From: Paraspadella gotoi | Lineage: Eukaryota; Animalia; Chaetognatha | Assembly: GCA_051294375.1 (NCBI GenBank) | Contig: JBJCIZ010000744.1 | Location: forward strand, 982,262-1,046,261 | Direction of reading: 5' to 3' | DNA length: 64,000 bases | Notes under the pieces: model-generated | Seen by the model: the letters and a program-made list of their open reading frames with translations, nothing else | Database searches by the model: none | Told to the model about the DNA's origin: nothing | Part shown: piece by piece, positions 1 to 64,000 of the stretch | How the letters are laid out: every line of letters starts with the position of its first letter | How positions within the stretch are numbered: the stretch's first letter is position 1 | Made by a program: the position numbers and the translations under genes

Positions 1-186
1 CAATAACAATTTAAAAGACCTCAAGGATGAGAAGCCCTATCTAAATTTTCAGCTTCCTATGGTTACACACGAGCTATTTTATATGTTAAAACAGTGTGAT
101 AATAACGACGACTATGGTCACAAAAAAGCAAAGCAAATTAACATCTCACCCAAGTCGGGCTTTCGCCCGTCTGGCGAGATAAAAAA
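1..186 (+). mobile_element. Helentron/DINE-like non-autonomous repeat, 3' end
   Basis: Ends in a long imperfect hairpin ATCTCACCCAAGTCGGGC-TTTC-GCCCGTCTGGCGAGAT followed by an A-run. The same end recurs at 2922-2968 and 3327-3368, and partly at 6779 and 8917. Class assignment is inferred from the terminal hairpin architecture. Confidence 0.4.
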
Positions 187-299
187 GTTATAACCTTAAG
201 AAATTGTGTTCTTAATTTGAAAAGCCTAAAAGCTTGCTTGAATTGAAATGATAGTAAAATGGTTTATATCAAAACACAATAAAATCAAACCAAATCAAC

Positions 300-844
300 A
301 CTCGCCTCTGAATCTTCCCTCCCTCCCGCGCCAGCCCCAAATCAGCAAATAACAAAAAGCTACGCCCATCGACGTCATTTGGCGGCGCCGCCCGAAACCA
401 AAAATCGCGCCACGCGTCGCCGTTGACGAGACGATAAGCGTAGTCGGCGCCGGGCGTCAATCCGTACGTGACCGCATGGAGTATAATAAAGCGACAGTCG
501 TTGGGGCGCGGGAGGAAAGCGTGCAGGAAGAAGGGAAAGTGACGTTGGGAAATGGTCGCGGTCCAGCCGCGTCGTCCAACGATTTCGGTCCGCGAATCTC
601 AAGGTAATATCGTTGCCCGCTCGTCGAACGTCACCCAGGACACGCCCATTTCCTTTGGACGGCCATAAAACGTGAGGGACGCTTGCTGCGGCTGGAAAGA
701 GCCACGGATGAGCGGCTGGAGGCGGCGGCCAGCAGCGGGCGACGTTGGGGCCGACAAAGCAGCCGCCAAAATCGTTAGAAATAGATCGGACAACCAGGAG
801 AAGGGGAAATCAACCGCGCGGAAAATGGTCATGGAATTTGTCAA
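300..844 (-). CDS. Purple acid phosphatase (ACP7/PAPL-like), 5' exon, interrupted by an in-frame TGA or compensating frameshifts
   Basis: Signal-like stretch, then FQPQQASLTFYGRPKEMGVSWVTF (PAP N-terminal FN3-like domain), GLTPGADYAYRL and FLLFADLG (first metallophosphoesterase DxG motif). ORFs 599-844 and 269-460 are in the same frame, separated by TGA at 601-599. The gene continues off the left edge. Confidence 0.65.
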
Positions 845-2204
845 GGGGGAATAACTGGAGCGGTAGAGGAAGAGGCAGAAGAAAAACCAGGATCAAGACA
901 AAGTCAAACATCTGAACCCGTGACGGGATTTGATAACGATCCCGCCAAATCTCATTCGGTCCTTTATCAAAAACGTTTCAATAGGAGATCCTTGGATCAT
1001 CTGAGATTTATATCGCATGACAGATTTACTTGTATTAAAATTTAGATATAGCTTCTCATCATCAAAATCTTTTATATATTTCATGTTTTCATATGGATTT
1101 AAATATTCTTTGTATAAATTTCTTCAATATTATGACTTTCTGAAATATGCAAATTAGATATATTAAACTATATAATAATTTGCATATTGCAGTAAGTACT
1201 ATATTCTAATTTGCATATTGCAGTATATCATAATGAGAAGGAAATTCAAAAAAAAATACTTAAATCTATATGAGACATGTAATTTTAAAGATCTTAAAGA
1301 TGAGAAAACATAACTTAATTTTTCACTTACTATGATAACACATTTTTTTAACATTAATGTAATTCATAGTAGTTTTTATAATAAAAAAAATTGTAAACCG
1401 TAATAACCCTATATAAACCGTAGTAGTTTTATATAAAATTAAAGTATCTACTCATATATTACTATAAAAAATAAATAAAAATCCGGAAAAAAAAAGAATG
1501 ATTGATGTAATAGTAATTATTGATTAATATTAATTAATGATTGATAATAGTAATTGATTTATTGATGTAATAGTAATTGATTTGATTGTGTAATAGTAAT
1601 GATTGTTGATATACTTAGAGCCAAATTTAGCAAAAGGGTGGGTCAGAAGTTTGCATTTGGGAACCTTCCCAAATAAAACTTCTTCTGAGAAAACTTTCAA
1701 TGGACCACAAATTTTTAAAAATGGCTAGAAGCACTAATAATTAATTTTTTTTGAAATTTTATATTTTTAAAGGCAGATTCAGATAGCTTATGAAAGTTGT
1801 CTACACAAAGTATAATTTCTTTTTCAATATTTTGATGATAAGTGGGTTAAAATTGGTAAAAACCTTAAAAAATCATCATCATCATCAAGATGATGATTTT
1901 AAACAGTTTTTATAAATTTTTAGTAAAATTCTTAAAAAGAGTTTGTATCGTATATCTTTTTTTGCACTTAAGCATTTTCTAGCTTCTATCAGAAATCAAT
2001 TTAAAACTTAAATATATCAAGAAAAATTTTTTGGAACATTATATAGTAATCATAATAACATATCTTGGATAATTAATCGAATATACTCATGGTCTTGAAA
2101 TTTGTCAAAACAATATTTTAACACAATAATTAATACTCAATTAATGATTAGTTTAATTGCTCAGATTCCTATTAACATTGGAATTTGGTCGGCTAGCCGC
2201 TAAT

Positions 2205-2575
2205 ATAAATAATAATTGATTGATATAATAATAATTAATTCCTTGATGTAATAGCTATTGATTGATTGATGTAATAGTAAAGGATTGATGTAATAATAAT
2301 TAATTGATTGATATAATAGTAATTGATTGATTGATATAATAGTAATTGATTGCTGTAATAATAATTTATTGATTTATATAATAATAATAGATTGATTGAT
2401 ATAATAGTAATTGATTGATGTAATAGTAATTTAATGATAATTGATGCAATGATAACCAAATATTAATACGATGATAACCAAATATAGATGCGATGATAAC
2501 CAAATATTGATGCAATGATAACCAAATATAATCATTCATTAATGTGATGATAGACATTCATTGATGCGATGAGGC
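2205..2575. repeat. AT-rich minisatellites
   Basis: Tandem degenerate units TTGATTGATATAATAGTAA, then GATGCAATGATAACCAAATAT; a similar block lies at 1500-1605. Confidence 0.8.
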
Positions 2576-3018
2576 ATTCATTGTAAATAAAACATGCGTG
2601 TATGAATGAGAGAAAGAGAAAAAAGAAAAAGAAGCTGGACAGCCGCTGCACAGCTGAACTCGTTTCTAAACAAATCAGAGGCAACGACGGAAAAAAAGAG
2701 AAAAAAAGAGAGAGAAATAAAAAGAAGCTGGACAGCTGCTGAACAGCCGCTGGACTACCGCTACAAAGCGGAACTCATTTATAGATTGTATAAATTGTTT
2801 TTTAAATAAAACAAACAAATGCATGTAACAATATGAAACATAACAATTTAAAATACCTCAAGCAATTTCCAATGATAAAACAGCGTGACGACGACTGTCA
2901 TAAAGAAGCAGAAGCGAATTAACATCTGCCCAAGTCGGGCTTTAGCCTGTCTGGCGAGATAAAAAAAATGTAATAACGACGACGGTATGGTGGACTAAAA
3001 TCCACCAACCGTTCATCA

Positions 3019-3091
3019 GCGGCCATTGGTGCCGGAGGCAAGTCATTCGCCTCCCAACCCAAAGGTCCGGGGTTCTCGCCCGGTGGTCGTC
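3019..3091 (+). pseudogene. tRNA-Gly(CCC)-derived head of the family 1 element
   Basis: Acceptor stem GCGGCCA/TGGTCGT, A-box-like TGGTGCCGGAGG, loop CT-CCC-AA, T arm CCGGG-GTTCTCG-CCCGG. The anticodon stem is broken, so it is not a functional tRNA. Confidence 0.7.
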
Positions 3092-3092
3092 T

Positions 3093-3168
3093 GGCAGTTA
3101 AGAGGGACGGGGCGCTTAACCCGCCTGTAACATGGTGTTACAGCCTGATCCGAAGCTCAGGGACTGCT
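3093..3168 (+). ncRNA. Twister ribozyme, type P5 (family 1)
   Basis: P5 GGCAGUU/GACUGCU; GA-CGG pairs with L4 U-CCG-AAGC (T1); U^AA at 3117/3118; GC 3123-3124 (T2); P3 CUGUAACA/UGUUACAG; P4 CUGA/UCAG. P2 is 3 bp with a bulged A; P1 is reduced to GGCGCU. Confidence 0.75.
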
Positions 3169-3690
3169 TATATTGAACGGTTCTGTCATTAACACAACAA
3201 TAATTACTGTCTCTTCATTGGTGAGTCCGACTTCCGAACACAACAGCAACAACAACACTTTCATCAGCGGCCATTGGTGGATTTTAGTCCACCATAACGG
3301 TCACAAAGAAGCAGAAGCGAACCAAGATCTGCCCAAGACGGACTTTAGTCCGTCTAGCAAGATAAAAACTTAAAGATACAAAAAATGCACTTGATTCTAG
3401 TTGAAAAATTAATAAAACCAGATAATACAAATGCAAAAAATTGATAAAAAAAAGGTAAAAAGGCTGACAAATCCTTACTAAACTTCCAGGATGTTTGATA
3501 ATTAAAATCTCAAAATTAGCATTAATCATAATAATCATAATCACAAAAAGAAATTTTTCGTTAGCAATGAAAAGTTTATTGTCTCATATATTCAAATACA
3601 ACAGCTATTCAAAAATAGACTTTCGAGTTTGATCTTGTAGCATTAGCTAATATACAAATGTCATTGAATCAATGAACATCGATCTGAAAG

Positions 3691-6121
3691 TCAAGCTTCA
3701 TCATCGGATGATAATTCGTCATTGTCTTCTTCTTCAGCTTTCTCCGCCAATTCGCGATGCCATCGAATCGTTTGGACGAGGGCACTGACCTCCAGATCCA
3801 AGGGTCGACCCTCTCCTCCGCGGTTCCACAATCTTTCCCTGCGCCGTTCGGCCGACCCCGCCTTCGAAGCTGGCGGACTCCAGCCGATCGACGAGTCTGA
3901 GTCTTCAGCAGCGGCTGCCTCTGCCTCCGCGGCAACATCGGCGGTGGCGTTGACAGAGACGAAACCCTCCGCAGTCGACGAGACCTCGAAGGAGTCGAGC
4001 AACGTCTCCGCGTCCGAAGTGGCCGGCTCCAATGATTCTTGAGAAACTGGATCCTCGGACGTCAAAATTCTGTCGAGGGAATCGAGGAGAGTCAAGGCTT
4101 CGTCTACGGAATATCCGAGAGGCTGGAGATCCTCCTCGGGAGTCTCCGGCGACGGCGTCGACGAGGATTCCCCCTTCGTCTCCATCGAGGAGGAGGTGAA
4201 GTCCATGGAGGATTCCCGCGGGAAGTCGCTCGGCTCGCTGCATCCTTCGAGATCGACGGAGAGACTGTCTCGCCTCTTTCGGAAGGTGACGCCTCTGATG
4301 GGGTTGCTCACGTCAGAAGGAGGGTATGACGTCAACGTCGTGGAGGTAAAGTCAATATTGGACGGAAATTCCGTAATCGAAACCTCATCCCTGGAGGGAT
4401 CATCGATGCGACAAAGATCATGGCCACTTTCTGGTCGTCGTCGTTGTTTCGAGTCTGAGTTGCGCCGATCGGAGGATTTGTGATGATCAGACAAGGATTT
4501 CTGTGTATCGTACAAGGATTTGTGTTGATCGGACAAGGATTTGTGTCTATCATACGATGATTTGTGTCTATTGTACGAGGATTTGTGTCGACAGTACAAG
4601 GATTTGTGTCGACAGTACGAGGATTTCTGTGGATGGTACAAGGATTTGTGTCGAACCCATGAGGATTTCTGTGGATTGTAAAATGATTTGTGTTGATCAT
4701 ACGAGGATTTGTGTTGATCGTATGAGGATTTGTGTCGATCATGCAAATATTTGTGTCGATCAGGCAAGGATTTGTGTCGATTGTACGAAGATTGGTGTCG
4801 ATCATAGGATTTGTGTCGATCGTAGGATTTGTGGTGATGGTAGGTTTTGTGGCGATATCGCCGACTGGATTGTCGATCATCAGAAAATTCTGACTCATAT
4901 TGGTTAAAGGAGACAGATTTGCATGGATCAAGTGACATCGGTTTCCATCGATCGCGCGGACTGGATTCATGACTCCAGATGACTGACTGGTTTTCCTTGT
5001 ATGAGACAGATTTGTGTGGATAACGCAAACTTGATTTGAGTCGATTATGCTGAATTGATTCACTACTGTTATTTGACTCAGGGTGATATTTTTGACTTGG
5101 TCGATGGTAAACAAATGATTGCCATAAATCTAAGGAAGTCGATCTACTACGATCTTCATTATTTATTGAAAAGTCGGGCAAAAAAGATTCGGACGGAAAT
5201 TTGCGGGAACATCTGTTGGCATTGGATTGAACGTTGTAAAAACATCTGTCATTGTCGGACGGGACATTGGTTTCACACGGCATGTCGCTGGAATATCTGT
5301 TGGTTTCAGATGAGTCCTTGTTAGAATATTTGTTGGTTTCAGATACATCATTGCAGAAATATCTGGTGGAGTCACACGGCATGTCGCTTGAATATCTGGT
5401 TTCAGACGGGTCTTCACAGGAATAAATATTGGTTTCACAAGGCACGTCACTGGAATATCTGTTGGTTTCAGAAGCATCATTGCAGAAATATCTGTTGGTG
5501 TCACATGGCATATCGCTTGAATATCTGGTTTCAGAAGGGTCTTCACAGGAATAAACATTAGTTTCACAAGGCACGTCACTGGAATATCTGTTGGTTTCAA
5601 AAGGGCCATCGAAGGAACGTTTGTTGGTCTTGGGTCGGAAACAAACATCACAGATGGAAGGCGACTTCTTGGCGCAGGAAAGGACGCTTTGACAGGAAAT
5701 GTAAGTTCGATTGTTGTTCGATTCCGCGTTCAAATTCTTCCCCAAGGACGACCCCTCTTCTAGAGAACGATACCCGTCGCTCTTCCACCAAAAAAGTCTC
5801 TTGAGTAAACCGGGCTGGGTGGCGTTGAGGTTTAGACCCGTCTCTTCGGGCGAACACTTGAGCTTCCCGCTGAGATAGAGAGCGAGGAGTACTCCGCTGA
5901 TCATGGCGAAAATGGATCCGACGATGATGGCGGCGATGGGGCTCTCCTTTACCTTCACGACCTCCGTGACCTTTCTTGGCGTGTAGTGCTCAGCCTCTTC
6001 GATTTCGCTCGATCCAGTTCCTGACCCGTTTCCTCGTCCTGAACCAGGAGACGAGAACGGAGGTAAAGCCTTTCGATCTTTTAACAAATTCTTTATGGTT
6101 TTCTCTGTCAGCGACGAGTAC
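3691..6121 (-). CDS. Uncharacterised single-pass membrane protein with tandem peptide repeats (large terminal exon)
   Basis: About 800-codon open frame after acceptor TTACGTCAG|G at 6121. TM segment PIAAIIVGSIFAMISGVLLALYL, ~12-aa ETNRYSSDxPC repeats, 7-aa HKSxYDR repeats and an acidic tail. Upstream coding exon not identified. Confidence 0.65.
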
Positions 6122-6286
6122 CTGACGTAAGTATAAAAATTCTTTATATATTTTATATATTCTTTATGGTTTTCTCTGGCAGCGACGAGTACCTGACGTA
6201 AGTATAAAAATATTTTATATAAAAATACACTGATTTTTTTTCGTTAGCAACATTTCGTGACTGCATATCTATGCAACTGTAAACTC

Positions 6287-6335
6287 TAAATGCTGATGAA
6301 GACTCGAACCCAAAGAGTCGAAACATGTCCGTCTA
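6287..6335 (+). ncRNA. Minimal type I hammerhead ribozyme motif (Penelope-like element type), probably degenerate
   Basis: CUGAUGA (6293-6299), extra A, stem II GACUC/GAGUC, GAAA (6320-6323), palindromic ACAUGU stem III, GUC cleavage triplet. Stem I UAAAUG/CGUCUA has one mismatch and one G-U pair; AATAAA follows. Confidence 0.6.
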
Positions 6336-6799
6336 TTAAAATAAATCCTTGTAAGTTGTAACAAATTCAAAACCAATTTTTTTACTCTAGAGAGTATAAT
6401 GATTGTCGGTTTTGAAGGTCTGGGTTTGGAATTTCCTATGATATATTATATAGCATTTTTGCAATGAGTTCTTTATTTGGTAACTGATTATTGCAAAAAT
6501 TAAGAAAATTAAGAAAGTTAGACATTAGTCATATTTTCATCGCAGAGGAATCAAACTCAGGAAACGAAATCGGATCAGCGACTCGAGGTAAAATTCGCCG
6601 GAAGTAGAATGGAACCCTCTCATTGGCCAGGAGACAAATGCATTAAAATAAAAACCTCAAGTTTTAAAGCATTATAATATTAAAATATTTTGTAATAACA
6701 ATTTATTAAAATTCTTTTAAACTTATAGCAACTATGAATTTTTCAAATAAAAAAATATTTTTGTATAACAACAACTATATCTCGCCCAAGCCTTAAAAC

Positions 6800-7597
6800 T
6801 CACCACATTCTGATATTCTCCAAGGAAGCGTTGCCGGCCCTCGTCTCCAAGACCATTATACCGATGCAATGGGTCAAAATGACCCGCCCCATATCGATGG
6901 TCCCGTTAAAAGCATTCTTTCCTTTAAAGAGGGTGACCCATTTCCCTTTGGCCGAAACGTTCCAGCAATGAGCGTGTTTCGATCCCTGGATCTCGTACTT
7001 GACGGGAGCCGAGTCCAGGGCCTTAGGATTTGCCTCGAACGAAAAGTTGTACACTAATTTCGGATGAGGAAATTTCCAGAAAATTCGAATCGGAAGAGAA
7101 TTTCCTTTCCCGCTGTGCCACGTGGAAACGTAACCCTTGGGCCTGACCGCCCTCGGATTGCGCCTGTAATCTTTACAAGCGACGGGAGGTCGATTCTTTA
7201 ATTTTCCCTTGTCCACTTTGGTCAAGGGACAAACGCAGTGGGCGTTGTCGTAGCCGCAGTAATTAAAGGGGGAACAGCAAGGGCGTCGTCCGTGAGGATC
7301 GCATCCACGGTCGCCGCCGCACATGCCGCTGTCGTCGTAGTAAAGTTTGGGTTTGATCTTGGAGAATGCCTCGTGCGGAGTGTGGAGAGTCCGTTTGAAT
7401 TCGCCCGTGTCGTAGGCGCCGCCGTGGCGGTTCTGACTCTCTTTCTCTAACTTGAGCCACTCGGCTTCTTTGAGTGAAGCGAGGATCGTCTTACGAAGGT
7501 AAGCGTATGGGTCGGGCGTCGTCGGCGGCGAGGTAGGGTCACGAAAGCAGCGGCTCCAAGGTATATTCATTATAATCAAGAGGAAGATTTCGCGCAT
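6800..7597 (-). CDS. Secreted protein with a chitin-binding type 1 (hevein-like) domain and a C-terminal discoidin/galactose-binding-like domain
   Basis: Intronless, 265 aa from MREIFLLIIM (signal-like). CGGDRGCDPHGRRPCCSPFNYCGYDNAHCVC fits the CCSxxxYCG hevein motif. The C-terminal part (WHSGKG...FSF...APVKYEIQGS...W) resembles an F5/8-type fold. Confidence 0.7.
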   Translation of the reverse strand: MREIFLLIIMNIPWSRCFRDPTSPPTTPDPYAYLRKTILASLKEAEWLKLEKESQNRHGGAYDTGEFKRTLHTPHEAFSKIKPKLYYDDSGMCGGDRGCDPHGRRPCCSPFNYCGYDNAHCVCPLTKVDKGKLKNRPPVACKDYRRNPRAVRPKGYVSTWHSGKGNSLPIRIFWKFPHPKLVYNFSFEANPKALDSAPVKYEIQGSKHAHCWNVSAKGKWVTLFKGKNAFNGTIDMGRVILTHCIGIMVLETRAGNASLENIRMW

Positions 7598-7953
7598 GAT
7601 TCTCGATTTTTTATTAATCAGAAAGATGACTTTTAATTTCTTTATAAAAAAAAAAAACAAATACAAGGTTAAAACTTACGGGGAAAAAATTGACAAGTTC
7701 AAATTTAGTCAGGCTTTATCTTCATTGTTACAACCTGAACAAAAATCATTATGTAGTTGGCAATGATTTTAGTTTAAAAAATCATTAGTTTTTTGGTCTT
7801 GGCTTGCTTTAAAAATTGAAGATTTAATAATATTTTATATTAAAGAAAACGCAATATATTTTGAAAACTTCTGTCTTCATCTTTATGCCCTTGTTGAATA
7901 CATAAGTTGAGTACCGTTGGCTCGACAAACGAAAGTACGAATGAGTAAAATAG

Positions 7954-8310
7954 TGTGGCGGTAAATTTACACCTCGTCAGCCTCACCAACATTCTGCGAA
8001 ATTCCAGTTGCTCAGAGCGAGAGCGCACCATCACAACCATGCCATGTATACCTATTACCAAATCCTAACGACTTCCTTCTGAGTTAACGGTCACAGTAAC
8101 AAGTGGCGACTCGGAGGGACCTGAGCCAGATAGTATCTTTATCTCCATATAATCAATTAGGAGAAGATGATCCTAACTATTTTTACAATTAATTCCAGTC
8201 TATCGATCCCCAAATGGTCATTCCAGTCTATCGATCCCCAAATGGCCATTCCAGCCTATCGATCCCCATATGGTCATTCCAGTCTAACAATCCCCAAATG
8301 GCCTTCCCAA
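7954..8310 (+). mobile_element. Truncated LTR element related to the 49.6-kb element (5' LTR, PBS, internal minisatellite)
   Basis: Starts TGTGGCGG and aligns with the first ~120 bp of the 49577 LTR. Ends ...AACA at 8101, then AG and PBS-like TGGCGACTCGG. About four 28-bp units TTCCAGTCTATCGATCCCCAAATGGTCA at 8193-8310. No 3' LTR seen. Confidence 0.6.
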
Positions 8311-11300
8311 TCATCTATCATCACGGTGATAAACTCGTCGGTTCCTCGGTGCCCTCGCCGGCCCACCCTCAACTGGTCAGCGGATCGCGGCCATCTTGGA
8401 AGAGGCCGCCGCGGAATGGGGGAACGAGGTCAAAGGGTTTGGTATCCAATCTCTGTCACTTTTATTTCCGAGTTTATTTATAGAACCTAAAAATTTAGAG
8501 AAGTATAGTGATCTCGCCAGCAAGAATTAGTAAAAAGTTAATTCGAAAAAAAAAAGAAAAAAAAATTATTCCAGAATATTAATTTTTAAAGATTATTTAT
8601 CTAAAATCGTTATTTCGAAATTGTAAATTTCAAAATATGAATAAAAAATAAAACAACTTTTAATGTCATCGCAGAGGAATCAGGATTCGGAAATAAAATG
8701 AGACTCTCATTGTCCGAACCACCAATGGCATCGACCAATGATTGCATGGGCTTTTTACTTAAATGATATAAATATCAAATGAAGAAATAAATAAAATAAT
8801 AAGCAACCGTATCTTAATTATTAGTTTTATGCAATTATATTCGTATTATACTAAATTATACATAAAAAGCTTAATGACGATAAAAAGGACAACGCTTAAA
8901 AGCAGAACTAAAACATTATCTCGCCCAAGCTTAAAAGGCTGGCGAATGGCGAAATAAAAACCAAAACATTGTTTCCTGAGTTGTTTCAAATAAAACAAAC
9001 ATTAAATGAGATCTACTATTATGAATCTGAAGAGATTTAAGTAACTTTTCCTTTCCTTTTCACAAAATCAATGTAAATCTGTTTAATTTTTTTTTGTAAA
9101 TAAAAACTTTATTCAACGTATAACTTAAGTGAACAGTTTAAAAACAAGGTTGGGCAGAAATAAGGTAAAAGTACTGAAACCAACAGAATAGAAAAATTGT
9201 TAATGTTGCAGTGACTTCTCAAAAATCCAGTGGCTGCGCCAATATATGTAAATCGGTTTTAGATTTAATAGTAGAAATCTATTATGAAATTAAATTCAAT
9301 AGGGGTGGGGGTACAAAACTTTAGTCTTGAAGTTTACTTTCAGGTAAAAAAAATATTCTTAAAAAAAGTTTAATTTTAATGCTTTTATTGTTACTATCAA
9401 AATTATAATATTACTATTTTTTTAAATAATCTTAACTTTTTTGGATAGATTCTGATAGAGCATAAAAAGTTAAATAAAAAAATAAATAAGAAAATAAGAA
9501 AAAAGAAAAAAGAAAAAAGAAAAAAAAGTTATAAAATTATCGAAAGATAATGATGATGATTATTCGTAGTTTTTCATATTTTTCACCCACTTACTATCAA
9601 AATATTCAAAAAAGAATTATACTTTGTATAGACAACTTTTTGCAAGCTACCTGAAACTGATCTTAAAAAAAAAAATCTTTAAAATTTTTTTTGCTTTTCC
9701 TATTTATAAATTAATATTAAAAAATTAATATATATGGTATGGAGTAGTATTACAATTTTTTGCCTATTCAAATTGTTTTTAAAATTTTTAAATTTTCGTT
9801 TGAGCAGGTGCTTAATTCAAATTTCTTAACCACTTTACTGAGTTAGGCTACCTCTATTAATAATGAACTGTTTCATTGGATTTTTTTCTGTTTATAAAAT
9901 AATAAATTTTAATAAAACTATGCAAGTTTTGCTATTGTTATAAGCATAATTTTTAACTGTAACATTTATTTAAATATAACTTTTTCACTAAAATAAACTA
10001 ATATTTAATTTTATAATAATAATATAAAATAATAAAAAAAATTAAAAAATATTTTAATATTTTAATATTTTGTTAAAAAGCAAATACAAAAGAAGATCTA
10101 ATGAGTGCAGATAAAGTTTATTTTAAATAATCCTTATAAAAAGTCTCATTATTTGTAGAACATTTTAATAAAATAAATTAAAAATATAAAAAAAATAACT
10201 TAGTAAATGTATTTAAAATAAATTTATATACCATTTTATTTTTTAAAATACTTTTTTGTTAATAAAACCATCTAGTTTATTAAGACTAAAACTGGAAAAA
10301 ATTTACTATTTTGTATAAAGCAATGCTAGGGAAAAACTGGTGGACGCAGACAGAAGAGCAAATTTTTATAAAAAATAAAAGGAAATTGCTCATAATAAAA
10401 AGTAAATGAAGCAAAAAAAATGTAATATTTCAGGGTTAAAAAAAAAAACAAAAAAACCTGATACTTTTGTTGTATTTTAAAGGCAAAAAGTGAGAATGTG
10501 CGACGGTAATCAATCGAGGTTCACTTTTTCACACATACTAAACGATCAAATATAACATTCTTAATAAGTCCAGCTATATCCAAATCATTTGAAAAACTTT
10601 TTTCAGAATTCGCGGTCACGGAGAAATCTCACGCAGTTGACAATTTTGTCCAGTGAGATTAAAACGCCCCTTCTTAAAAAAATGAGATCAATTGGAAAAG
10701 CGAGTCGGTTTCTTTGTAGATGATTATGATTCTAAAAATAAATTATTTAATCATGCTCATCATTGACATTAGAATCTAAAATATAATGATGGGAATAAGG
10801 AATAGGAAATGTGGGTCTACGCATCAACGATCCACAGGAGGGACAATTTTTGATGTCAAGTTTATGCGAATAAATAATGCGAGCGAATATCTACTCCGTA
10901 AACTGGAGAGAAATCTTAAACGTTACATAACTTGTTATGAGAACATGAAGCAAGCTCTAATAATAAATATGACTTCAAACAGGATATAGTATAATTTAAA
11001 TATGAAATAATATGGACTAAATCATAGATGATATATTTGAAAAACAAAGCAACGGAAGAACTAATTGGTTCTTAGTGAAACCGAGTTTAATGACCAAAAA
11101 AAAAACAAACATTTAATCGGAAGACGAAAAGTCGTGAGCGGGTTCTAATACGATTTCAGTTTTATTCACTGATTACATCTGGACAAACGGACTTACAGAC
11201 ATGCGGACCAACATCTCCGTTTTCGACCGCGTTATAAAAATATTGTCGTTTGTTTGTCATAAATAGGTTATAAACTTTAAAAAGTGTTAAAAGGGCAACT

Positions 11301-11576
11301 CTATAGAAGTAGAAATTAATGAAAAACGGAGCGAAACTAAATAGAAATGAAAAACAAGATGAATTTCATTAAAATTAAATAAATAAATTACTAATAAATT
11401 ACTAATGTAAAATGATACAATGCGAAAGTTAATAACAAAGCTTTATCCCACGATGGGAAGAGATCGTGAGATCGAGAGATCAACAATGTGCGGCGATTAG
11501 GAAATCAAATCCAGCGTCAACCCGAGATTCTGCAATTAAATTCTCGGCCGTCGACCCCAGCCCATCGGGCACGGCC

Positions 11577-14500
11577 TCATTTTCTGGCGTCCTTAAGACC
11601 CTGATAGTATCCCGTGTGATAACCGCTCATGTACCAAGAGACGAGCATGGCGTGGAGTGCGTCGGCATCGGGGCCGCCGCCGCCGCAGGAAGTCGGCAGC
11701 GGGGTCGGCAGAGCGGAAGGCGAGACGGCTGCGGTTCCATTGGAACCGGGAAAAGGAAAATTTCCGGGCGAAAACCTGGAAGGAATTTTGATTACATTTT
11801 AGAGGAGGATTTAGCCTGCCGTCCAATTCTCTTCTTCTTCTTCTTCTTCTTTCCTCCTCCTCCTCAGTATATTTTGTCGAGCGATACATTCTCTCGTTTC
11901 TACTCTTCGCGAAATATACCATTATTTTCCCTCTATTTCCTCACGCCTTCAATACCCCTCAAGCATTTATTAATTAAAAGTTTTAATTAACTGGTTCAAG
12001 GTATTAAATGAACAAAGCTAACGTTTCTATTTAGTAATATTCATCATTATTAACTTTAAGCGAGATCAGAATGTCCCGTTGCCATACAACATCATTTAGA
12101 ATCATTCAGTAAAAGGACAACAACAGCAACAACATTCTACCAATGTTTATTACTCCTTTACTAAAAACAGATAAACAGTAGGCCTTAGCAAATTTTATAA
12201 AGTTTTTTCCAGAATTTAGCACTATAGTACAAATTAGTCTTTATTTAAAAAACGAGATTAATCCAAACCAAGTTTCCCCCCCCCTAATAAATCCCATTTT
12301 TCTCACGGTAGCGCGAAGTTGGCGGGACAACACGAAGGAATATTTTGAGATTTGAACTTATTCCTGCCGCGCCGGTCTCTCTTCCCCCTCGAACCGCCGG
12401 TCTTCTCCGCGGTGCCGGGTGGCGCCGCGTCCTCCTCGTCCCCGCCAGGCGCCAGGGGGACTGCGGACTGCGAGGAGTTTTTGAGGCCGGAGCGCCGGCC
12501 GCGGCGATGACGGCCGCGTCCTCTGCCGCGTCGGGCGCCGCCTCTGCCGCGGAGGCGGGATTCTGAGGCGTCGCCAACAGAGGAAGAATCTTCTATTCCG
12601 TCAAGGATAGTCTCTTCTTCGTAATCTTGAAAAAAAAAAAAAAATGGAAACGATTTTAAATTTTAATACAATAAATAAATATCAATAAATATAATCATTC
12701 TTGCCTTTAACTTCGAACAGGCTACAGCGAGTTAAGAAATCCATCCCTCTAACAAGATTAAAACATAGCGGAACCCGCAAGCTTTCAATCAAGACTTTCG
12801 CAGTCTCGTTTAATCACTATCAGATTACCTGGCTTTCCTATCAACGAAGTGGTATAATGTTTAGATAAAAGGACTGCTCTCTTTTACGTAGTAGATCGGA
12901 AAATATTATTGCATGAAAAGATCTGCCCCCTATCCACCCGACCCCTAACCCATTCCCCTCAACTCTCCTTACCTTCATCAGAGTAAGTCTCGCTCTGTGT
13001 GGTTTCGCCCTTCGTTCTTCGCCTTTCACTTCGCCGCGACTTGGCCTTCGTCTTCGCCTCCGCCTCTTCTTCGCAGGGAAGCAGTTCGTCAATGTTTTGC
13101 TCTTCCTCGTTTCCGTAGCCTCAAGAAAAAGTGGGTCAAAGACAAAAGTTAATATTTTGTGTATATAAAGCGTGATATTATTAAATTTGAAACATTTCGT
13201 GACAGCATATACATGTACTTGTGATCCTTAGCTTTGAAGAGTGTAAGATTCAAATATTCATATAAGCTCGTTGTTCTATAACTTATGAGCATCCAAAAAA
13301 AAAAAAAAATCTAATTTAGTAACGTAATTTCACTACAATTTGTCGGTCCGTCGGTCCACCCCCACTTAAATCATGTCAGAACACCAAATTATGAAATATT
13401 ATGACAGCCCACTGGGTATTCAGTCAAGGAAGTGTTTGAAGGCGAGTCGAAATCTCAGTCCGCGACCCAGTCCCTAGCTTTATCTACCTCTCACAGATCC
13501 AACATAAGAATTAAACTTCTCCATAACCGGAACTGTCTCCCCCTTTCTTTTCACCGATATATCTAACGACGCAAGTGAAATTCTCGGCGTCGATCGATTT
13601 GACGATGGCGTCGTAGATTCGCCCGTCGTCGGCGAAGTAGGCGGCGCATCGGTGGCCGACCTTCCATCCGTTGACGGCCTTGTTCTTGCTGCGACGCCGA
13701 GTACGCCGTCCGCGTTTCGACGCCTCGCCGCTGTCCTCGGCGTCGTCGGCCTTGGCGTCGTCGTCGGGATCGGCGGCGTCTTCGACGGCTGCAGCTGCTG
13801 CGGCGTCGGCGGCGCCGTTTTTCTTCGTCTTGTTGCGACTCGATGATTTGGGAGGAGATGAGGGAGAGAGGTCATCGCCGGAGCTGAGATTTGGAAAATA
13901 TTACAATTAAATTAAATGCGGAGTACTTAAGGGAGTGGTCGTTTTACATTGAAACATTCTTTAAAATAATATATATATCAGCTCCTTGTATTTTGATGCT
14001 AGTGCGCAGTACAATAAGTATTCCCCGATCTAATACTTAAGGGAGTATTCTTTTCATACAATTGAAACATTTTTTGAAATATTTTCCACTTCATCGATAG
14101 GGAAGCCAGGTACTCTGGGAGTTAATAAACGAGACTGTGAGAGAGTCTTGATTGAAAGCTTGCCATTATCTTGTAAGAATGATCAGTTGCCACACGGACA
14201 TCCTTTATCAGTGTCGTTATTTATTTTTTTTATTTTATTCCTTTCTAATTGACTTGACTGGCCCCATTCCTCGAAGCGATTATCATGATTTGGGGATCAT
14301 TCCATCAACCCCATCATCCGCATCAACCCCATCAACCGCATCAACCCGATCCTTGCTCACCGCTTCACCATCTCGTCCTTCATAATGTTGTCGATTGCGT
14401 TGTCGTCGTTCGCTTTGATCAAATCCTCGTCGACCCAAAGTTCGTCGTCGTTTTCGTCGTCGTCGTCGTCGTCGTGCGATCGAGAAAACACGACGTCACC

Positions 14501-14629
14501 TAATAAAAAAAAATTATACTTCATTAATATTCAAACTATATTTACCCCCAAAAAAATTAAACTCAATCAGTTATAAATAAAACTACATTAAATTATTAAA
14601 TTACTCCAAAACCCACCTATAGACGCCAT
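11577..14629 (-). CDS. SMN1: Survival motor neuron protein (381 aa, 6 coding exons)
   Basis: Exons 14629-14617, 14499-14361, 13883-13555, 13119-12973, 12625-12307 and 11775-11577 join in frame with GT-AG introns (1146 nt). Gemin2-binding LWVDEDLIKA, Tudor WKVGHRCAAYFADDGRIYDAIVKSIDAENFTCVVRYIGYGNEEEQ, YG-box AMLVSWYMSGYHTGYYQG. Not visible in the ORF track. Confidence 0.93.
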
Positions 14630-16380
14630 TCCTGGAATTGGTTATAACATTTAAATCTGTATTCAAAATAAGATATTTTAAGAAACGGGTGAGACATTGA
14701 ACACGAAAATTCTCATGGAAAAAAGTTTCAAAGAAATTTTCTTTTCTAATTAAATTTCGTTCAAAAAACGAGGAAAAAGTCATTTTTGAATCACAAGTGA
14801 CAAGAAGAGTTCTTTCGCTCTTCCTTTCCCTCTTCGTTTCCGCCCTTTGGGTTTTTTAGTCTTTGCTCTTAGAATTTTTGCCCAAGAAAGTTCGCCGACA
14901 CTTTCCCGTTAGATATCTGTTCGAAAAAAGTTAAAAATAACCTGTTATAGTTATATATATATTATGAATATTTAATAAATAAATAACATGTCCTTTGGAC
15001 AATGTCAAAAGTCAGGGGCAAGATAGCACGTTTACTCAAGGAATCGTTAATTGGTTGTACCAAATTCATGTATAAATATATAATTCTGTTTAATTAAAAC
15101 TCATTTTCTCACCTGACGACACGATCGAAATCGTGATCTCGTGAATTTGTCTTTTCTGTTTCGTCTTTATCAAAATTCTGGTAATAATAATAATAACATC
15201 AAGTTTTAAACAAATTGTTTATGGTTCTCGTTTATGATAAAATATTCGGTTTTATTAATTACATTTCTTTTATCTCAGCTTTCGGACATATGACACACAC
15301 AACCTCTCTCTCTCACCTAAAACCGCCAGGCGCACTCTCAAAACTGTTTTCACATTAAAGTTGATTCAATAAATTGGTGGATATCTTACTTTCTTTGTGG
15401 TTTGATTACTCCGTTTCTCCAAACGAGTTACTTATGTGATCACTTATGCGACGATAAAGATGCTCAGTCTGATCACCTGTGATGATTTCATATTCAAAAC
15501 AGTTGGGGGGAGCGATATGATTGTATTAGTTTTTTTTAGCAATAACTATTATCAATCATCAGCTTCTGCACCATATACATAAACTGGAGCTAACAATGAG
15601 TATGTAAAAAATTCTAATTCAAATAACCCGTATTTTTTTGGTAAAATTTTAGAGAGTATTTTAATAATATTTTTAAAGAATTTCTATTTGCATTTCCATG
15701 TAAAAATATTTTACATTTTGAAAAATAACGGTCACAATATTAAGGTAAGAACTAAGGAATTTTAAAAACATTTCAATATTTTTTTATTTTATATATTACA
15801 TAAGTTTTAGTCGGATTGTTATTTGTAATGCGGAGCATTCACAAAAAAACGGGGGCTATTCTTCATTTACTGCTTTAAAATCTCGTTGATAAATACAATT
15901 TGTTTCAAAAGCAAAGAGCAATAACAAACAACTAATTTAAAACTATTAATACTTAACTATTATAGGAGGGAAATAGGATTTACCTTCAACGTTGTCTCCT
16001 TATATTGTAGTATTGGTAGAGGGATCTTGGATTTATGTTTTCTTCAATCAAACATTTTTAAGGCAAGCAATTCGTTTTTAAAGCAATTATTTCCTTTTAT
16101 AGGCACATTTTTAGGACAAGTTTTTTAGGGATTGTAATTCATTTTTTTGAGGGGAGTAAAAAGTGTCTTTTTACCCAGTTATTTAACTTTGAAAACTCCT
16201 TAAATCTCAATTTATGTTAAAAAGATACCTCTAAAGATCAAACAAACAGAAAACAACATTGATTGCACGCGCGGACTCTAAATGTATATAACTCTGGAGA
16301 ATCTAATCTCTTTAATTTTGGTTTCAAAAAATAACAAACAGCAATGATGAAATATATATTTTATTCCAAGGGCTTTTTTT

Positions 16381-17840
16381 TTAATAAGGGCGCCCGCCTC
16401 TCGGAAGGCCCCGTCCACGAACGGGTCCCCTCGCCGGGGCTAGACCTCGAGAACTGCCTCCAATGCCTCCGCCTCCGCCGCCGCCGCCGCCGCGGGGCAG
16501 AACTTTGCCAAATGAGGAATGGGTTTGTCCGTACCCATTGCCAAAGGAGTCGCCTCCATCGTCAAACTCCATCTCTTCATCGCATCCATTGTCGTCACCA
16601 TAGCCGTCACCGAATTGACCGCCTCCTCCGCCTCTTGGAGCACCACCGCGAAAACCCCCGCCGCGACCGCCGCGATGTCCGCGGGGCGTGAAGCTGCCTC
16701 GAGCGTCCCCCCGACCGCCGCCGCCTCTTACGCCCCGCCCACTGCCGCGACCAACTCCGCCTCCGGAGCCATAGCTCACGTCGTGGCCCCAGCCGGGAGC
16801 CATGCCCCACTGATGGGGCTGCGGCACGTAGGTGTCGTCGGGCTTCATGTAAGGCGCGAGGGCTTCCATGGCGGCGGCCATGTTGGTCCACACTTGTTGA
16901 CAGGGACCGTGTGACTCGACGCGCACGTGGAGGGGCTCGCGGATGTGTTGATATTCCGGGGCGCCTGATTCCAACAACTCCTGCTCCTTGTTCCTTTCTC
17001 TATGGAGCAGAAATTGAAGGAAGAGAAACGAATAGGGTTATCGGGCAATACAAAATTAATTACTTAAATATATAATAATTGTATAATCTTAGTAATTAGT
17101 AGTTATAGACAGAGCTATAGGTAATTAGACAAGATGCAAGTGCATTAATAAAAATGTATGCAATATTGAATATTGAATAATTAAATCGTGATGATTGTAT
17201 AGAAAAACGCAAGGGAATAAGAGCAGAAAATTGCTAAAACGTATGTGAGAGAGTGCCAAATTGCCAATACTTGGGATCCCATAAAATCAAGGAAAAGATA
17301 AGATAAAAAATAAGAAGATACGTGGGATGAACAAGATTTTTAAACAAGGTAGTAGTAGTAGTACTGTAGTAACCATGAAAAATGACTCAAACGATTAAAA
17401 AAGAGTAAATGAATGAATGAGTGGATATTGAATAAGTAATAAATAAATCATGTGTTCTATTTATAGCCTGGCGGCGTTTGGGTTCCCCACCTGGTCGACC
17501 CTCTCCCCATGATGGCCATTCGAGTGTTGGTTTCGGTGCAGAGCTTTTTCAAGTTCTCTCCCTTGTTGCCTAGCAACTTCCCCACGAAATTGTACCCGGG
17601 AAAATATTCCACGGGAATGACGACTTTGTGGGAAATTTTGATCCTCATTTTCTCGTTCAAATCGATGTAATCGGGATTCGCCGGGGGCCCCTTGGCCATC
17701 GAATCTTGGGTCAGCCTGTACAGTTCATTGTCAACGAGCCGGCCAATCTCGGGCGTGGATTCGAGGTCTAGTTTGGTGAACTCTCGCTTGAGAGCGTCCA
17801 ATTTGGGGTTGGCCGTCATGGGAGGTTGAGACTGCGCCAT
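16381..17840 (-). CDS. KHDRBS/Sam68-like STAR-family RNA-binding protein, copy A (2 exons, 322 aa)
   Basis: Exons 17840-17491 and 16999-16381 join in frame. QUA1-like helix pair, KH motif FPGYNFVGKLLGNKG, RGG-rich tail, terminal RPY. Confidence 0.9.
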
Positions 17841-18244
17841 TTTCTAATTCGATATAATCGCCTGACGTTTTTTTTTTTTCGACAAAGGTAAAGTCAAAAA
17901 AAAAAAAGGTTAAACATGGAAACGATGAAACGAACGGAATTTACCGACAGAACCAAAAAGGGGAGGAATAACTCGATACTTGCGTATATATATTTACAAC
18001 TCGAATAACGATTCATTCGAAAGATGATACATTTTTTTATGTATATATATATATATATGACTCACGTTGAATCTATAACGTCTAAATTTTTCATTCATTA
18101 CTCGAAAATAAGTTTATGAATTTCATTTTTAAGTATAATATCGAAAATATACTTAAAAGTTTAACAGTTTTAAAGTCATTTTTGCCGAAGAATCGGAGGG
18201 ATAGAGAGAGAGAGGGAGTTAGTTAAACAGCGAGAGTCACGTGA

Positions 18245-19216
18245 TCAGTAAGGTCGAGCGCGTTGAGGTCGTCCTCTCCCCCTCCCGTCTCCGCGCCCTC
18301 CCATCCCACGTCCGCGAACGGGTCCGCCCCTCATGTGCGGACGAGACTTTCCGAATCCCGAGGACTGTTGCGAGTAGCCTTCGCCGAATCCGCCCGACTC
18401 GTGCGGATTGAACTTCTGATCTTCGAATCCTTCGGCCTCGTGTCCGTTCTCGTCCGAGTAACCGGCGTAAGCGGAAGCGACGAGGCCGCCTCCACCTCTC
18501 GGAGCGCCTCTACCGCGTCCGCCGCCTCTGAAGGGCGGCATGCCACCTTCTCCGCCTCTACCGCGAGACCTCATGCCGCGCCCACCGTAGGCCGGCATCG
18601 GGGCGTGATAACTGGAATCTCCGTACATGGAGTAAGGATCGTAGGCGCCGTAACCGTACATTGGGGGCGCTGGCGGCTGATAAGACTCGTCGGGGGTCAT
18701 GAACGGCAAGAGGGCGGCCATTGCTTTGGCCATATTTTCCCAGACGTGCTGACAGGGCCCGTAGGACTCCACCCTGACGTGGAGGGGCTCCTTGAGGTGC
18801 AGATGCTCCGGGTCTCCGGACTCGAGGAGCACTTGGACGTTGGTGTTCTTCTTGGCGGAGCCTTGGCCCAGAATGGCGATGCGGGTCTTCGTCTCGAGGG
18901 CAATCTTCTTCAGGTTCTCGCCTTTGTTGCCGAGGATCTTGCCGACGAAGTTGAAGCCGGGATAGCGATCGACGGGGACGTAGAGCTTGTGCATGAGTTT
19001 GATCCGACTCTTTTCGTTGAGCTCGATGTACTCCTGGTTCGGCGGAGGACCTTTCATCACCGACTCTTGGGAGAGTTTGCGGATCTCGTGATCGATGACG
19101 CTGTGGACGTAGGGAGTGACGTCTGGATCGACGGAGGACAGCTCCATCTTCAAAGCCTCCAGCACGGGATTGTGCTGCTCCGTTTTCTCCGCTCCGAAAT
19201 TAGATGCTTCGGCCAT
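18245..19216 (-). CDS. KHDRBS/Sam68-like STAR-family protein, copy B (intronless, 323 aa)
   Basis: YPGFNFVGKILGNKG, HLKEPLHVRVE, Tyr-rich and RGG-rich tail, terminal RARPY. Confidence 0.9.
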   Translation of the reverse strand: MAEASNFGAEKTEQHNPVLEALKMELSSVDPDVTPYVHSVIDHEIRKLSQESVMKGPPPNQEYIELNEKSRIKLMHKLYVPVDRYPGFNFVGKILGNKGENLKKIALETKTRIAILGQGSAKKNTNVQVLLESGDPEHLHLKEPLHVRVESYGPCQHVWENMAKAMAALLPFMTPDESYQPPAPPMYGYGAYDPYSMYGDSSYHAPMPAYGGRGMRSRGRGGEGGMPPFRGGGRGRGAPRGGGGLVASAYAGYSDENGHEAEGFEDQKFNPHESGGFGEGYSQQSSGFGKSRPHMRGGPVRGRGMGGRGDGRGRGRPQRARPY

Positions 19217-21559
19217 CGTTTTCGTTTGTATTTGGAAAATCAGGGTTTATAGTGAATAATAGTTGAGGGAAAATATTTTTTTTTTCGGTTTTCTTATTTC
19301 GTTCTGGAAAAGCAGTCAATACCGATAACAAGTCAAATTTTAATAATATTGTTTGAAGAAAAGAATTGGATTACATTTTATTAGAATTTTACAATATTTT
19401 TACGATATTATATTTATCCCATATCCTAAAGGACCTTCTCTTATTACAGGTATTACTGATTTAGTGTTTACATTATCGGGAATCATATACAAGAAAGTTA
19501 TGACGTTTCTTGGAACAAGACGATACATTTAAGACGTGTATGTCCATTTTTAAGGACTAAAAGCCAAACTTCGACCAGCTTGAGGTTAATATTTTAAGAG
19601 GAGCGCATATTAGAAATCTCCCACTTTTTTAATTTTTTTTTTAATTTTTAAGAATTTTTTTTTTTTTTTTTTGAAAACATGAAAAAAAAAATAAATCAAG
19701 ACAAAACTAGTTTTAGATATTATTTTATTTGTTTTTCTTTAAATTTTTTAAAATTTTAAACCAAATTTTACATTTGTTATAAACCCCCAAAATCCACACT
19801 CAAGTAAGATCTTTTTGGCATTGTTAGAAACATTGTAATCATTAAAAGAATCGCTAATTGACATCGTTTAAAGCTATTTAAGATAGGTTTTGATCAATTC
19901 AGATCAATGTCTTTAAAGTTAATTTTGTTCAAAAATTTATGAAATGTATAAAGATAGTCCTATCTTAAAATTTAACGTTGTCAAATTAGTAATTGCCTCT
20001 ACAAACGTAACACTAATTGAATTGATCGGAGTTACATACAAAAGCTTAGTACATTCTATTTGCAAAGTTTTAGAATTATAAGATTTATTAGTGAAAGTTT
20101 TTAAGAATAATCTTAGGACATAATAAACCTAATATTACAAGATTATTACGTCACCATTTGACGCTATTACATTATGACAATTGTTGTAATATAGTAATCA
20201 TCATAATAATTAAAATTACTAAAGGGTAAACTTATAAAAACTGAAAAGGCAAAAATTTTGCTTACATCAATTTATAATTGGCTTTCAAAGGATAACTTTC
20301 ATATTTTAGTACGTAATAAACTATCTCGTATATTTTATTTGTAAATTAAAGCCAATAATGAGAGAAAAAGGAAAAAGATTGAGGTTACAACACTACATTT
20401 GATCATGATAGGATACGAAAAAAGATATTACTATAGTCACTATCTAGCCTGTACCATATACCAACAATAAAATTTAACTGACGAAGATTATTGAATTTTT
20501 ACATCACAAAGTAATTTCGGAAAACAAAAATAGGGAAGTTAAAGAAAAAATACATACCAAAAACCAGCCTCAAAAGCTTAAAAAACGACGAATTTGTAAG
20601 TAAAATCTAATATTTTTTTTTTTTTAAATCAATCTATAATGACTCATTCACCTCATTTGTAAGTTGAAACTAAAGAGTAAAAAGGTCTAACGTCATTCTA
20701 ATGTATGAATTGGTAATTATTAATTACGCAACAGGTGAAGTGAATGGTGTTTGGTTGCTCCTCGATATGATAATTTTAAAAAACACGTTAGAATATTAAA
20801 ATGACTTTTTTAAGCATCATTTTTCCCCGTTTTAAGGGTATGACGCTCATAATATACACTGCGAAAAAGAAATGTAATAAAATTGACAATAGGGAAAGGT
20901 ATTTTGCTTTTAAATCACAATGGTTTTAAAACCCGTTTAATCTAATCTTTGTAAAATGATAATATATTTTGTATTAATAATGTAAGTTATATCTTACCTC
21001 ACCAAGCAAAATCGTTAAAAATTATTATTTGATTAAAATGACTCGCAAAGTGTCCGTATTCAATATGATTTTGAGTTCTATTACCTTAAAGACAATATTT
21101 TTAAAAGATTATTTATAAAACATTTTTTACGACAGATGGTTTTTTTTCAGACATTACCAGACTGATACTATATTATACATGAGATGCACTATGTAGCAAG
21201 GTTTAAAAATGGTTTATCATACAAACAAAACATTTTAAATTTATCTTATTATACGTACTTGACATGTAAACTGAGGTCAGTAAAGTTTTACACGCATTTT
21301 CATGCATATATCATGTAGGATTGTAAGTGATTTTAGTGGTGAAAATCTATTTATGATCAGAAGACCAATAATTAAAAGTTAATATTAATTTAAGTTTGAA
21401 TTGTTATTAGCACTTAATTACGAATGAAAAACACCTCCATCACAAATTGTTTAAATTTTTGTGTTTTTAACTTTTTTATCGAATTATTATAATTCTTTTT
21501 GGAATTCTTTAATATTTTAAAGACGTGATTAGAAAAAAAAAAATCAGCAATAACAAGGT

Positions 21560-22525
21560 TTAATAGGGTCTTCCACGCGGGCCGGGTCGCGATCGCGGAA
21601 ATCCTCCCCGCATGACTGGGTTTCCTCTGCCCGCGGAAGGCCCCCCGCCTCGGGTCATCATTTTTCCGTAGGGCGCCTGATTGTGGGCATGGCCGAAGCC
21701 ATTGCTGTATCCCGTGGGGCTTTCAATGTCCATGTACTCTGGGACGTCTTCGCAGGTCTCCATTCCGCCGTACATCATTTCTTCCCCAAAGCCGTAACCT
21801 CCGCTTCGCTGCCCGCCTCTCAGCATGTTCCCCCTTTGGGATCCCCTCCCGCGGGGATAAGTTCCCCGGGAATCTCCCCGTCCCCCGTGCATATTCCCCC
21901 TCATGGAACCCCCTCTGCCGACCATGGGGGCGCCGTACATTCCCCCGACGCCGACTTCGTTGTAACCGTTCCATCCGCGCCACTGAGGCGGCGCGGGCGG
22001 AACGTAGGTGTCATCGGGCTTCATATAGGGCGCCAGGGCTTCCATGGCGGCGGCCATGTTGGTCCAGACTTGTTTGTAGGGTCCGTGTGATTCGACTCTG
22101 ACGTGGAGGGGCTCCCGAATGTGCTGGTATTCGGGCGCCCCTGACTCGAGCAGTTCTTGCTCTTTGTTTTTTTCCTTTGTCGATCCTCGGCCCAGAATGG
22201 CCATCCGGGTGTTTGTCTCCGTGCAGAGTTTTTTAAGATTCTCCCCTTTGTTGCCCAAGAGCTTCCCCACAAAATTGTAGCCGGGAAACCGGTCCACGGG
22301 GATGATGACGTTGTGGGCGATTTTGATTCTGTTTTTCTCGTTGGTCAGATCTAAATATTCGGGATTCGGTGGGGGACCTTTCATCATCGACTCCTGGGTT
22401 AGTTTATAGATCTCGTGCTCGACCAACTGGGCTAGGTGAGGCATCGCGTCTGAGTCGATATATTCGTACTGTTGTTTCAGGGCCTCCAAAACTGGGTTTG
22501 GAACGGGAGTGGTCAACTGAGCCAT
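21560..22525 (-). CDS. KHDRBS/Sam68-like STAR-family protein, copy C (intronless, 321 aa)
   Basis: FPGYNFVGKLLGNKG, HIREPLHVRVE, RGG tail, terminal RGRPY; closest to copy A. Confidence 0.9.
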   Translation of the reverse strand: MAQLTTPVPNPVLEALKQQYEYIDSDAMPHLAQLVEHEIYKLTQESMMKGPPPNPEYLDLTNEKNRIKIAHNVIIPVDRFPGYNFVGKLLGNKGENLKKLCTETNTRMAILGRGSTKEKNKEQELLESGAPEYQHIREPLHVRVESHGPYKQVWTNMAAAMEALAPYMKPDDTYVPPAPPQWRGWNGYNEVGVGGMYGAPMVGRGGSMRGNMHGGRGDSRGTYPRGRGSQRGNMLRGGQRSGGYGFGEEMMYGGMETCEDVPEYMDIESPTGYSNGFGHAHNQAPYGKMMTRGGGPSAGRGNPVMRGGFPRSRPGPRGRPY

Positions 22526-25500
22526 TGTTTATTAGTTATAAAAAAATTCTTAAAAATGTTATAAACCTAAAATAAAATAAAAAAAATGATAAGTCTAATT
22601 TGTTTATCACAGTCTCAAACATTCTCAAAATACATATATTTAAATAAGCAGCAAGTTGCCCAAAAAAAAATGTTAACAGGAATTTTAATTGTTTTTCTGA
22701 AACCGGTACAAAATCATTAAAAATTTTCGCAGAAATACATTTTTAAAAATTTGGATCATTTAATTTTAAGTATTTTATTTTTGAACCCAAAATTATACCT
22801 TAGAAAACATTTCAATCTAATCTACAACACAGTAAATTATTAACGCCTTTTTGGATGCTAAAAAAAATTATCAATAGAAAAAAGCGTTTAGCAATGTTAT
22901 AAATTGTCTCTTTTTTTTTTCAATTTTTTATGTCAAATTTTTCTTTTGATTTATTTCGTTTTAAACTTTTCCTTTTTTTTCGTTTCACTTGATTCCCGAA
23001 AACGATCTTCGTTAAAAATCCGCATTTTAACCTGAAATGAGAGAATTAAATTTTGAACTAATCCTGAATAAAAGTCGATGTTATAACCCGATATTTTCAA
23101 AGTTTCTTTCGTTGACTTCATATTAAATTTTTCAATTTTATAATTTAGATTCCGTCTCTAAAAATAGTTTGCGCCACAAAATGATTTAAAATAAATAAGG
23201 ATTTTCATCCTAGAAACAAATTCATTTGATATTTTTAAATTTTATGTTAAAAAACCGGAATAAAAATGAAATATTTTAATGGTCAGGGCTGAAGTTTGAT
23301 TTAAATGGAAAAAACGTCAATTTTAGAAAAAGAAAGAAAGGAAGGAAAGATGGAATGGTAAAGAAGATTGTCAACGACGGAGATTGCAACATGAAGCAAC
23401 GACCAATAGAGAAGAGAAGAGACAGAGAGGCCGTTGGCCGTTGGAAGAGATTCGACGTTGGACAATTGAGAATCTCCAATCGAACATCGACATCGAAGAA
23501 GTGAGACTTCCACTCTCAAACGAAGAAGTGAGACTTCCACTCTCAAAGTTTCAACTCCGATGACGAAAAACGACTTGGAGGCGATTTACGGGTTCAAAAA
23601 TTCCCAATGATCCGAAGCGGACCGACGTTCGACAATTGGTATTGTGTATACTACTCGATTGACCGACTTAAGCGAGAGTGAGATCATAAATCAAGGTGAT
23701 GATGAATCACCAAATATTTTCACGAAAAAAGCGACATATCAAGAAAGATTTTATGGTATGATTAAAATATTTTTAAAACTAAAGAGTATTTGAAGACTTT
23801 TAATAGTAAAAGATTATCTTATTAAAATTTAAAAATATAATTTATTAAAAAGCTAAAAAAATTTAAAAAAACTAAAGTATTCGTTTCCTATAAATGCAGA
23901 TAATTTTTCTTCGAAGAATGATCTCCAATTTTCACGCGAAAGCACATGCAGGTTAGGTTTCGGAAAAGACCAGTAGAATTTATAAACAAGGTACTTTTCA
24001 CAAAAGCTATGCGACGAATTAGAAGTTTAAAGGAATGACAAATCGGTAAGAAAAAACATTTCAAATCGTAAACAAATGACTGAATGAAGAGAATACACAC
24101 GCAAAAACGAGCGCACACATAAAAATGAAAAAAAAGAACAAAATTTCTAATTGGATTAAACAAAACATTTAGAGAATAAACCCGTCTTGTCTTATATGGT
24201 AATGGAATTGAAAACTAAATAAAAAGTTTAATTCTTCGTTTCACACTTCAAACAAACTATTTTTAGAGACAAAAAAAACTGCTTTGAGGGGAAAAACAAA
24301 AGTTTTTAAATCATTTTCTTTTGGCATTTAAAACTAAAACTAAATTAAGCAAAAACACCAAAAAAAAAAGAAAAGAAATAAAAAGTCCCAACATGAGCCT
24401 CTATCATGCTTCGCCCCATCTAATGTCCAACACCAAAAACAATCGCGACCATTCGACGTCGACGCCGACGTCAAAGTAAGGAAAACTTACCTCGTGCTGC
24501 GGACGGAAGCTGCGGCGGCGGCGGCGGCGCTGACGTAAACACAGAAGGGAAGAGACTATTGGGAGCGCTTTGAAATTTGGAAGAAAAATCCCGAGATTTG
24601 TTGACGAGATTTGGAAATAAATCGGTGGATGTTTGTGTCCATAAGTTATGTCGAAGGTGAGGCGAAGATAAAAGGTAAGTTGATGGGTAAATAAGATTGA
24701 AAAGAGATTAGGGGGCCGGGGGAGAGGGAGGGGAAGCATGATTAGAACCAAGTCGAAATAATAATTAATAATTTAAGTTTTTAAGGGAAAAAAAAACTTT
24801 CTTAATTTAATTGCCGTAATAAGTAGATAGTTTTACTGATTTAAAGTTATGAAATATAATCTAACAATCAAAAGAATTAATTTGTTAATTTTTACGCCAT
24901 CTCGACCTAATAATGAGCACCTCTCACGTGTGGAGATGAGATAGAGAGACGCGGATGGAGAAGTTGAAGACTTTGTGGCGAAATCCTGGAGGAAAAAGGA
25001 AAAGGTTCGTCGAGTCGGAGAAATGTATGGAGATTGAAGTGTAGTAAAAATTCTAATTTTAACTTAAATTAAAATTCTCAAAGCGAGGAATGAACAACAT
25101 TGTACTGGATAAATGGATAAACAAATTTTATTACAAATTTTGTAATTTATGCAGTGGGCTATATTTAGATATAGTACTAACCCTATAAATGTTAAAATTT
25201 CAAATTGGTTTTTTGTAAGATTTTTTTTATAGATTTGGATTCGTCTTGAAAGTTGATAAGAAATATAACTCTTTTTGAAAAATTATTTCATTAAGCTGGC
25301 CAAAAATCAGAAAGCCTATATTTTAAGCTGAAAATTAACTTTTTATACATTAAATATAGTTTTTTAAATTTTGAAATTTTAAGATTTTATAAGGATACTA
25401 CTATATAGAAATATGGCCTACTGCAAAAAATTAGAACTTAGAACTTTCATACGTAACTTTCACTACGCCCTTATGGAGATCAATAACAATAATAATTTAT

Positions 25501-25666
25501 TTTTACATTGAACAACCGCAAAGAAACGACATAAGAGGGAATGCGTTTATACGACGGAATATAAATACAATACATATGAATACAATATAAAATACCAGTT
25601 GTAAACAAATTTGACTAAAACAAAATTTTAAATCGTCGCGAGAGAAAACCAAATGTAATTTGCCTT

Positions 25667-26845
25667 TCATTTCTTGGCGTGAGGATCGGGAGTCTTCAGG
25701 TTGTACTTTTGTTTCATCTTCTGAATCTCTTCTTCCTTCTTTTCCATGTCGAGCTTCTTGAAGGCCTTCGTCGATTGGTAATAGAGGACGACGAGATATC
25801 GATTGCAGACGTTGAAGCCCGAGAGATGATCGCAGGCCTGTTTGGCGTCGAAGATGTCCTCGTAGACGACGAAGGCCGTGCCTGGATTGGGGCGGGGAAA
25901 AGGGGGTGGGGAAAGAGGGGTGGGGGAAAGTAGCGGGGAAAGGAGCGGGGAAAGGAGGAGCGGGGTAAAGAGGGGCGGGGTTAAGAACGAAAAGCTTAGT
26001 CTTGATTCCGACAAATATAGTAATGTAGTCTAAGAGAATGAGTAATGAAGTATATCATAGACTGTTGAGAGATTTGGCTTTCCCGCGTTGCAGGGTAGGA
26101 TTTGCTCGTCGTGAGGGAGGCTCAACTGCATCTGACAAGACTCCCGAACGTCGTATATAACTGGAGATCTCTCAAAAGCAAACCAAATAATAAAAAGGTC
26201 GAATCGAAGAAATGTAAAGAAAATGTAATAAAAACGTAAATCAGACGAAAATCCAGCGTAAATCGAACAGAAATCCAGCAAAAAATCATACAGAAAATCT
26301 CCTAAGAAAATAACGGCGTCCGTAGAAAAGTCGTAAGAAAATAGTTGATATTCCAGAGAAAATCGTAAGGACTGAATTTGGTCTGTCTGAGCTTTTTCGA
26401 GAGAACTATGAGAGAGAAAGGGCGGGAGAAACCGGTAAAAGAGAGAGAGGGCGAACGAGTCGTACGGTCAACCTTGGTCCGGTCGATCGGTCAGTCCATC
26501 GACCTGGGTTGTCGTCGTCTTTGTCGTCGTCTCCGTCGGTCTCGGGCCTTTCTCTTCATAAGTATACTTTCCATGAGGGAAAGGCAAAGGTACAATAGAA
26601 GAGAGAGAGATCGATAGAGAGCGAGAGATCGCCGTAAACTATTTCATCCCCAAAACCTCCATCATCCCCCCACCTTTGGTTTCCGGCGTTGTCCCGACCC
26701 GGATTTGCCGGATGGCGCCGTATTTGCCGAAAATGTCGTACATTTCCTCCGCCGTGATTTTGTAAGGTAAGTTCCGGACATAAAGAACTCGGTTGACTTC
26801 GGGCGGAAGCCTCACTTGAGACCGAGTCTTCGCTTGCATCGCCAT
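25667..26845 (-). CDS. SF3B6: Splicing factor 3B subunit 6 (p14), 2 exons, 128 aa
   Basis: Exons 26845-26674 and 25881-25667. [40 protein letters not shown]...[36 protein letters not shown] is the SF3b14 RRM. Confidence 0.96.
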
Positions 26846-27087
26846 ATTTTTAAATAACTTTTAAATTTAGATATTTAATATTTAAACATTTTTTTCTGGA
26901 AAACAATACAAATTTGTCGTTAATGACTGACCGACTTGAGCATGGCGGCAGTTGACAAAGAATATTTTTTTTTTGACAAATAACAGATTAGGTTAAAAAA
27001 AGAAATACCTAAATTTGTGACTACGATCAAGCGAGTTAACAAAAAAACGGGAAACGTAAAAAAGTTAAATAACAACAACAACAACAA

Positions 27088-27636
27088 TCAATCATATTCT
27101 TTCGGTTTCAAAAATTTTCTGACTTTTTTCAGAACGCGAGTTTTTTTCTGACGACTCCCTTCCTCCTTCTCTTCTTCCTCCTCCTCCTCTTCCTCCCTCC
27201 TTTGTTTCTTAGTCTTAAACTTCCTCCCCACATTCCTCGCGAAGGAACTCTTCGCCAACTCCTCGTCCGTCACCGAAGGCCTCTCCTCCTCCTCCCCTTT
27301 CTCCTCCTCCCTCCTCCTCTTCATGACCGCCTCCAACTCTGGATTCATCCCCATAAAACTCGCTCGTCCGAATTCAAGATCCTCCAATCGAGAGAGGGAG
27401 TTGCTGTATTCGAACGTCTCGTGGAGATCGGAGGCGCGACTCGGCAAAGAGTTGCGGGAGGCGAATTGAAGGTAGCCTTCGGGGAGCGACTCCACCACCC
27501 ACTGCTCCTCCAAAGCGCCCATCTCCTCCTCTACCTCCTCCTGCTGGAGCTTCACCGCCGTCTTTTGCATGAACTTCATCTGAAGAAGAGTTTTGGACAT
27601 GGCGCCGCCGCCGCTTCCTTCGCCGCCGCCCGCCAT
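27088..27636 (-). CDS. MPHOSPH6: M-phase phosphoprotein 6 (nuclear exosome cofactor MPP6)
   Basis: MSKTLLQMKFMQ, FGRASFMGMNPELE, VTDEELA and C-terminal FLKP match the MPP6 conserved blocks. Confidence 0.85.
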   Translation of the reverse strand: MAGGGEGSGGGAMSKTLLQMKFMQKTAVKLQQEEVEEEMGALEEQWVVESLPEGYLQFASRNSLPSRASDLHETFEYSNSLSRLEDLEFGRASFMGMNPELEAVMKRRREEEKGEEEERPSVTDEELAKSSFARNVGRKFKTKKQRREEEEEEEEEKEEGSRQKKTRVLKKVRKFLKPKEYD

Positions 27637-28084
27637 TTTCTTTCGTCGAGTTTAGTTTAAATTTTGACAATAAAGAATCTGTCCTCCGTTTTCAGATCAA
27701 AGACAAATTCAACGAAACCGATGGAGATAAAAAAGCGAAGACAAAATGAGATAAAATAATGAAAGGATCCGTTTCAAGTTTTCCGATATCAGCCGTCTCT
27801 GAATTTCATCTAAAACGAGAAATTATTTTCAATTCGTGATTAAATTTTTTACAGATTTTCAACAACCAAAAGTTCCAAATATCGGGACTACACTAGACAC
27901 TGTAGTCTACAGTAAATAGTAAATACGGACGAATGTGATACCAGAAAGTCCTGAATTCCCTCGTTGTTAGAGAACAACTTTCACAATTGATGAAACGATT
28001 AATATAATTTTTAACGACAACTTTGCATAAAAGCGAAACAGCAAAAAAACAGTGAAACAGCAGCGAACAAAACAAAATCGAGGA

Positions 28085-28215
28085 TAAAAATGGCTGCCAT
28101 CTCCGGCGTCCTGATCTCGGCATCCGATTGGTCGCCTATTTTTTTCGTCTTCTCATTGGTCAAATTAAATCACGTGATGCAACTCATGACTTTTTCCTCT
28201 TCTTCTTGTCACGTC
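28085..28215. promoter_or_regulatory. Probable housekeeping promoter upstream of MPHOSPH6
   Basis: YY1-like AAAATGGCTGCC, two ATTGG (CCAAT) boxes and E-box TCACGTGA within ~130 bp, about 450 bp 5' of the ATG. Confidence 0.45.
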
Positions 28216-30297
28216 CTCTCTTGGGAAATATTCGAAATTCAGAAGAAAGTTTTCATTTTTAGAGAAATGATCACGTTATCGGAAAGTTTTTTTTATTACG
28301 CCAAAAACCAAAACGATTTTTAGGTTTAAAAAATAGGGTAACTCCGCAAACAACCTTAGGTACCACTGGTCGGTGCTTTGTTAATCCATTTAATTTTGTT
28401 TTCCCTCTAACGTCGAGTCTCGCTTTACGCAATTATATACATTATTTTTTGTTCAGTAATACAAATTTTATAATAAATAATAATAGTTTTAAATTTATTT
28501 TAATTGTTATTTTTATGTTTCAGATAAAATTAATTGTTTACGTACGAGTTTCTTAAAGAAACAAATTTTGGATAGGTTTCAGCTTAAAAAACAAATTGAT
28601 TTGTGAAGCAAATATTCTTACTGACTTTCTCTCTTCAAACTTTTAACAAAGTCTGTAAAAATATTTTTTTTACAAATCAATTCGTTTTTACGCTGAAGGT
28701 TTACATTCAAAATTTATATTTTTAATAAAATTCGTTGTATGTAAACCAACAAAAATTGTTGTATTATATTTTTTAAACGGTTCGCAATTGGGTTAAGGTT
28801 GGTGAGGGATTAAGGGCGGTTAACTTATTTTATACAATATACCCCTAAACTGGAAACTTTCGGAGATCGTAACCAACCTTAGCTACCACCGGTTGGCGAA
28901 ACTATGCCTATCTTATATAGCTAGCGAATTCGAGGGATGCGGCCTTGCTATAAAAAAAAGAGATGGTTTTTTTTAAATTTTTATGCAAAAACATTCGTAT
29001 ATTGCGAAAATTCGATTACGAAAAACAACTCGAATACAACGATAACGAATACGAATATTATAAATCGAAACGGGCAAAAAGAAAACTGGATTCAGATTTA
29101 ATAAAGTAAGAAAGAAAATGGAAAATTAAACTACGACTAAACAAAGGCTTGATTGGTAACGAAATCTATTTAAAACAATATTTACAATTTGTGGTAGCGA
29201 ATAGAATATTCTCTCTTGAAAAAATATCAAAATAAGTAATTAGGCAAACCTACTAAAAACCTATCCAAAATAATGAATAAAGAAAGAAAAAAAAATTTAT
29301 TAATTATTAATTCATGAAAATCATTAACGAATCTACTACATGATGATCACACGCGAAAAACAAACCACATATAAAGTGGCTTAAACTTTTTAAGTACACA
29401 AGAGACGTTGCCATTTGTTCCCTTATTGCAAAGTTCGGTTTTCCGAGGCAAAAAAAAAAAAAAGTAGTTCCAACCATTAAATATTTCATTTTAATTAGCG
29501 AATGAAAATATCACGAGTATTAAAGGGGAGTAAAACAGAATTCCCTCGTCTTTCGTATGAAATAGACTTTTCCTCTATGACATCCGGGGAGGATAAAGGG
29601 GGACGGTGGCGAGAAAAAATTGTTCTAAAACGCGAACCGTGAGGCAAAGGGGGAATAGTGGGACAGGGAAGGGAGATTAGAAAAAGATTGTGGACAAGAT
29701 TGTGGGCACTGGGAGATTCCAGGATGAGAGGAAAGATTAAGGAAAAAAATATGAAGAAAGATTAGATTAAATAAGGGAAGGACGGAAATGTGGAAAAATT
29801 AAGCGTGGGGGAGAAATGGAATGAATGAGGAAAATGTGGGGAAAATAAGTGTGAGAAAGAATGTGGCGGCATAGTGGAGAGAGTGTGGGAAAAGAACGTG
29901 TATGGCAAGATGAAGATCCAAGATTGAGAAAATATGCAAGAAAGAGAGATTTATGAAATGATTTGGTGAGGAGATTTGGGCGGGGGACTTGTGGAGGGGA
30001 CTGACTTGTGGAGGGGACTGACTTGTGGAGGGGACTGACGAGACGATGGATAAAGATAAAGTTGATGAATTTCTGCGTGTTTTTTCGATGAATAGGAAAA
30101 TGTCAGCATTTTTTTTTTCGTCCGACGTCAATTTTTATGTTGATCTTTTGTTGATGCCGTTTTTTTCTTTGTGTGCGATCTCATTTTGTATCGATGACAA
30201 ACTAATAAAAAAAAAGAATAATTTATCATAAAAAAAATTAAATAAATTTAAGCTCGTTTTCACTTTCGCTCACCAGATTAAGTAATATAAAGTATCC

Positions 30298-33200
30298 TCA
30301 GCTCGGCGACGGCGGCGCTTCGATTCCGCTGCCGGAGTGACCCGTCGGTGCGGCGTCGGCGCTGCCGGAGTGACCCGAGGTCGGCGAAGGAGGATCGGCG
30401 TCGTCGTGTTCGTCTTCCGTCGTGGAAAGAGGCTCTTTGTGTTCGGATGGAGGAGTTGAGGGGGCGCTGCCTGAAATTTTTAATTCCACTTTTATTCAAG
30501 TTTTATTTTTCATGGTTCATTCGGATTCATTCAGATTTATTCTGATTCATTCATTAATTTTCCTATTCCATTCACTCATTCAGAGATCCATTTCTTTTCG
30601 TCTCACGGGTCCGATTTTCAAATTCCGTAAAAACGCAAACGTAATTCGATTAATTAATATTTTCTCCAGTTAATAGTATATAAACCACAAGGACGACCCT
30701 ATGAGAAGGACATTAACATTTGCAGATTCTAAATTAGGATCCGCGTAAAAAAAAACGAATTGTCAAATAAAAATTCAACCCGCGAAAATAAATGTACATT
30801 TGACAATTTTAAATTATCATAATCTGAAAAATCATTACTTACAAGGATATCATGAAAAAGCCTAAGTAAAACTGATTTAGAAAAGCTAATAACAATTTAA
30901 TAATAATTTTATATTTGCCGTCAGCCCTTTATTTTTTGTAAGGAGTCTCGGATTTATCTTAATTAAATTAAGGTTGGGCAGGATAAATTTTATACTACAA
31001 TACTAGTCCATCATTCTCTTCATATTTGCAAGGGCTTTCCGAAAATAATAATATTGATATTATTTTATTCAAAATATCTTTAAAAAGCTTAATGAAAGTT
31101 GGAAAAAAAATATATGGATATGGATAACTTTTATATTGGTTGTACCAATTTCATATAAAAAGAGAATTTAAAAATGAGAGACGGTTTTCAATTCTATCTT
31201 CCTAACATCAAAGCACACCAAATCTCACAGTTCTCAAGCCACACTGGACAAACCATTCGAGCTCCTCGGATACTCGGGCGGCGGGAGGGGCGGCTTCTCG
31301 TCTCTAAGGATGAGGGGCGTGTGCGGAGGTTCGGGGTGATCCTGGAGTTCGTCCACGAAGATGACGGGGATGCCTATGGGAAAAAGATTTATTTAGATAT
31401 TTAAAGGATTTTTTTTAATACTTTAAAAGTTTATTTTTTATTTATCAATTTCATTCGATACTTTCTCACCTTTGTTGAGAAATGTCCGTTTTTCCCCCAA
31501 AGTTAATTTTCCTCGACGCGATTTCTAAAAAGTATGAAAAATATTTATATATATTAATGCCAGCTACAGGATGTGAATGTTGCTGTGGGTGTTCGCTTAA
31601 CTGATAAGTTATGCTTAATTTAAGTATCAACTATCCATTGATCGTTCTTTATATCGACGTTTAAGTGAACGTTTAAAAAAACATATTGTGGTAGTGAATT
31701 CCATCAATCATCATATCATTCATCATATCATCAATCATCACCTTATAAAGAATACAAGCGATGCAAGCGGCAAGCACGAGGATGACGGCGATGACGACAG
31801 CTGGCAGCACCGTCGTGATCCAGACGTCAGCGTCGTCGGCGCCGCCGGAGGGCGCAGCAGCAGCCGCAGGATCGTCGTCGTCGCCTCGGGAGGAGGAGGA
31901 GGAAGAGTCGTCGACGGCGACGACTTCATGACTCATTTTGTCACAAGGACCGTGAGTTGTGAGAGAGACCTGATGCGTGATAAATTTCGATCAAGTTTAA
32001 TGATTAATGACGTGAATTAAACTTCACGAAAATGGAGAAAGCGATTTATCTTTTGGGGTGGATTTTAAATTTCGAGTAGAAAAGAAAATGAAACAACAGC
32101 CGGGTTGCCGGTCAGGCCCATTGGGATGGGGCATCTCACTGTTGGCTTTGGGGGACTTCCGACCCTCAGTGACGCCTCGTGTCACTGGCGCGGTTACCCG
32201 CCACAAAACAGTCTCAAGTTCATTTGAGATTTAATATAGAATTAATTAGAATTATTGTTAAACAACTATTCAAGAGATATACCAATTGTTACGTATTAAT
32301 TATTCAACCGTTCATAATTTATCGCAGCTTCGGATCGAGCTGTCGCAACATGGCACAACACAGGTGGGTTAAGCCCCCCACTCAACTACCAGGCTAGAAC
32401 TCCGGACCTTCGGGCAATTAAAACTGAACGGTCGGTGGATTAAAATCCTCCACGCTTGACGATTAACTCATCTCGCCGTTGAAGAGACAGTGATAATTGT
32501 TATGTGTTAGTGACAGAACCGTTCAATATAAGCAGTCCCTGAGCTTCGGATCAGGCTGTAACGCCATGTTACAGGCGGGTTAAGCGCCCCGTCCCTCTTA
32601 ACTGCAAGGCAACCACCGGGCTAGAACCCCGGACCTTTGGGTTGGGAGGCGAATGACTTGCCTCCGGCACCAATGGCCGCTGATGAACGGTTAGTGGATT
32701 TTAGTCCATACCGTCGAACCCCCGTTCACGAACCTTGCTGAGAATGAAATCGTTTTCCGCCATGGGTCTAATGACGGAATCCTTGATTCTGTCCCGCTGA
32801 TCGAACACGGTCTCTTTCATTCTCTTTAAATCCGCGACGGGACAAGGGGAGAAGGGCAGGGAAGAGTTGGTCCAACCCACGGCCGTCGATCCTCCTTTGA
32901 CTCGGGTGATGAGAATGTCGTCCATCGAAGAGTTGAACACACTAAGGGTAGGGGGGAGTGGATAATTAAATTGATCGATAATAAAAATATTATTTCTTTC
33001 TTATTATGTGTTAAATAGTTTATAATTTTAAGTTGCTAAATCACTATGCTGTCCCAGTAGGTTAGTTGCTTAGTTTCTCAAACTAGGCCTCTAGATCTAA
33101 GCGTTCCTTTGATGTTTTGATTTTTTGAGACAGAAACTGCTTTGAAGTTCAAGAGCGTATATACGTATCGAGTTGTTATTTAAAACTATTATATAATTTG

Positions 33201-36200
33201 TAAATCACGACATCTGACTATCGATCTATCAAACTATATTATACTATGTTCATTATACTATGAATAGATCTATAGTCAGATGTGGTGATTTAGCCGAAGC
33301 AGAATAAATTGAAATAGGAATCGCCTATTTACTCTTACCTGGCGAGCGTTTTTAAGAATCGTATTCTCACATCCAGATCGCGTTTAAACTTCATTAATTC
33401 CATTTCGAACTTAAATATTAATTCGTGGTTAAATTTTTTCCGCCGTCCGCCGCCGGTTCCGCGGGGATGAAGAACTTTAACTGAAATTTAAAAAAATATT
33501 TATTCAGAAATTATTTCAACTAAACGAATATTTCTGCATCAATTAATGATTACATCAATTTTGGGTATTGATTTTAAACATTACTTTTTAAATATAATAC
33601 TGTGAATACGATTATATTTAAAAACTTTCAATAATTGCTACAATTACTATTTAAAAAAAAATTTTTGAATCAAAGTTATACAAAAATTCCCAAAGTATTG
33701 CATTTAACTGAACAACTGCAGGTCTTTAGCTTTCCAATCTTGAGAAGACGGTCTAGTCCAATAAATTTATAAATTACATATGAATTTGGTACCAACAATA
33801 TCAAAACTATCCATTCATTTAATAAATAAGCTATCTTGCTCCTGACTTTGGTGGTTTAAGGCATCACTCTTGCAAGATAATAAAATATTAGGACTCTGCA
33901 AGCTTTTAATGAAATGTTTTAAATAATAATAATAATAATAATTTTTAAAAAAATGTTTCAATTGTATGACCACTTCATAAAGTATTTTAAAAAGATATTG
34001 TTAAAAAAATAACGAACAATATGACAATTTAAGCACTGACCCGTGATGGCGTCACGCGCTACATTTCCCGTCGAGTCCGTGGCGACTAGGACAAGTTCCA
34101 AGACTCGAGGTTTGACATCATCCTTAAGAGGAAGACCGTAGATCATGTTCCTGGAATAAAGTAATAATAGTAATATTTTAATATTGCATATTTTTCTATT
34201 TTATTTCAAATTTCATTTCACTTCATTATTCCTACACTATTTCTTTTCTATTCCATTTCTTTTACTTCACAATTCCTTTTCTATTCCATTTCGTCGGATT
34301 TTCGAACAAGAGTTAATCTCAAAAGTCAACCCGAGTTCATTCAGTCTGATTTTACTGTTTGTTTCATTGTTTGTTCACACGGAATCAAAAGACAAAAGGC
34401 AAAATTGATTCAATAGCCGAGGGGGGGGGGGAAGAGTCGAAGCGGAAACATCTGGCTTTGCAACATTCCGCGTTACCATTTATATTGTGATCAAATTACA
34501 AAAAGGGTCATGCCTCATGGGAAAATATCTCAGACGGAAAACTATGGCTCGTCTTCCGATTCGCTTTCTTCTAATCATGACCCACGAGTCCACGACATTA
34601 GAATATTTTGGACCCAATCACGTGGCATGTCTGAAAGATGTCTTTGCCACAATCTTGAAACATTTCAGAAGAATGTCTTCGCCGCATTCTTCCGCATGTC
34701 CAAAGAATATCTTTGCCCCAATCACAGCATGTCAGATGAATGTCTTTGCTTAATCTTGAAGAATGTCAGAATAATGTCTGCCCCAATCTTGAGGCATGTC
34801 AGAAAAATGCCGTTATAAAAAAAAAACTGGAAGCTTTCAATAAATTTTGAGTTTATGTTTATGAGTGCAATGCATTATGGATTATGGACTAAGCTTACTT
34901 GGGCTTAGCACCCTTGGTAAGTATATTAATTAAAATCAAAGCAAATATAACAACAACAATAACAACGCCTCACCTCTCGGCATCGTATCGAATCCAGGAA
35001 TGCTGCGGCATTCCGAGTCCATCGCCCCGCAGCAGCTGTAGCTCGAGTCGCCCGTCGGAGCCGCCAGCGTCTGAAGGAGAAAGGGTGAAAAAAAAAGTTT
35101 ATTTAAAGTCGCAGTGCATAATTGAATTAATTGGATTAAAGTTGACAAGTTTTGAATTATCACACAAAAATAGGCCGCTTTATATCGAGTATTATAAATA
35201 TAACTTTTCTTATTCAATAAAGCCATTCAATATTTAATCACAAACATGACTAATCCAACATAAACCGACCCCTTACCCAGTTTTTAAACTTACCTCCAAA
35301 CCGGAACATCTCCTCCACATCCGGCAAATGATGTTCGCAATATTTTCCTTCGACGCATTCGAATTTCCCGAGATTCGCGTCGACTGGCGGACGTCGCCTC
35401 TCCTCCTCCTCCTCTTCTTCCTCCTTGTGGGTTTGACGATCGTGGTCTTTGTGGACTCCGTGGTGGTGGTGACGATCTTTGTGGTGCCCGTGGCGACGAG
35501 ACGTCGTGGTTGTGGTGGTTGTAGTAGTGGTTGCGGTCGTCGCCACAAAATCCGGCAGAGTTTCCGTTTTTCTTTCGGTGGATTTCGTCGGCGTCGACGC
35601 TGGTTCCAGGCCGCCGCCGCTGCTGCCGCCGCTGCCGCTGCCGACGCTGCTCCCGCCGCCGCTGGATCCTTCGTCTCCGCGTCGCGTGGTCGGCGTCACT
35701 GTGGAGACGCGAGACGGCGCCACAATGGTCGGGACGCCGGACGGAGGCGCCGAAGGAAACAGCGCCGCCGTAGCGATGACGCGATCGTCCTGACGGTGAC
35801 GTCCTCGCGACGAATCGCCGTGACCTCTTCGGCGATCGTCGTAAGGAGATGCGACATCCGTAGGGCGAACGCGATCCGGTTCGAGAGTGGCCGTGGCGTA
35901 GATGTGGCGTTGTGGGCGACGTTTGTGGCGCTGTGGAGAGAGAGAAGGAGGGGGAAAGGGTGATGATTATTCGAAATTTTAGAAACTTGTATTAGATACT
36001 ACAAAATTATGCAAAATTATAACGCACTCGCCGAATGTATGAGGAAAAAACTTGATAAAAATCGCCGGGACGAAAATCGTTTAAATTAGAATAAAATTAA
36101 ACTACATATTATTAACTATTTTAATTTTCTTCTTCCTCCATCAAATTGCGATGCCTTTCTTATCTTTAATACAGTAAAAACCTTTTCTCCATTTGTATCG

Positions 36201-39200
36201 CAAATCCTATTGACCCTAATCTCACCACTTCCCTTACCTTTCTCCCCCTCACTCACCCTCTGCCTTCTAAAGTCCGCATCCACGGGCGACTCGACGTTGT
36301 CCGCCCTCCACCCGACGATGCCTCGGTCCAAGTGTGCGGAGAGGCGTCCATCGCGGGCGGAATGCTCGACCGTCTCCAAAATAGCGATGTTGGCTAAAAG
36401 CGAAAAAGAAAGGAATTTGTAATGAAGAAATTGGTACAACCAATATAAAAATTATATATTTATTTGAGTAATAAGCTATTTAGGACCAGACTTGGGACAG
36501 GCTACTCAAGTTTATGAAATATGGAGTGAGAAAAAGAAACAGAACATATGTACATTGTACAATTATACGAAATACAATAAGCGAGAAAGATGGGGAGATG
36601 GAGAGAGAGAGAGGAGAGGGAGAGAGAGAGAGGGAGAGAGGGAGAGGAGAGAGAGAGAGGGAGAGAGAGAGAGGGAGAGAGAGCGAGCGTCTCGAGGGGA
36701 AAAAAGGCGAATCCTCAAAGTCGCGACTGAACCTTGCAACGCGAGCCCAAAGACTAATATTGCAAACTGCAATGAAGACTTCATTGAAGAGTCCATCTTA
36801 AGCCTTCGGACTGAACCATTTTTTAATCCGTCAAGATTTCCTTTTCCTGCTGCCAAATGCCCAGCCGCCCAGGTGTCCCGTTGGGGTCGATAACGACCGA
36901 GATGGCTCGCTCCTTGAGGCCACGTGGGGCAGATTAACAAAAAGGGGAAAGATGCCAATAAGAGGTTGAACCCATGTGAGGAGTTAAGGGGTGGGGTGTG
37001 GGCCGTGGGGGCGAGAAGGAGGAGGAAGAAGAGAAGGAAGAGGAAATGGAAGAGAAGGAAGAGGAAAAGGAGGATGAAGAGGAAGAGAAGGAGGGCAGGG
37101 AGAGGGAAGAGGAAGAGAAGAAAGAATAGGAAGAGAAAGAAGAGGAAGAGAAAAAAGACGAGGAGAAAGAAGAAAAAGAGGAGAAAGAAGAAGATGAGGA
37201 GAAAGAAGAGAAAAAAGAGGAGGAAGAGAAGGAGGAAAAGAAGTAGGAAGAGAAGGAGGAAAAGGCAAAGAAGAGAAGGAGGAAGAGGAGGAAGAGGAGA
37301 AAGATGAGGAAAAGTGGGAAGAGGAAAAGGAGGAAGCGGATTTGGCAAATTTCCAAAGGATTCGCTTTCGACTCTTCCGTTGACCTTGACCCGACCAGAA
37401 AGAGCCGGACCCGACCCAAACCTGACCCGACCCAAATCCTGACCCAAACAAATGAAAACAAAAGAGGTCATCGGTGGCAGAAGGTGGTGCAATGTCGGAA
37501 CAAACGCACCAACAGATGGAATTGGCTTTTGGATGGCAATGAAAGTGAGATGCGGGCAAAAAAAAGAGGCTACTATTTTCTGAAAGAGACCCATTTCGTG
37601 TTCTCACTCTCTAATCATAATTTTAACCCAAAATATTTAATATATATAACCTTAATCTAATAAATTAATTATTAAAAAATACTAAAAATATACTCATTTA
37701 CCCTAATCCTTATTAATCCTAAATCCCCCTAACCATAAATTACTATTAAATGACCCTTAATACTAAACCGCCCATTTTTTACCAAAAATTAATTTTTAAA
37801 CCTTAATCCTTAATAATGACCTTATCAATATTTTACCATTACCTAAAATTTATTCTTTAACCCGAATCTTAAACTTAATATAACCTAAGGCTAAACCTTA
37901 ATCCTGAACCATAATTCTTAATCAAATCTTTAATTAAATTTTTAAATTAATCTTTAAACCTTAATTTTTAATTTAATCCCTAATTTAATCTTCAAACATA
38001 CTTAATTCTGAATTGAAAACAGAAATGGGGCGATTTTGGGAAATATTATTATCTTTTAAATTTCCAGTTCCCATTATTGCTTGAAAGACATGGTTAATAA
38101 TAATAATTAATAATATTAATGAGTAATAATAATGATAGTAATAGTTCTCCTTACCAGATGTAAAGTCATGTCCACAGCCCATGAGCCAAGTGATGAAGAC
38201 GCCGCCGCCGCCGCCGCCGCCTTTGGCGTCGCCCGCTCCAGCGACGAGCGCAGAGGAAGAGAAGGCGGGTCGAGAGGGAGAGGCGGGGAGGAGGCGGAGG
38301 GAGGACGGGGGAAGCTGTGTGGGGGAGAGGGGGAGAGAGAGAGGGAGGAAAGAGAGAGAGGGAGAGAGGGAAAGAGAGAAGGGGGAGAGAGAAGGGGGAG
38401 AGAAGGGGGAGAAAGGGAGGAAAGAGGGAGAGAGGGAAAGAGAAGGTGAGACAGGGGAAATAGACAACGGGGGGAGAGAGAGGGAAGGGGGGGAGAGAGA
38501 GAGAAGGGGGGGAGAGAGAGAGAGAGAGTTTTAGTGTGTTTAAAATGTTTTGATCGAACAGAAATGCCGTTTAAAACATTAAATTCAATTTTTAAAAAAA
38601 CGTATACTACAAAATACATCGATTACATCACCAAAAAACTGAATTTAAATAGTAATTTTATCAATTTTAACAAACAAATATACATTTTACGTTTAATACC
38701 GCTCCTTCAGCGAACTTATTTAGAGAACGAGTAAGTTAATAACTTCGCGACCAAGAAACCATTAAAAGAGCAGCAGCCTTGGTGGGGGGTAACACTCTCC
38801 TCATTCCTCACCCTTTACTTTCTTTTCTCCTTCTCCTCCTGCTCTCTTCCTCCTCCTCCTCCTCCTCCTCCTCCTCTTGCCAGGAGTCTTCACTTATTTC
38901 CCCTTTAACCCAAATTTGGGCCACGAAAGTCAAGATTCGAGCGACAGACCAACCGACAGACAGATTTCAACGAGGCGCCCCTTCGTTTTATTGAGCGAGG
39001 GATGAGACGTAATAAAAATCACGAGAAGAAAAAATCTTACAATTTTCTGATATTTACAATTTACAATTTTACTATATGATAGAGCAAACTTGTGAAAATT
39101 TAGTAATAATATCATCGAGAATAAAAAAAAAAAAAACTAATCCACTTTGCAGATATAAATTATTTAAGTTTCAATGACAAAATAAAATATTTTAACGTAA

Positions 39201-42200
39201 ACACGAAAACACAATAAATCTTAAACTTTTAGGCTGCCCGAAGCGAGAAAAAGATAAAAAAGTCATTGACTAAAACTTGGGGCTAAAATTTTTTTTGGGG
39301 GGGAGGAAATTCGTAGGGGGGGAGGAAGCAGGAAATGAAATGGAAATCTGATCCTACGAGCGTGTGTGAAGACAGAGAGAGAGAGAGAGACAAAACGAGA
39401 GACCGAATGAAAAATTACCAGAGAGCGAGAGAGAAATCTTAACAAAGAAAAGTTAGAGCAAAAAAAAAAAAAAAAAAAATCAGAGCCAAGATTTGGATTC
39501 CAAAAAAAAGTGAAAAAAATGATTAAGCGACTTTGAAAAAAAGAGAAAACAAGATTAATTAAGGGGATAACGTTTTGAAACGAAAGAAAAATAAAAAAAA
39601 AAAAGCGAGAAAGAAGATATTTAAAAAGAAATACTAATATTTATAGTTTAAAGAAAGAATAAAATTTTAAAAAATATGAAAAGATAAATTTTCCGCAAGA
39701 AATCAACGATTTTGATCTTTTTTTTTTCAAGATTTTTTTTTTTAAAAAATATTTTCATTGAGCCTTAAATCTTTGTCATCGAGAAAAAGAAATAAAATAT
39801 TTCATTTTTTTTATTTAAATTTTTTTTTCTTTAACGATTTCTTTGAAAAGTTGCGATAAATATTTTTTGGCAAAAATGAGGAGAGGCGATAAAATATATA
39901 CAGAGAGGAAGGGGAGAAAAGGAAAGGAGAATGGGAGAGGAGAATAGGGTAGGAGAATAGGATAGGAGAATGGGAGAGAAGAATAGGATAGGAGAATATG
40001 GGTAAAAGTTTAATTTAATTAAAAAACGAATTATATTTTTGTGTAATGAAAAACGAAAATTGAAAATTTTAAAATGTATAAATTTTACTTAATTGGTAAA
40101 TGGCAAAATTAACGATTATAATCAATTGCTTAATATTTTTTCCGTCTTTAGTGACCCACTTTTACTTTTCACTTTTTCTGTCACAGAAAATTCGACCCCG
40201 TTTCTCTCAGTGACTCGAAATTTGATCATGTGACCACAGTCTGGCTCACACTTTATCGTTAAACGATCAGTCGGACAAAAAGAAATGCAAGGGACTAGAA
40301 AATCGCCCACTTCGAGCGGTCTAGGTTTTAATCTCATTTGCATATCAAAATATTTGAAGGTTTTAGTTATTAAATTTTCAAGTTGAAATAGAAACGAATG
40401 AAATTGTAAGATTTGCCTTTTAAAAAAAATATTTTATTGCAATATTCGAAATCTCTATAAAAATGTTGCTTTGTCTAAGAAAATTAGTTTTAATTTTCAT
40501 TCCAACTTTTAAATTAATGATCAGATCGGAATTACAAAACGGATTGTGCCCTCTTGTTGCACTGCTACTTTACTACCCACGGCAATTTCAATTGCAAATC
40601 TTGAATAACAACTATTATATCTAAATACATATTAACAGAAAGAAATCATGATCACAGATATTCACAGACATCTGTCATAAAAGGAAGGGAATGAATATCT
40701 CTTATAGTTTTATTTTTTAGCGTCAGACATCACAAGAAAAAACTTGACAATAAAAAGTTTCCCGTGCCAAATAAATATGAGGGAAAACAAAACAAAGGGG
40801 AAAAAATGAGACATAAGAATATTAAGATTAAGAAAGAAAGAATAAATAAAAAAACATTATTATTTTAAAGTCGCATATTATAAAGACACAGAAATAATAC
40901 ATCAAAGCAAATGAGTTTCTTTTTGTCGAAGGAAGTGCAGATAGAATAAGAGAAAGGGAGCGAGATAGAGGGATTAACAGAAAAAGAAAAATATGAAGAG
41001 AGAAAGAGAGCAAGATAGAGAGGGATTAACAGAAAAAGAAAAATAAAAATATGAAGAGAGAAAGAGAGAAAGGGAGCGAGATAGAGAGGGATTAACCGAA
41101 AAAGAAAGATATGCAGAGATATAATAAAGAGAGAGAATCGTCAAGTCTGTATCAAAACAAAAACAAAAAAAAGGGTGAATTTACGAACTAAAACAAAAAA
41201 CACAGATCAAAGGTTGAGCGAGCGAGAGAGAGAGAAAAAAATAAAAACGAGCAATGCAAAAATCACAATACGGACGAAGACATAACAAAACTTTTAAAAA
41301 TTTTATCGGTCAAAAATAAATATATTTTCTCAACATCTAAGAATTAAAATTAAACGTGCCCTAAAAAATGAGATTATGTTTTGTGTATAATACATTTATC
41401 GTGTAGACCTTTCAACCCACAGGTTTTCCCTCCCGCCGAAGCCTTAACCACATGGACCCCTTTTCTTAAATTCATCACACGTGATGATCATCAGTTGTTC
41501 ACGCCCGCTGTGAAATGGTTTTCTGACTCGGAGGCAGTGACGATTTGAAAAAGAGAGAAAGTCGTTCTGTTGGGAGAAAGAGAAGAGAAGAGAAGAGAAG
41601 AGAAGAGAAGAGAAGAGAAGAGAAGAGAAGAGAAGAGAAAAAGAAAAGAAAAATAAAGGGAAAGAAAAAAGGAGGAAAAAAAGAAATGAAAAAGGCCCTA
41701 GATTTCACCTAAAGGGCTTCCAAGAGAAAACTGACAAATTCTTAAATTTAAATATAAAACCTAATCAAGTTGTCTATTTTTTAGTAAAGATTTATAAAGT
41801 TGAAATTTGAACAAATAATTTTGATATAAATATGACTTTCAAAAGTATTAAACCTAAAAAGGTTAAAGTTTCAAGATAATATTTGCCATGGAATATAGTT
41901 AGGCGTAATTGGTAAAAGCAAATAATCGAATTTCTGTCAAAATAATCCACTCCCTCTCACTATCGCTCTCCCTTTGTCCCCCCCCAAACCCCCTCACCTT
42001 CACAAATCGGGCCATCCTCTCCAAAAGGTCCACACGCTCGTCCACGCTCATTCTCTCCAATCTTCCCTCCACGACGACCGACGCCTCAGTCCGAGGTTCC
42101 GAGTCCAGACACGCCCACTCGGACGCGCCCGCGACGGCGCCGGACTTGAGCGGATACGGCGCGGACGTCAGCGTCTCTTCCGGCGTCACCGTCACGGCGA

Positions 42201-42624
42201 AGACGTCTTTAGCCACGGAGCCGTCACGGCCCGTCGCCGTCACGCTGACAAACGTCTGACCGGCGTCGTTTTCGGACGGAACGCCGTAAAAAATCCCGGT
42301 TTTTGCGTCGAACGCCAACCAATGAGGGAGCGATGGAGCGCCGGCTTCGGAGGCGGACACGGCGGCGTCGTTGGCGGCGAAAGCGGCGGACGGGATGGAG
42401 TGAGAAAAGAGGCGACCGACGGAGGCGGTGGCGTCCGGAACGCCGGAAAGGACGCGAAGAGGATTCGAAGCGGAAGCGCGTTCGTCCGCTTCCGATGAGG
42501 AAGAGGAGATGAAGAAAAAGAGGAAGAGAGAAAATACTGTTGTTGTTGTTGTTAGCTTCGTTCGATGCGGTCGTCGGCAACGAAAGAGCTGAGGTAATTC
42601 CGTGGAGTTTGAAGGCGACGACAT
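30298..42624 (-). CDS. DAG1: Dystroglycan (12 coding exons)
   Basis: Exons 42624-41998, 38314-38155, 36393-36257, 35930-35294, 35070-34974, 34150-34041, 33480-33339, 32941-32734, 31969-31742, 31524-31470, 31373-31254 and 30470-30298. Cadherin-like [29 protein letters not shown], furin site [15 protein letters not shown], mucin region, IYGLP, SEA cleavage KGG|[52 protein letters not shown]. Confidence 0.93.
32089..32205 (-). mobile_element. Internally deleted solo copy of the twister LTR (3' half of the ribozyme only)
   Basis: Reverse complement reads TGTGGCGG joined directly to GTAACCGCGC-CAGTGAC-acgaggc-GTCACTG-AGGGTCGGAAGTCCC...CCCGGCTGTTG, matching 50215-50320. Confidence 0.8.
32305..32445 (-). 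mobile_element. Diverged, deleted relative of the family 1 tRNA-twister element
   Basis: Minus strand retains ATCCACCGACCGTTCA, GGTCCGGAGTTCTAGCCTGG, GCTTAACCCACCTGT...ACAGC, GATCCGAAGCT and TGAACGGTT; lies head-to-tail behind the 32480-32710 copy. Confidence 0.65.
32480..32710 (-). mobile_element. Family 1 tRNA-twister element in a DAG1 intron, sense orientation
   Basis: Near-identical to 2986-3218. tRNA-like head 32680-32609; twister 32606-32531 with predicted cleavage between 32582 and 32581. Confidence 0.85.
33780..33905 (-). repeat. Family 3 repeat, deleted copy
   Basis: Reverse complement matches 43955-44098 with deletions in P1 and P4. Other fragments at 14101-14183, 15000-15068, 31120-31155, 36428-36505, 57190-57290, 59140-59265, 61503-61656 and 63600-63655. 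Confidence 0.75.
34605..34810. repeat. Degenerate ~32-bp minisatellite in a DAG1 intron
   Basis: Recurring GCATGTCAGAAGAATGTCTTTGCCCCAATC-like units, about six copies. Confidence 0.7.
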
Positions 42625-43288
42625 TTTTGAAGACGACGACGACGACGACGACGACGAAGACGACCGAGGGTGCAAGTTGGATTTTTGTTGTTGTTCTTGT
42701 AAAACTCACTTTTTTTATTTTCGCTTTAATCTTTGACGAGAAGATTTCATTGTTGAGCTCACAGATCCTGAAAATTATTAATTATCAAAATTATTAAATT
42801 ATTAATCATTTTTAAAAAAATGATTAATAACAAATTCAAAAAAATATAGATAAACATGTATAACGATAAAAATAGTGAAAAAAACGACAGAAAAACGAGG
42901 CGCTCTCTCTCCTTTTCTCTCAGTTATTATTTTTTGTTATTCATTTTTAATTGTTATTTATTATCTTTGTTTTGTTGTATCCCTCGAGGTTGTTTTGTCA
43001 GTTTTGTATCTTTGTTTTTTTTTTCCGGCGGACGGAGAGAGAAAGAGAGAAGAAAACTCGCCACAGAAGGGAAAGACTGTTTGACCCTAATGGACAAGAG
43101 GAAGAGAAAAGAGGAGGAGGAGGAAGAAGATGAGGAGGAAGAGCCAATCCTTTTATTGTTCCTCTCGACGGGGGCTTCCCTTCGGTCAGAAGAATCCGAG
43201 GCTTTCGATTGGTGCGACGGAAGAATAAAACAAAATAACAGGTTCTGTATATAACCGCTTCCGATAGGCTAAATGAAGAAAAGTTACT

Positions 43289-43755
43289 AAATGGAGCCTT
43301 CCGATTGGTCGTCTTGTAAAAGTAAACGAAATTGAGCCTTCTGATTGGTCGTCTTGTAAAAGTAATCGAAATTGAGCCTTCTGATTGGTCGTCTTGTAAA
43401 AGTAATCGAAATTGAGCCTTCTGATTGGTCGTCTTTTACGAGATGGGATTTGATAAGAGGGAATCCGTGGCCTCTTCCAGTCGCGACGTCGCCTTCGTCC
43501 GGCGCCAGTCAACCGTTTTAAGAGGAGGAAGAGGAGGAGGAAGAGGAGGAGGAAGAGGGGTAAGGTGAGAAGTGGCGAAGGTCATTTGGGGGCAAAGAAA
43601 GAAAGGGGGTGAGTTTTAACGAGCCACCCCCATATTTCTGTTTGGAGAGAGAGAGAGAGAGAGAGACACACACACACGAATGGTCAACGGGTTCGAACTG
43701 AGATAACATCCGGGTCACGTGACTTCGTGGTCGCGAATCTGGAGTCACGTGATTT
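43289..43755. promoter_or_regulatory. Candidate DAG1 promoter region with a tandem CCAAT array and paired E-boxes
   Basis: Four 40-bp units each containing GATTGGTC (43303, 43343, 43383, 43423); GTCACGTGAC at 43714 and GTCACGTGA at 43744; CpG-rich patch upstream of the first coding exon. Confidence 0.5.
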
Positions 43756-43902
43756 GGGATCGGCTTCGACGCGTAACGCGGTGGTGACGGGCGCGACGGG
43801 CGGAGGTAACGGGCACTAGGGACGGGCGTGACGGTTCGAAAAATTGGCGAACGTAAAACATTGAGAGTAAAAAAGACGAAAAAGACTAACATTAGTCAGG
43901 TA

Positions 43903-44098
43903 GGAAGCCAGGTACTCTGGGAGTGAATAAACGAGACTGTGAGAGAGTCTTGATTGAAAGCTTGCAGGGACCTGCTATGTCATTATCTTGTAAGAGTGAT
44001 GGAGGCCTTAAACCACCAAAGCCTGTCCAAAGTCAGGGTCAAGATAGCTTATTTATTAAATGAATGGATAATTTTTATATTGGTTGTACCAATTTCAT
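43903..44098 (+). mobile_element. Family 3 dispersed repeat, most complete copy
   Basis: About 10 copies or fragments in the window share GGAAGCCAGGTACTCTGGGAG...GAGAGTCTTGATTGAAAGCTTGC and/or the tail TTTTATATTGGTTGTACCAATTTCAT. Confidence 0.8.
43983..44047 (+). ncRNA. Twister ribozyme, type P5 (family 3)
   Basis: P5 UUAUCUUG/CAAGAUAG; GA-UGG pairs with L4 U-CCA-AAGU (T1); P1 palindrome AGGCCU; U^AA at 44009/44010; P2 ACC with G(A)GU; T2 AC/GU; P4 CCUG/CAGG. Confidence 0.7.
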
Positions 44099-45435
44099 TA
44101 TAATTTATATGATTCAAAGTTTTAAAAAAAGATTGAAAAATGAAAATATGGTTTTCCCGAGCTTTTAAAAACAATTATTGACGACTTTATAAATACAAAA
44201 TTTATAAATAAGCAATGGTTTTTATTTGACGAAGGAATTTATTTTATTTATGGGAAAAAAAATTATAAAAAAACGGTATAAAAATGAAAAACCAAACACA
44301 TTTTGTTTCCACATCTGGTCGATACAGATCCTTTCATTTTTTTTTTTCATTTAAAACAAAAGGACAATCCGAAGCCCCGTCGCTTTCTTTTGAAATCAAA
44401 GTATCTCTGTTGGTTCAGACAAAACAAGCGAGGATTTTGCTTAAATTTTTATTATTTGAAAAAAAAAAAGAAAATAAATAAAAAAATATCCCTTTTTTAA
44501 GGTTTAATTTAGTTTAAGAAGTTAAAATAATAATAAAAAAGTTTGTTACCGCCATTCAAAATTAAGTATTATATTAATCATAAATTTATTATCGAAAAAC
44601 CCAATTTGTGTGTGCGATTTGAATTTCCCCCAATTTTTTTAAAGAATAACAAGATGTTCTGAAAAAAAAAATTCTTGAAAGACAAATAAAGTTTAAACTT
44701 TAAAGAAAAAAATTGAACGATAATCTTTGAGTAAATCTGGTTGTAAAAGAGGGAAGAAAAAAGATATCACTCAGTTCAAAATTAAAAAAAAGAATTGTAA
44801 AGATGTAAAGGAAAAATGGATACCATTGTCATAGGATTGAATTAACGCCTCTCATGTTCTTATACATTATAGTTTTGAATGAAACATTTTAAAAAACAGA
44901 TAAGCTTAAGCACAAGCTCATGCCATATCCGCCAAGCACCAACCATCAAGCACCAAGCACCATTCACCGCCGGCGAAGAAGAATCAATGAAAATTGAAAA
45001 GTCGAAATGAATTTCGTCTGCATCTCAGCTTGAAAGCGAAGATGGGGTCGAGAAGGGGGAAATTATTGGGATGTGGAAGAGGGGCGACCGAAGAATGGAG
45101 TTCTTTTAAAAACGAGAGAGAGAGAGAAAAAGTAGGATAAGAAAAAAATAAAAACATTTTTGCCATATTTTTCTTTCCTTTCAAAAACGTGGAATAGTTT
45201 TTTTTTTTGGAGAGAGAGAGAGAGAGAGAGATCAATTTTTTTTAAAAGAAATAATAAAAAGAATAAAAATTCACGAGAAAATAAAATTAACAAATTCTCG
45301 TTTCATCGAATCTTATGGTAAACGACGACGACGACGACGACGACGAAAAAATACACGAAAATGAAAAGAGGAAAAAAAAATTGACGTAAAAAAATAACGC
45401 GACGGGGAATCAGAGTCTTTGGTTTGTCTGTCTCT

Positions 45436-45466
<31 letters not shown>

Positions 45467-47280
45467 NNNNNNNNNNAGAGAGGGAGAAACCCTGTGAAAA
45501 ATTCATTTTGCTTTATTAACAAGAATTCTTCTTAGCTTTGAAGAGTTCTTGAGTTAAATAAACAGGGTTTCAAATTTTTTTTAAGAAAAAAAAAAATTGA
45601 AAAACAGAACGAAGAAGAGAGAGCGCAAGTTACTTGGTAACATTACTGGTATTTTGCTTAAAGTCAATTTGGATCACAGGAAAAAAAATCAAAATAAACA
45701 AACAAAAAAATAGAAAAGGTGTAAGCGGTTTTAGTTCTCGCGGAGGCGGCCGAAGAGAAAAAATCAAACTTTGTAATTTGAACTCAAAAACTACAAAAAA
45801 AAAAGCAGAATCGAATTTTAAACTTTTTAAGTTGAATTTTTTGTTATTTTAATCGTTTTTTATACGTAAAATGAAATAAACTTTGTATGCGAAATTCTTG
45901 AACGATCAAATATAAATATTTGTCTTCATCGTTTCTTTAAAATATCTCAGCGTTAATAAACGAATCAACATTCGCTGTTGATAATTTCGAAACGAATATA
46001 AAAATCTGTTTTTGTGCATTCGGACTTTAAAGAAAGCGTTTTACAGCCCGGCTCCAGATAATAGATTGAATTCTTATTAATATTTATGAAATGCGTTGAG
46101 AATGTGTTTGTTTTGAAGATTGCCAAAATGATAAGAGAGGGAAAAACTTTTTAGAAGATTAGTACACGTCACGAATGCTATTAAAACTATTAAAACGAAA
46201 TTAAAACTTTTTAGAATGGTATCCAAATTTGAAGATTTCGTAGACACAATTTTTTTTTCTACTCTCGTAAATTTCATATCTTAAATATTAATTTATACTT
46301 TTTCGACATTTTTTTAATATCAAATAAATACGATTGATAATCCAACGCGTTAATAATCGATCGCGGTAGAGTCTTTTTCTATGAGACATTTTTCTTCTTG
46401 TTGTTTACTTTTATTCCGATTTGTTTACATCTTTTGTTTACGTTGATTTTCTCGACGGAAAAAGAGATTTTTTTGTGGACGAAATGAAGAAACCAAAGTC
46501 GAACGAAGGAGGAGGAGGAGGAAGAGGAGGAGGAGGAGGGTGAGATTGGGGGATGAAAGATGAGAGAGAGAGAGAGAGAGGAGAGAGAGAGGAGAGAGAA
46601 GATATGCGATCAGTGAAAAAGAAGAAAATGCTTCTTCTGCGACGACGACGAGACTGATTGATGACGACGACGACTTTTAAAGGCTGGAGAGTGCTAAAGA
46701 AAAAAGCCAGAGAGAGAGAGAGAGAGAGGGACCAAAAAAGAAAGGCTGACAAGGGAAGAAAAGAAAGGCTCAGGAGAAAGGATTTAAAAGGAAAGAATAT
46801 TTAGGGATATTGAGAAAATATGGAGACAAGGGATGCTGAGTGTAGATTTTGCAGTTTATACTGTAGAGGGTCTACATGGGTAAAGAAATGTGCTGTAGAC
46901 AAGGGGTCAAGTCAATGCGGTAGTCAGGGCTGGACAAAAATGGGTCAGGACTAAGGCTATAGAAAATGGCTTAAGTTAAAGGCTATAAAAAGGATGCATT
47001 ACCGATTTTAAGGGCCGAAAACCGTCGGATAATTTTAAGGTTTTGCTAAAAAGTAGAAAGTAGAAAAGGTCTAAAAATGTGTTTTTAGAGCTAAAAACTG
47101 AAAGCTGAAAACTTATTGCTGATGGAAAGAGCTATGGAAAAGGGCTAGAGGCACATTTCGAAAGTTAGGGTATGTTAAAAAGGTGTTGTATTACCATAAA
47201 AACGTGCTGACTGATTAGGCTGCATTTATTATTTAGTATTTTGCGGCTGTAGTAAAAAGCTACAAATAGGGCGAAGGGTC

Positions 47281-47373
<93 letters not shown>

Positions 47374-47510
47374 GGGAAGGCTCCTGGCTCCGAATTCCTG
47401 AGAGAGATGATCTCCAAGGATTTTCCGCGCCAAAGATTCGCCGATTTCGACTCCGAACGAAAGCGAGCGAGCGAGCGAGGAAGCGAGAGAGAGAGAGAGT
47501 GAGAGAGAGA

Positions 47511-47549
<39 letters not shown>

Positions 47550-47630
47550 TCTCCAGTCTTCATTTACAACGAAAATGTTTGGAAAGAAACGTTCGGATTT
47601 TTAACGAGAGAGAGAGAGAGAGAGACGAGA

Positions 47631-47677
<47 letters not shown>

Positions 47678-48784
47678 AGGGGCGGGAGGCGGAGGCGGTG
47701 GGAGTTCTCGTTATAGGGGACTCTCTCTAAATCGAATTCCGATCTAACTTTTATTTTCGAAGAGAAATAAAAATGAGCATAATAACATTTAATGATATTA
47801 ATGTTACCATAACAGTAATAAAAAACCGTTCCGACAATTTTTTTCATCTAATTTTATCAAAATATAATAAAACTCCCCTTAAAAGTCTTTCCCTCGTTTT
47901 AAAAAATTGAATATAAATATTTTAAAAGATCTGATATCCATATTTTATTGAATTAACTCAAGATTTGAAACTTTGAAAATTATTTTTATTTTTGTGGAGG
48001 CAGAGAAGAGAACTGCGGCGGCAGCGGCGGCGACAGCGGCGGCGTGACTCGAGCTAGTAGATAAGATATAGAGATTCTGCAAATATCTAAAACTCCCGAG
48101 GTCGAGATAATAAAATAAATTATTTAGCGCCTGGAACCAAGTTTTAAAATAAATACATATTTAAAAAGACCCAATTATGAATTGGGATATTCCAACCAAA
48201 AAATGAAGACTTTGGCTCCAGAGATTTAAGAAAAAATAATTAATAAAAATAACAATAAACGATATACTGAAAAAAAATGTTTTAGGCTCCATTAAGAGAA
48301 AACAATTTAAGAAAACCTTAAAAAATATTGTTTTGGCTTCTGAGGCTAAAAAAAACCATCTGAAATACTTAGTCCCAATTATTTATTTTTTAAGACTTGA
48401 AAGAATAAAAAGTTAGAAACAGTTACTGCAAAAATTTAATCAGAATAAATAGAAAAAATAAACTTTTTTAAAAGCAGATTATGTCTTGTTTGAATGTATG
48501 AATTATGTTTTATGAATTATCTTATGTTTTTTTAGTTTTTTAAACAGTTAATGTTTATGATTATGATTATGATTCATTTATTTACATATTTCATTTTTTT
48601 ATTATCCTTATTTAATAGATGTATATATTATTCACAGACAGGCCAAGGCAGAGAGAGAGTTCTTAGATTATGAGTCTCCCGAATTTTAAAACAGCGACGG
48701 TGACTACAAACATTTTCATAAACATTTCACCAAAAGAAAATAATCCATATGTTTCTAGGTCGAATGTTGTGTTTACACTGGGAC

Positions 48785-48834
<50 letters not shown>

Positions 48835-48894
48835 ATGGTATTCGAGATCTTTTTTCTCTAAATTCTTTCCGATAGTTCCCCCCCTGCTCATTCT

Positions 48895-48953
<59 letters not shown>

Positions 48954-49416
48954 GCTCGAGTGAAAAAAGTGAAGGGCAGAATGGAAGAAATTCTGTGAAG
49001 GACAAATTCAGGAGGCAAGGAGGAAAGTTCTGTCGAACATCAAATCCCAAATCGATATAATCTGGTTAATAGTTATATTAATAGATAAATAAATATTTTA
49101 AATAAATAGATACTTAAAAAATTTAACAAATAAAATATCTTAAATTAATAAATATTTTAATAATTTAATAGACGAATAAATATTTTGAATTATTGAATAT
49201 TTTAATAATTTACTTGAGAGATAAATATTTTAAATAAATATTTGTTTATTATAATAATAAATAAACAAATGAATATCTTAAATCAATAAATATTTTAATA
49301 TTTAAATGATTATTTATCAATACTCAGCAGATACAATGGACTCTTATTGTGCAGAGAAAATCCTAAGAAATTAAATCCATTCTTTTCCTGTGGAGAAAAT
49401 CCTTTCTCGGATTTCT

Positions 49417-49448
<32 letters not shown>

Positions 49449-49696
49449 GGAGAGAGAGATAGAGAGAGATAGAGAAAGAGAGAAAGGGAGAGAGAGAGAG
49501 AGAGAAGAATGACCTACTTTCATAACTTTTCAATTCAGAATTATTTAATCAATATTTTTTTCACTTTTTAACATATTGTGGCGGTATATTCACACCGCCT
49601 ACGTCCACCATCGTTCAGCCAAATCCATTGGCTCAGAGGGGAACACACCATCCCAGGCGTAGTGTTCCATCCACAGTCCTAATGACTTCCCTCTGC

Positions 49697-49777
49697 GTTG
49701 GCAAAGCGAGACCGTCCTAGGGTAACCGCGCCAGTGACTGGATGCGTCACTGAGGGTCGGAAGCCCCCCAAGCCAAC
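49697..49777 (+). ncRNA. Twister ribozyme, type P5, 5' LTR copy
   Basis: P5 GUUGGC/GCCAAC; GA-CCG pairs with L4 U-CGG-AAGC; P1 UCCUAGGG; U^AA at 49723/49724; P2 CCGC/GCGA (one C-A mismatch); GC (T2); P3 CAGUGAC/GUCACUG; P4 GGG/CCC. Confidence 0.8.
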
Positions 49778-50191
49778 AGTGGAATGCCCCATCCCAATGG
49801 GCATCACAGCACCCGGCTGTTGCCATAAGTGGTGAGCCCTACTATCGAACACGCAACCTTCTGCAGGGTACGCTACAACAAACGCCTATGCCCTGCCGAC
49901 TTTGGGTACGCTACGACAAACGCCTATGCCCCTGGGGTACGCTACGACAAACGCCTATGCCCCACAAACTCGCGCTCTCTCTCTCCTCTCCCCACTATGG
50001 TGACAGCTCTTGTCAGACACCTCTCAGGCTTGAGGAACCTAGTGATGTCTTGGTCCGGGGATCCTGTGGCGGTATATTCACACCGCCTCACGTCCACCAT
50101 CGTTCAGCGCCAAATCCATTGGCTCAGAGGGGGAACACACCATCCCAGGCGTAGTGTTCCAATCCACACAGTCCTAATGACTTCCCTCTGC

Positions 50192-50272
50192 GTTGGCAAA
50201 GCGAGACCGTCCTAGGGTAACCGCGCCAGTGACTGGATGCGTCACTGAGGGTCGGAAGCCCCCAAAGCCAAC
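50192..50272 (+). ncRNA. Twister ribozyme, type P5, 3' LTR copy
   Basis: Same core as the 5' LTR copy; predicted cleavage at 50218/50219. Confidence 0.8.
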
Positions 50273-50785
50273 AGTGAGATGCCCCATCCCAATGGGCCAT
50301 CACAGGCAACCCGGCTGTTGCCATAATATATGATTTATTGATAATCTCATATTCACGATTCTATTTAAATTTTCTCAACGAGAATTTTCATAAAATCCTC
50401 TAGCTATTTTGATTTGATTAAGTTTAAATTTAGAATCCCAAATTTGTAAACGTTGGAGTGATGACTGTTGTACCGGTCAATCGCCATTCGTGACAGGTTA
50501 GCTCATTAAACGAAGTCATCAGCCCACGACCAATGTGTAATTGGTTCGATCCTAACCCTTATGGGTTTCCACGAAGTTATGGACAATGTCCAATGTGTCC
50601 AACCACCAAATCTGGTGTCTGTTTAGAAATTAACTGTTAATTTAATTAATATCTGACAGATTACGTGACTGAAAACCTTTGAAGGTTTGTATCTAGCTAT
50701 GGTAAGGCTCTAATGTATGCAGTATGGTGGACTAAAATCCACCAATCGTTCATCAGCGGCNNNNNNNNNNNNNNNNNNNNNNNNN

Positions 50786-53700
50786 CCTGATAGATAATAC
50801 GTTAAAATTGACTAATAATAACTTTGTATGCGAAATTCATCGTTGAACGACAAATAATTCATTAATATAGTATACAATATTTAGTCTCCATCGTTTCTTA
50901 ATAATATCTGCCTCAGCGCTTAGATACAAACGAATCAAAACAGTTCGCTGTTGATTAATTCTTCGAGAACGAATTATTAATAAATCTGTTTTTGTCCATT
51001 CGGACTTTAAAAAGAATATGCGTATTACAGCCCGGTCCTCCAGATAATAGATTTGAATTGCTTCATTTAAATTTCATGAAATGCGTGAGAATGGAATGTG
51101 TTTGTTTTTTGAAGGGATTTGCCCAAAAATAGAAGATATTAAGAGAAGGTGAAAAACCTTTTTAGCAAGATTAGTCACACCGTCACGAAAATGCTATTTT
51201 GAAAACTATTGTAATAACGATCAATTAAAACCTTTTCAGTAGTGAATGGTATCCAAATTTTGAACAGATTTCCGTGCCTATTAGACACAATTTTTTTCTA
51301 CTCTCCATTCCGATACTGTCAGAATCATAAATGTAACAATCTTAAATTTCTGTTAGACTTTATACTTTTTCAGACATTGTTAATCACTTGTTGTCTATTT
51401 ATACATAGTCAAATTAAATCATCACGATTGATAACTCCACACTGCATGTGCAATAATCGATCGCGAGGGTTAAGAGTTTTTCTATGAGGCCCATTTTTAC
51501 TGTCTTGTTGTTCTTATTTTTTACTTTATCTGCCAATTTTGTTCACATCTTTTTTTATCCCGTGATTTTTCGATGCGGGAAAAAATGACAGATGTTTTTT
51601 GAGACTCGAAAATATGAACCAAAAGTCGAAAGGTACGATAAGGGAGGGGCGAAGGAATGCTCGAGCGAGCGGATGGAGGAGAATTGTGGGGATGCAAAGA
51701 GAGAAGATCGACTGATGAGATGAGAAGAGCTATGGACCGGAGAGAGAGAGAGACGAGATGAGGATAAGATCGTATGATGATGAATGAGAGAGATAAGAGG
51801 AGAGAGATGAGAGAGAGATATTGCGATCAAGTGAATAAAGAAGCAAAAATGCTATCCTTCTCGCCACGACGAGACGACTTTTATAAAGGCTGGAGAGTGC
51901 TAAAGAAAAAAAGCCAAGACGAGACGGAGTAGAGAGAGGATGGGACAAAAACAGACTCAAGCCCGCTGACAAGGAAGAAAAGGAAAGGCTCAGCGTAGCA
52001 TGAGGATTTAGAAAGGACAAGGATAATTTAGGGCATCTATGCGCGAACATAATCATGAAGACCACAGGGATGCTGAGTGTAGATTTTGAAGATTTATACT
52101 GCCTAGAGGTGTCTACATGTGGTGTATAAGAAAATTGCTGGCATGCATAGACTAAGGGGTCAAGTCCAATTGCCATTCCGGTAGTCAGGGCGTGACAATA
52201 AATGGGGTCAGCGCACTAAGTGCTACTAGAATAATGGCTACAAATAAAAAATATTAATGTTATTAAGCGTATAAAAAAGAGTGCCGAATTACCGCATTTT
52301 AAGGGTCGAACAACCGTCGGAATAATGTTTAGGTTTTGCTAATGAAAACTATGTAGAAAGTAAGAAAAGGGTCTAATAAAATGTGTTTTTAAGAGGCTAA
52401 ACCTGAAAGCTGAAAACTGTATTGGCTGAAATAGAGAAAGAGCTATGGACATATTGTCGAAGCTAGTAAGGCACGATTGATCGAGAAGGTTAGGGTCATC
52501 TAGTGAAGTGTATGTATCAGAAAAGAGAGATCGCTTGTGCTATAGATTACGGATAATGATATACTCTGGCTGACTGGATTAGGACTTGCCATTTATAATT
52601 AATTTAGTATTTGCGGCGTGTCTAGTCAGAAAAAGACTACAAATAGGGGCGAACGGTCGAAAGAAGAGAAGAGAGAGGACGAGCTGACGGGGTAGAGAGG
52701 AGCCGTGAGAGTACGAGAGAGAGAGAGAGGGAGCAGGAGAGAGAGCTGTAAGGCTCCTGGGCTCGATTCCTTGATGAGAGATGAATCTCAAGATTTTCCG
52801 CCAAAAGATTCGCGATCTTACGACTGACGCCCGAACGAAAGCGAGCGAGCGAGGCGAGCTAGGCGAGAGTAGGAGAGAGGCGACGATGAGAGAGACGTGA
52901 GAAGAGGATGAGAGAGAGTGCAGAGAAGAGTCTCCCGCAGTCATTCATTTACAACGAAAAGTTGGAAGAAACGTTCGCGCGATTTTAACGAGGAGAGAGA
53001 GAGAGCGAGAGACGAGAGAAGACGAGAGAGAGATGAGACGAAGAGACCGTAGGAGAGAGAGAGAGAGAGGAGGGGCCGGAGGCCGAGGGCGGGCCTGAGT
53101 TCTCGCTAATAGGGGACTCTCTCACTAAATCGAATTCCGATCTAACTTCTGTATTTTCGAAGAGAAATAAAAATGCAGCACTCAATAACCAAGTTTAGCA
53201 TTGATATTAAATCAGTTACTCAGCAACAGTAATAAAAACAACCGTTCGTACAATTTTTTCATCTCAATTTTATCCAAGATACTAATAAAAACTCCCCTTG
53301 CCTTAAAATGTCTTCTCCCCTCGTTTCTAAAAAATTTGAATATAAATTATTTTAAAGATCTCGATAATCCCATATTTTATTGAATTAAGCTCAACTGATT
53401 TGAAACTTTGAAGAAATTATTTTTTATTTTTGTGGAGGACAGAGAAGAGTAATGCGGCGGCAGCGGCGGCGACAGCGCGCGCTGTGACTCGAGCTAGTAG
53501 ATATAGATATATAGAGTTCTGGCAAATATCTACAAACTCCCGTAGGTCGACGATATTAAAATAATTATTTCAGCGCCTGGAACCAAGTTTTATCAAACAA
53601 TATAGCATATTAAAGATAACGGACCCAATTATGAATTTGGATATTCAACCAAAATGAAGAGATGCAAGACTATTAAGCCATCAGAGATTTCAGATTAAAA

Positions 53701-56397
53701 AATAATAATAAAAAAAATATAAACGAAATACCTGAAAAACATCTTTTGGCTTCCAATTGGATCAAGAAAACAATAAGTAAAACTTATAAAAATCATTTGT
53801 TTGGTGCTACTGCAGGCTAAAAGACAAACCATCTGAAATACTTAGCTCCCAATTATTTATTTTTTAAGATTGAAAGTGAATAAAAAGTTAGAAAACAGTT
53901 ACTGCCAAAAATTTAATCAAGTATAAATATAGATAAAAATTAAACTTATTTTAAAGCTAGATTATGTTTGTTGAATGTATGATATTATGTTTCTATGAAT
54001 TATCTTATGTTTTTTTAGTTTTTTAAACTATGTTAATGTTTATGATTATGATTAATGATTCATTTATTTAGCATATTTGCATTTTTTTATTATCTTTATT
54101 TAATAGATGTCATATATTATGTCACAGAACAGGCCAAGGCAGAGAGAGGAGTTCTTAGATTATGAGTCTCGAATTTTAAACAGCGACGGTGACTACAAAC
54201 ATTTTCATAACACATTCACCAAAAGAAAATAATCCATAGTTTCTTAGGTCGAATCGTTGTGTTTACACTGGACGAGAGACGAGAGAGTAGAGCAGAATGA
54301 GAAGAGAAAGAGAGAGAGAGAGAGAGAATGGTATTCGAGATCTTTTTTCTCTAAATTTCTTTACCGATAGTTCCCCCCTGCCTCATTCTTATTCTCTCTC
54401 TCTCTCTCTCCATCTTCTCCTCTCTCTCTCTCTCTCTCTTCCTCGCCCGGCCCCCCCCTCTTAGCTCGACGTGAAAAAAAGTGAAGGCAGAATGGAAGAA
54501 AATTCTGTGAAGGCAAATTCAGGAGTGACAAGCGATGAACAGTACTGTCACGAACCAGTCAATCCGCACACATCATACCTAATCTCAGCGTAGTACGTGT
54601 ATGATAGCATAAATAAAATATTGTTAAATAAATAGATACTTAAAAAATTTAACCAAATAAAATATCTTAAATTAAATAAATATTTAATATTTAATAGAGC
54701 GAATAAATATTTTGAATATTGGAATATTTTTAATAATTTACTGTAGTTAAAATTTTAAATAAATATTTGTTTATTATAATAATAAATCAACAAATGAATA
54801 TTTAAATCGATAAGATATTTTAATATTTAAATGAGTTATTTATCAGATACTCAGCACGATACATTACTGGGACTCTTTTGTGCAGAGAAATCCTAGAGAA
54901 ATTAAATCGCATTCTTTTCCTGTTGCGAGCAAAATCCTTTCTTCGGATTTCTAAGGAGAGAGAGAGACGAGAGAGAGGAGAGAGGGGAGAGAGGATAAGA
55001 GAGAGATTAGAGATAAAGAGAGAAGGGAGAGAAGAGAGAGAGAAGAATGGCCTACTTTAGACCTTTTCATATTCAGAATTATTTAATCAAACTATTTTTT
55101 TCACTTTCTTTAACGATATTGTGGCGTATATTCACACCGACCTCACGTCCTAGCCATCGTTCGCAAATCCATTGGCTGCAGAGCGGGAACACACCATCCA
55201 GGCGTAGTGTTCCACACTCCACAGTCCGTAATGACTACTCTGGACTTAACAGTTGGCAAAGTGCGCGAGACCGTCCCTAGGGTAACCGCGCCAGTGACTG
55301 CATGTGCTCACTGAGGTGTCGTGAACCCAAGCTCAGCCAACAGTAGGATGCCGCCATCACATGGGCATCACAGTCAACCCGGCTGTTGCCATAAGTGGTG
55401 AGCGCTACTATCGAACACGGGCAACCTTACTGCAGGTACGTACACAAACGCCTATGCGCCTGCCGGACTTTGGGTACGGCTACGACAAACGCCGTATGCC
55501 CTGGGGTAGCTACGACAAACGCCTATGGCCCCCCACAACGTCGCGCGCTCTCTCTCTCTCTCTCCCACTATGGTTGACAGCTCTTGTTCAGACACCTCTC
55601 AGGCTTGAAGGAACCTGAGTGATTGTCTTGTTCCGCGGGGATGCCTGTATGGCGGTATATTCACACCGCCTCACGGCTCCACCATCGTTCAGCCTAACAA
55701 ACTCCATTGGCTCGAGACCGGGGGAACACACCATCCCTAGGCGTAGTGTTCACATTCCACTAGTCCTAATGACTTCCCTCTGCGTTTGGCAAAGGCGAGA
55801 CCGTCCCTAGGGTAAGCCGCGCCAGTGACTGGATCGGGTCACTGAGGGTCGGAAGCCCGCCAAAGCAACAGTTGGAGATCCCCTCCCAAGTGGGCATCAC
55901 GAGGCAACCCTGGCTGTTTGCCATAATATACTGATTTTTGATAATCCTCATATTCACGATTCGTATTTGAAATTTTCTCAACGAGAATTTTCATAATATC
56001 CCTCTAGCTATTTGATTTGATTAAGGTTTAAATTTAGAATCCCAAATTTGTAAACGTTGGAGTGATGGACTCGTTGTACGGTCCAAGTCGCCCATTGCTG
56101 GACAGGTTTAGCACTCATTTTAAACATAAGTCATCAGCCCACGAGCAATGTTGTAACTTGGTTCGCATCCTAACCCTTATTGGGTTTATCACAGAAGTTA
56201 TGGACAATGTCCAATGTGTTCCAACCACCAAATCTGTGGTGTCTGTTATCTCAGGCAAATTAACTCAGTAATTAATTCAACTGATATTCGACAGCATTAC
56301 GTGACTGAAAACCTTTGAAGGTTTGTATCTAGCTATGCGTAAGGCTCTAATGTATTGCCAGTATGGTGGACTAAAATCCACAATACGTTTCATCAGC
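50786..56397 (+). other. Indel-rich duplicate of ~45862-50760 after a 25-N gap (probable raw long-read gap-fill artefact)
   Basis: Colinear with 45.9-50.8 kb throughout, including a second LTR element at ~55120-55925. Differences are dominated by scattered 1-2 nt insertions; exactly 25 N at 50761-50785. Confidence 0.85.
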
Positions 56398-56573
56398 CAC
56401 ACATTGGTGCCGCAGGAGTCAAGTTACTCGCCTCCCAACCTAGGTCCGGGGTTCTCGCCCCGGTATTTCGCGAGCAGTTAAGACAGGGACGGGGCGCTTA
56501 ACCCGCCTGTAACACTGTGTTACAACCTGATCCGAAGCTGCTTATATCACATAACAATAATTACTATCTCTTC
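56362..56573 (+). mobile_element. Family 1 tRNA-twister element, noisy or deleted copy
   Basis: TATGGTGGACTAAAATCCAC...CTCGCCTCCCAACC...GGGACGGGGCGCTTAACCCGCCTGTAACA...TGATCCGAAGCT; part of P4'/P5' is missing. Confidence 0.75.
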
Positions 56574-56713
56574 AGCACAATTTAAACATTTCCCATTCTC
56601 AAAGTTTTTCCCAAACCTGAAACCAATTTTCATTTAATTTCAAATCTGACAAAAATTGATTTTTCGATCTCAAATCAACACAAACTTTTTTCTCTTTTGT
56701 TCTCTCCTACCCT

Positions 56714-56756
<43 letters not shown>

Positions 56757-56904
56757 TTTACCACCCATCCCACCCAGTTCTCACCTTTTAATTTTCTCTT
56801 AATACCACCCCCCGGCTTTTTTTCTATCTTCCTCCAAAAAAAAAGTCTCGAACCATCGTTTGTTTTGATTTCGTCTTCATCGCAACTTTCATCCGAAAAA
56901 AAAA

Positions 56905-56953
<49 letters not shown>

Positions 56954-57825
56954 TCCCTTTTTCGCTTTTTTTTTCCTCTCCTAATTACCAAGACTCCCCA
57001 ATGCCCGAGAAAACGATTTGGTCTAAAGGTAGATTTCATCGACCGTGGAAGGAAACGTCCGGGGTTCGAGACCGGTTGCTGAAAGTCTGAAATATATGAA
57101 AATTATTGTAAACAATTTTTTAATGTTAGTTTAGTTTTACCACTGAATTGGTACGAAAGTAAATTTGACTGTGAAACTGTGAATGTCAGTGTGTGAGTCT
57201 TTATTGAAAGCTCGAAGGGTCTTGCTATCTTCTTATCTTGTGAGTGTGGTGGAGGCCAAAGTAAGGAAGCAAAAATAGCTTATTTATTGAACGAATTTGA
57301 TAATATAATTTATTTCCGGTTTAAATAAACAACGACAACAACTAAAATCCCGTCAGATTTCTCATGAATCGAAAAACCTCTTCAAAAAAAAAAAATCTCA
57401 TTATATCGATTTCAAGTGAAAATGAAAGTCGATTGAAGTGAGAGAGAGAGAGAGAGAGAGAGAGGGAGTGGGAGAGTGAGAGGGGGAGATAGGGAGAGAG
57501 AGAGAGGGACAAATAGATAGAGGAAGCGCGCGGGTCGGAGAGAAAAAGGGAGAGGGAGATTTAAACTGAAGTTTTTTTTTCTTTCTCTCTCTCTCTCTGC
57601 TCTCATCTCGTCTCTCTCATCTCTTTCTGCAATCATCTGCCCTGTGGACGTCAATCATAAACATAAACCTCGAAACTTAAGATGAACGAGATGACACAAC
57701 CTGTCTCTCTCTCTCTCTCTCTCTCTCGCTCTCTCGTCTCACTCTCTCACTCCTCTTAAGTACACGGAGCCGGTGTCTATTCTCTCGCCACTTAACCCCC
57801 GCGTCAAGGAAGCGGGGTTCAGAAT

Positions 57826-57860
<35 letters not shown>

Positions 57861-57958
57861 TCTCCACTTAACCCCCGCGGTCAAGAGGAAGGGTAAGGAG
57901 TCGAGCGCCTCTCGACTCTTGAGCGAAGAACTTACCTTGGAGGGCGAAGGCACTTACT

Positions 57959-57998
<40 letters not shown>

Positions 57999-58169
57999 AG
58001 AGAAGAGTGTTTCTTTGAACACCGACAGAGGAGAGACAAAAATGAGAACAGTTTCCTTTGAACAGATGTGGAGAGAGAGGACGGAGGTAACCTTTTTTAA
58101 AGGGGGAGTGTGACGTCCGCCTGTTTTGATTCTTTTCTCTGGTGACTGGTTCACCTGCTCTCTCTCTCT

Positions 58170-58211
<42 letters not shown>

Positions 58212-59672
58212 ACCAGTGAACCAGCTTTTCTTCACAAATCGTGAACGCAAAGTCGCATTCATTTACAGATTTGTTAACGTCTGTTTTTTTCGAGTCTGAC
58301 CCTTTTTTCTATCATCGAGTTATTTATCACACATTTAATGATATTTAGTGACGATCTGGCCCTTGTCGGACGAACCTAAAAGTCTAGGGTTCGAATCCCA
58401 CCTATGCTACTCTTTATGGATATTGATTCTTTGTACTTCAATATTTATTTAACTGAAAGGCTGAATTTGACTTTTAAACGTCATTTTGAAAGTAGTAAGA
58501 CAACATGTTTTTATTTCAAAGATAACTTAGGCTTTAAATTTTAATGATTTTTATTATTCTTAACTTTAAAAATTAAAGATAAACACTGTACAGTGTACAG
58601 CTGTCCTAAACTTATAGCAAAACTATTTTTTATATTAATAAACAAATTTAAACATTTTTAAAATGATTTGGCTTAAATCAGAAACGGAGTTGTGAAAGGG
58701 TCTTTTGTAATGTCAAAGGTTTAAACTTACGTTCGGCGATTTTAACATTTTTTAAAAAACATTAACAAAACTGTCTGCTTCCTGTTTACATTTCAAATCA
58801 TAAAATTTTATAAAATAAACCTTCGTATAACGAAAACAAGGATATCGTTTAATGATACGACATGAAAAAAAAAATCTTGATAATCCTATATTCCAAAACC
58901 GATCCATTTCAGCTTTTCCTCTATTTCAGAATTAATTTATCGTTTATGTTCGAAGATTAGATAAAAAGTTCAATAAAAAAATTAAGATATCAATTAAGTT
59001 TTAACTTAATTTAAGGTTAATTTAAGGTTAGGTTATTAGGTTATTGATTCAGGCTAAGTATTAAACATTAGCTTATATTTAGGTAATTAATTAAAGCTGA
59101 ATATTGAGCTTAATATTAAAATAAAATATTAAGGTTAAAAGCTTGTAAGTTTTAGGGTTCTTCTATATTGCTATCTTATAAAAGGGATGTGAGCCCTAAC
59201 CCGTTCAAAGTCTGGGGCAAGATAGCTTATTTATTAAAGAATAAATAATTTTTATATTGGTTGTATCCATCTTATAGATTAATTAAGAACAGAAATTGGG
59301 CGCTCTTGGAAAAAAGGTGTCTTTCGTCTCGTAAAAAGGGGCAGAATCCTCAAGAGGCCATAGTGGGAGATGGAAGAGGGAGTTGGTGTTCTCTATCGAG
59401 ACTCCTCCAGACCCCAAACGCGGTAAAATATCAGACCGGAATGAAGTCTTTGGCCCAATCATAAAACGAGAGGCTAAAACAACAAGTGTTGACCAATGAC
59501 CATTTCGGTCGAGTGTGTCCAATTCGGGACAAGTGTGACTCATTTTGAGACGAGTGCGACTCATTTAAAGACGGTGTGACTCATTTTGGGACAAGTGTGA
59601 CTCATTTCGAAACAAGTGTGCCTCATGTCGGTTTCTTCTTGAAAATCCGACTATCGTAAAATGTCGAAGGAG

Positions 59673-59737
<65 letters not shown>

Positions 59738-59873
59738 AAAATGGGAAGAAAAACAAATTGAGAGAAAATAAAGAAAGTAAAGTTTAAGAAAAGAAGAGAT
59801 TTAAATTTTTAGATCGTTCTCTCTCTCTCTTTCTCCCAATCTGGCGAGAGAAAACCCTCTTGTTCTGTCTAAC

Positions 59874-59919
<46 letters not shown>

Positions 59920-60009
59920 CTCTCTCTCCACCTGTTGAATGAAAACCCTATCGTTCTGTCTGCCTTCTCTCTCCCTCTCTTTCCCCAGTCCCCAACCTGT
60001 TGAGAGGAA

Positions 60010-60056
<47 letters not shown>

Positions 60057-60489
60057 TCCTCTCCCTCTCTTTCCCCAGTCACCAACCTGTGAGAGGAACC
60101 TCTCCGTCTCATCTCTCTATATCTCTCTTCTCTCCTCTCTATCTCTTTCCCAAAGTCGTAACCACTGACCCCAGAATCCCGATGTAAAAAAGTCTCTGCT
60201 CTCTCTCTCTTCTCTCTCTCTCTCTCTCTCTGCTCTCTCTCTCTCTTACGACCGCAGAAATGTAAATAAACGGAGGGGACATCGAAGGGGGCGGGGTGTG
60301 AGAGGAAATGGGGTTGAATTCTTATTCGGGGGTCGAGAAGGGAGGTAAGGCTAAGCAGGGATCTGGAAGGATATCGGGGTCGGAGGGCGTGGGAGGGGGT
60401 CTAAAATTGGGGCTCTCTTTTCCCAGCGAGACCCATTTCTGTTGATTTTTCCCGGAATTTAATTTTAGAACCTAATCTCTGACAATAAA

Positions 60490-60730
60490 CTCTAACTTTA
60501 ACCAAATCCTGAACCCTAACCCAAAATCTTTAGCCAAATCCTGAGCCCTAACCCCAAATCTTTAACCCTAATCCTGAACCCTAACCCCAAATCTTTAACT
60601 CTCATCCTGAACCATAACCCCAAATCTTTAACCCTAATCCTAAACCCTAACCCTAAATCTTTAACCATAATCTTGAACCTTAAACCAAAATCTTTAACCC
60701 TAATCTTTAACCTTAACCCCAAATCTTTAT
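60490..60730. repeat. 33-bp tandem repeat built from degenerate CCCTAA-like hexamers
   Basis: About seven units of AAATCTTTAACCCTAATCCTGAACCCTAACCCC. Confidence 0.8.
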
Positions 60731-61750
60731 GCCTAATTTAACACTTAATTTAATTTAATTTAACACTTAATCCTCAACCCTCGTCCCTAACACTTATTCA
60801 CCTTATTCAGTAGCCTAATCACTAACCTAATTCCTAATTTTATCGACGTTATAGAGATGATCTTGAAAAAATGAGATTTGAGTTTGTCAATATGATTCAA
60901 TCTCATTTGCATATAGTTGTATTGACATTGTTTTTACATAAATTGAGTAGCTGTGTTATTTCATGTTCACAAATAGTGAATTCATTCTAGACCTTGGGAT
61001 AGCGATTTATGATGATGATTAATAAAAGAGTTTAGGATATTGAAAAATATCTTTCAAAAGAGTTAAAACTTCAGGAGTGATATTAATATAACTAAGTAGT
61101 AAGTATAGGAACCTCAGAATACCACGCTTGATGAAATAAAATTTAGCTTTCAAAGCAAATTGTAGTCAGAGAAAATTTGATTCTGCATTTCAAAATATTA
61201 AGTATTAACAAACCAATTTTAAATAACGAATGAATTTGAAGTCATCAAAGTTTTTAGGATTTTTTTTTCCAATGAAACTATAAAATATTATGCTTTCTAC
61301 ATCAGAGAAAATGATTAAGTTGGATTTTTATGATTGAAAAGAGAGAAAGAGAGAGAGAGAGAGAGAGGCGTGAAACCGATCGGCGGTTAGAAAAAAAATA
61401 TAAAAAGATAAAGAGAAATCGAATTACCCGCGAAAAAAAGAAAAATCTAAAAAAGAAAAAAAAACTAATAAAATACAATTAAAACATTCTTTGAAATATT
61501 ATTACTCAGAGAGTGAATAAACGAGACTGTGAGAGAGTCTTGATTGAAAGCTTGCTATGTCATTATCTTGTAAGAATGATGGAGGCCTTAAACCTGTCCA
61601 AAGTCAGGGGCGAGATAGCTTATGGATAATTTTTATATTGGTTGTACCAATTTCATATCAAAATCTCTGATATACAGTCCTTTGATCGAATTTGAGTTGT
61701 GGTTTTTGTGGCAAAGTGGGCAAAGCTGAGAAAAAAAGAGGCTTAGTGGT

Positions 61751-61792
<42 letters not shown>

Positions 61793-62894
61793 AAATAACC
61801 TGAGGCGGATTAGAACTCTGAGCGGTAAATGGCTGTCGATATTTAAACAATGACTCCAAAGAAAATAATAGGCATAAATAAACAATAGAAAATCGGAAAA
61901 TATAACAATTAACAAAGGAGGCCGATAGGCAGGGATAAAGAAAAATAGATGGCGGAACGAGAAACAAAATGAATGAATGAATGAATGAATTAATGATGAA
62001 TGAATGAATTTATGAATTTAACAAAAAAAATGACTAAACGAGTTGATGAATAGATTCTTCAATGAATGATTGTTTGAAATAATTATTAAATGAATGAGAG
62101 AAAGAATGAACGAAGAAATGAATGAGAGAAAGAATGAACGAAGAAATGAATGAGAGAAAGAATTAACGAAGAAATGAATGAGAGAAAGAATGAACGAAGA
62201 AATGAAAGAAAGGAAGGAAAGAGAAAGTAAGACTGTTTAAGCGATAAAGCAATTGGATACAAATAAACCAATGCTATCGGATTCTTTTTCTAATATTTTT
62301 TTACCAAGGAATTTTTTGCCCTGCAGGCATTCTTCGTTCGTCCCTTTCATTTTTCGAATTCTCAAGAAATTTTTATTGCAGTAAAATGTTTTATCGATGG
62401 ATTAAAAAAAAGATGCTCTGTTTTGAGTGATAAATATCATGAAGTAAAGTTTATCTTTAGACAAACGATTTTATTCAAAATGATATTTTAATCATTGTTT
62501 CACTCGAAAGATGAATTAGTAACTGACTACGATAAATGATAAGTGATCGTATAAAAACCGATTAAAGTCGCTAGCGAAATGTGTTTAAATTGTTAAAAAT
62601 GTTTAAATTTAAAAATAACTTCCTGGTTTTGGAACCAGGCTTAAGGGTTTTCGGACTGAGGAATAAATGATACAAAAAGTGTCTAGCTATAAAAATGTGC
62701 CGATCAGTTTGTAATATAAAGTAAAATAACTTTTAGACTTTTAAATTCATTAACTAAAATTATAAAAAGGGAAAAAAAGCGGAAAATTCACTGCTCTGTC
62801 TTTGATTTTTTTTGAAAATCAGAAGCCACGAATTTAGAAAAAAAAACATAAGGAGAGAGAAAAAATGGGATCTTGGCTAATGGACTTCCGGAAA

Positions 62895-63016
<122 letters not shown>

Positions 63017-63439
63017 CAAGCATCGTCGGTACAATGAAAAGTGGGGGAGAAAAAAAGTAGGGAAAAGTTAATCAACGCCAATCTACGCCAATCGACGTCG
63101 ATTTTTTTGGGGATAAAAACCTTACATTATTTACAACATAAAATTTAAACGACGCGAGAAAAAAGGATAGTTTTTGTTTTTAATAATTCAAATATAATTC
63201 TGTTGTAATGGATATTAACATTTGAGTCATTTTGCTTCGCCACCACAGATATAATATAACTATTATAAATATAATTATAATTTCTTTAATCTGTGAAAAC
63301 CAAAATTAAAAATTCGCCCAAACTACTTCTCACCTCTCTCTCTCTTTTCTCTCTCTCTCTTTTCTCTCTCTCTCTCTCTTTTCTCTCTCTCTCTCTCTAT
63401 CTTTTCCCTCCACAAATTTTGGTCTGATTCTTGTTTATC

Positions 63440-63600
63440 AACCACATTTTTTTTTCAAAATAAATTTCACACAAGAAGAAATCCTTAACATCTGTATATA
63501 CGTACACCGACTAGAAAAGTCCATGGGAAAAAGTTGAAAAATTCTGTCTGTCTGTCTGTCTGTCGGTCGGTCGGTCGGTCGGTCATGTCGAGGATAGCAA
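63440..63600. mobile_element. DINE-1/HINE-like fragment with a (GTCT)/(GTCG) microsatellite
   Basis: CTGTCTGTCTGTC...GGTCGGTCGGTC tract embedded in non-repetitive flanks; such tracts typify Helentron-associated elements (inference). Confidence 0.35.
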
Positions 63601-64000
63601 AATAGCTTACTACACGAATGGATAATTTTTATATTGGTTGTACCAATTTCATATATCCGATTCATTACAAATATTACACAACTACCAAAAACTAATAGAC
63701 AATTCCGTCAGAGTCAGCCTTAGTAGTTAAATTTCTCTCTTAACTATTCCACATACCCAAAACTAAATAAACTTTTCACCCGAAAGAAAAATTATTTTAA
63801 AAATTCTTAAAATCTGTGAAACCTTTTTAAATATAAATCTATAAATCTTTCCAAATCTCTAAATCTATAAATCTGGCGAATTTCCGACTTGGCGATCGAA
63901 AATGTTTGGATCGTAGACTCGCGTCTCGAAGTTCGCCGTCGACTATGTCAGTCTCATCTGAAGGAGGATTCCGAGGAAGACTCAATGCGTTGACGAGCGA

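Follow-up and report, generated by a model that had tools for sequence, protein, structure and literature searches.

The window, by which we mean the whole 64,000-nucleotide stretch analysed here, is animal DNA, since eight of the ten open reading frames scanned carry dystroglycan, KH-domain (KHDRBS), SMN Tudor or MPP6 domains; the homologues obtained for two of its proteins are environmental proteins without a name. Direct reading of its sequence reveals a 749-bp non-coding LTR element at 49577-50325, which together with its flanks is composed of the following features:

49573..49576, + strand: 5' target-site duplication ATAT (sequence; the loose-end consensus upstream of the LTR start ends in ATAT in sequencing runs X2 and X5)
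49577..49827, + strand: 5' LTR of 251 bp with TGT...ATA termini (direct reading, BLAST and alignment)
49830..49863, + strand: extended primer-binding site (PBS) for tRNA-Trp, aligned to the ARAGORN-called tRNA-Trp(CCA) of locus L011
49866..49963, + strand: internal tandem repeat, about three units of 28-31 nt
50057..50061, + strand: weak candidate polypurine tract GGGGA, 3 nt upstream of the 3' LTR
50065..50325, + strand: 3' LTR of 261 bp (alignment; diversely flanked loose ends at 50064/50065 and at 50327)
50326..50329, + strand: 3' target-site duplication ATAT (sequence)

An AG spacer separates the 5' LTR from the TGG at 49830, and the two LTRs align with 249 matches, one substitution and 12 gap letters (94.7% by BLAST). 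The longest purine runs of the internal part are GAGGAA at 50032-50037 and GGGGA at 50057-50061, which confirms the weakness of the polypurine tract that an earlier, sequence-only reading of this DNA had pointed out. The GC content of the element is 57%, a sequence scan finds neither AATAAA nor ATTAAA in it, and TTTT is absent as well. Its two stop-to-stop frames (128 and 138 aa) give no Pfam match at E 0.1, indicating that it has no coding capacity. ARAGORN finds no tRNA in the element, and its second LTR contains a box A-like TGGCTCAGAGG and an imperfect box B-like GTGTTCCAATCC, with an alignment to tRNA-Trp at noise level. A length below 1 kb, two LTRs, a PBS, a target-site duplication (TSD) and the lack of any protein are the features of a terminal-repeat mini-retrotransposon, and the element is a non-coding LTR mini-retrotransposon (TRIM) of an animal, non-autonomous and of Ty3/gypsy type. 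The sequence-only reading had already given these coordinates, the paired LTRs, the ATAT duplication, the TGG 2 nt past the 5' LTR and the absence of coding capacity, all of which were borne out; its assignment to a non-autonomous Ty3/gypsy-type element of an animal is supported by the PBS, the termini, the TSD and the genes in the window.

Related sequences are present elsewhere in the window:

55120..55926, + strand: the same insertion a second time, flanked as the first copy is and located within a tandem duplicate of 4.7 kb
32094..32199, - strand: LTR fragment of this family within an intron of dystroglycan, comprising the twister 3' half and the LTR tail
7954..8085, + strand: diverged 5' part of an LTR, about 71% identical, followed by its own 28-nt repeats

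The copy at 55120-55926 differs from the first by 77 extra letters, 19 missing letters and 14 substitutions, and sequencing reads carry the right flank only in its first-copy version (0 differences), never in that of the duplicate. Because it has the same flanks and an error pattern dominated by insertions, we treat this copy as most likely an uncorrected long read within the assembly rather than an independent insertion, and with the reads carrying the first version only we rejected it as independent evidence. The partial LTR at 32094-32199 retains the stem of twister helix P3 with an altered loop, while the related LTR start at 7954-8085 has no intact twister.

Public sequencing data reveal that the element is mobile and occupies many insertion sites in the genome. 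Part of the element is found in 12 of the 14 runs listed, and nine of these 12 come from three studies of one organism (shares 0.34-0.57). Contigs, and contigs only, of four runs were mapped onto the window; runs X11 and X12, with a share of 0.08, do not count as evidence here. In DNA run X2, the LTR start is the precise position of loose ends with diverse AT-rich flanks in 68+25 contigs, and loose ends at the same place occur in 64+28 contigs of DNA run X5. In both runs the flanks at these loose ends agree to 0.43-0.46 and their consensus ends in ATAT, indicating an insertion preference of the family for ATAT. Depth in X2 is 1e5-1e6 on the element versus 241 on the right flank, and the element/flank ratio of 670-2200 in the internal bins corresponds to the order of a thousand copies, a rough figure because depth is not copy number. 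The dozens of flanks and the very high depth in the two DNA runs also show that the two LTRs are not an assembly stutter, an artefact against which the sequence-only reading had warned.

The PBS connects the element with a particular group of retrotransposons. Its first 10 nt are complementary to the CCA and acceptor end of tRNA-Trp and its last 18 nt are the exact complement of the T-arm/variable loop, with a degenerate 6-nt bridge in place of 9 nt of the tRNA in the middle, so that the tRNA 3' end sought by the sequence-only reading is found in tRNA-Trp. Among 14 loci, ARAGORN calls tRNA-Trp in four and tRNA-Arg in two and makes no call in eight; the 18 nt also match a wheat tRF-Trp-CCA in the available part of PMC8722339. 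The signature of the CsRn1 clade, as given in the accessible text of PMC2582038, consists of a tRNA-Trp PBS (5'-TGGTGAG/CCCCGT/A-3'), termini TGT...AAA or TGT...ATA and a 4-bp TSD. Our element fits this clade in all three respects, with PBS letters 1-10 matching the published motif and the 11th differing. Because PBS, termini and 4-bp TSD match, a Ty3/gypsy element of the CsRn1 clade is the likely mobilising helper. The ATAT preference, however, departs from the clade, for which the same text reports no target-sequence preference. No autonomous partner is encoded among the 24 open reading frames of the window that were scanned (14 + 10).

Each LTR contains a complete type-P5 twister core, as the sequence-only reading had proposed, with all elements at their expected places and matched by our descriptor:

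49697..49777, + strand: type-P5 twister motif of the 5' LTR, predicted cut U49723^A49724 (descriptor match 49706-49767)
50192..50272, + strand: type-P5 twister motif of the 3' LTR, predicted cut U50218^A50219 (descriptor match)
49715..49722, + strand: palindromic P1 region TCCTAGGG, a 2-bp hairpin in the monomer or a self-complementary duplex between two copies

The two 81-nt domains lie 495 nt apart and are identical in 80 of 81 letters, the sole difference being a linker base. The order of parts in each LTR is P2'-GA-T1'-P1-U^AA-P2-GC-P3-A-P4-U-T1-AA-GC-P4, and in each this type-P5 permutation is closed by a P5 helix of 6 bp (GTTGGC at 49697-49702 with GCCAAC at 49772-49777, in RNA GUUGGC/GCCAAC; pairing probability 0.98). 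In the 5' copy, P2' is GCGA at 49706-49709 and P2 is CCGC; the U^AA at 49723-49725 and the GA of the opposite strand at 49710-49711 are both present. Both pseudoknots form by Watson-Crick pairs, T1 between CCG at 49712-49714 and CGG at 49758-49760, and T2 between GC at 49730-49731 and GC at 49763-49764. P3 has 7 bp (pairing probability 0.99) and is followed by A, and the L4 pattern U-NNN-AA-GC is present as GGG U CGG AA GC CCC with a P4 of 3 bp, whose fourth position is A-C, with T at 49768 in 13% of the X2 depth. P2 consists of 3 bp and a C-A mismatch adjoining L1.

The consensus was taken from PMC8501958 Table 1, PMC5113685 and the Rfam P1 consensus line, and the descriptor was built from PMC8501958 Table 1 with one P2 mismatch allowed. 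On both strands of the 64 kb it matches only the two LTR sites, and it has no match in the window when no mismatch is allowed. It gave 0 matches on both strands of simulated Markov DNA, in 5 Mb of LTR composition as in 5 Mb of window composition. As a control, it found all seven of the phage loci scored as twister-P1 by Rfam among 20 scanned, and on 45 pre-filtered viral loci it gave a single P5-order match (L022), which lacks the P3 and P5 helices. The covariance-model check proposed by the sequence-only reading went against it: Rfam finds no twister in the window at the gathering threshold, relaxed searching returns only twister-P1 on the 3' half of the motif (13-16 bits, E 3.5-4.2), and Twister-P5 is unreported for the motif even at E 10; hammerhead families are likewise absent from the window at gathering score or E 10. 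The lack of a gathering-level match is a weak objection, because the seven genuine phage twisters used as control also fall short of the 67.2-bit cut-off (44-48 bits, E about 1e-8), and a model in P1 order is unable to score a motif in P5 order as a whole.

In the mutational scan of the twister Osa-1-4, T1 and T2 are intolerant and P1, P2 and P4 tolerant of change (PMC5113685), and according to the accessible text of PMC8501958 and PMC5113685, slow cleavage proceeds even without P1. The P2 mismatch (C-A), a caveat of the sequence-only reading, is indeed present, but its weight is probably small, since it is equivalent to Osa-1-4 G44A, which has a relative activity of 0.97 in a 2-h endpoint assay (PMC5113685 supplement; the column was located by counting). 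Double mutants containing G44A frequently lose activity (PMC5113685 supplement), and the present motif combines three weakenings, a P1 of 2 bp, a P2 of 3 bp with C-A and a P4 of 3 bp. Among the 40 of 63 variants listed, those at 5% or above in the DNA runs fall on none of the 55 core positions versus 15 in the other 196 positions of the first LTR (Fisher p 0.02), a count from a young family that excludes 49763 (0.3% in X2, low depth). The P3 loop holds two of these 15 variants, at 18% and 75% in X2. Run X10, from a second organism, contributes one contig of 276 nt at depth 6 that covers the motif with eight differences, none of them in the core. The twister motif is non-random and all its conserved nucleotides are intact in both LTRs, and from this sequence cleavage is predicted. 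Wider searches found no convincing relative. The exact core pattern occurs at 0 loci of the JGI metagenomes; a looser P5 pattern gave four metagenomic loci, all four due to chance and without helices or repeats; viral contigs gave 0 loci and annotated phages no match; and a looser twister pattern gave the 45 viral loci, mostly type-P1 or chance, with no convincing P5 example.

Folding predictions give the P1 region an unusual role. The RNA segment UCCUAGGG is self-complementary, with +2.7 kcal/mol as a hairpin, in which P1 has 2 bp and a 4-nt loop, and -11.0 kcal/mol as a self-duplex. In the monomer, the twister-compatible fold lies 4.4 kcal/mol above the minimum, compared with 0-1.1 for all ten phage twisters under the same treatment, and the pairing probabilities of P2 and P4 are 0.03 and 0.005. 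The competing helix occupies the GGG of the P1 region, and masking the palindrome raises P2 from 0.03 to 0.5 and P4 only to 0.12. RNAcofold does not form the P1 duplex between two domains, a program that cannot model loop-loop pairing. Axolotl retrozymes show dimeric cleavage and are circularised by RtcB in vitro (PMC7229834, available part), and by analogy with their hammerheads the palindromic P1 suggests cleavage as a dimer, with P1 serving as a switch. Neither the competing fold nor the palindromic P1 was described in the sequence-only reading, nor were the tRNA-Trp/CsRn1 link and the copies at 55120, 32094 and 7954.

Cleavage at both predicted sites would release one defined RNA:

49724..50218, + strand: predicted 495-nt monomer between the cut sites, with PBS and polypurine tract inside and no terminal repeat (sequence arithmetic)

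As a circle, this RNA has a predicted minimum free energy of -163.2 with 56% of its bases paired and a z-score of -1.9, three of 60 shuffles being as stable, for an input copy that may hold indel errors; this pairing is below the more than 70% quoted for retrozymes. An endless reading frame in the circle was considered and rejected, as each of the six frames contains 3-7 stops. None of the element-holding runs listed is recorded as RNA. We judge run X9 to be RNA, nevertheless, because its contigs skip a 792-nt GT-AG intron, with exons at depth 660-900, and miss two single-copy non-exonic stretches that DNA runs cover; a paralogue with 10 differences may account for part of the intron joint, where X2 shows another joint. 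X9 holds the element, at a summed depth of the order of 1e4, and not its flank, with contigs giving presence only. Exons have an X9/X2 depth ratio of 0.95-1.39, compared with 0.013-0.037 in the internal region of the element and 0.004-0.013 in a different intronic repeat. RNA per genomic copy is low, and therefore much of the element signal in X9 may be read-through.

On the basis of these features, we propose that this high-copy TRIM, with a type-P5 twister in each LTR and a likely CsRn1-clade helper, may work as a retrozyme, a reading that we regard as evenly poised. In a transcript through both LTRs, U49723^A49724 and U50218^A50219 would be the cut sites, and the most likely trigger is the pairing of one palindromic P1 segment with the other, which would free the core from the competing helix. 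The 495-nt product, with a 5'-OH and a 2',3'-cyclic phosphate, would be ligated by an RtcB-like tRNA ligase. The resulting circle would be the template for a CsRn1-type reverse transcriptase primed by tRNA-Trp, because strand transfer requires a terminal repeat (R) that the cut RNA would lack, and two LTRs would be rebuilt by copying on beyond one unit. The integrase of the helper would then insert the copy with a 4-bp duplication, preferably at ATAT. A lone circle would contain one palindrome and hence be slow to recut itself. For plant retrozymes, the available text of PMC4918200 likewise describes loss of R on cleavage, the use of circles and a hammerhead in a blocked fold. We further suggest, more tentatively and with doubt slightly outweighing belief, that the element is the first LTR retrozyme known from animals and also the first to be based on twisters, which would cut only when paired and so spare the ligated 495-nt circle as template for reverse transcription.

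Other explanations have to be weighed against this cycle. It is rather unlikely, in our view, that the sole effect of twister cleavage is the trimming or turnover of linear RNA, for example in 3' end formation replacing a poly(A) signal, in release from read-through transcripts or in self-limitation, while the element replicates as an ordinary TRIM through uncut or singly cut RNA that keeps R. Such trimming would agree with the lack of AATAAA/ATTAAA within the element, with a competing fold that would leave much RNA uncut and with the only modest structure of the predicted circle, and 5'-end trimming by twisters is described for the linear RNA of Perere-3/RTE (PMC8501958 and PMC7761336, accessible parts). 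Each of the two LTRs, however, contains the whole motif, and cleavage within the 5' one would deprive the RNA of R and thereby block normal strand transfer, an argument made in the available text of PMC4918200; the palindromic P1, moreover, suits a reaction of two copies that releases a monomer. We also consider it unlikely that the element is an ordinary CsRn1-dependent TRIM that captured an inactive twister as a passenger, conservation reflecting the recent amplification of one master copy. The greater stability of the competing fold by 4.4 kcal/mol, three weakened helices with no Rfam match at threshold, near-identical LTRs, the related LTR start at 7954 without the motif and the low RNA per copy are all in keeping with a passenger. 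Against it, the catalytic and pseudoknot positions are all intact, variation among the 40 of 63 variants listed avoids the core and yet, at two positions of the P3 loop, amounts to 18% and 75% in X2, and the partial copy at 32094-32199 retains the P3 stem with a different loop. Finally, that the likeness to a twister is due to chance, or that both repeats stem from an assembly stutter, is very improbable and largely refuted: the 4.7-kb duplicate full of errors is indeed part of the assembly, the Rfam scores do not rise above noise, and the descriptor required one mismatch and gave the helix-free P5-order match L022 among 45 viral loci, but TSD, PBS and CsRn1-type termini frame the repeats, runs from at least three independent studies hold the element with many flanks, and 10 Mb of simulated DNA gave 0 descriptor matches while a 7-bp P3 and a 6-bp P5 stand exactly where twisters allow them.

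The sequence-only reading knew of no described twister-LTR retrozyme, and our literature search, outside which lay most subscription journals, Repbase and Dfam, likewise turned up neither an LTR with a twister in it nor an LTR retrozyme from an animal; the supplements of PMC8501958 and PMC10886601 could contain one unremarked. In the accessible text of PMC8501958, an LTR reverse transcriptase domain lies downstream of 1.6% of 2060 twister variants. LTR retrozymes are placed in plants, and twisters at the 5' ends of RTE/Perere elements or in infectious circles, in the available parts of PMC7761336, PMC5680766, PMC6765202, PMC13725137, PMC10085705, PMC11721086, PMC9695139 and bioRxiv 10.1101/2022.07.19.500677. 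Reviews, in their accessible portions, divide retrozymes into those of plants, with LTRs and type III hammerheads, and those of animals, with type I hammerheads and no LTRs, and the twisters known from retroelements all lie at the 5' end of non-LTR elements. In its anatomy, the present element breaks both of these rules. If it also cleaves and circularises, the retrozyme cycle would be a convergent solution that is independent of ribozyme class and kingdom, the LTR-retrozyme life cycle having arisen independently with another class of ribozyme, and, should the two twisters cut only as a pair, this would be the first natural dimeric twister. Genome-encoded twister circles would then be a candidate source of the many twister-bearing viroid-like circles in metatranscriptomes. 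A named helper, the CsRn1 clade, would make the proposed circle-templated reverse transcription testable in an animal, and a family missed by Rfam implies that more may hide in other animal TRIM libraries.

Comparison with known systems, as described in the available portions of the sources cited, places the element between several groups. Like the twister T-variants of Perere-3/RTE in Schistosoma (PMC8501958), it has a twister in an animal retroelement and a P1 that is weak or variable, but those elements are autonomous and non-LTR, with a single type-P1 ribozyme at the 5' end and linear RNA. It shares with the non-LTR retrozymes of metazoans (PMC7229834) an animal host, the lack of coding sequence and a monomer delimited by ribozymes, here a predicted one; dimeric cleavage and RtcB ligation, both only proposed for our element, are demonstrated in that group, which differs in low GC, larger TSDs, a tandem arrangement of type I hammerheads and the lack of an LTR, a PBS and a PPT. 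The animal TRIMs Helenus and Ajax (Kojima 2024, PMC10886601) resemble it in a size below 1 kb, two LTRs, a PBS, a 4-bp TSD, mobilisation by gypsy elements and hundreds to thousands of copies, but the source describes no ribozyme in them, and Helenus has a sense tRNA-like promoter in its LTR, whereas here it is the PBS region that shows clear tRNA similarity, in antisense orientation. PwRn1 and AgCR of the CsRn1 clade (PMC2582038) have the same PBS start (TGGTGAG/CCCC), TGT...ATA termini and 4-bp TSD, but members of this clade are autonomous and about 4-6 kb long, with no target preference and no ribozyme reported there. With the LTR retrozymes of plants (Cervera, Urbina and de la Pena 2016, PMC4918200), the element has in common that it is non-coding, with a self-cleaving motif (here predicted) in each LTR, a PBS, a 4-bp TSD, Ty3/gypsy dependence, a GC content above 55% and a ribozyme predicted in a blocked fold. 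It differs from them in its animal host, in a twister instead of a type III hammerhead, in a PBS for tRNA-Trp rather than tRNA-Met and in size, with LTRs of 251-261 versus 300-400 bp and a predicted monomer of 495 versus about 700 nt. Judged from its sequence, the element falls outside the retrozyme family when this is defined by a hammerhead and a tRNA-Met PBS, but it probably works in a retrozyme-like manner.

Copies of the LTR element in the run contigs diverge in sequence past the tRNA-Trp complement (window position 49858), and the one contig of a second organism (organism B) is among the copies that differ there. Judged by eye, the alternative sequence past 49858 resembles an antisense tRNA D-arm, and it may define a second internal subtype of the element that carries a larger part of the primer tRNA. 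A further variant, which lacks 41 nt of the internal repeat (49862-49904), reaches a depth of 3273 in X9, a run that behaves as RNA, whereas its depth is 0 in both DNA runs compared; this may reflect either a population difference or a single dominant expressed copy. There is also a sign that extended tRNA-Trp PBSs exist outside this element. In a contig within a bacterial MAG, probably eukaryotic contamination, TGG and about 36 nt antisense to tRNA-Trp follow a short stretch ending in A (L009:100-145), as would be expected if a different LTR element had an extended PBS of this type.

Other repeats in the window:

7954-8330: diverged relative of the 5' part of the LTR, twister not intact
2985-3225, 32472-32716, 50722-50760, 56361-56539: dispersed ~250-bp repeat family, separate from the element

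On the 3' side of the diverged LTR part lie TGGCGAC, which is either PBS-like or a decayed P3 stem, and then four 28-nt repeats. No second LTR was found for this relative, which could be a sister family without a ribozyme or an old copy in decay. The dispersed family is higher in GC than neighbouring DNA, and one of its copies lies a short distance 3' of the element. The 4.7-kb tandem duplicate around the element (46559-50757 and 51779-56397) has 81.5% identity between its arms, which differ mostly by insertions, and is likely an uncorrected long read retained in the assembly.

Elsewhere in the window, three adjacent, mostly intronless KH-domain (KHDRBS-like) paralogues occupy 16381-22528, with Pfam KH matches in the two that were scanned. 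An intron of an RRM gene (26030-26640) is occupied by a multi-copy repeat, with depth up to 39,000 against about 240 in DNA run X2.

Among viral contigs (L025-L062), a type-P1 twister recurs in about 20 phage contigs; the end of its P2 nearer to T2 is formed by an A-G pair, and its scores fall under the Rfam cut-off.
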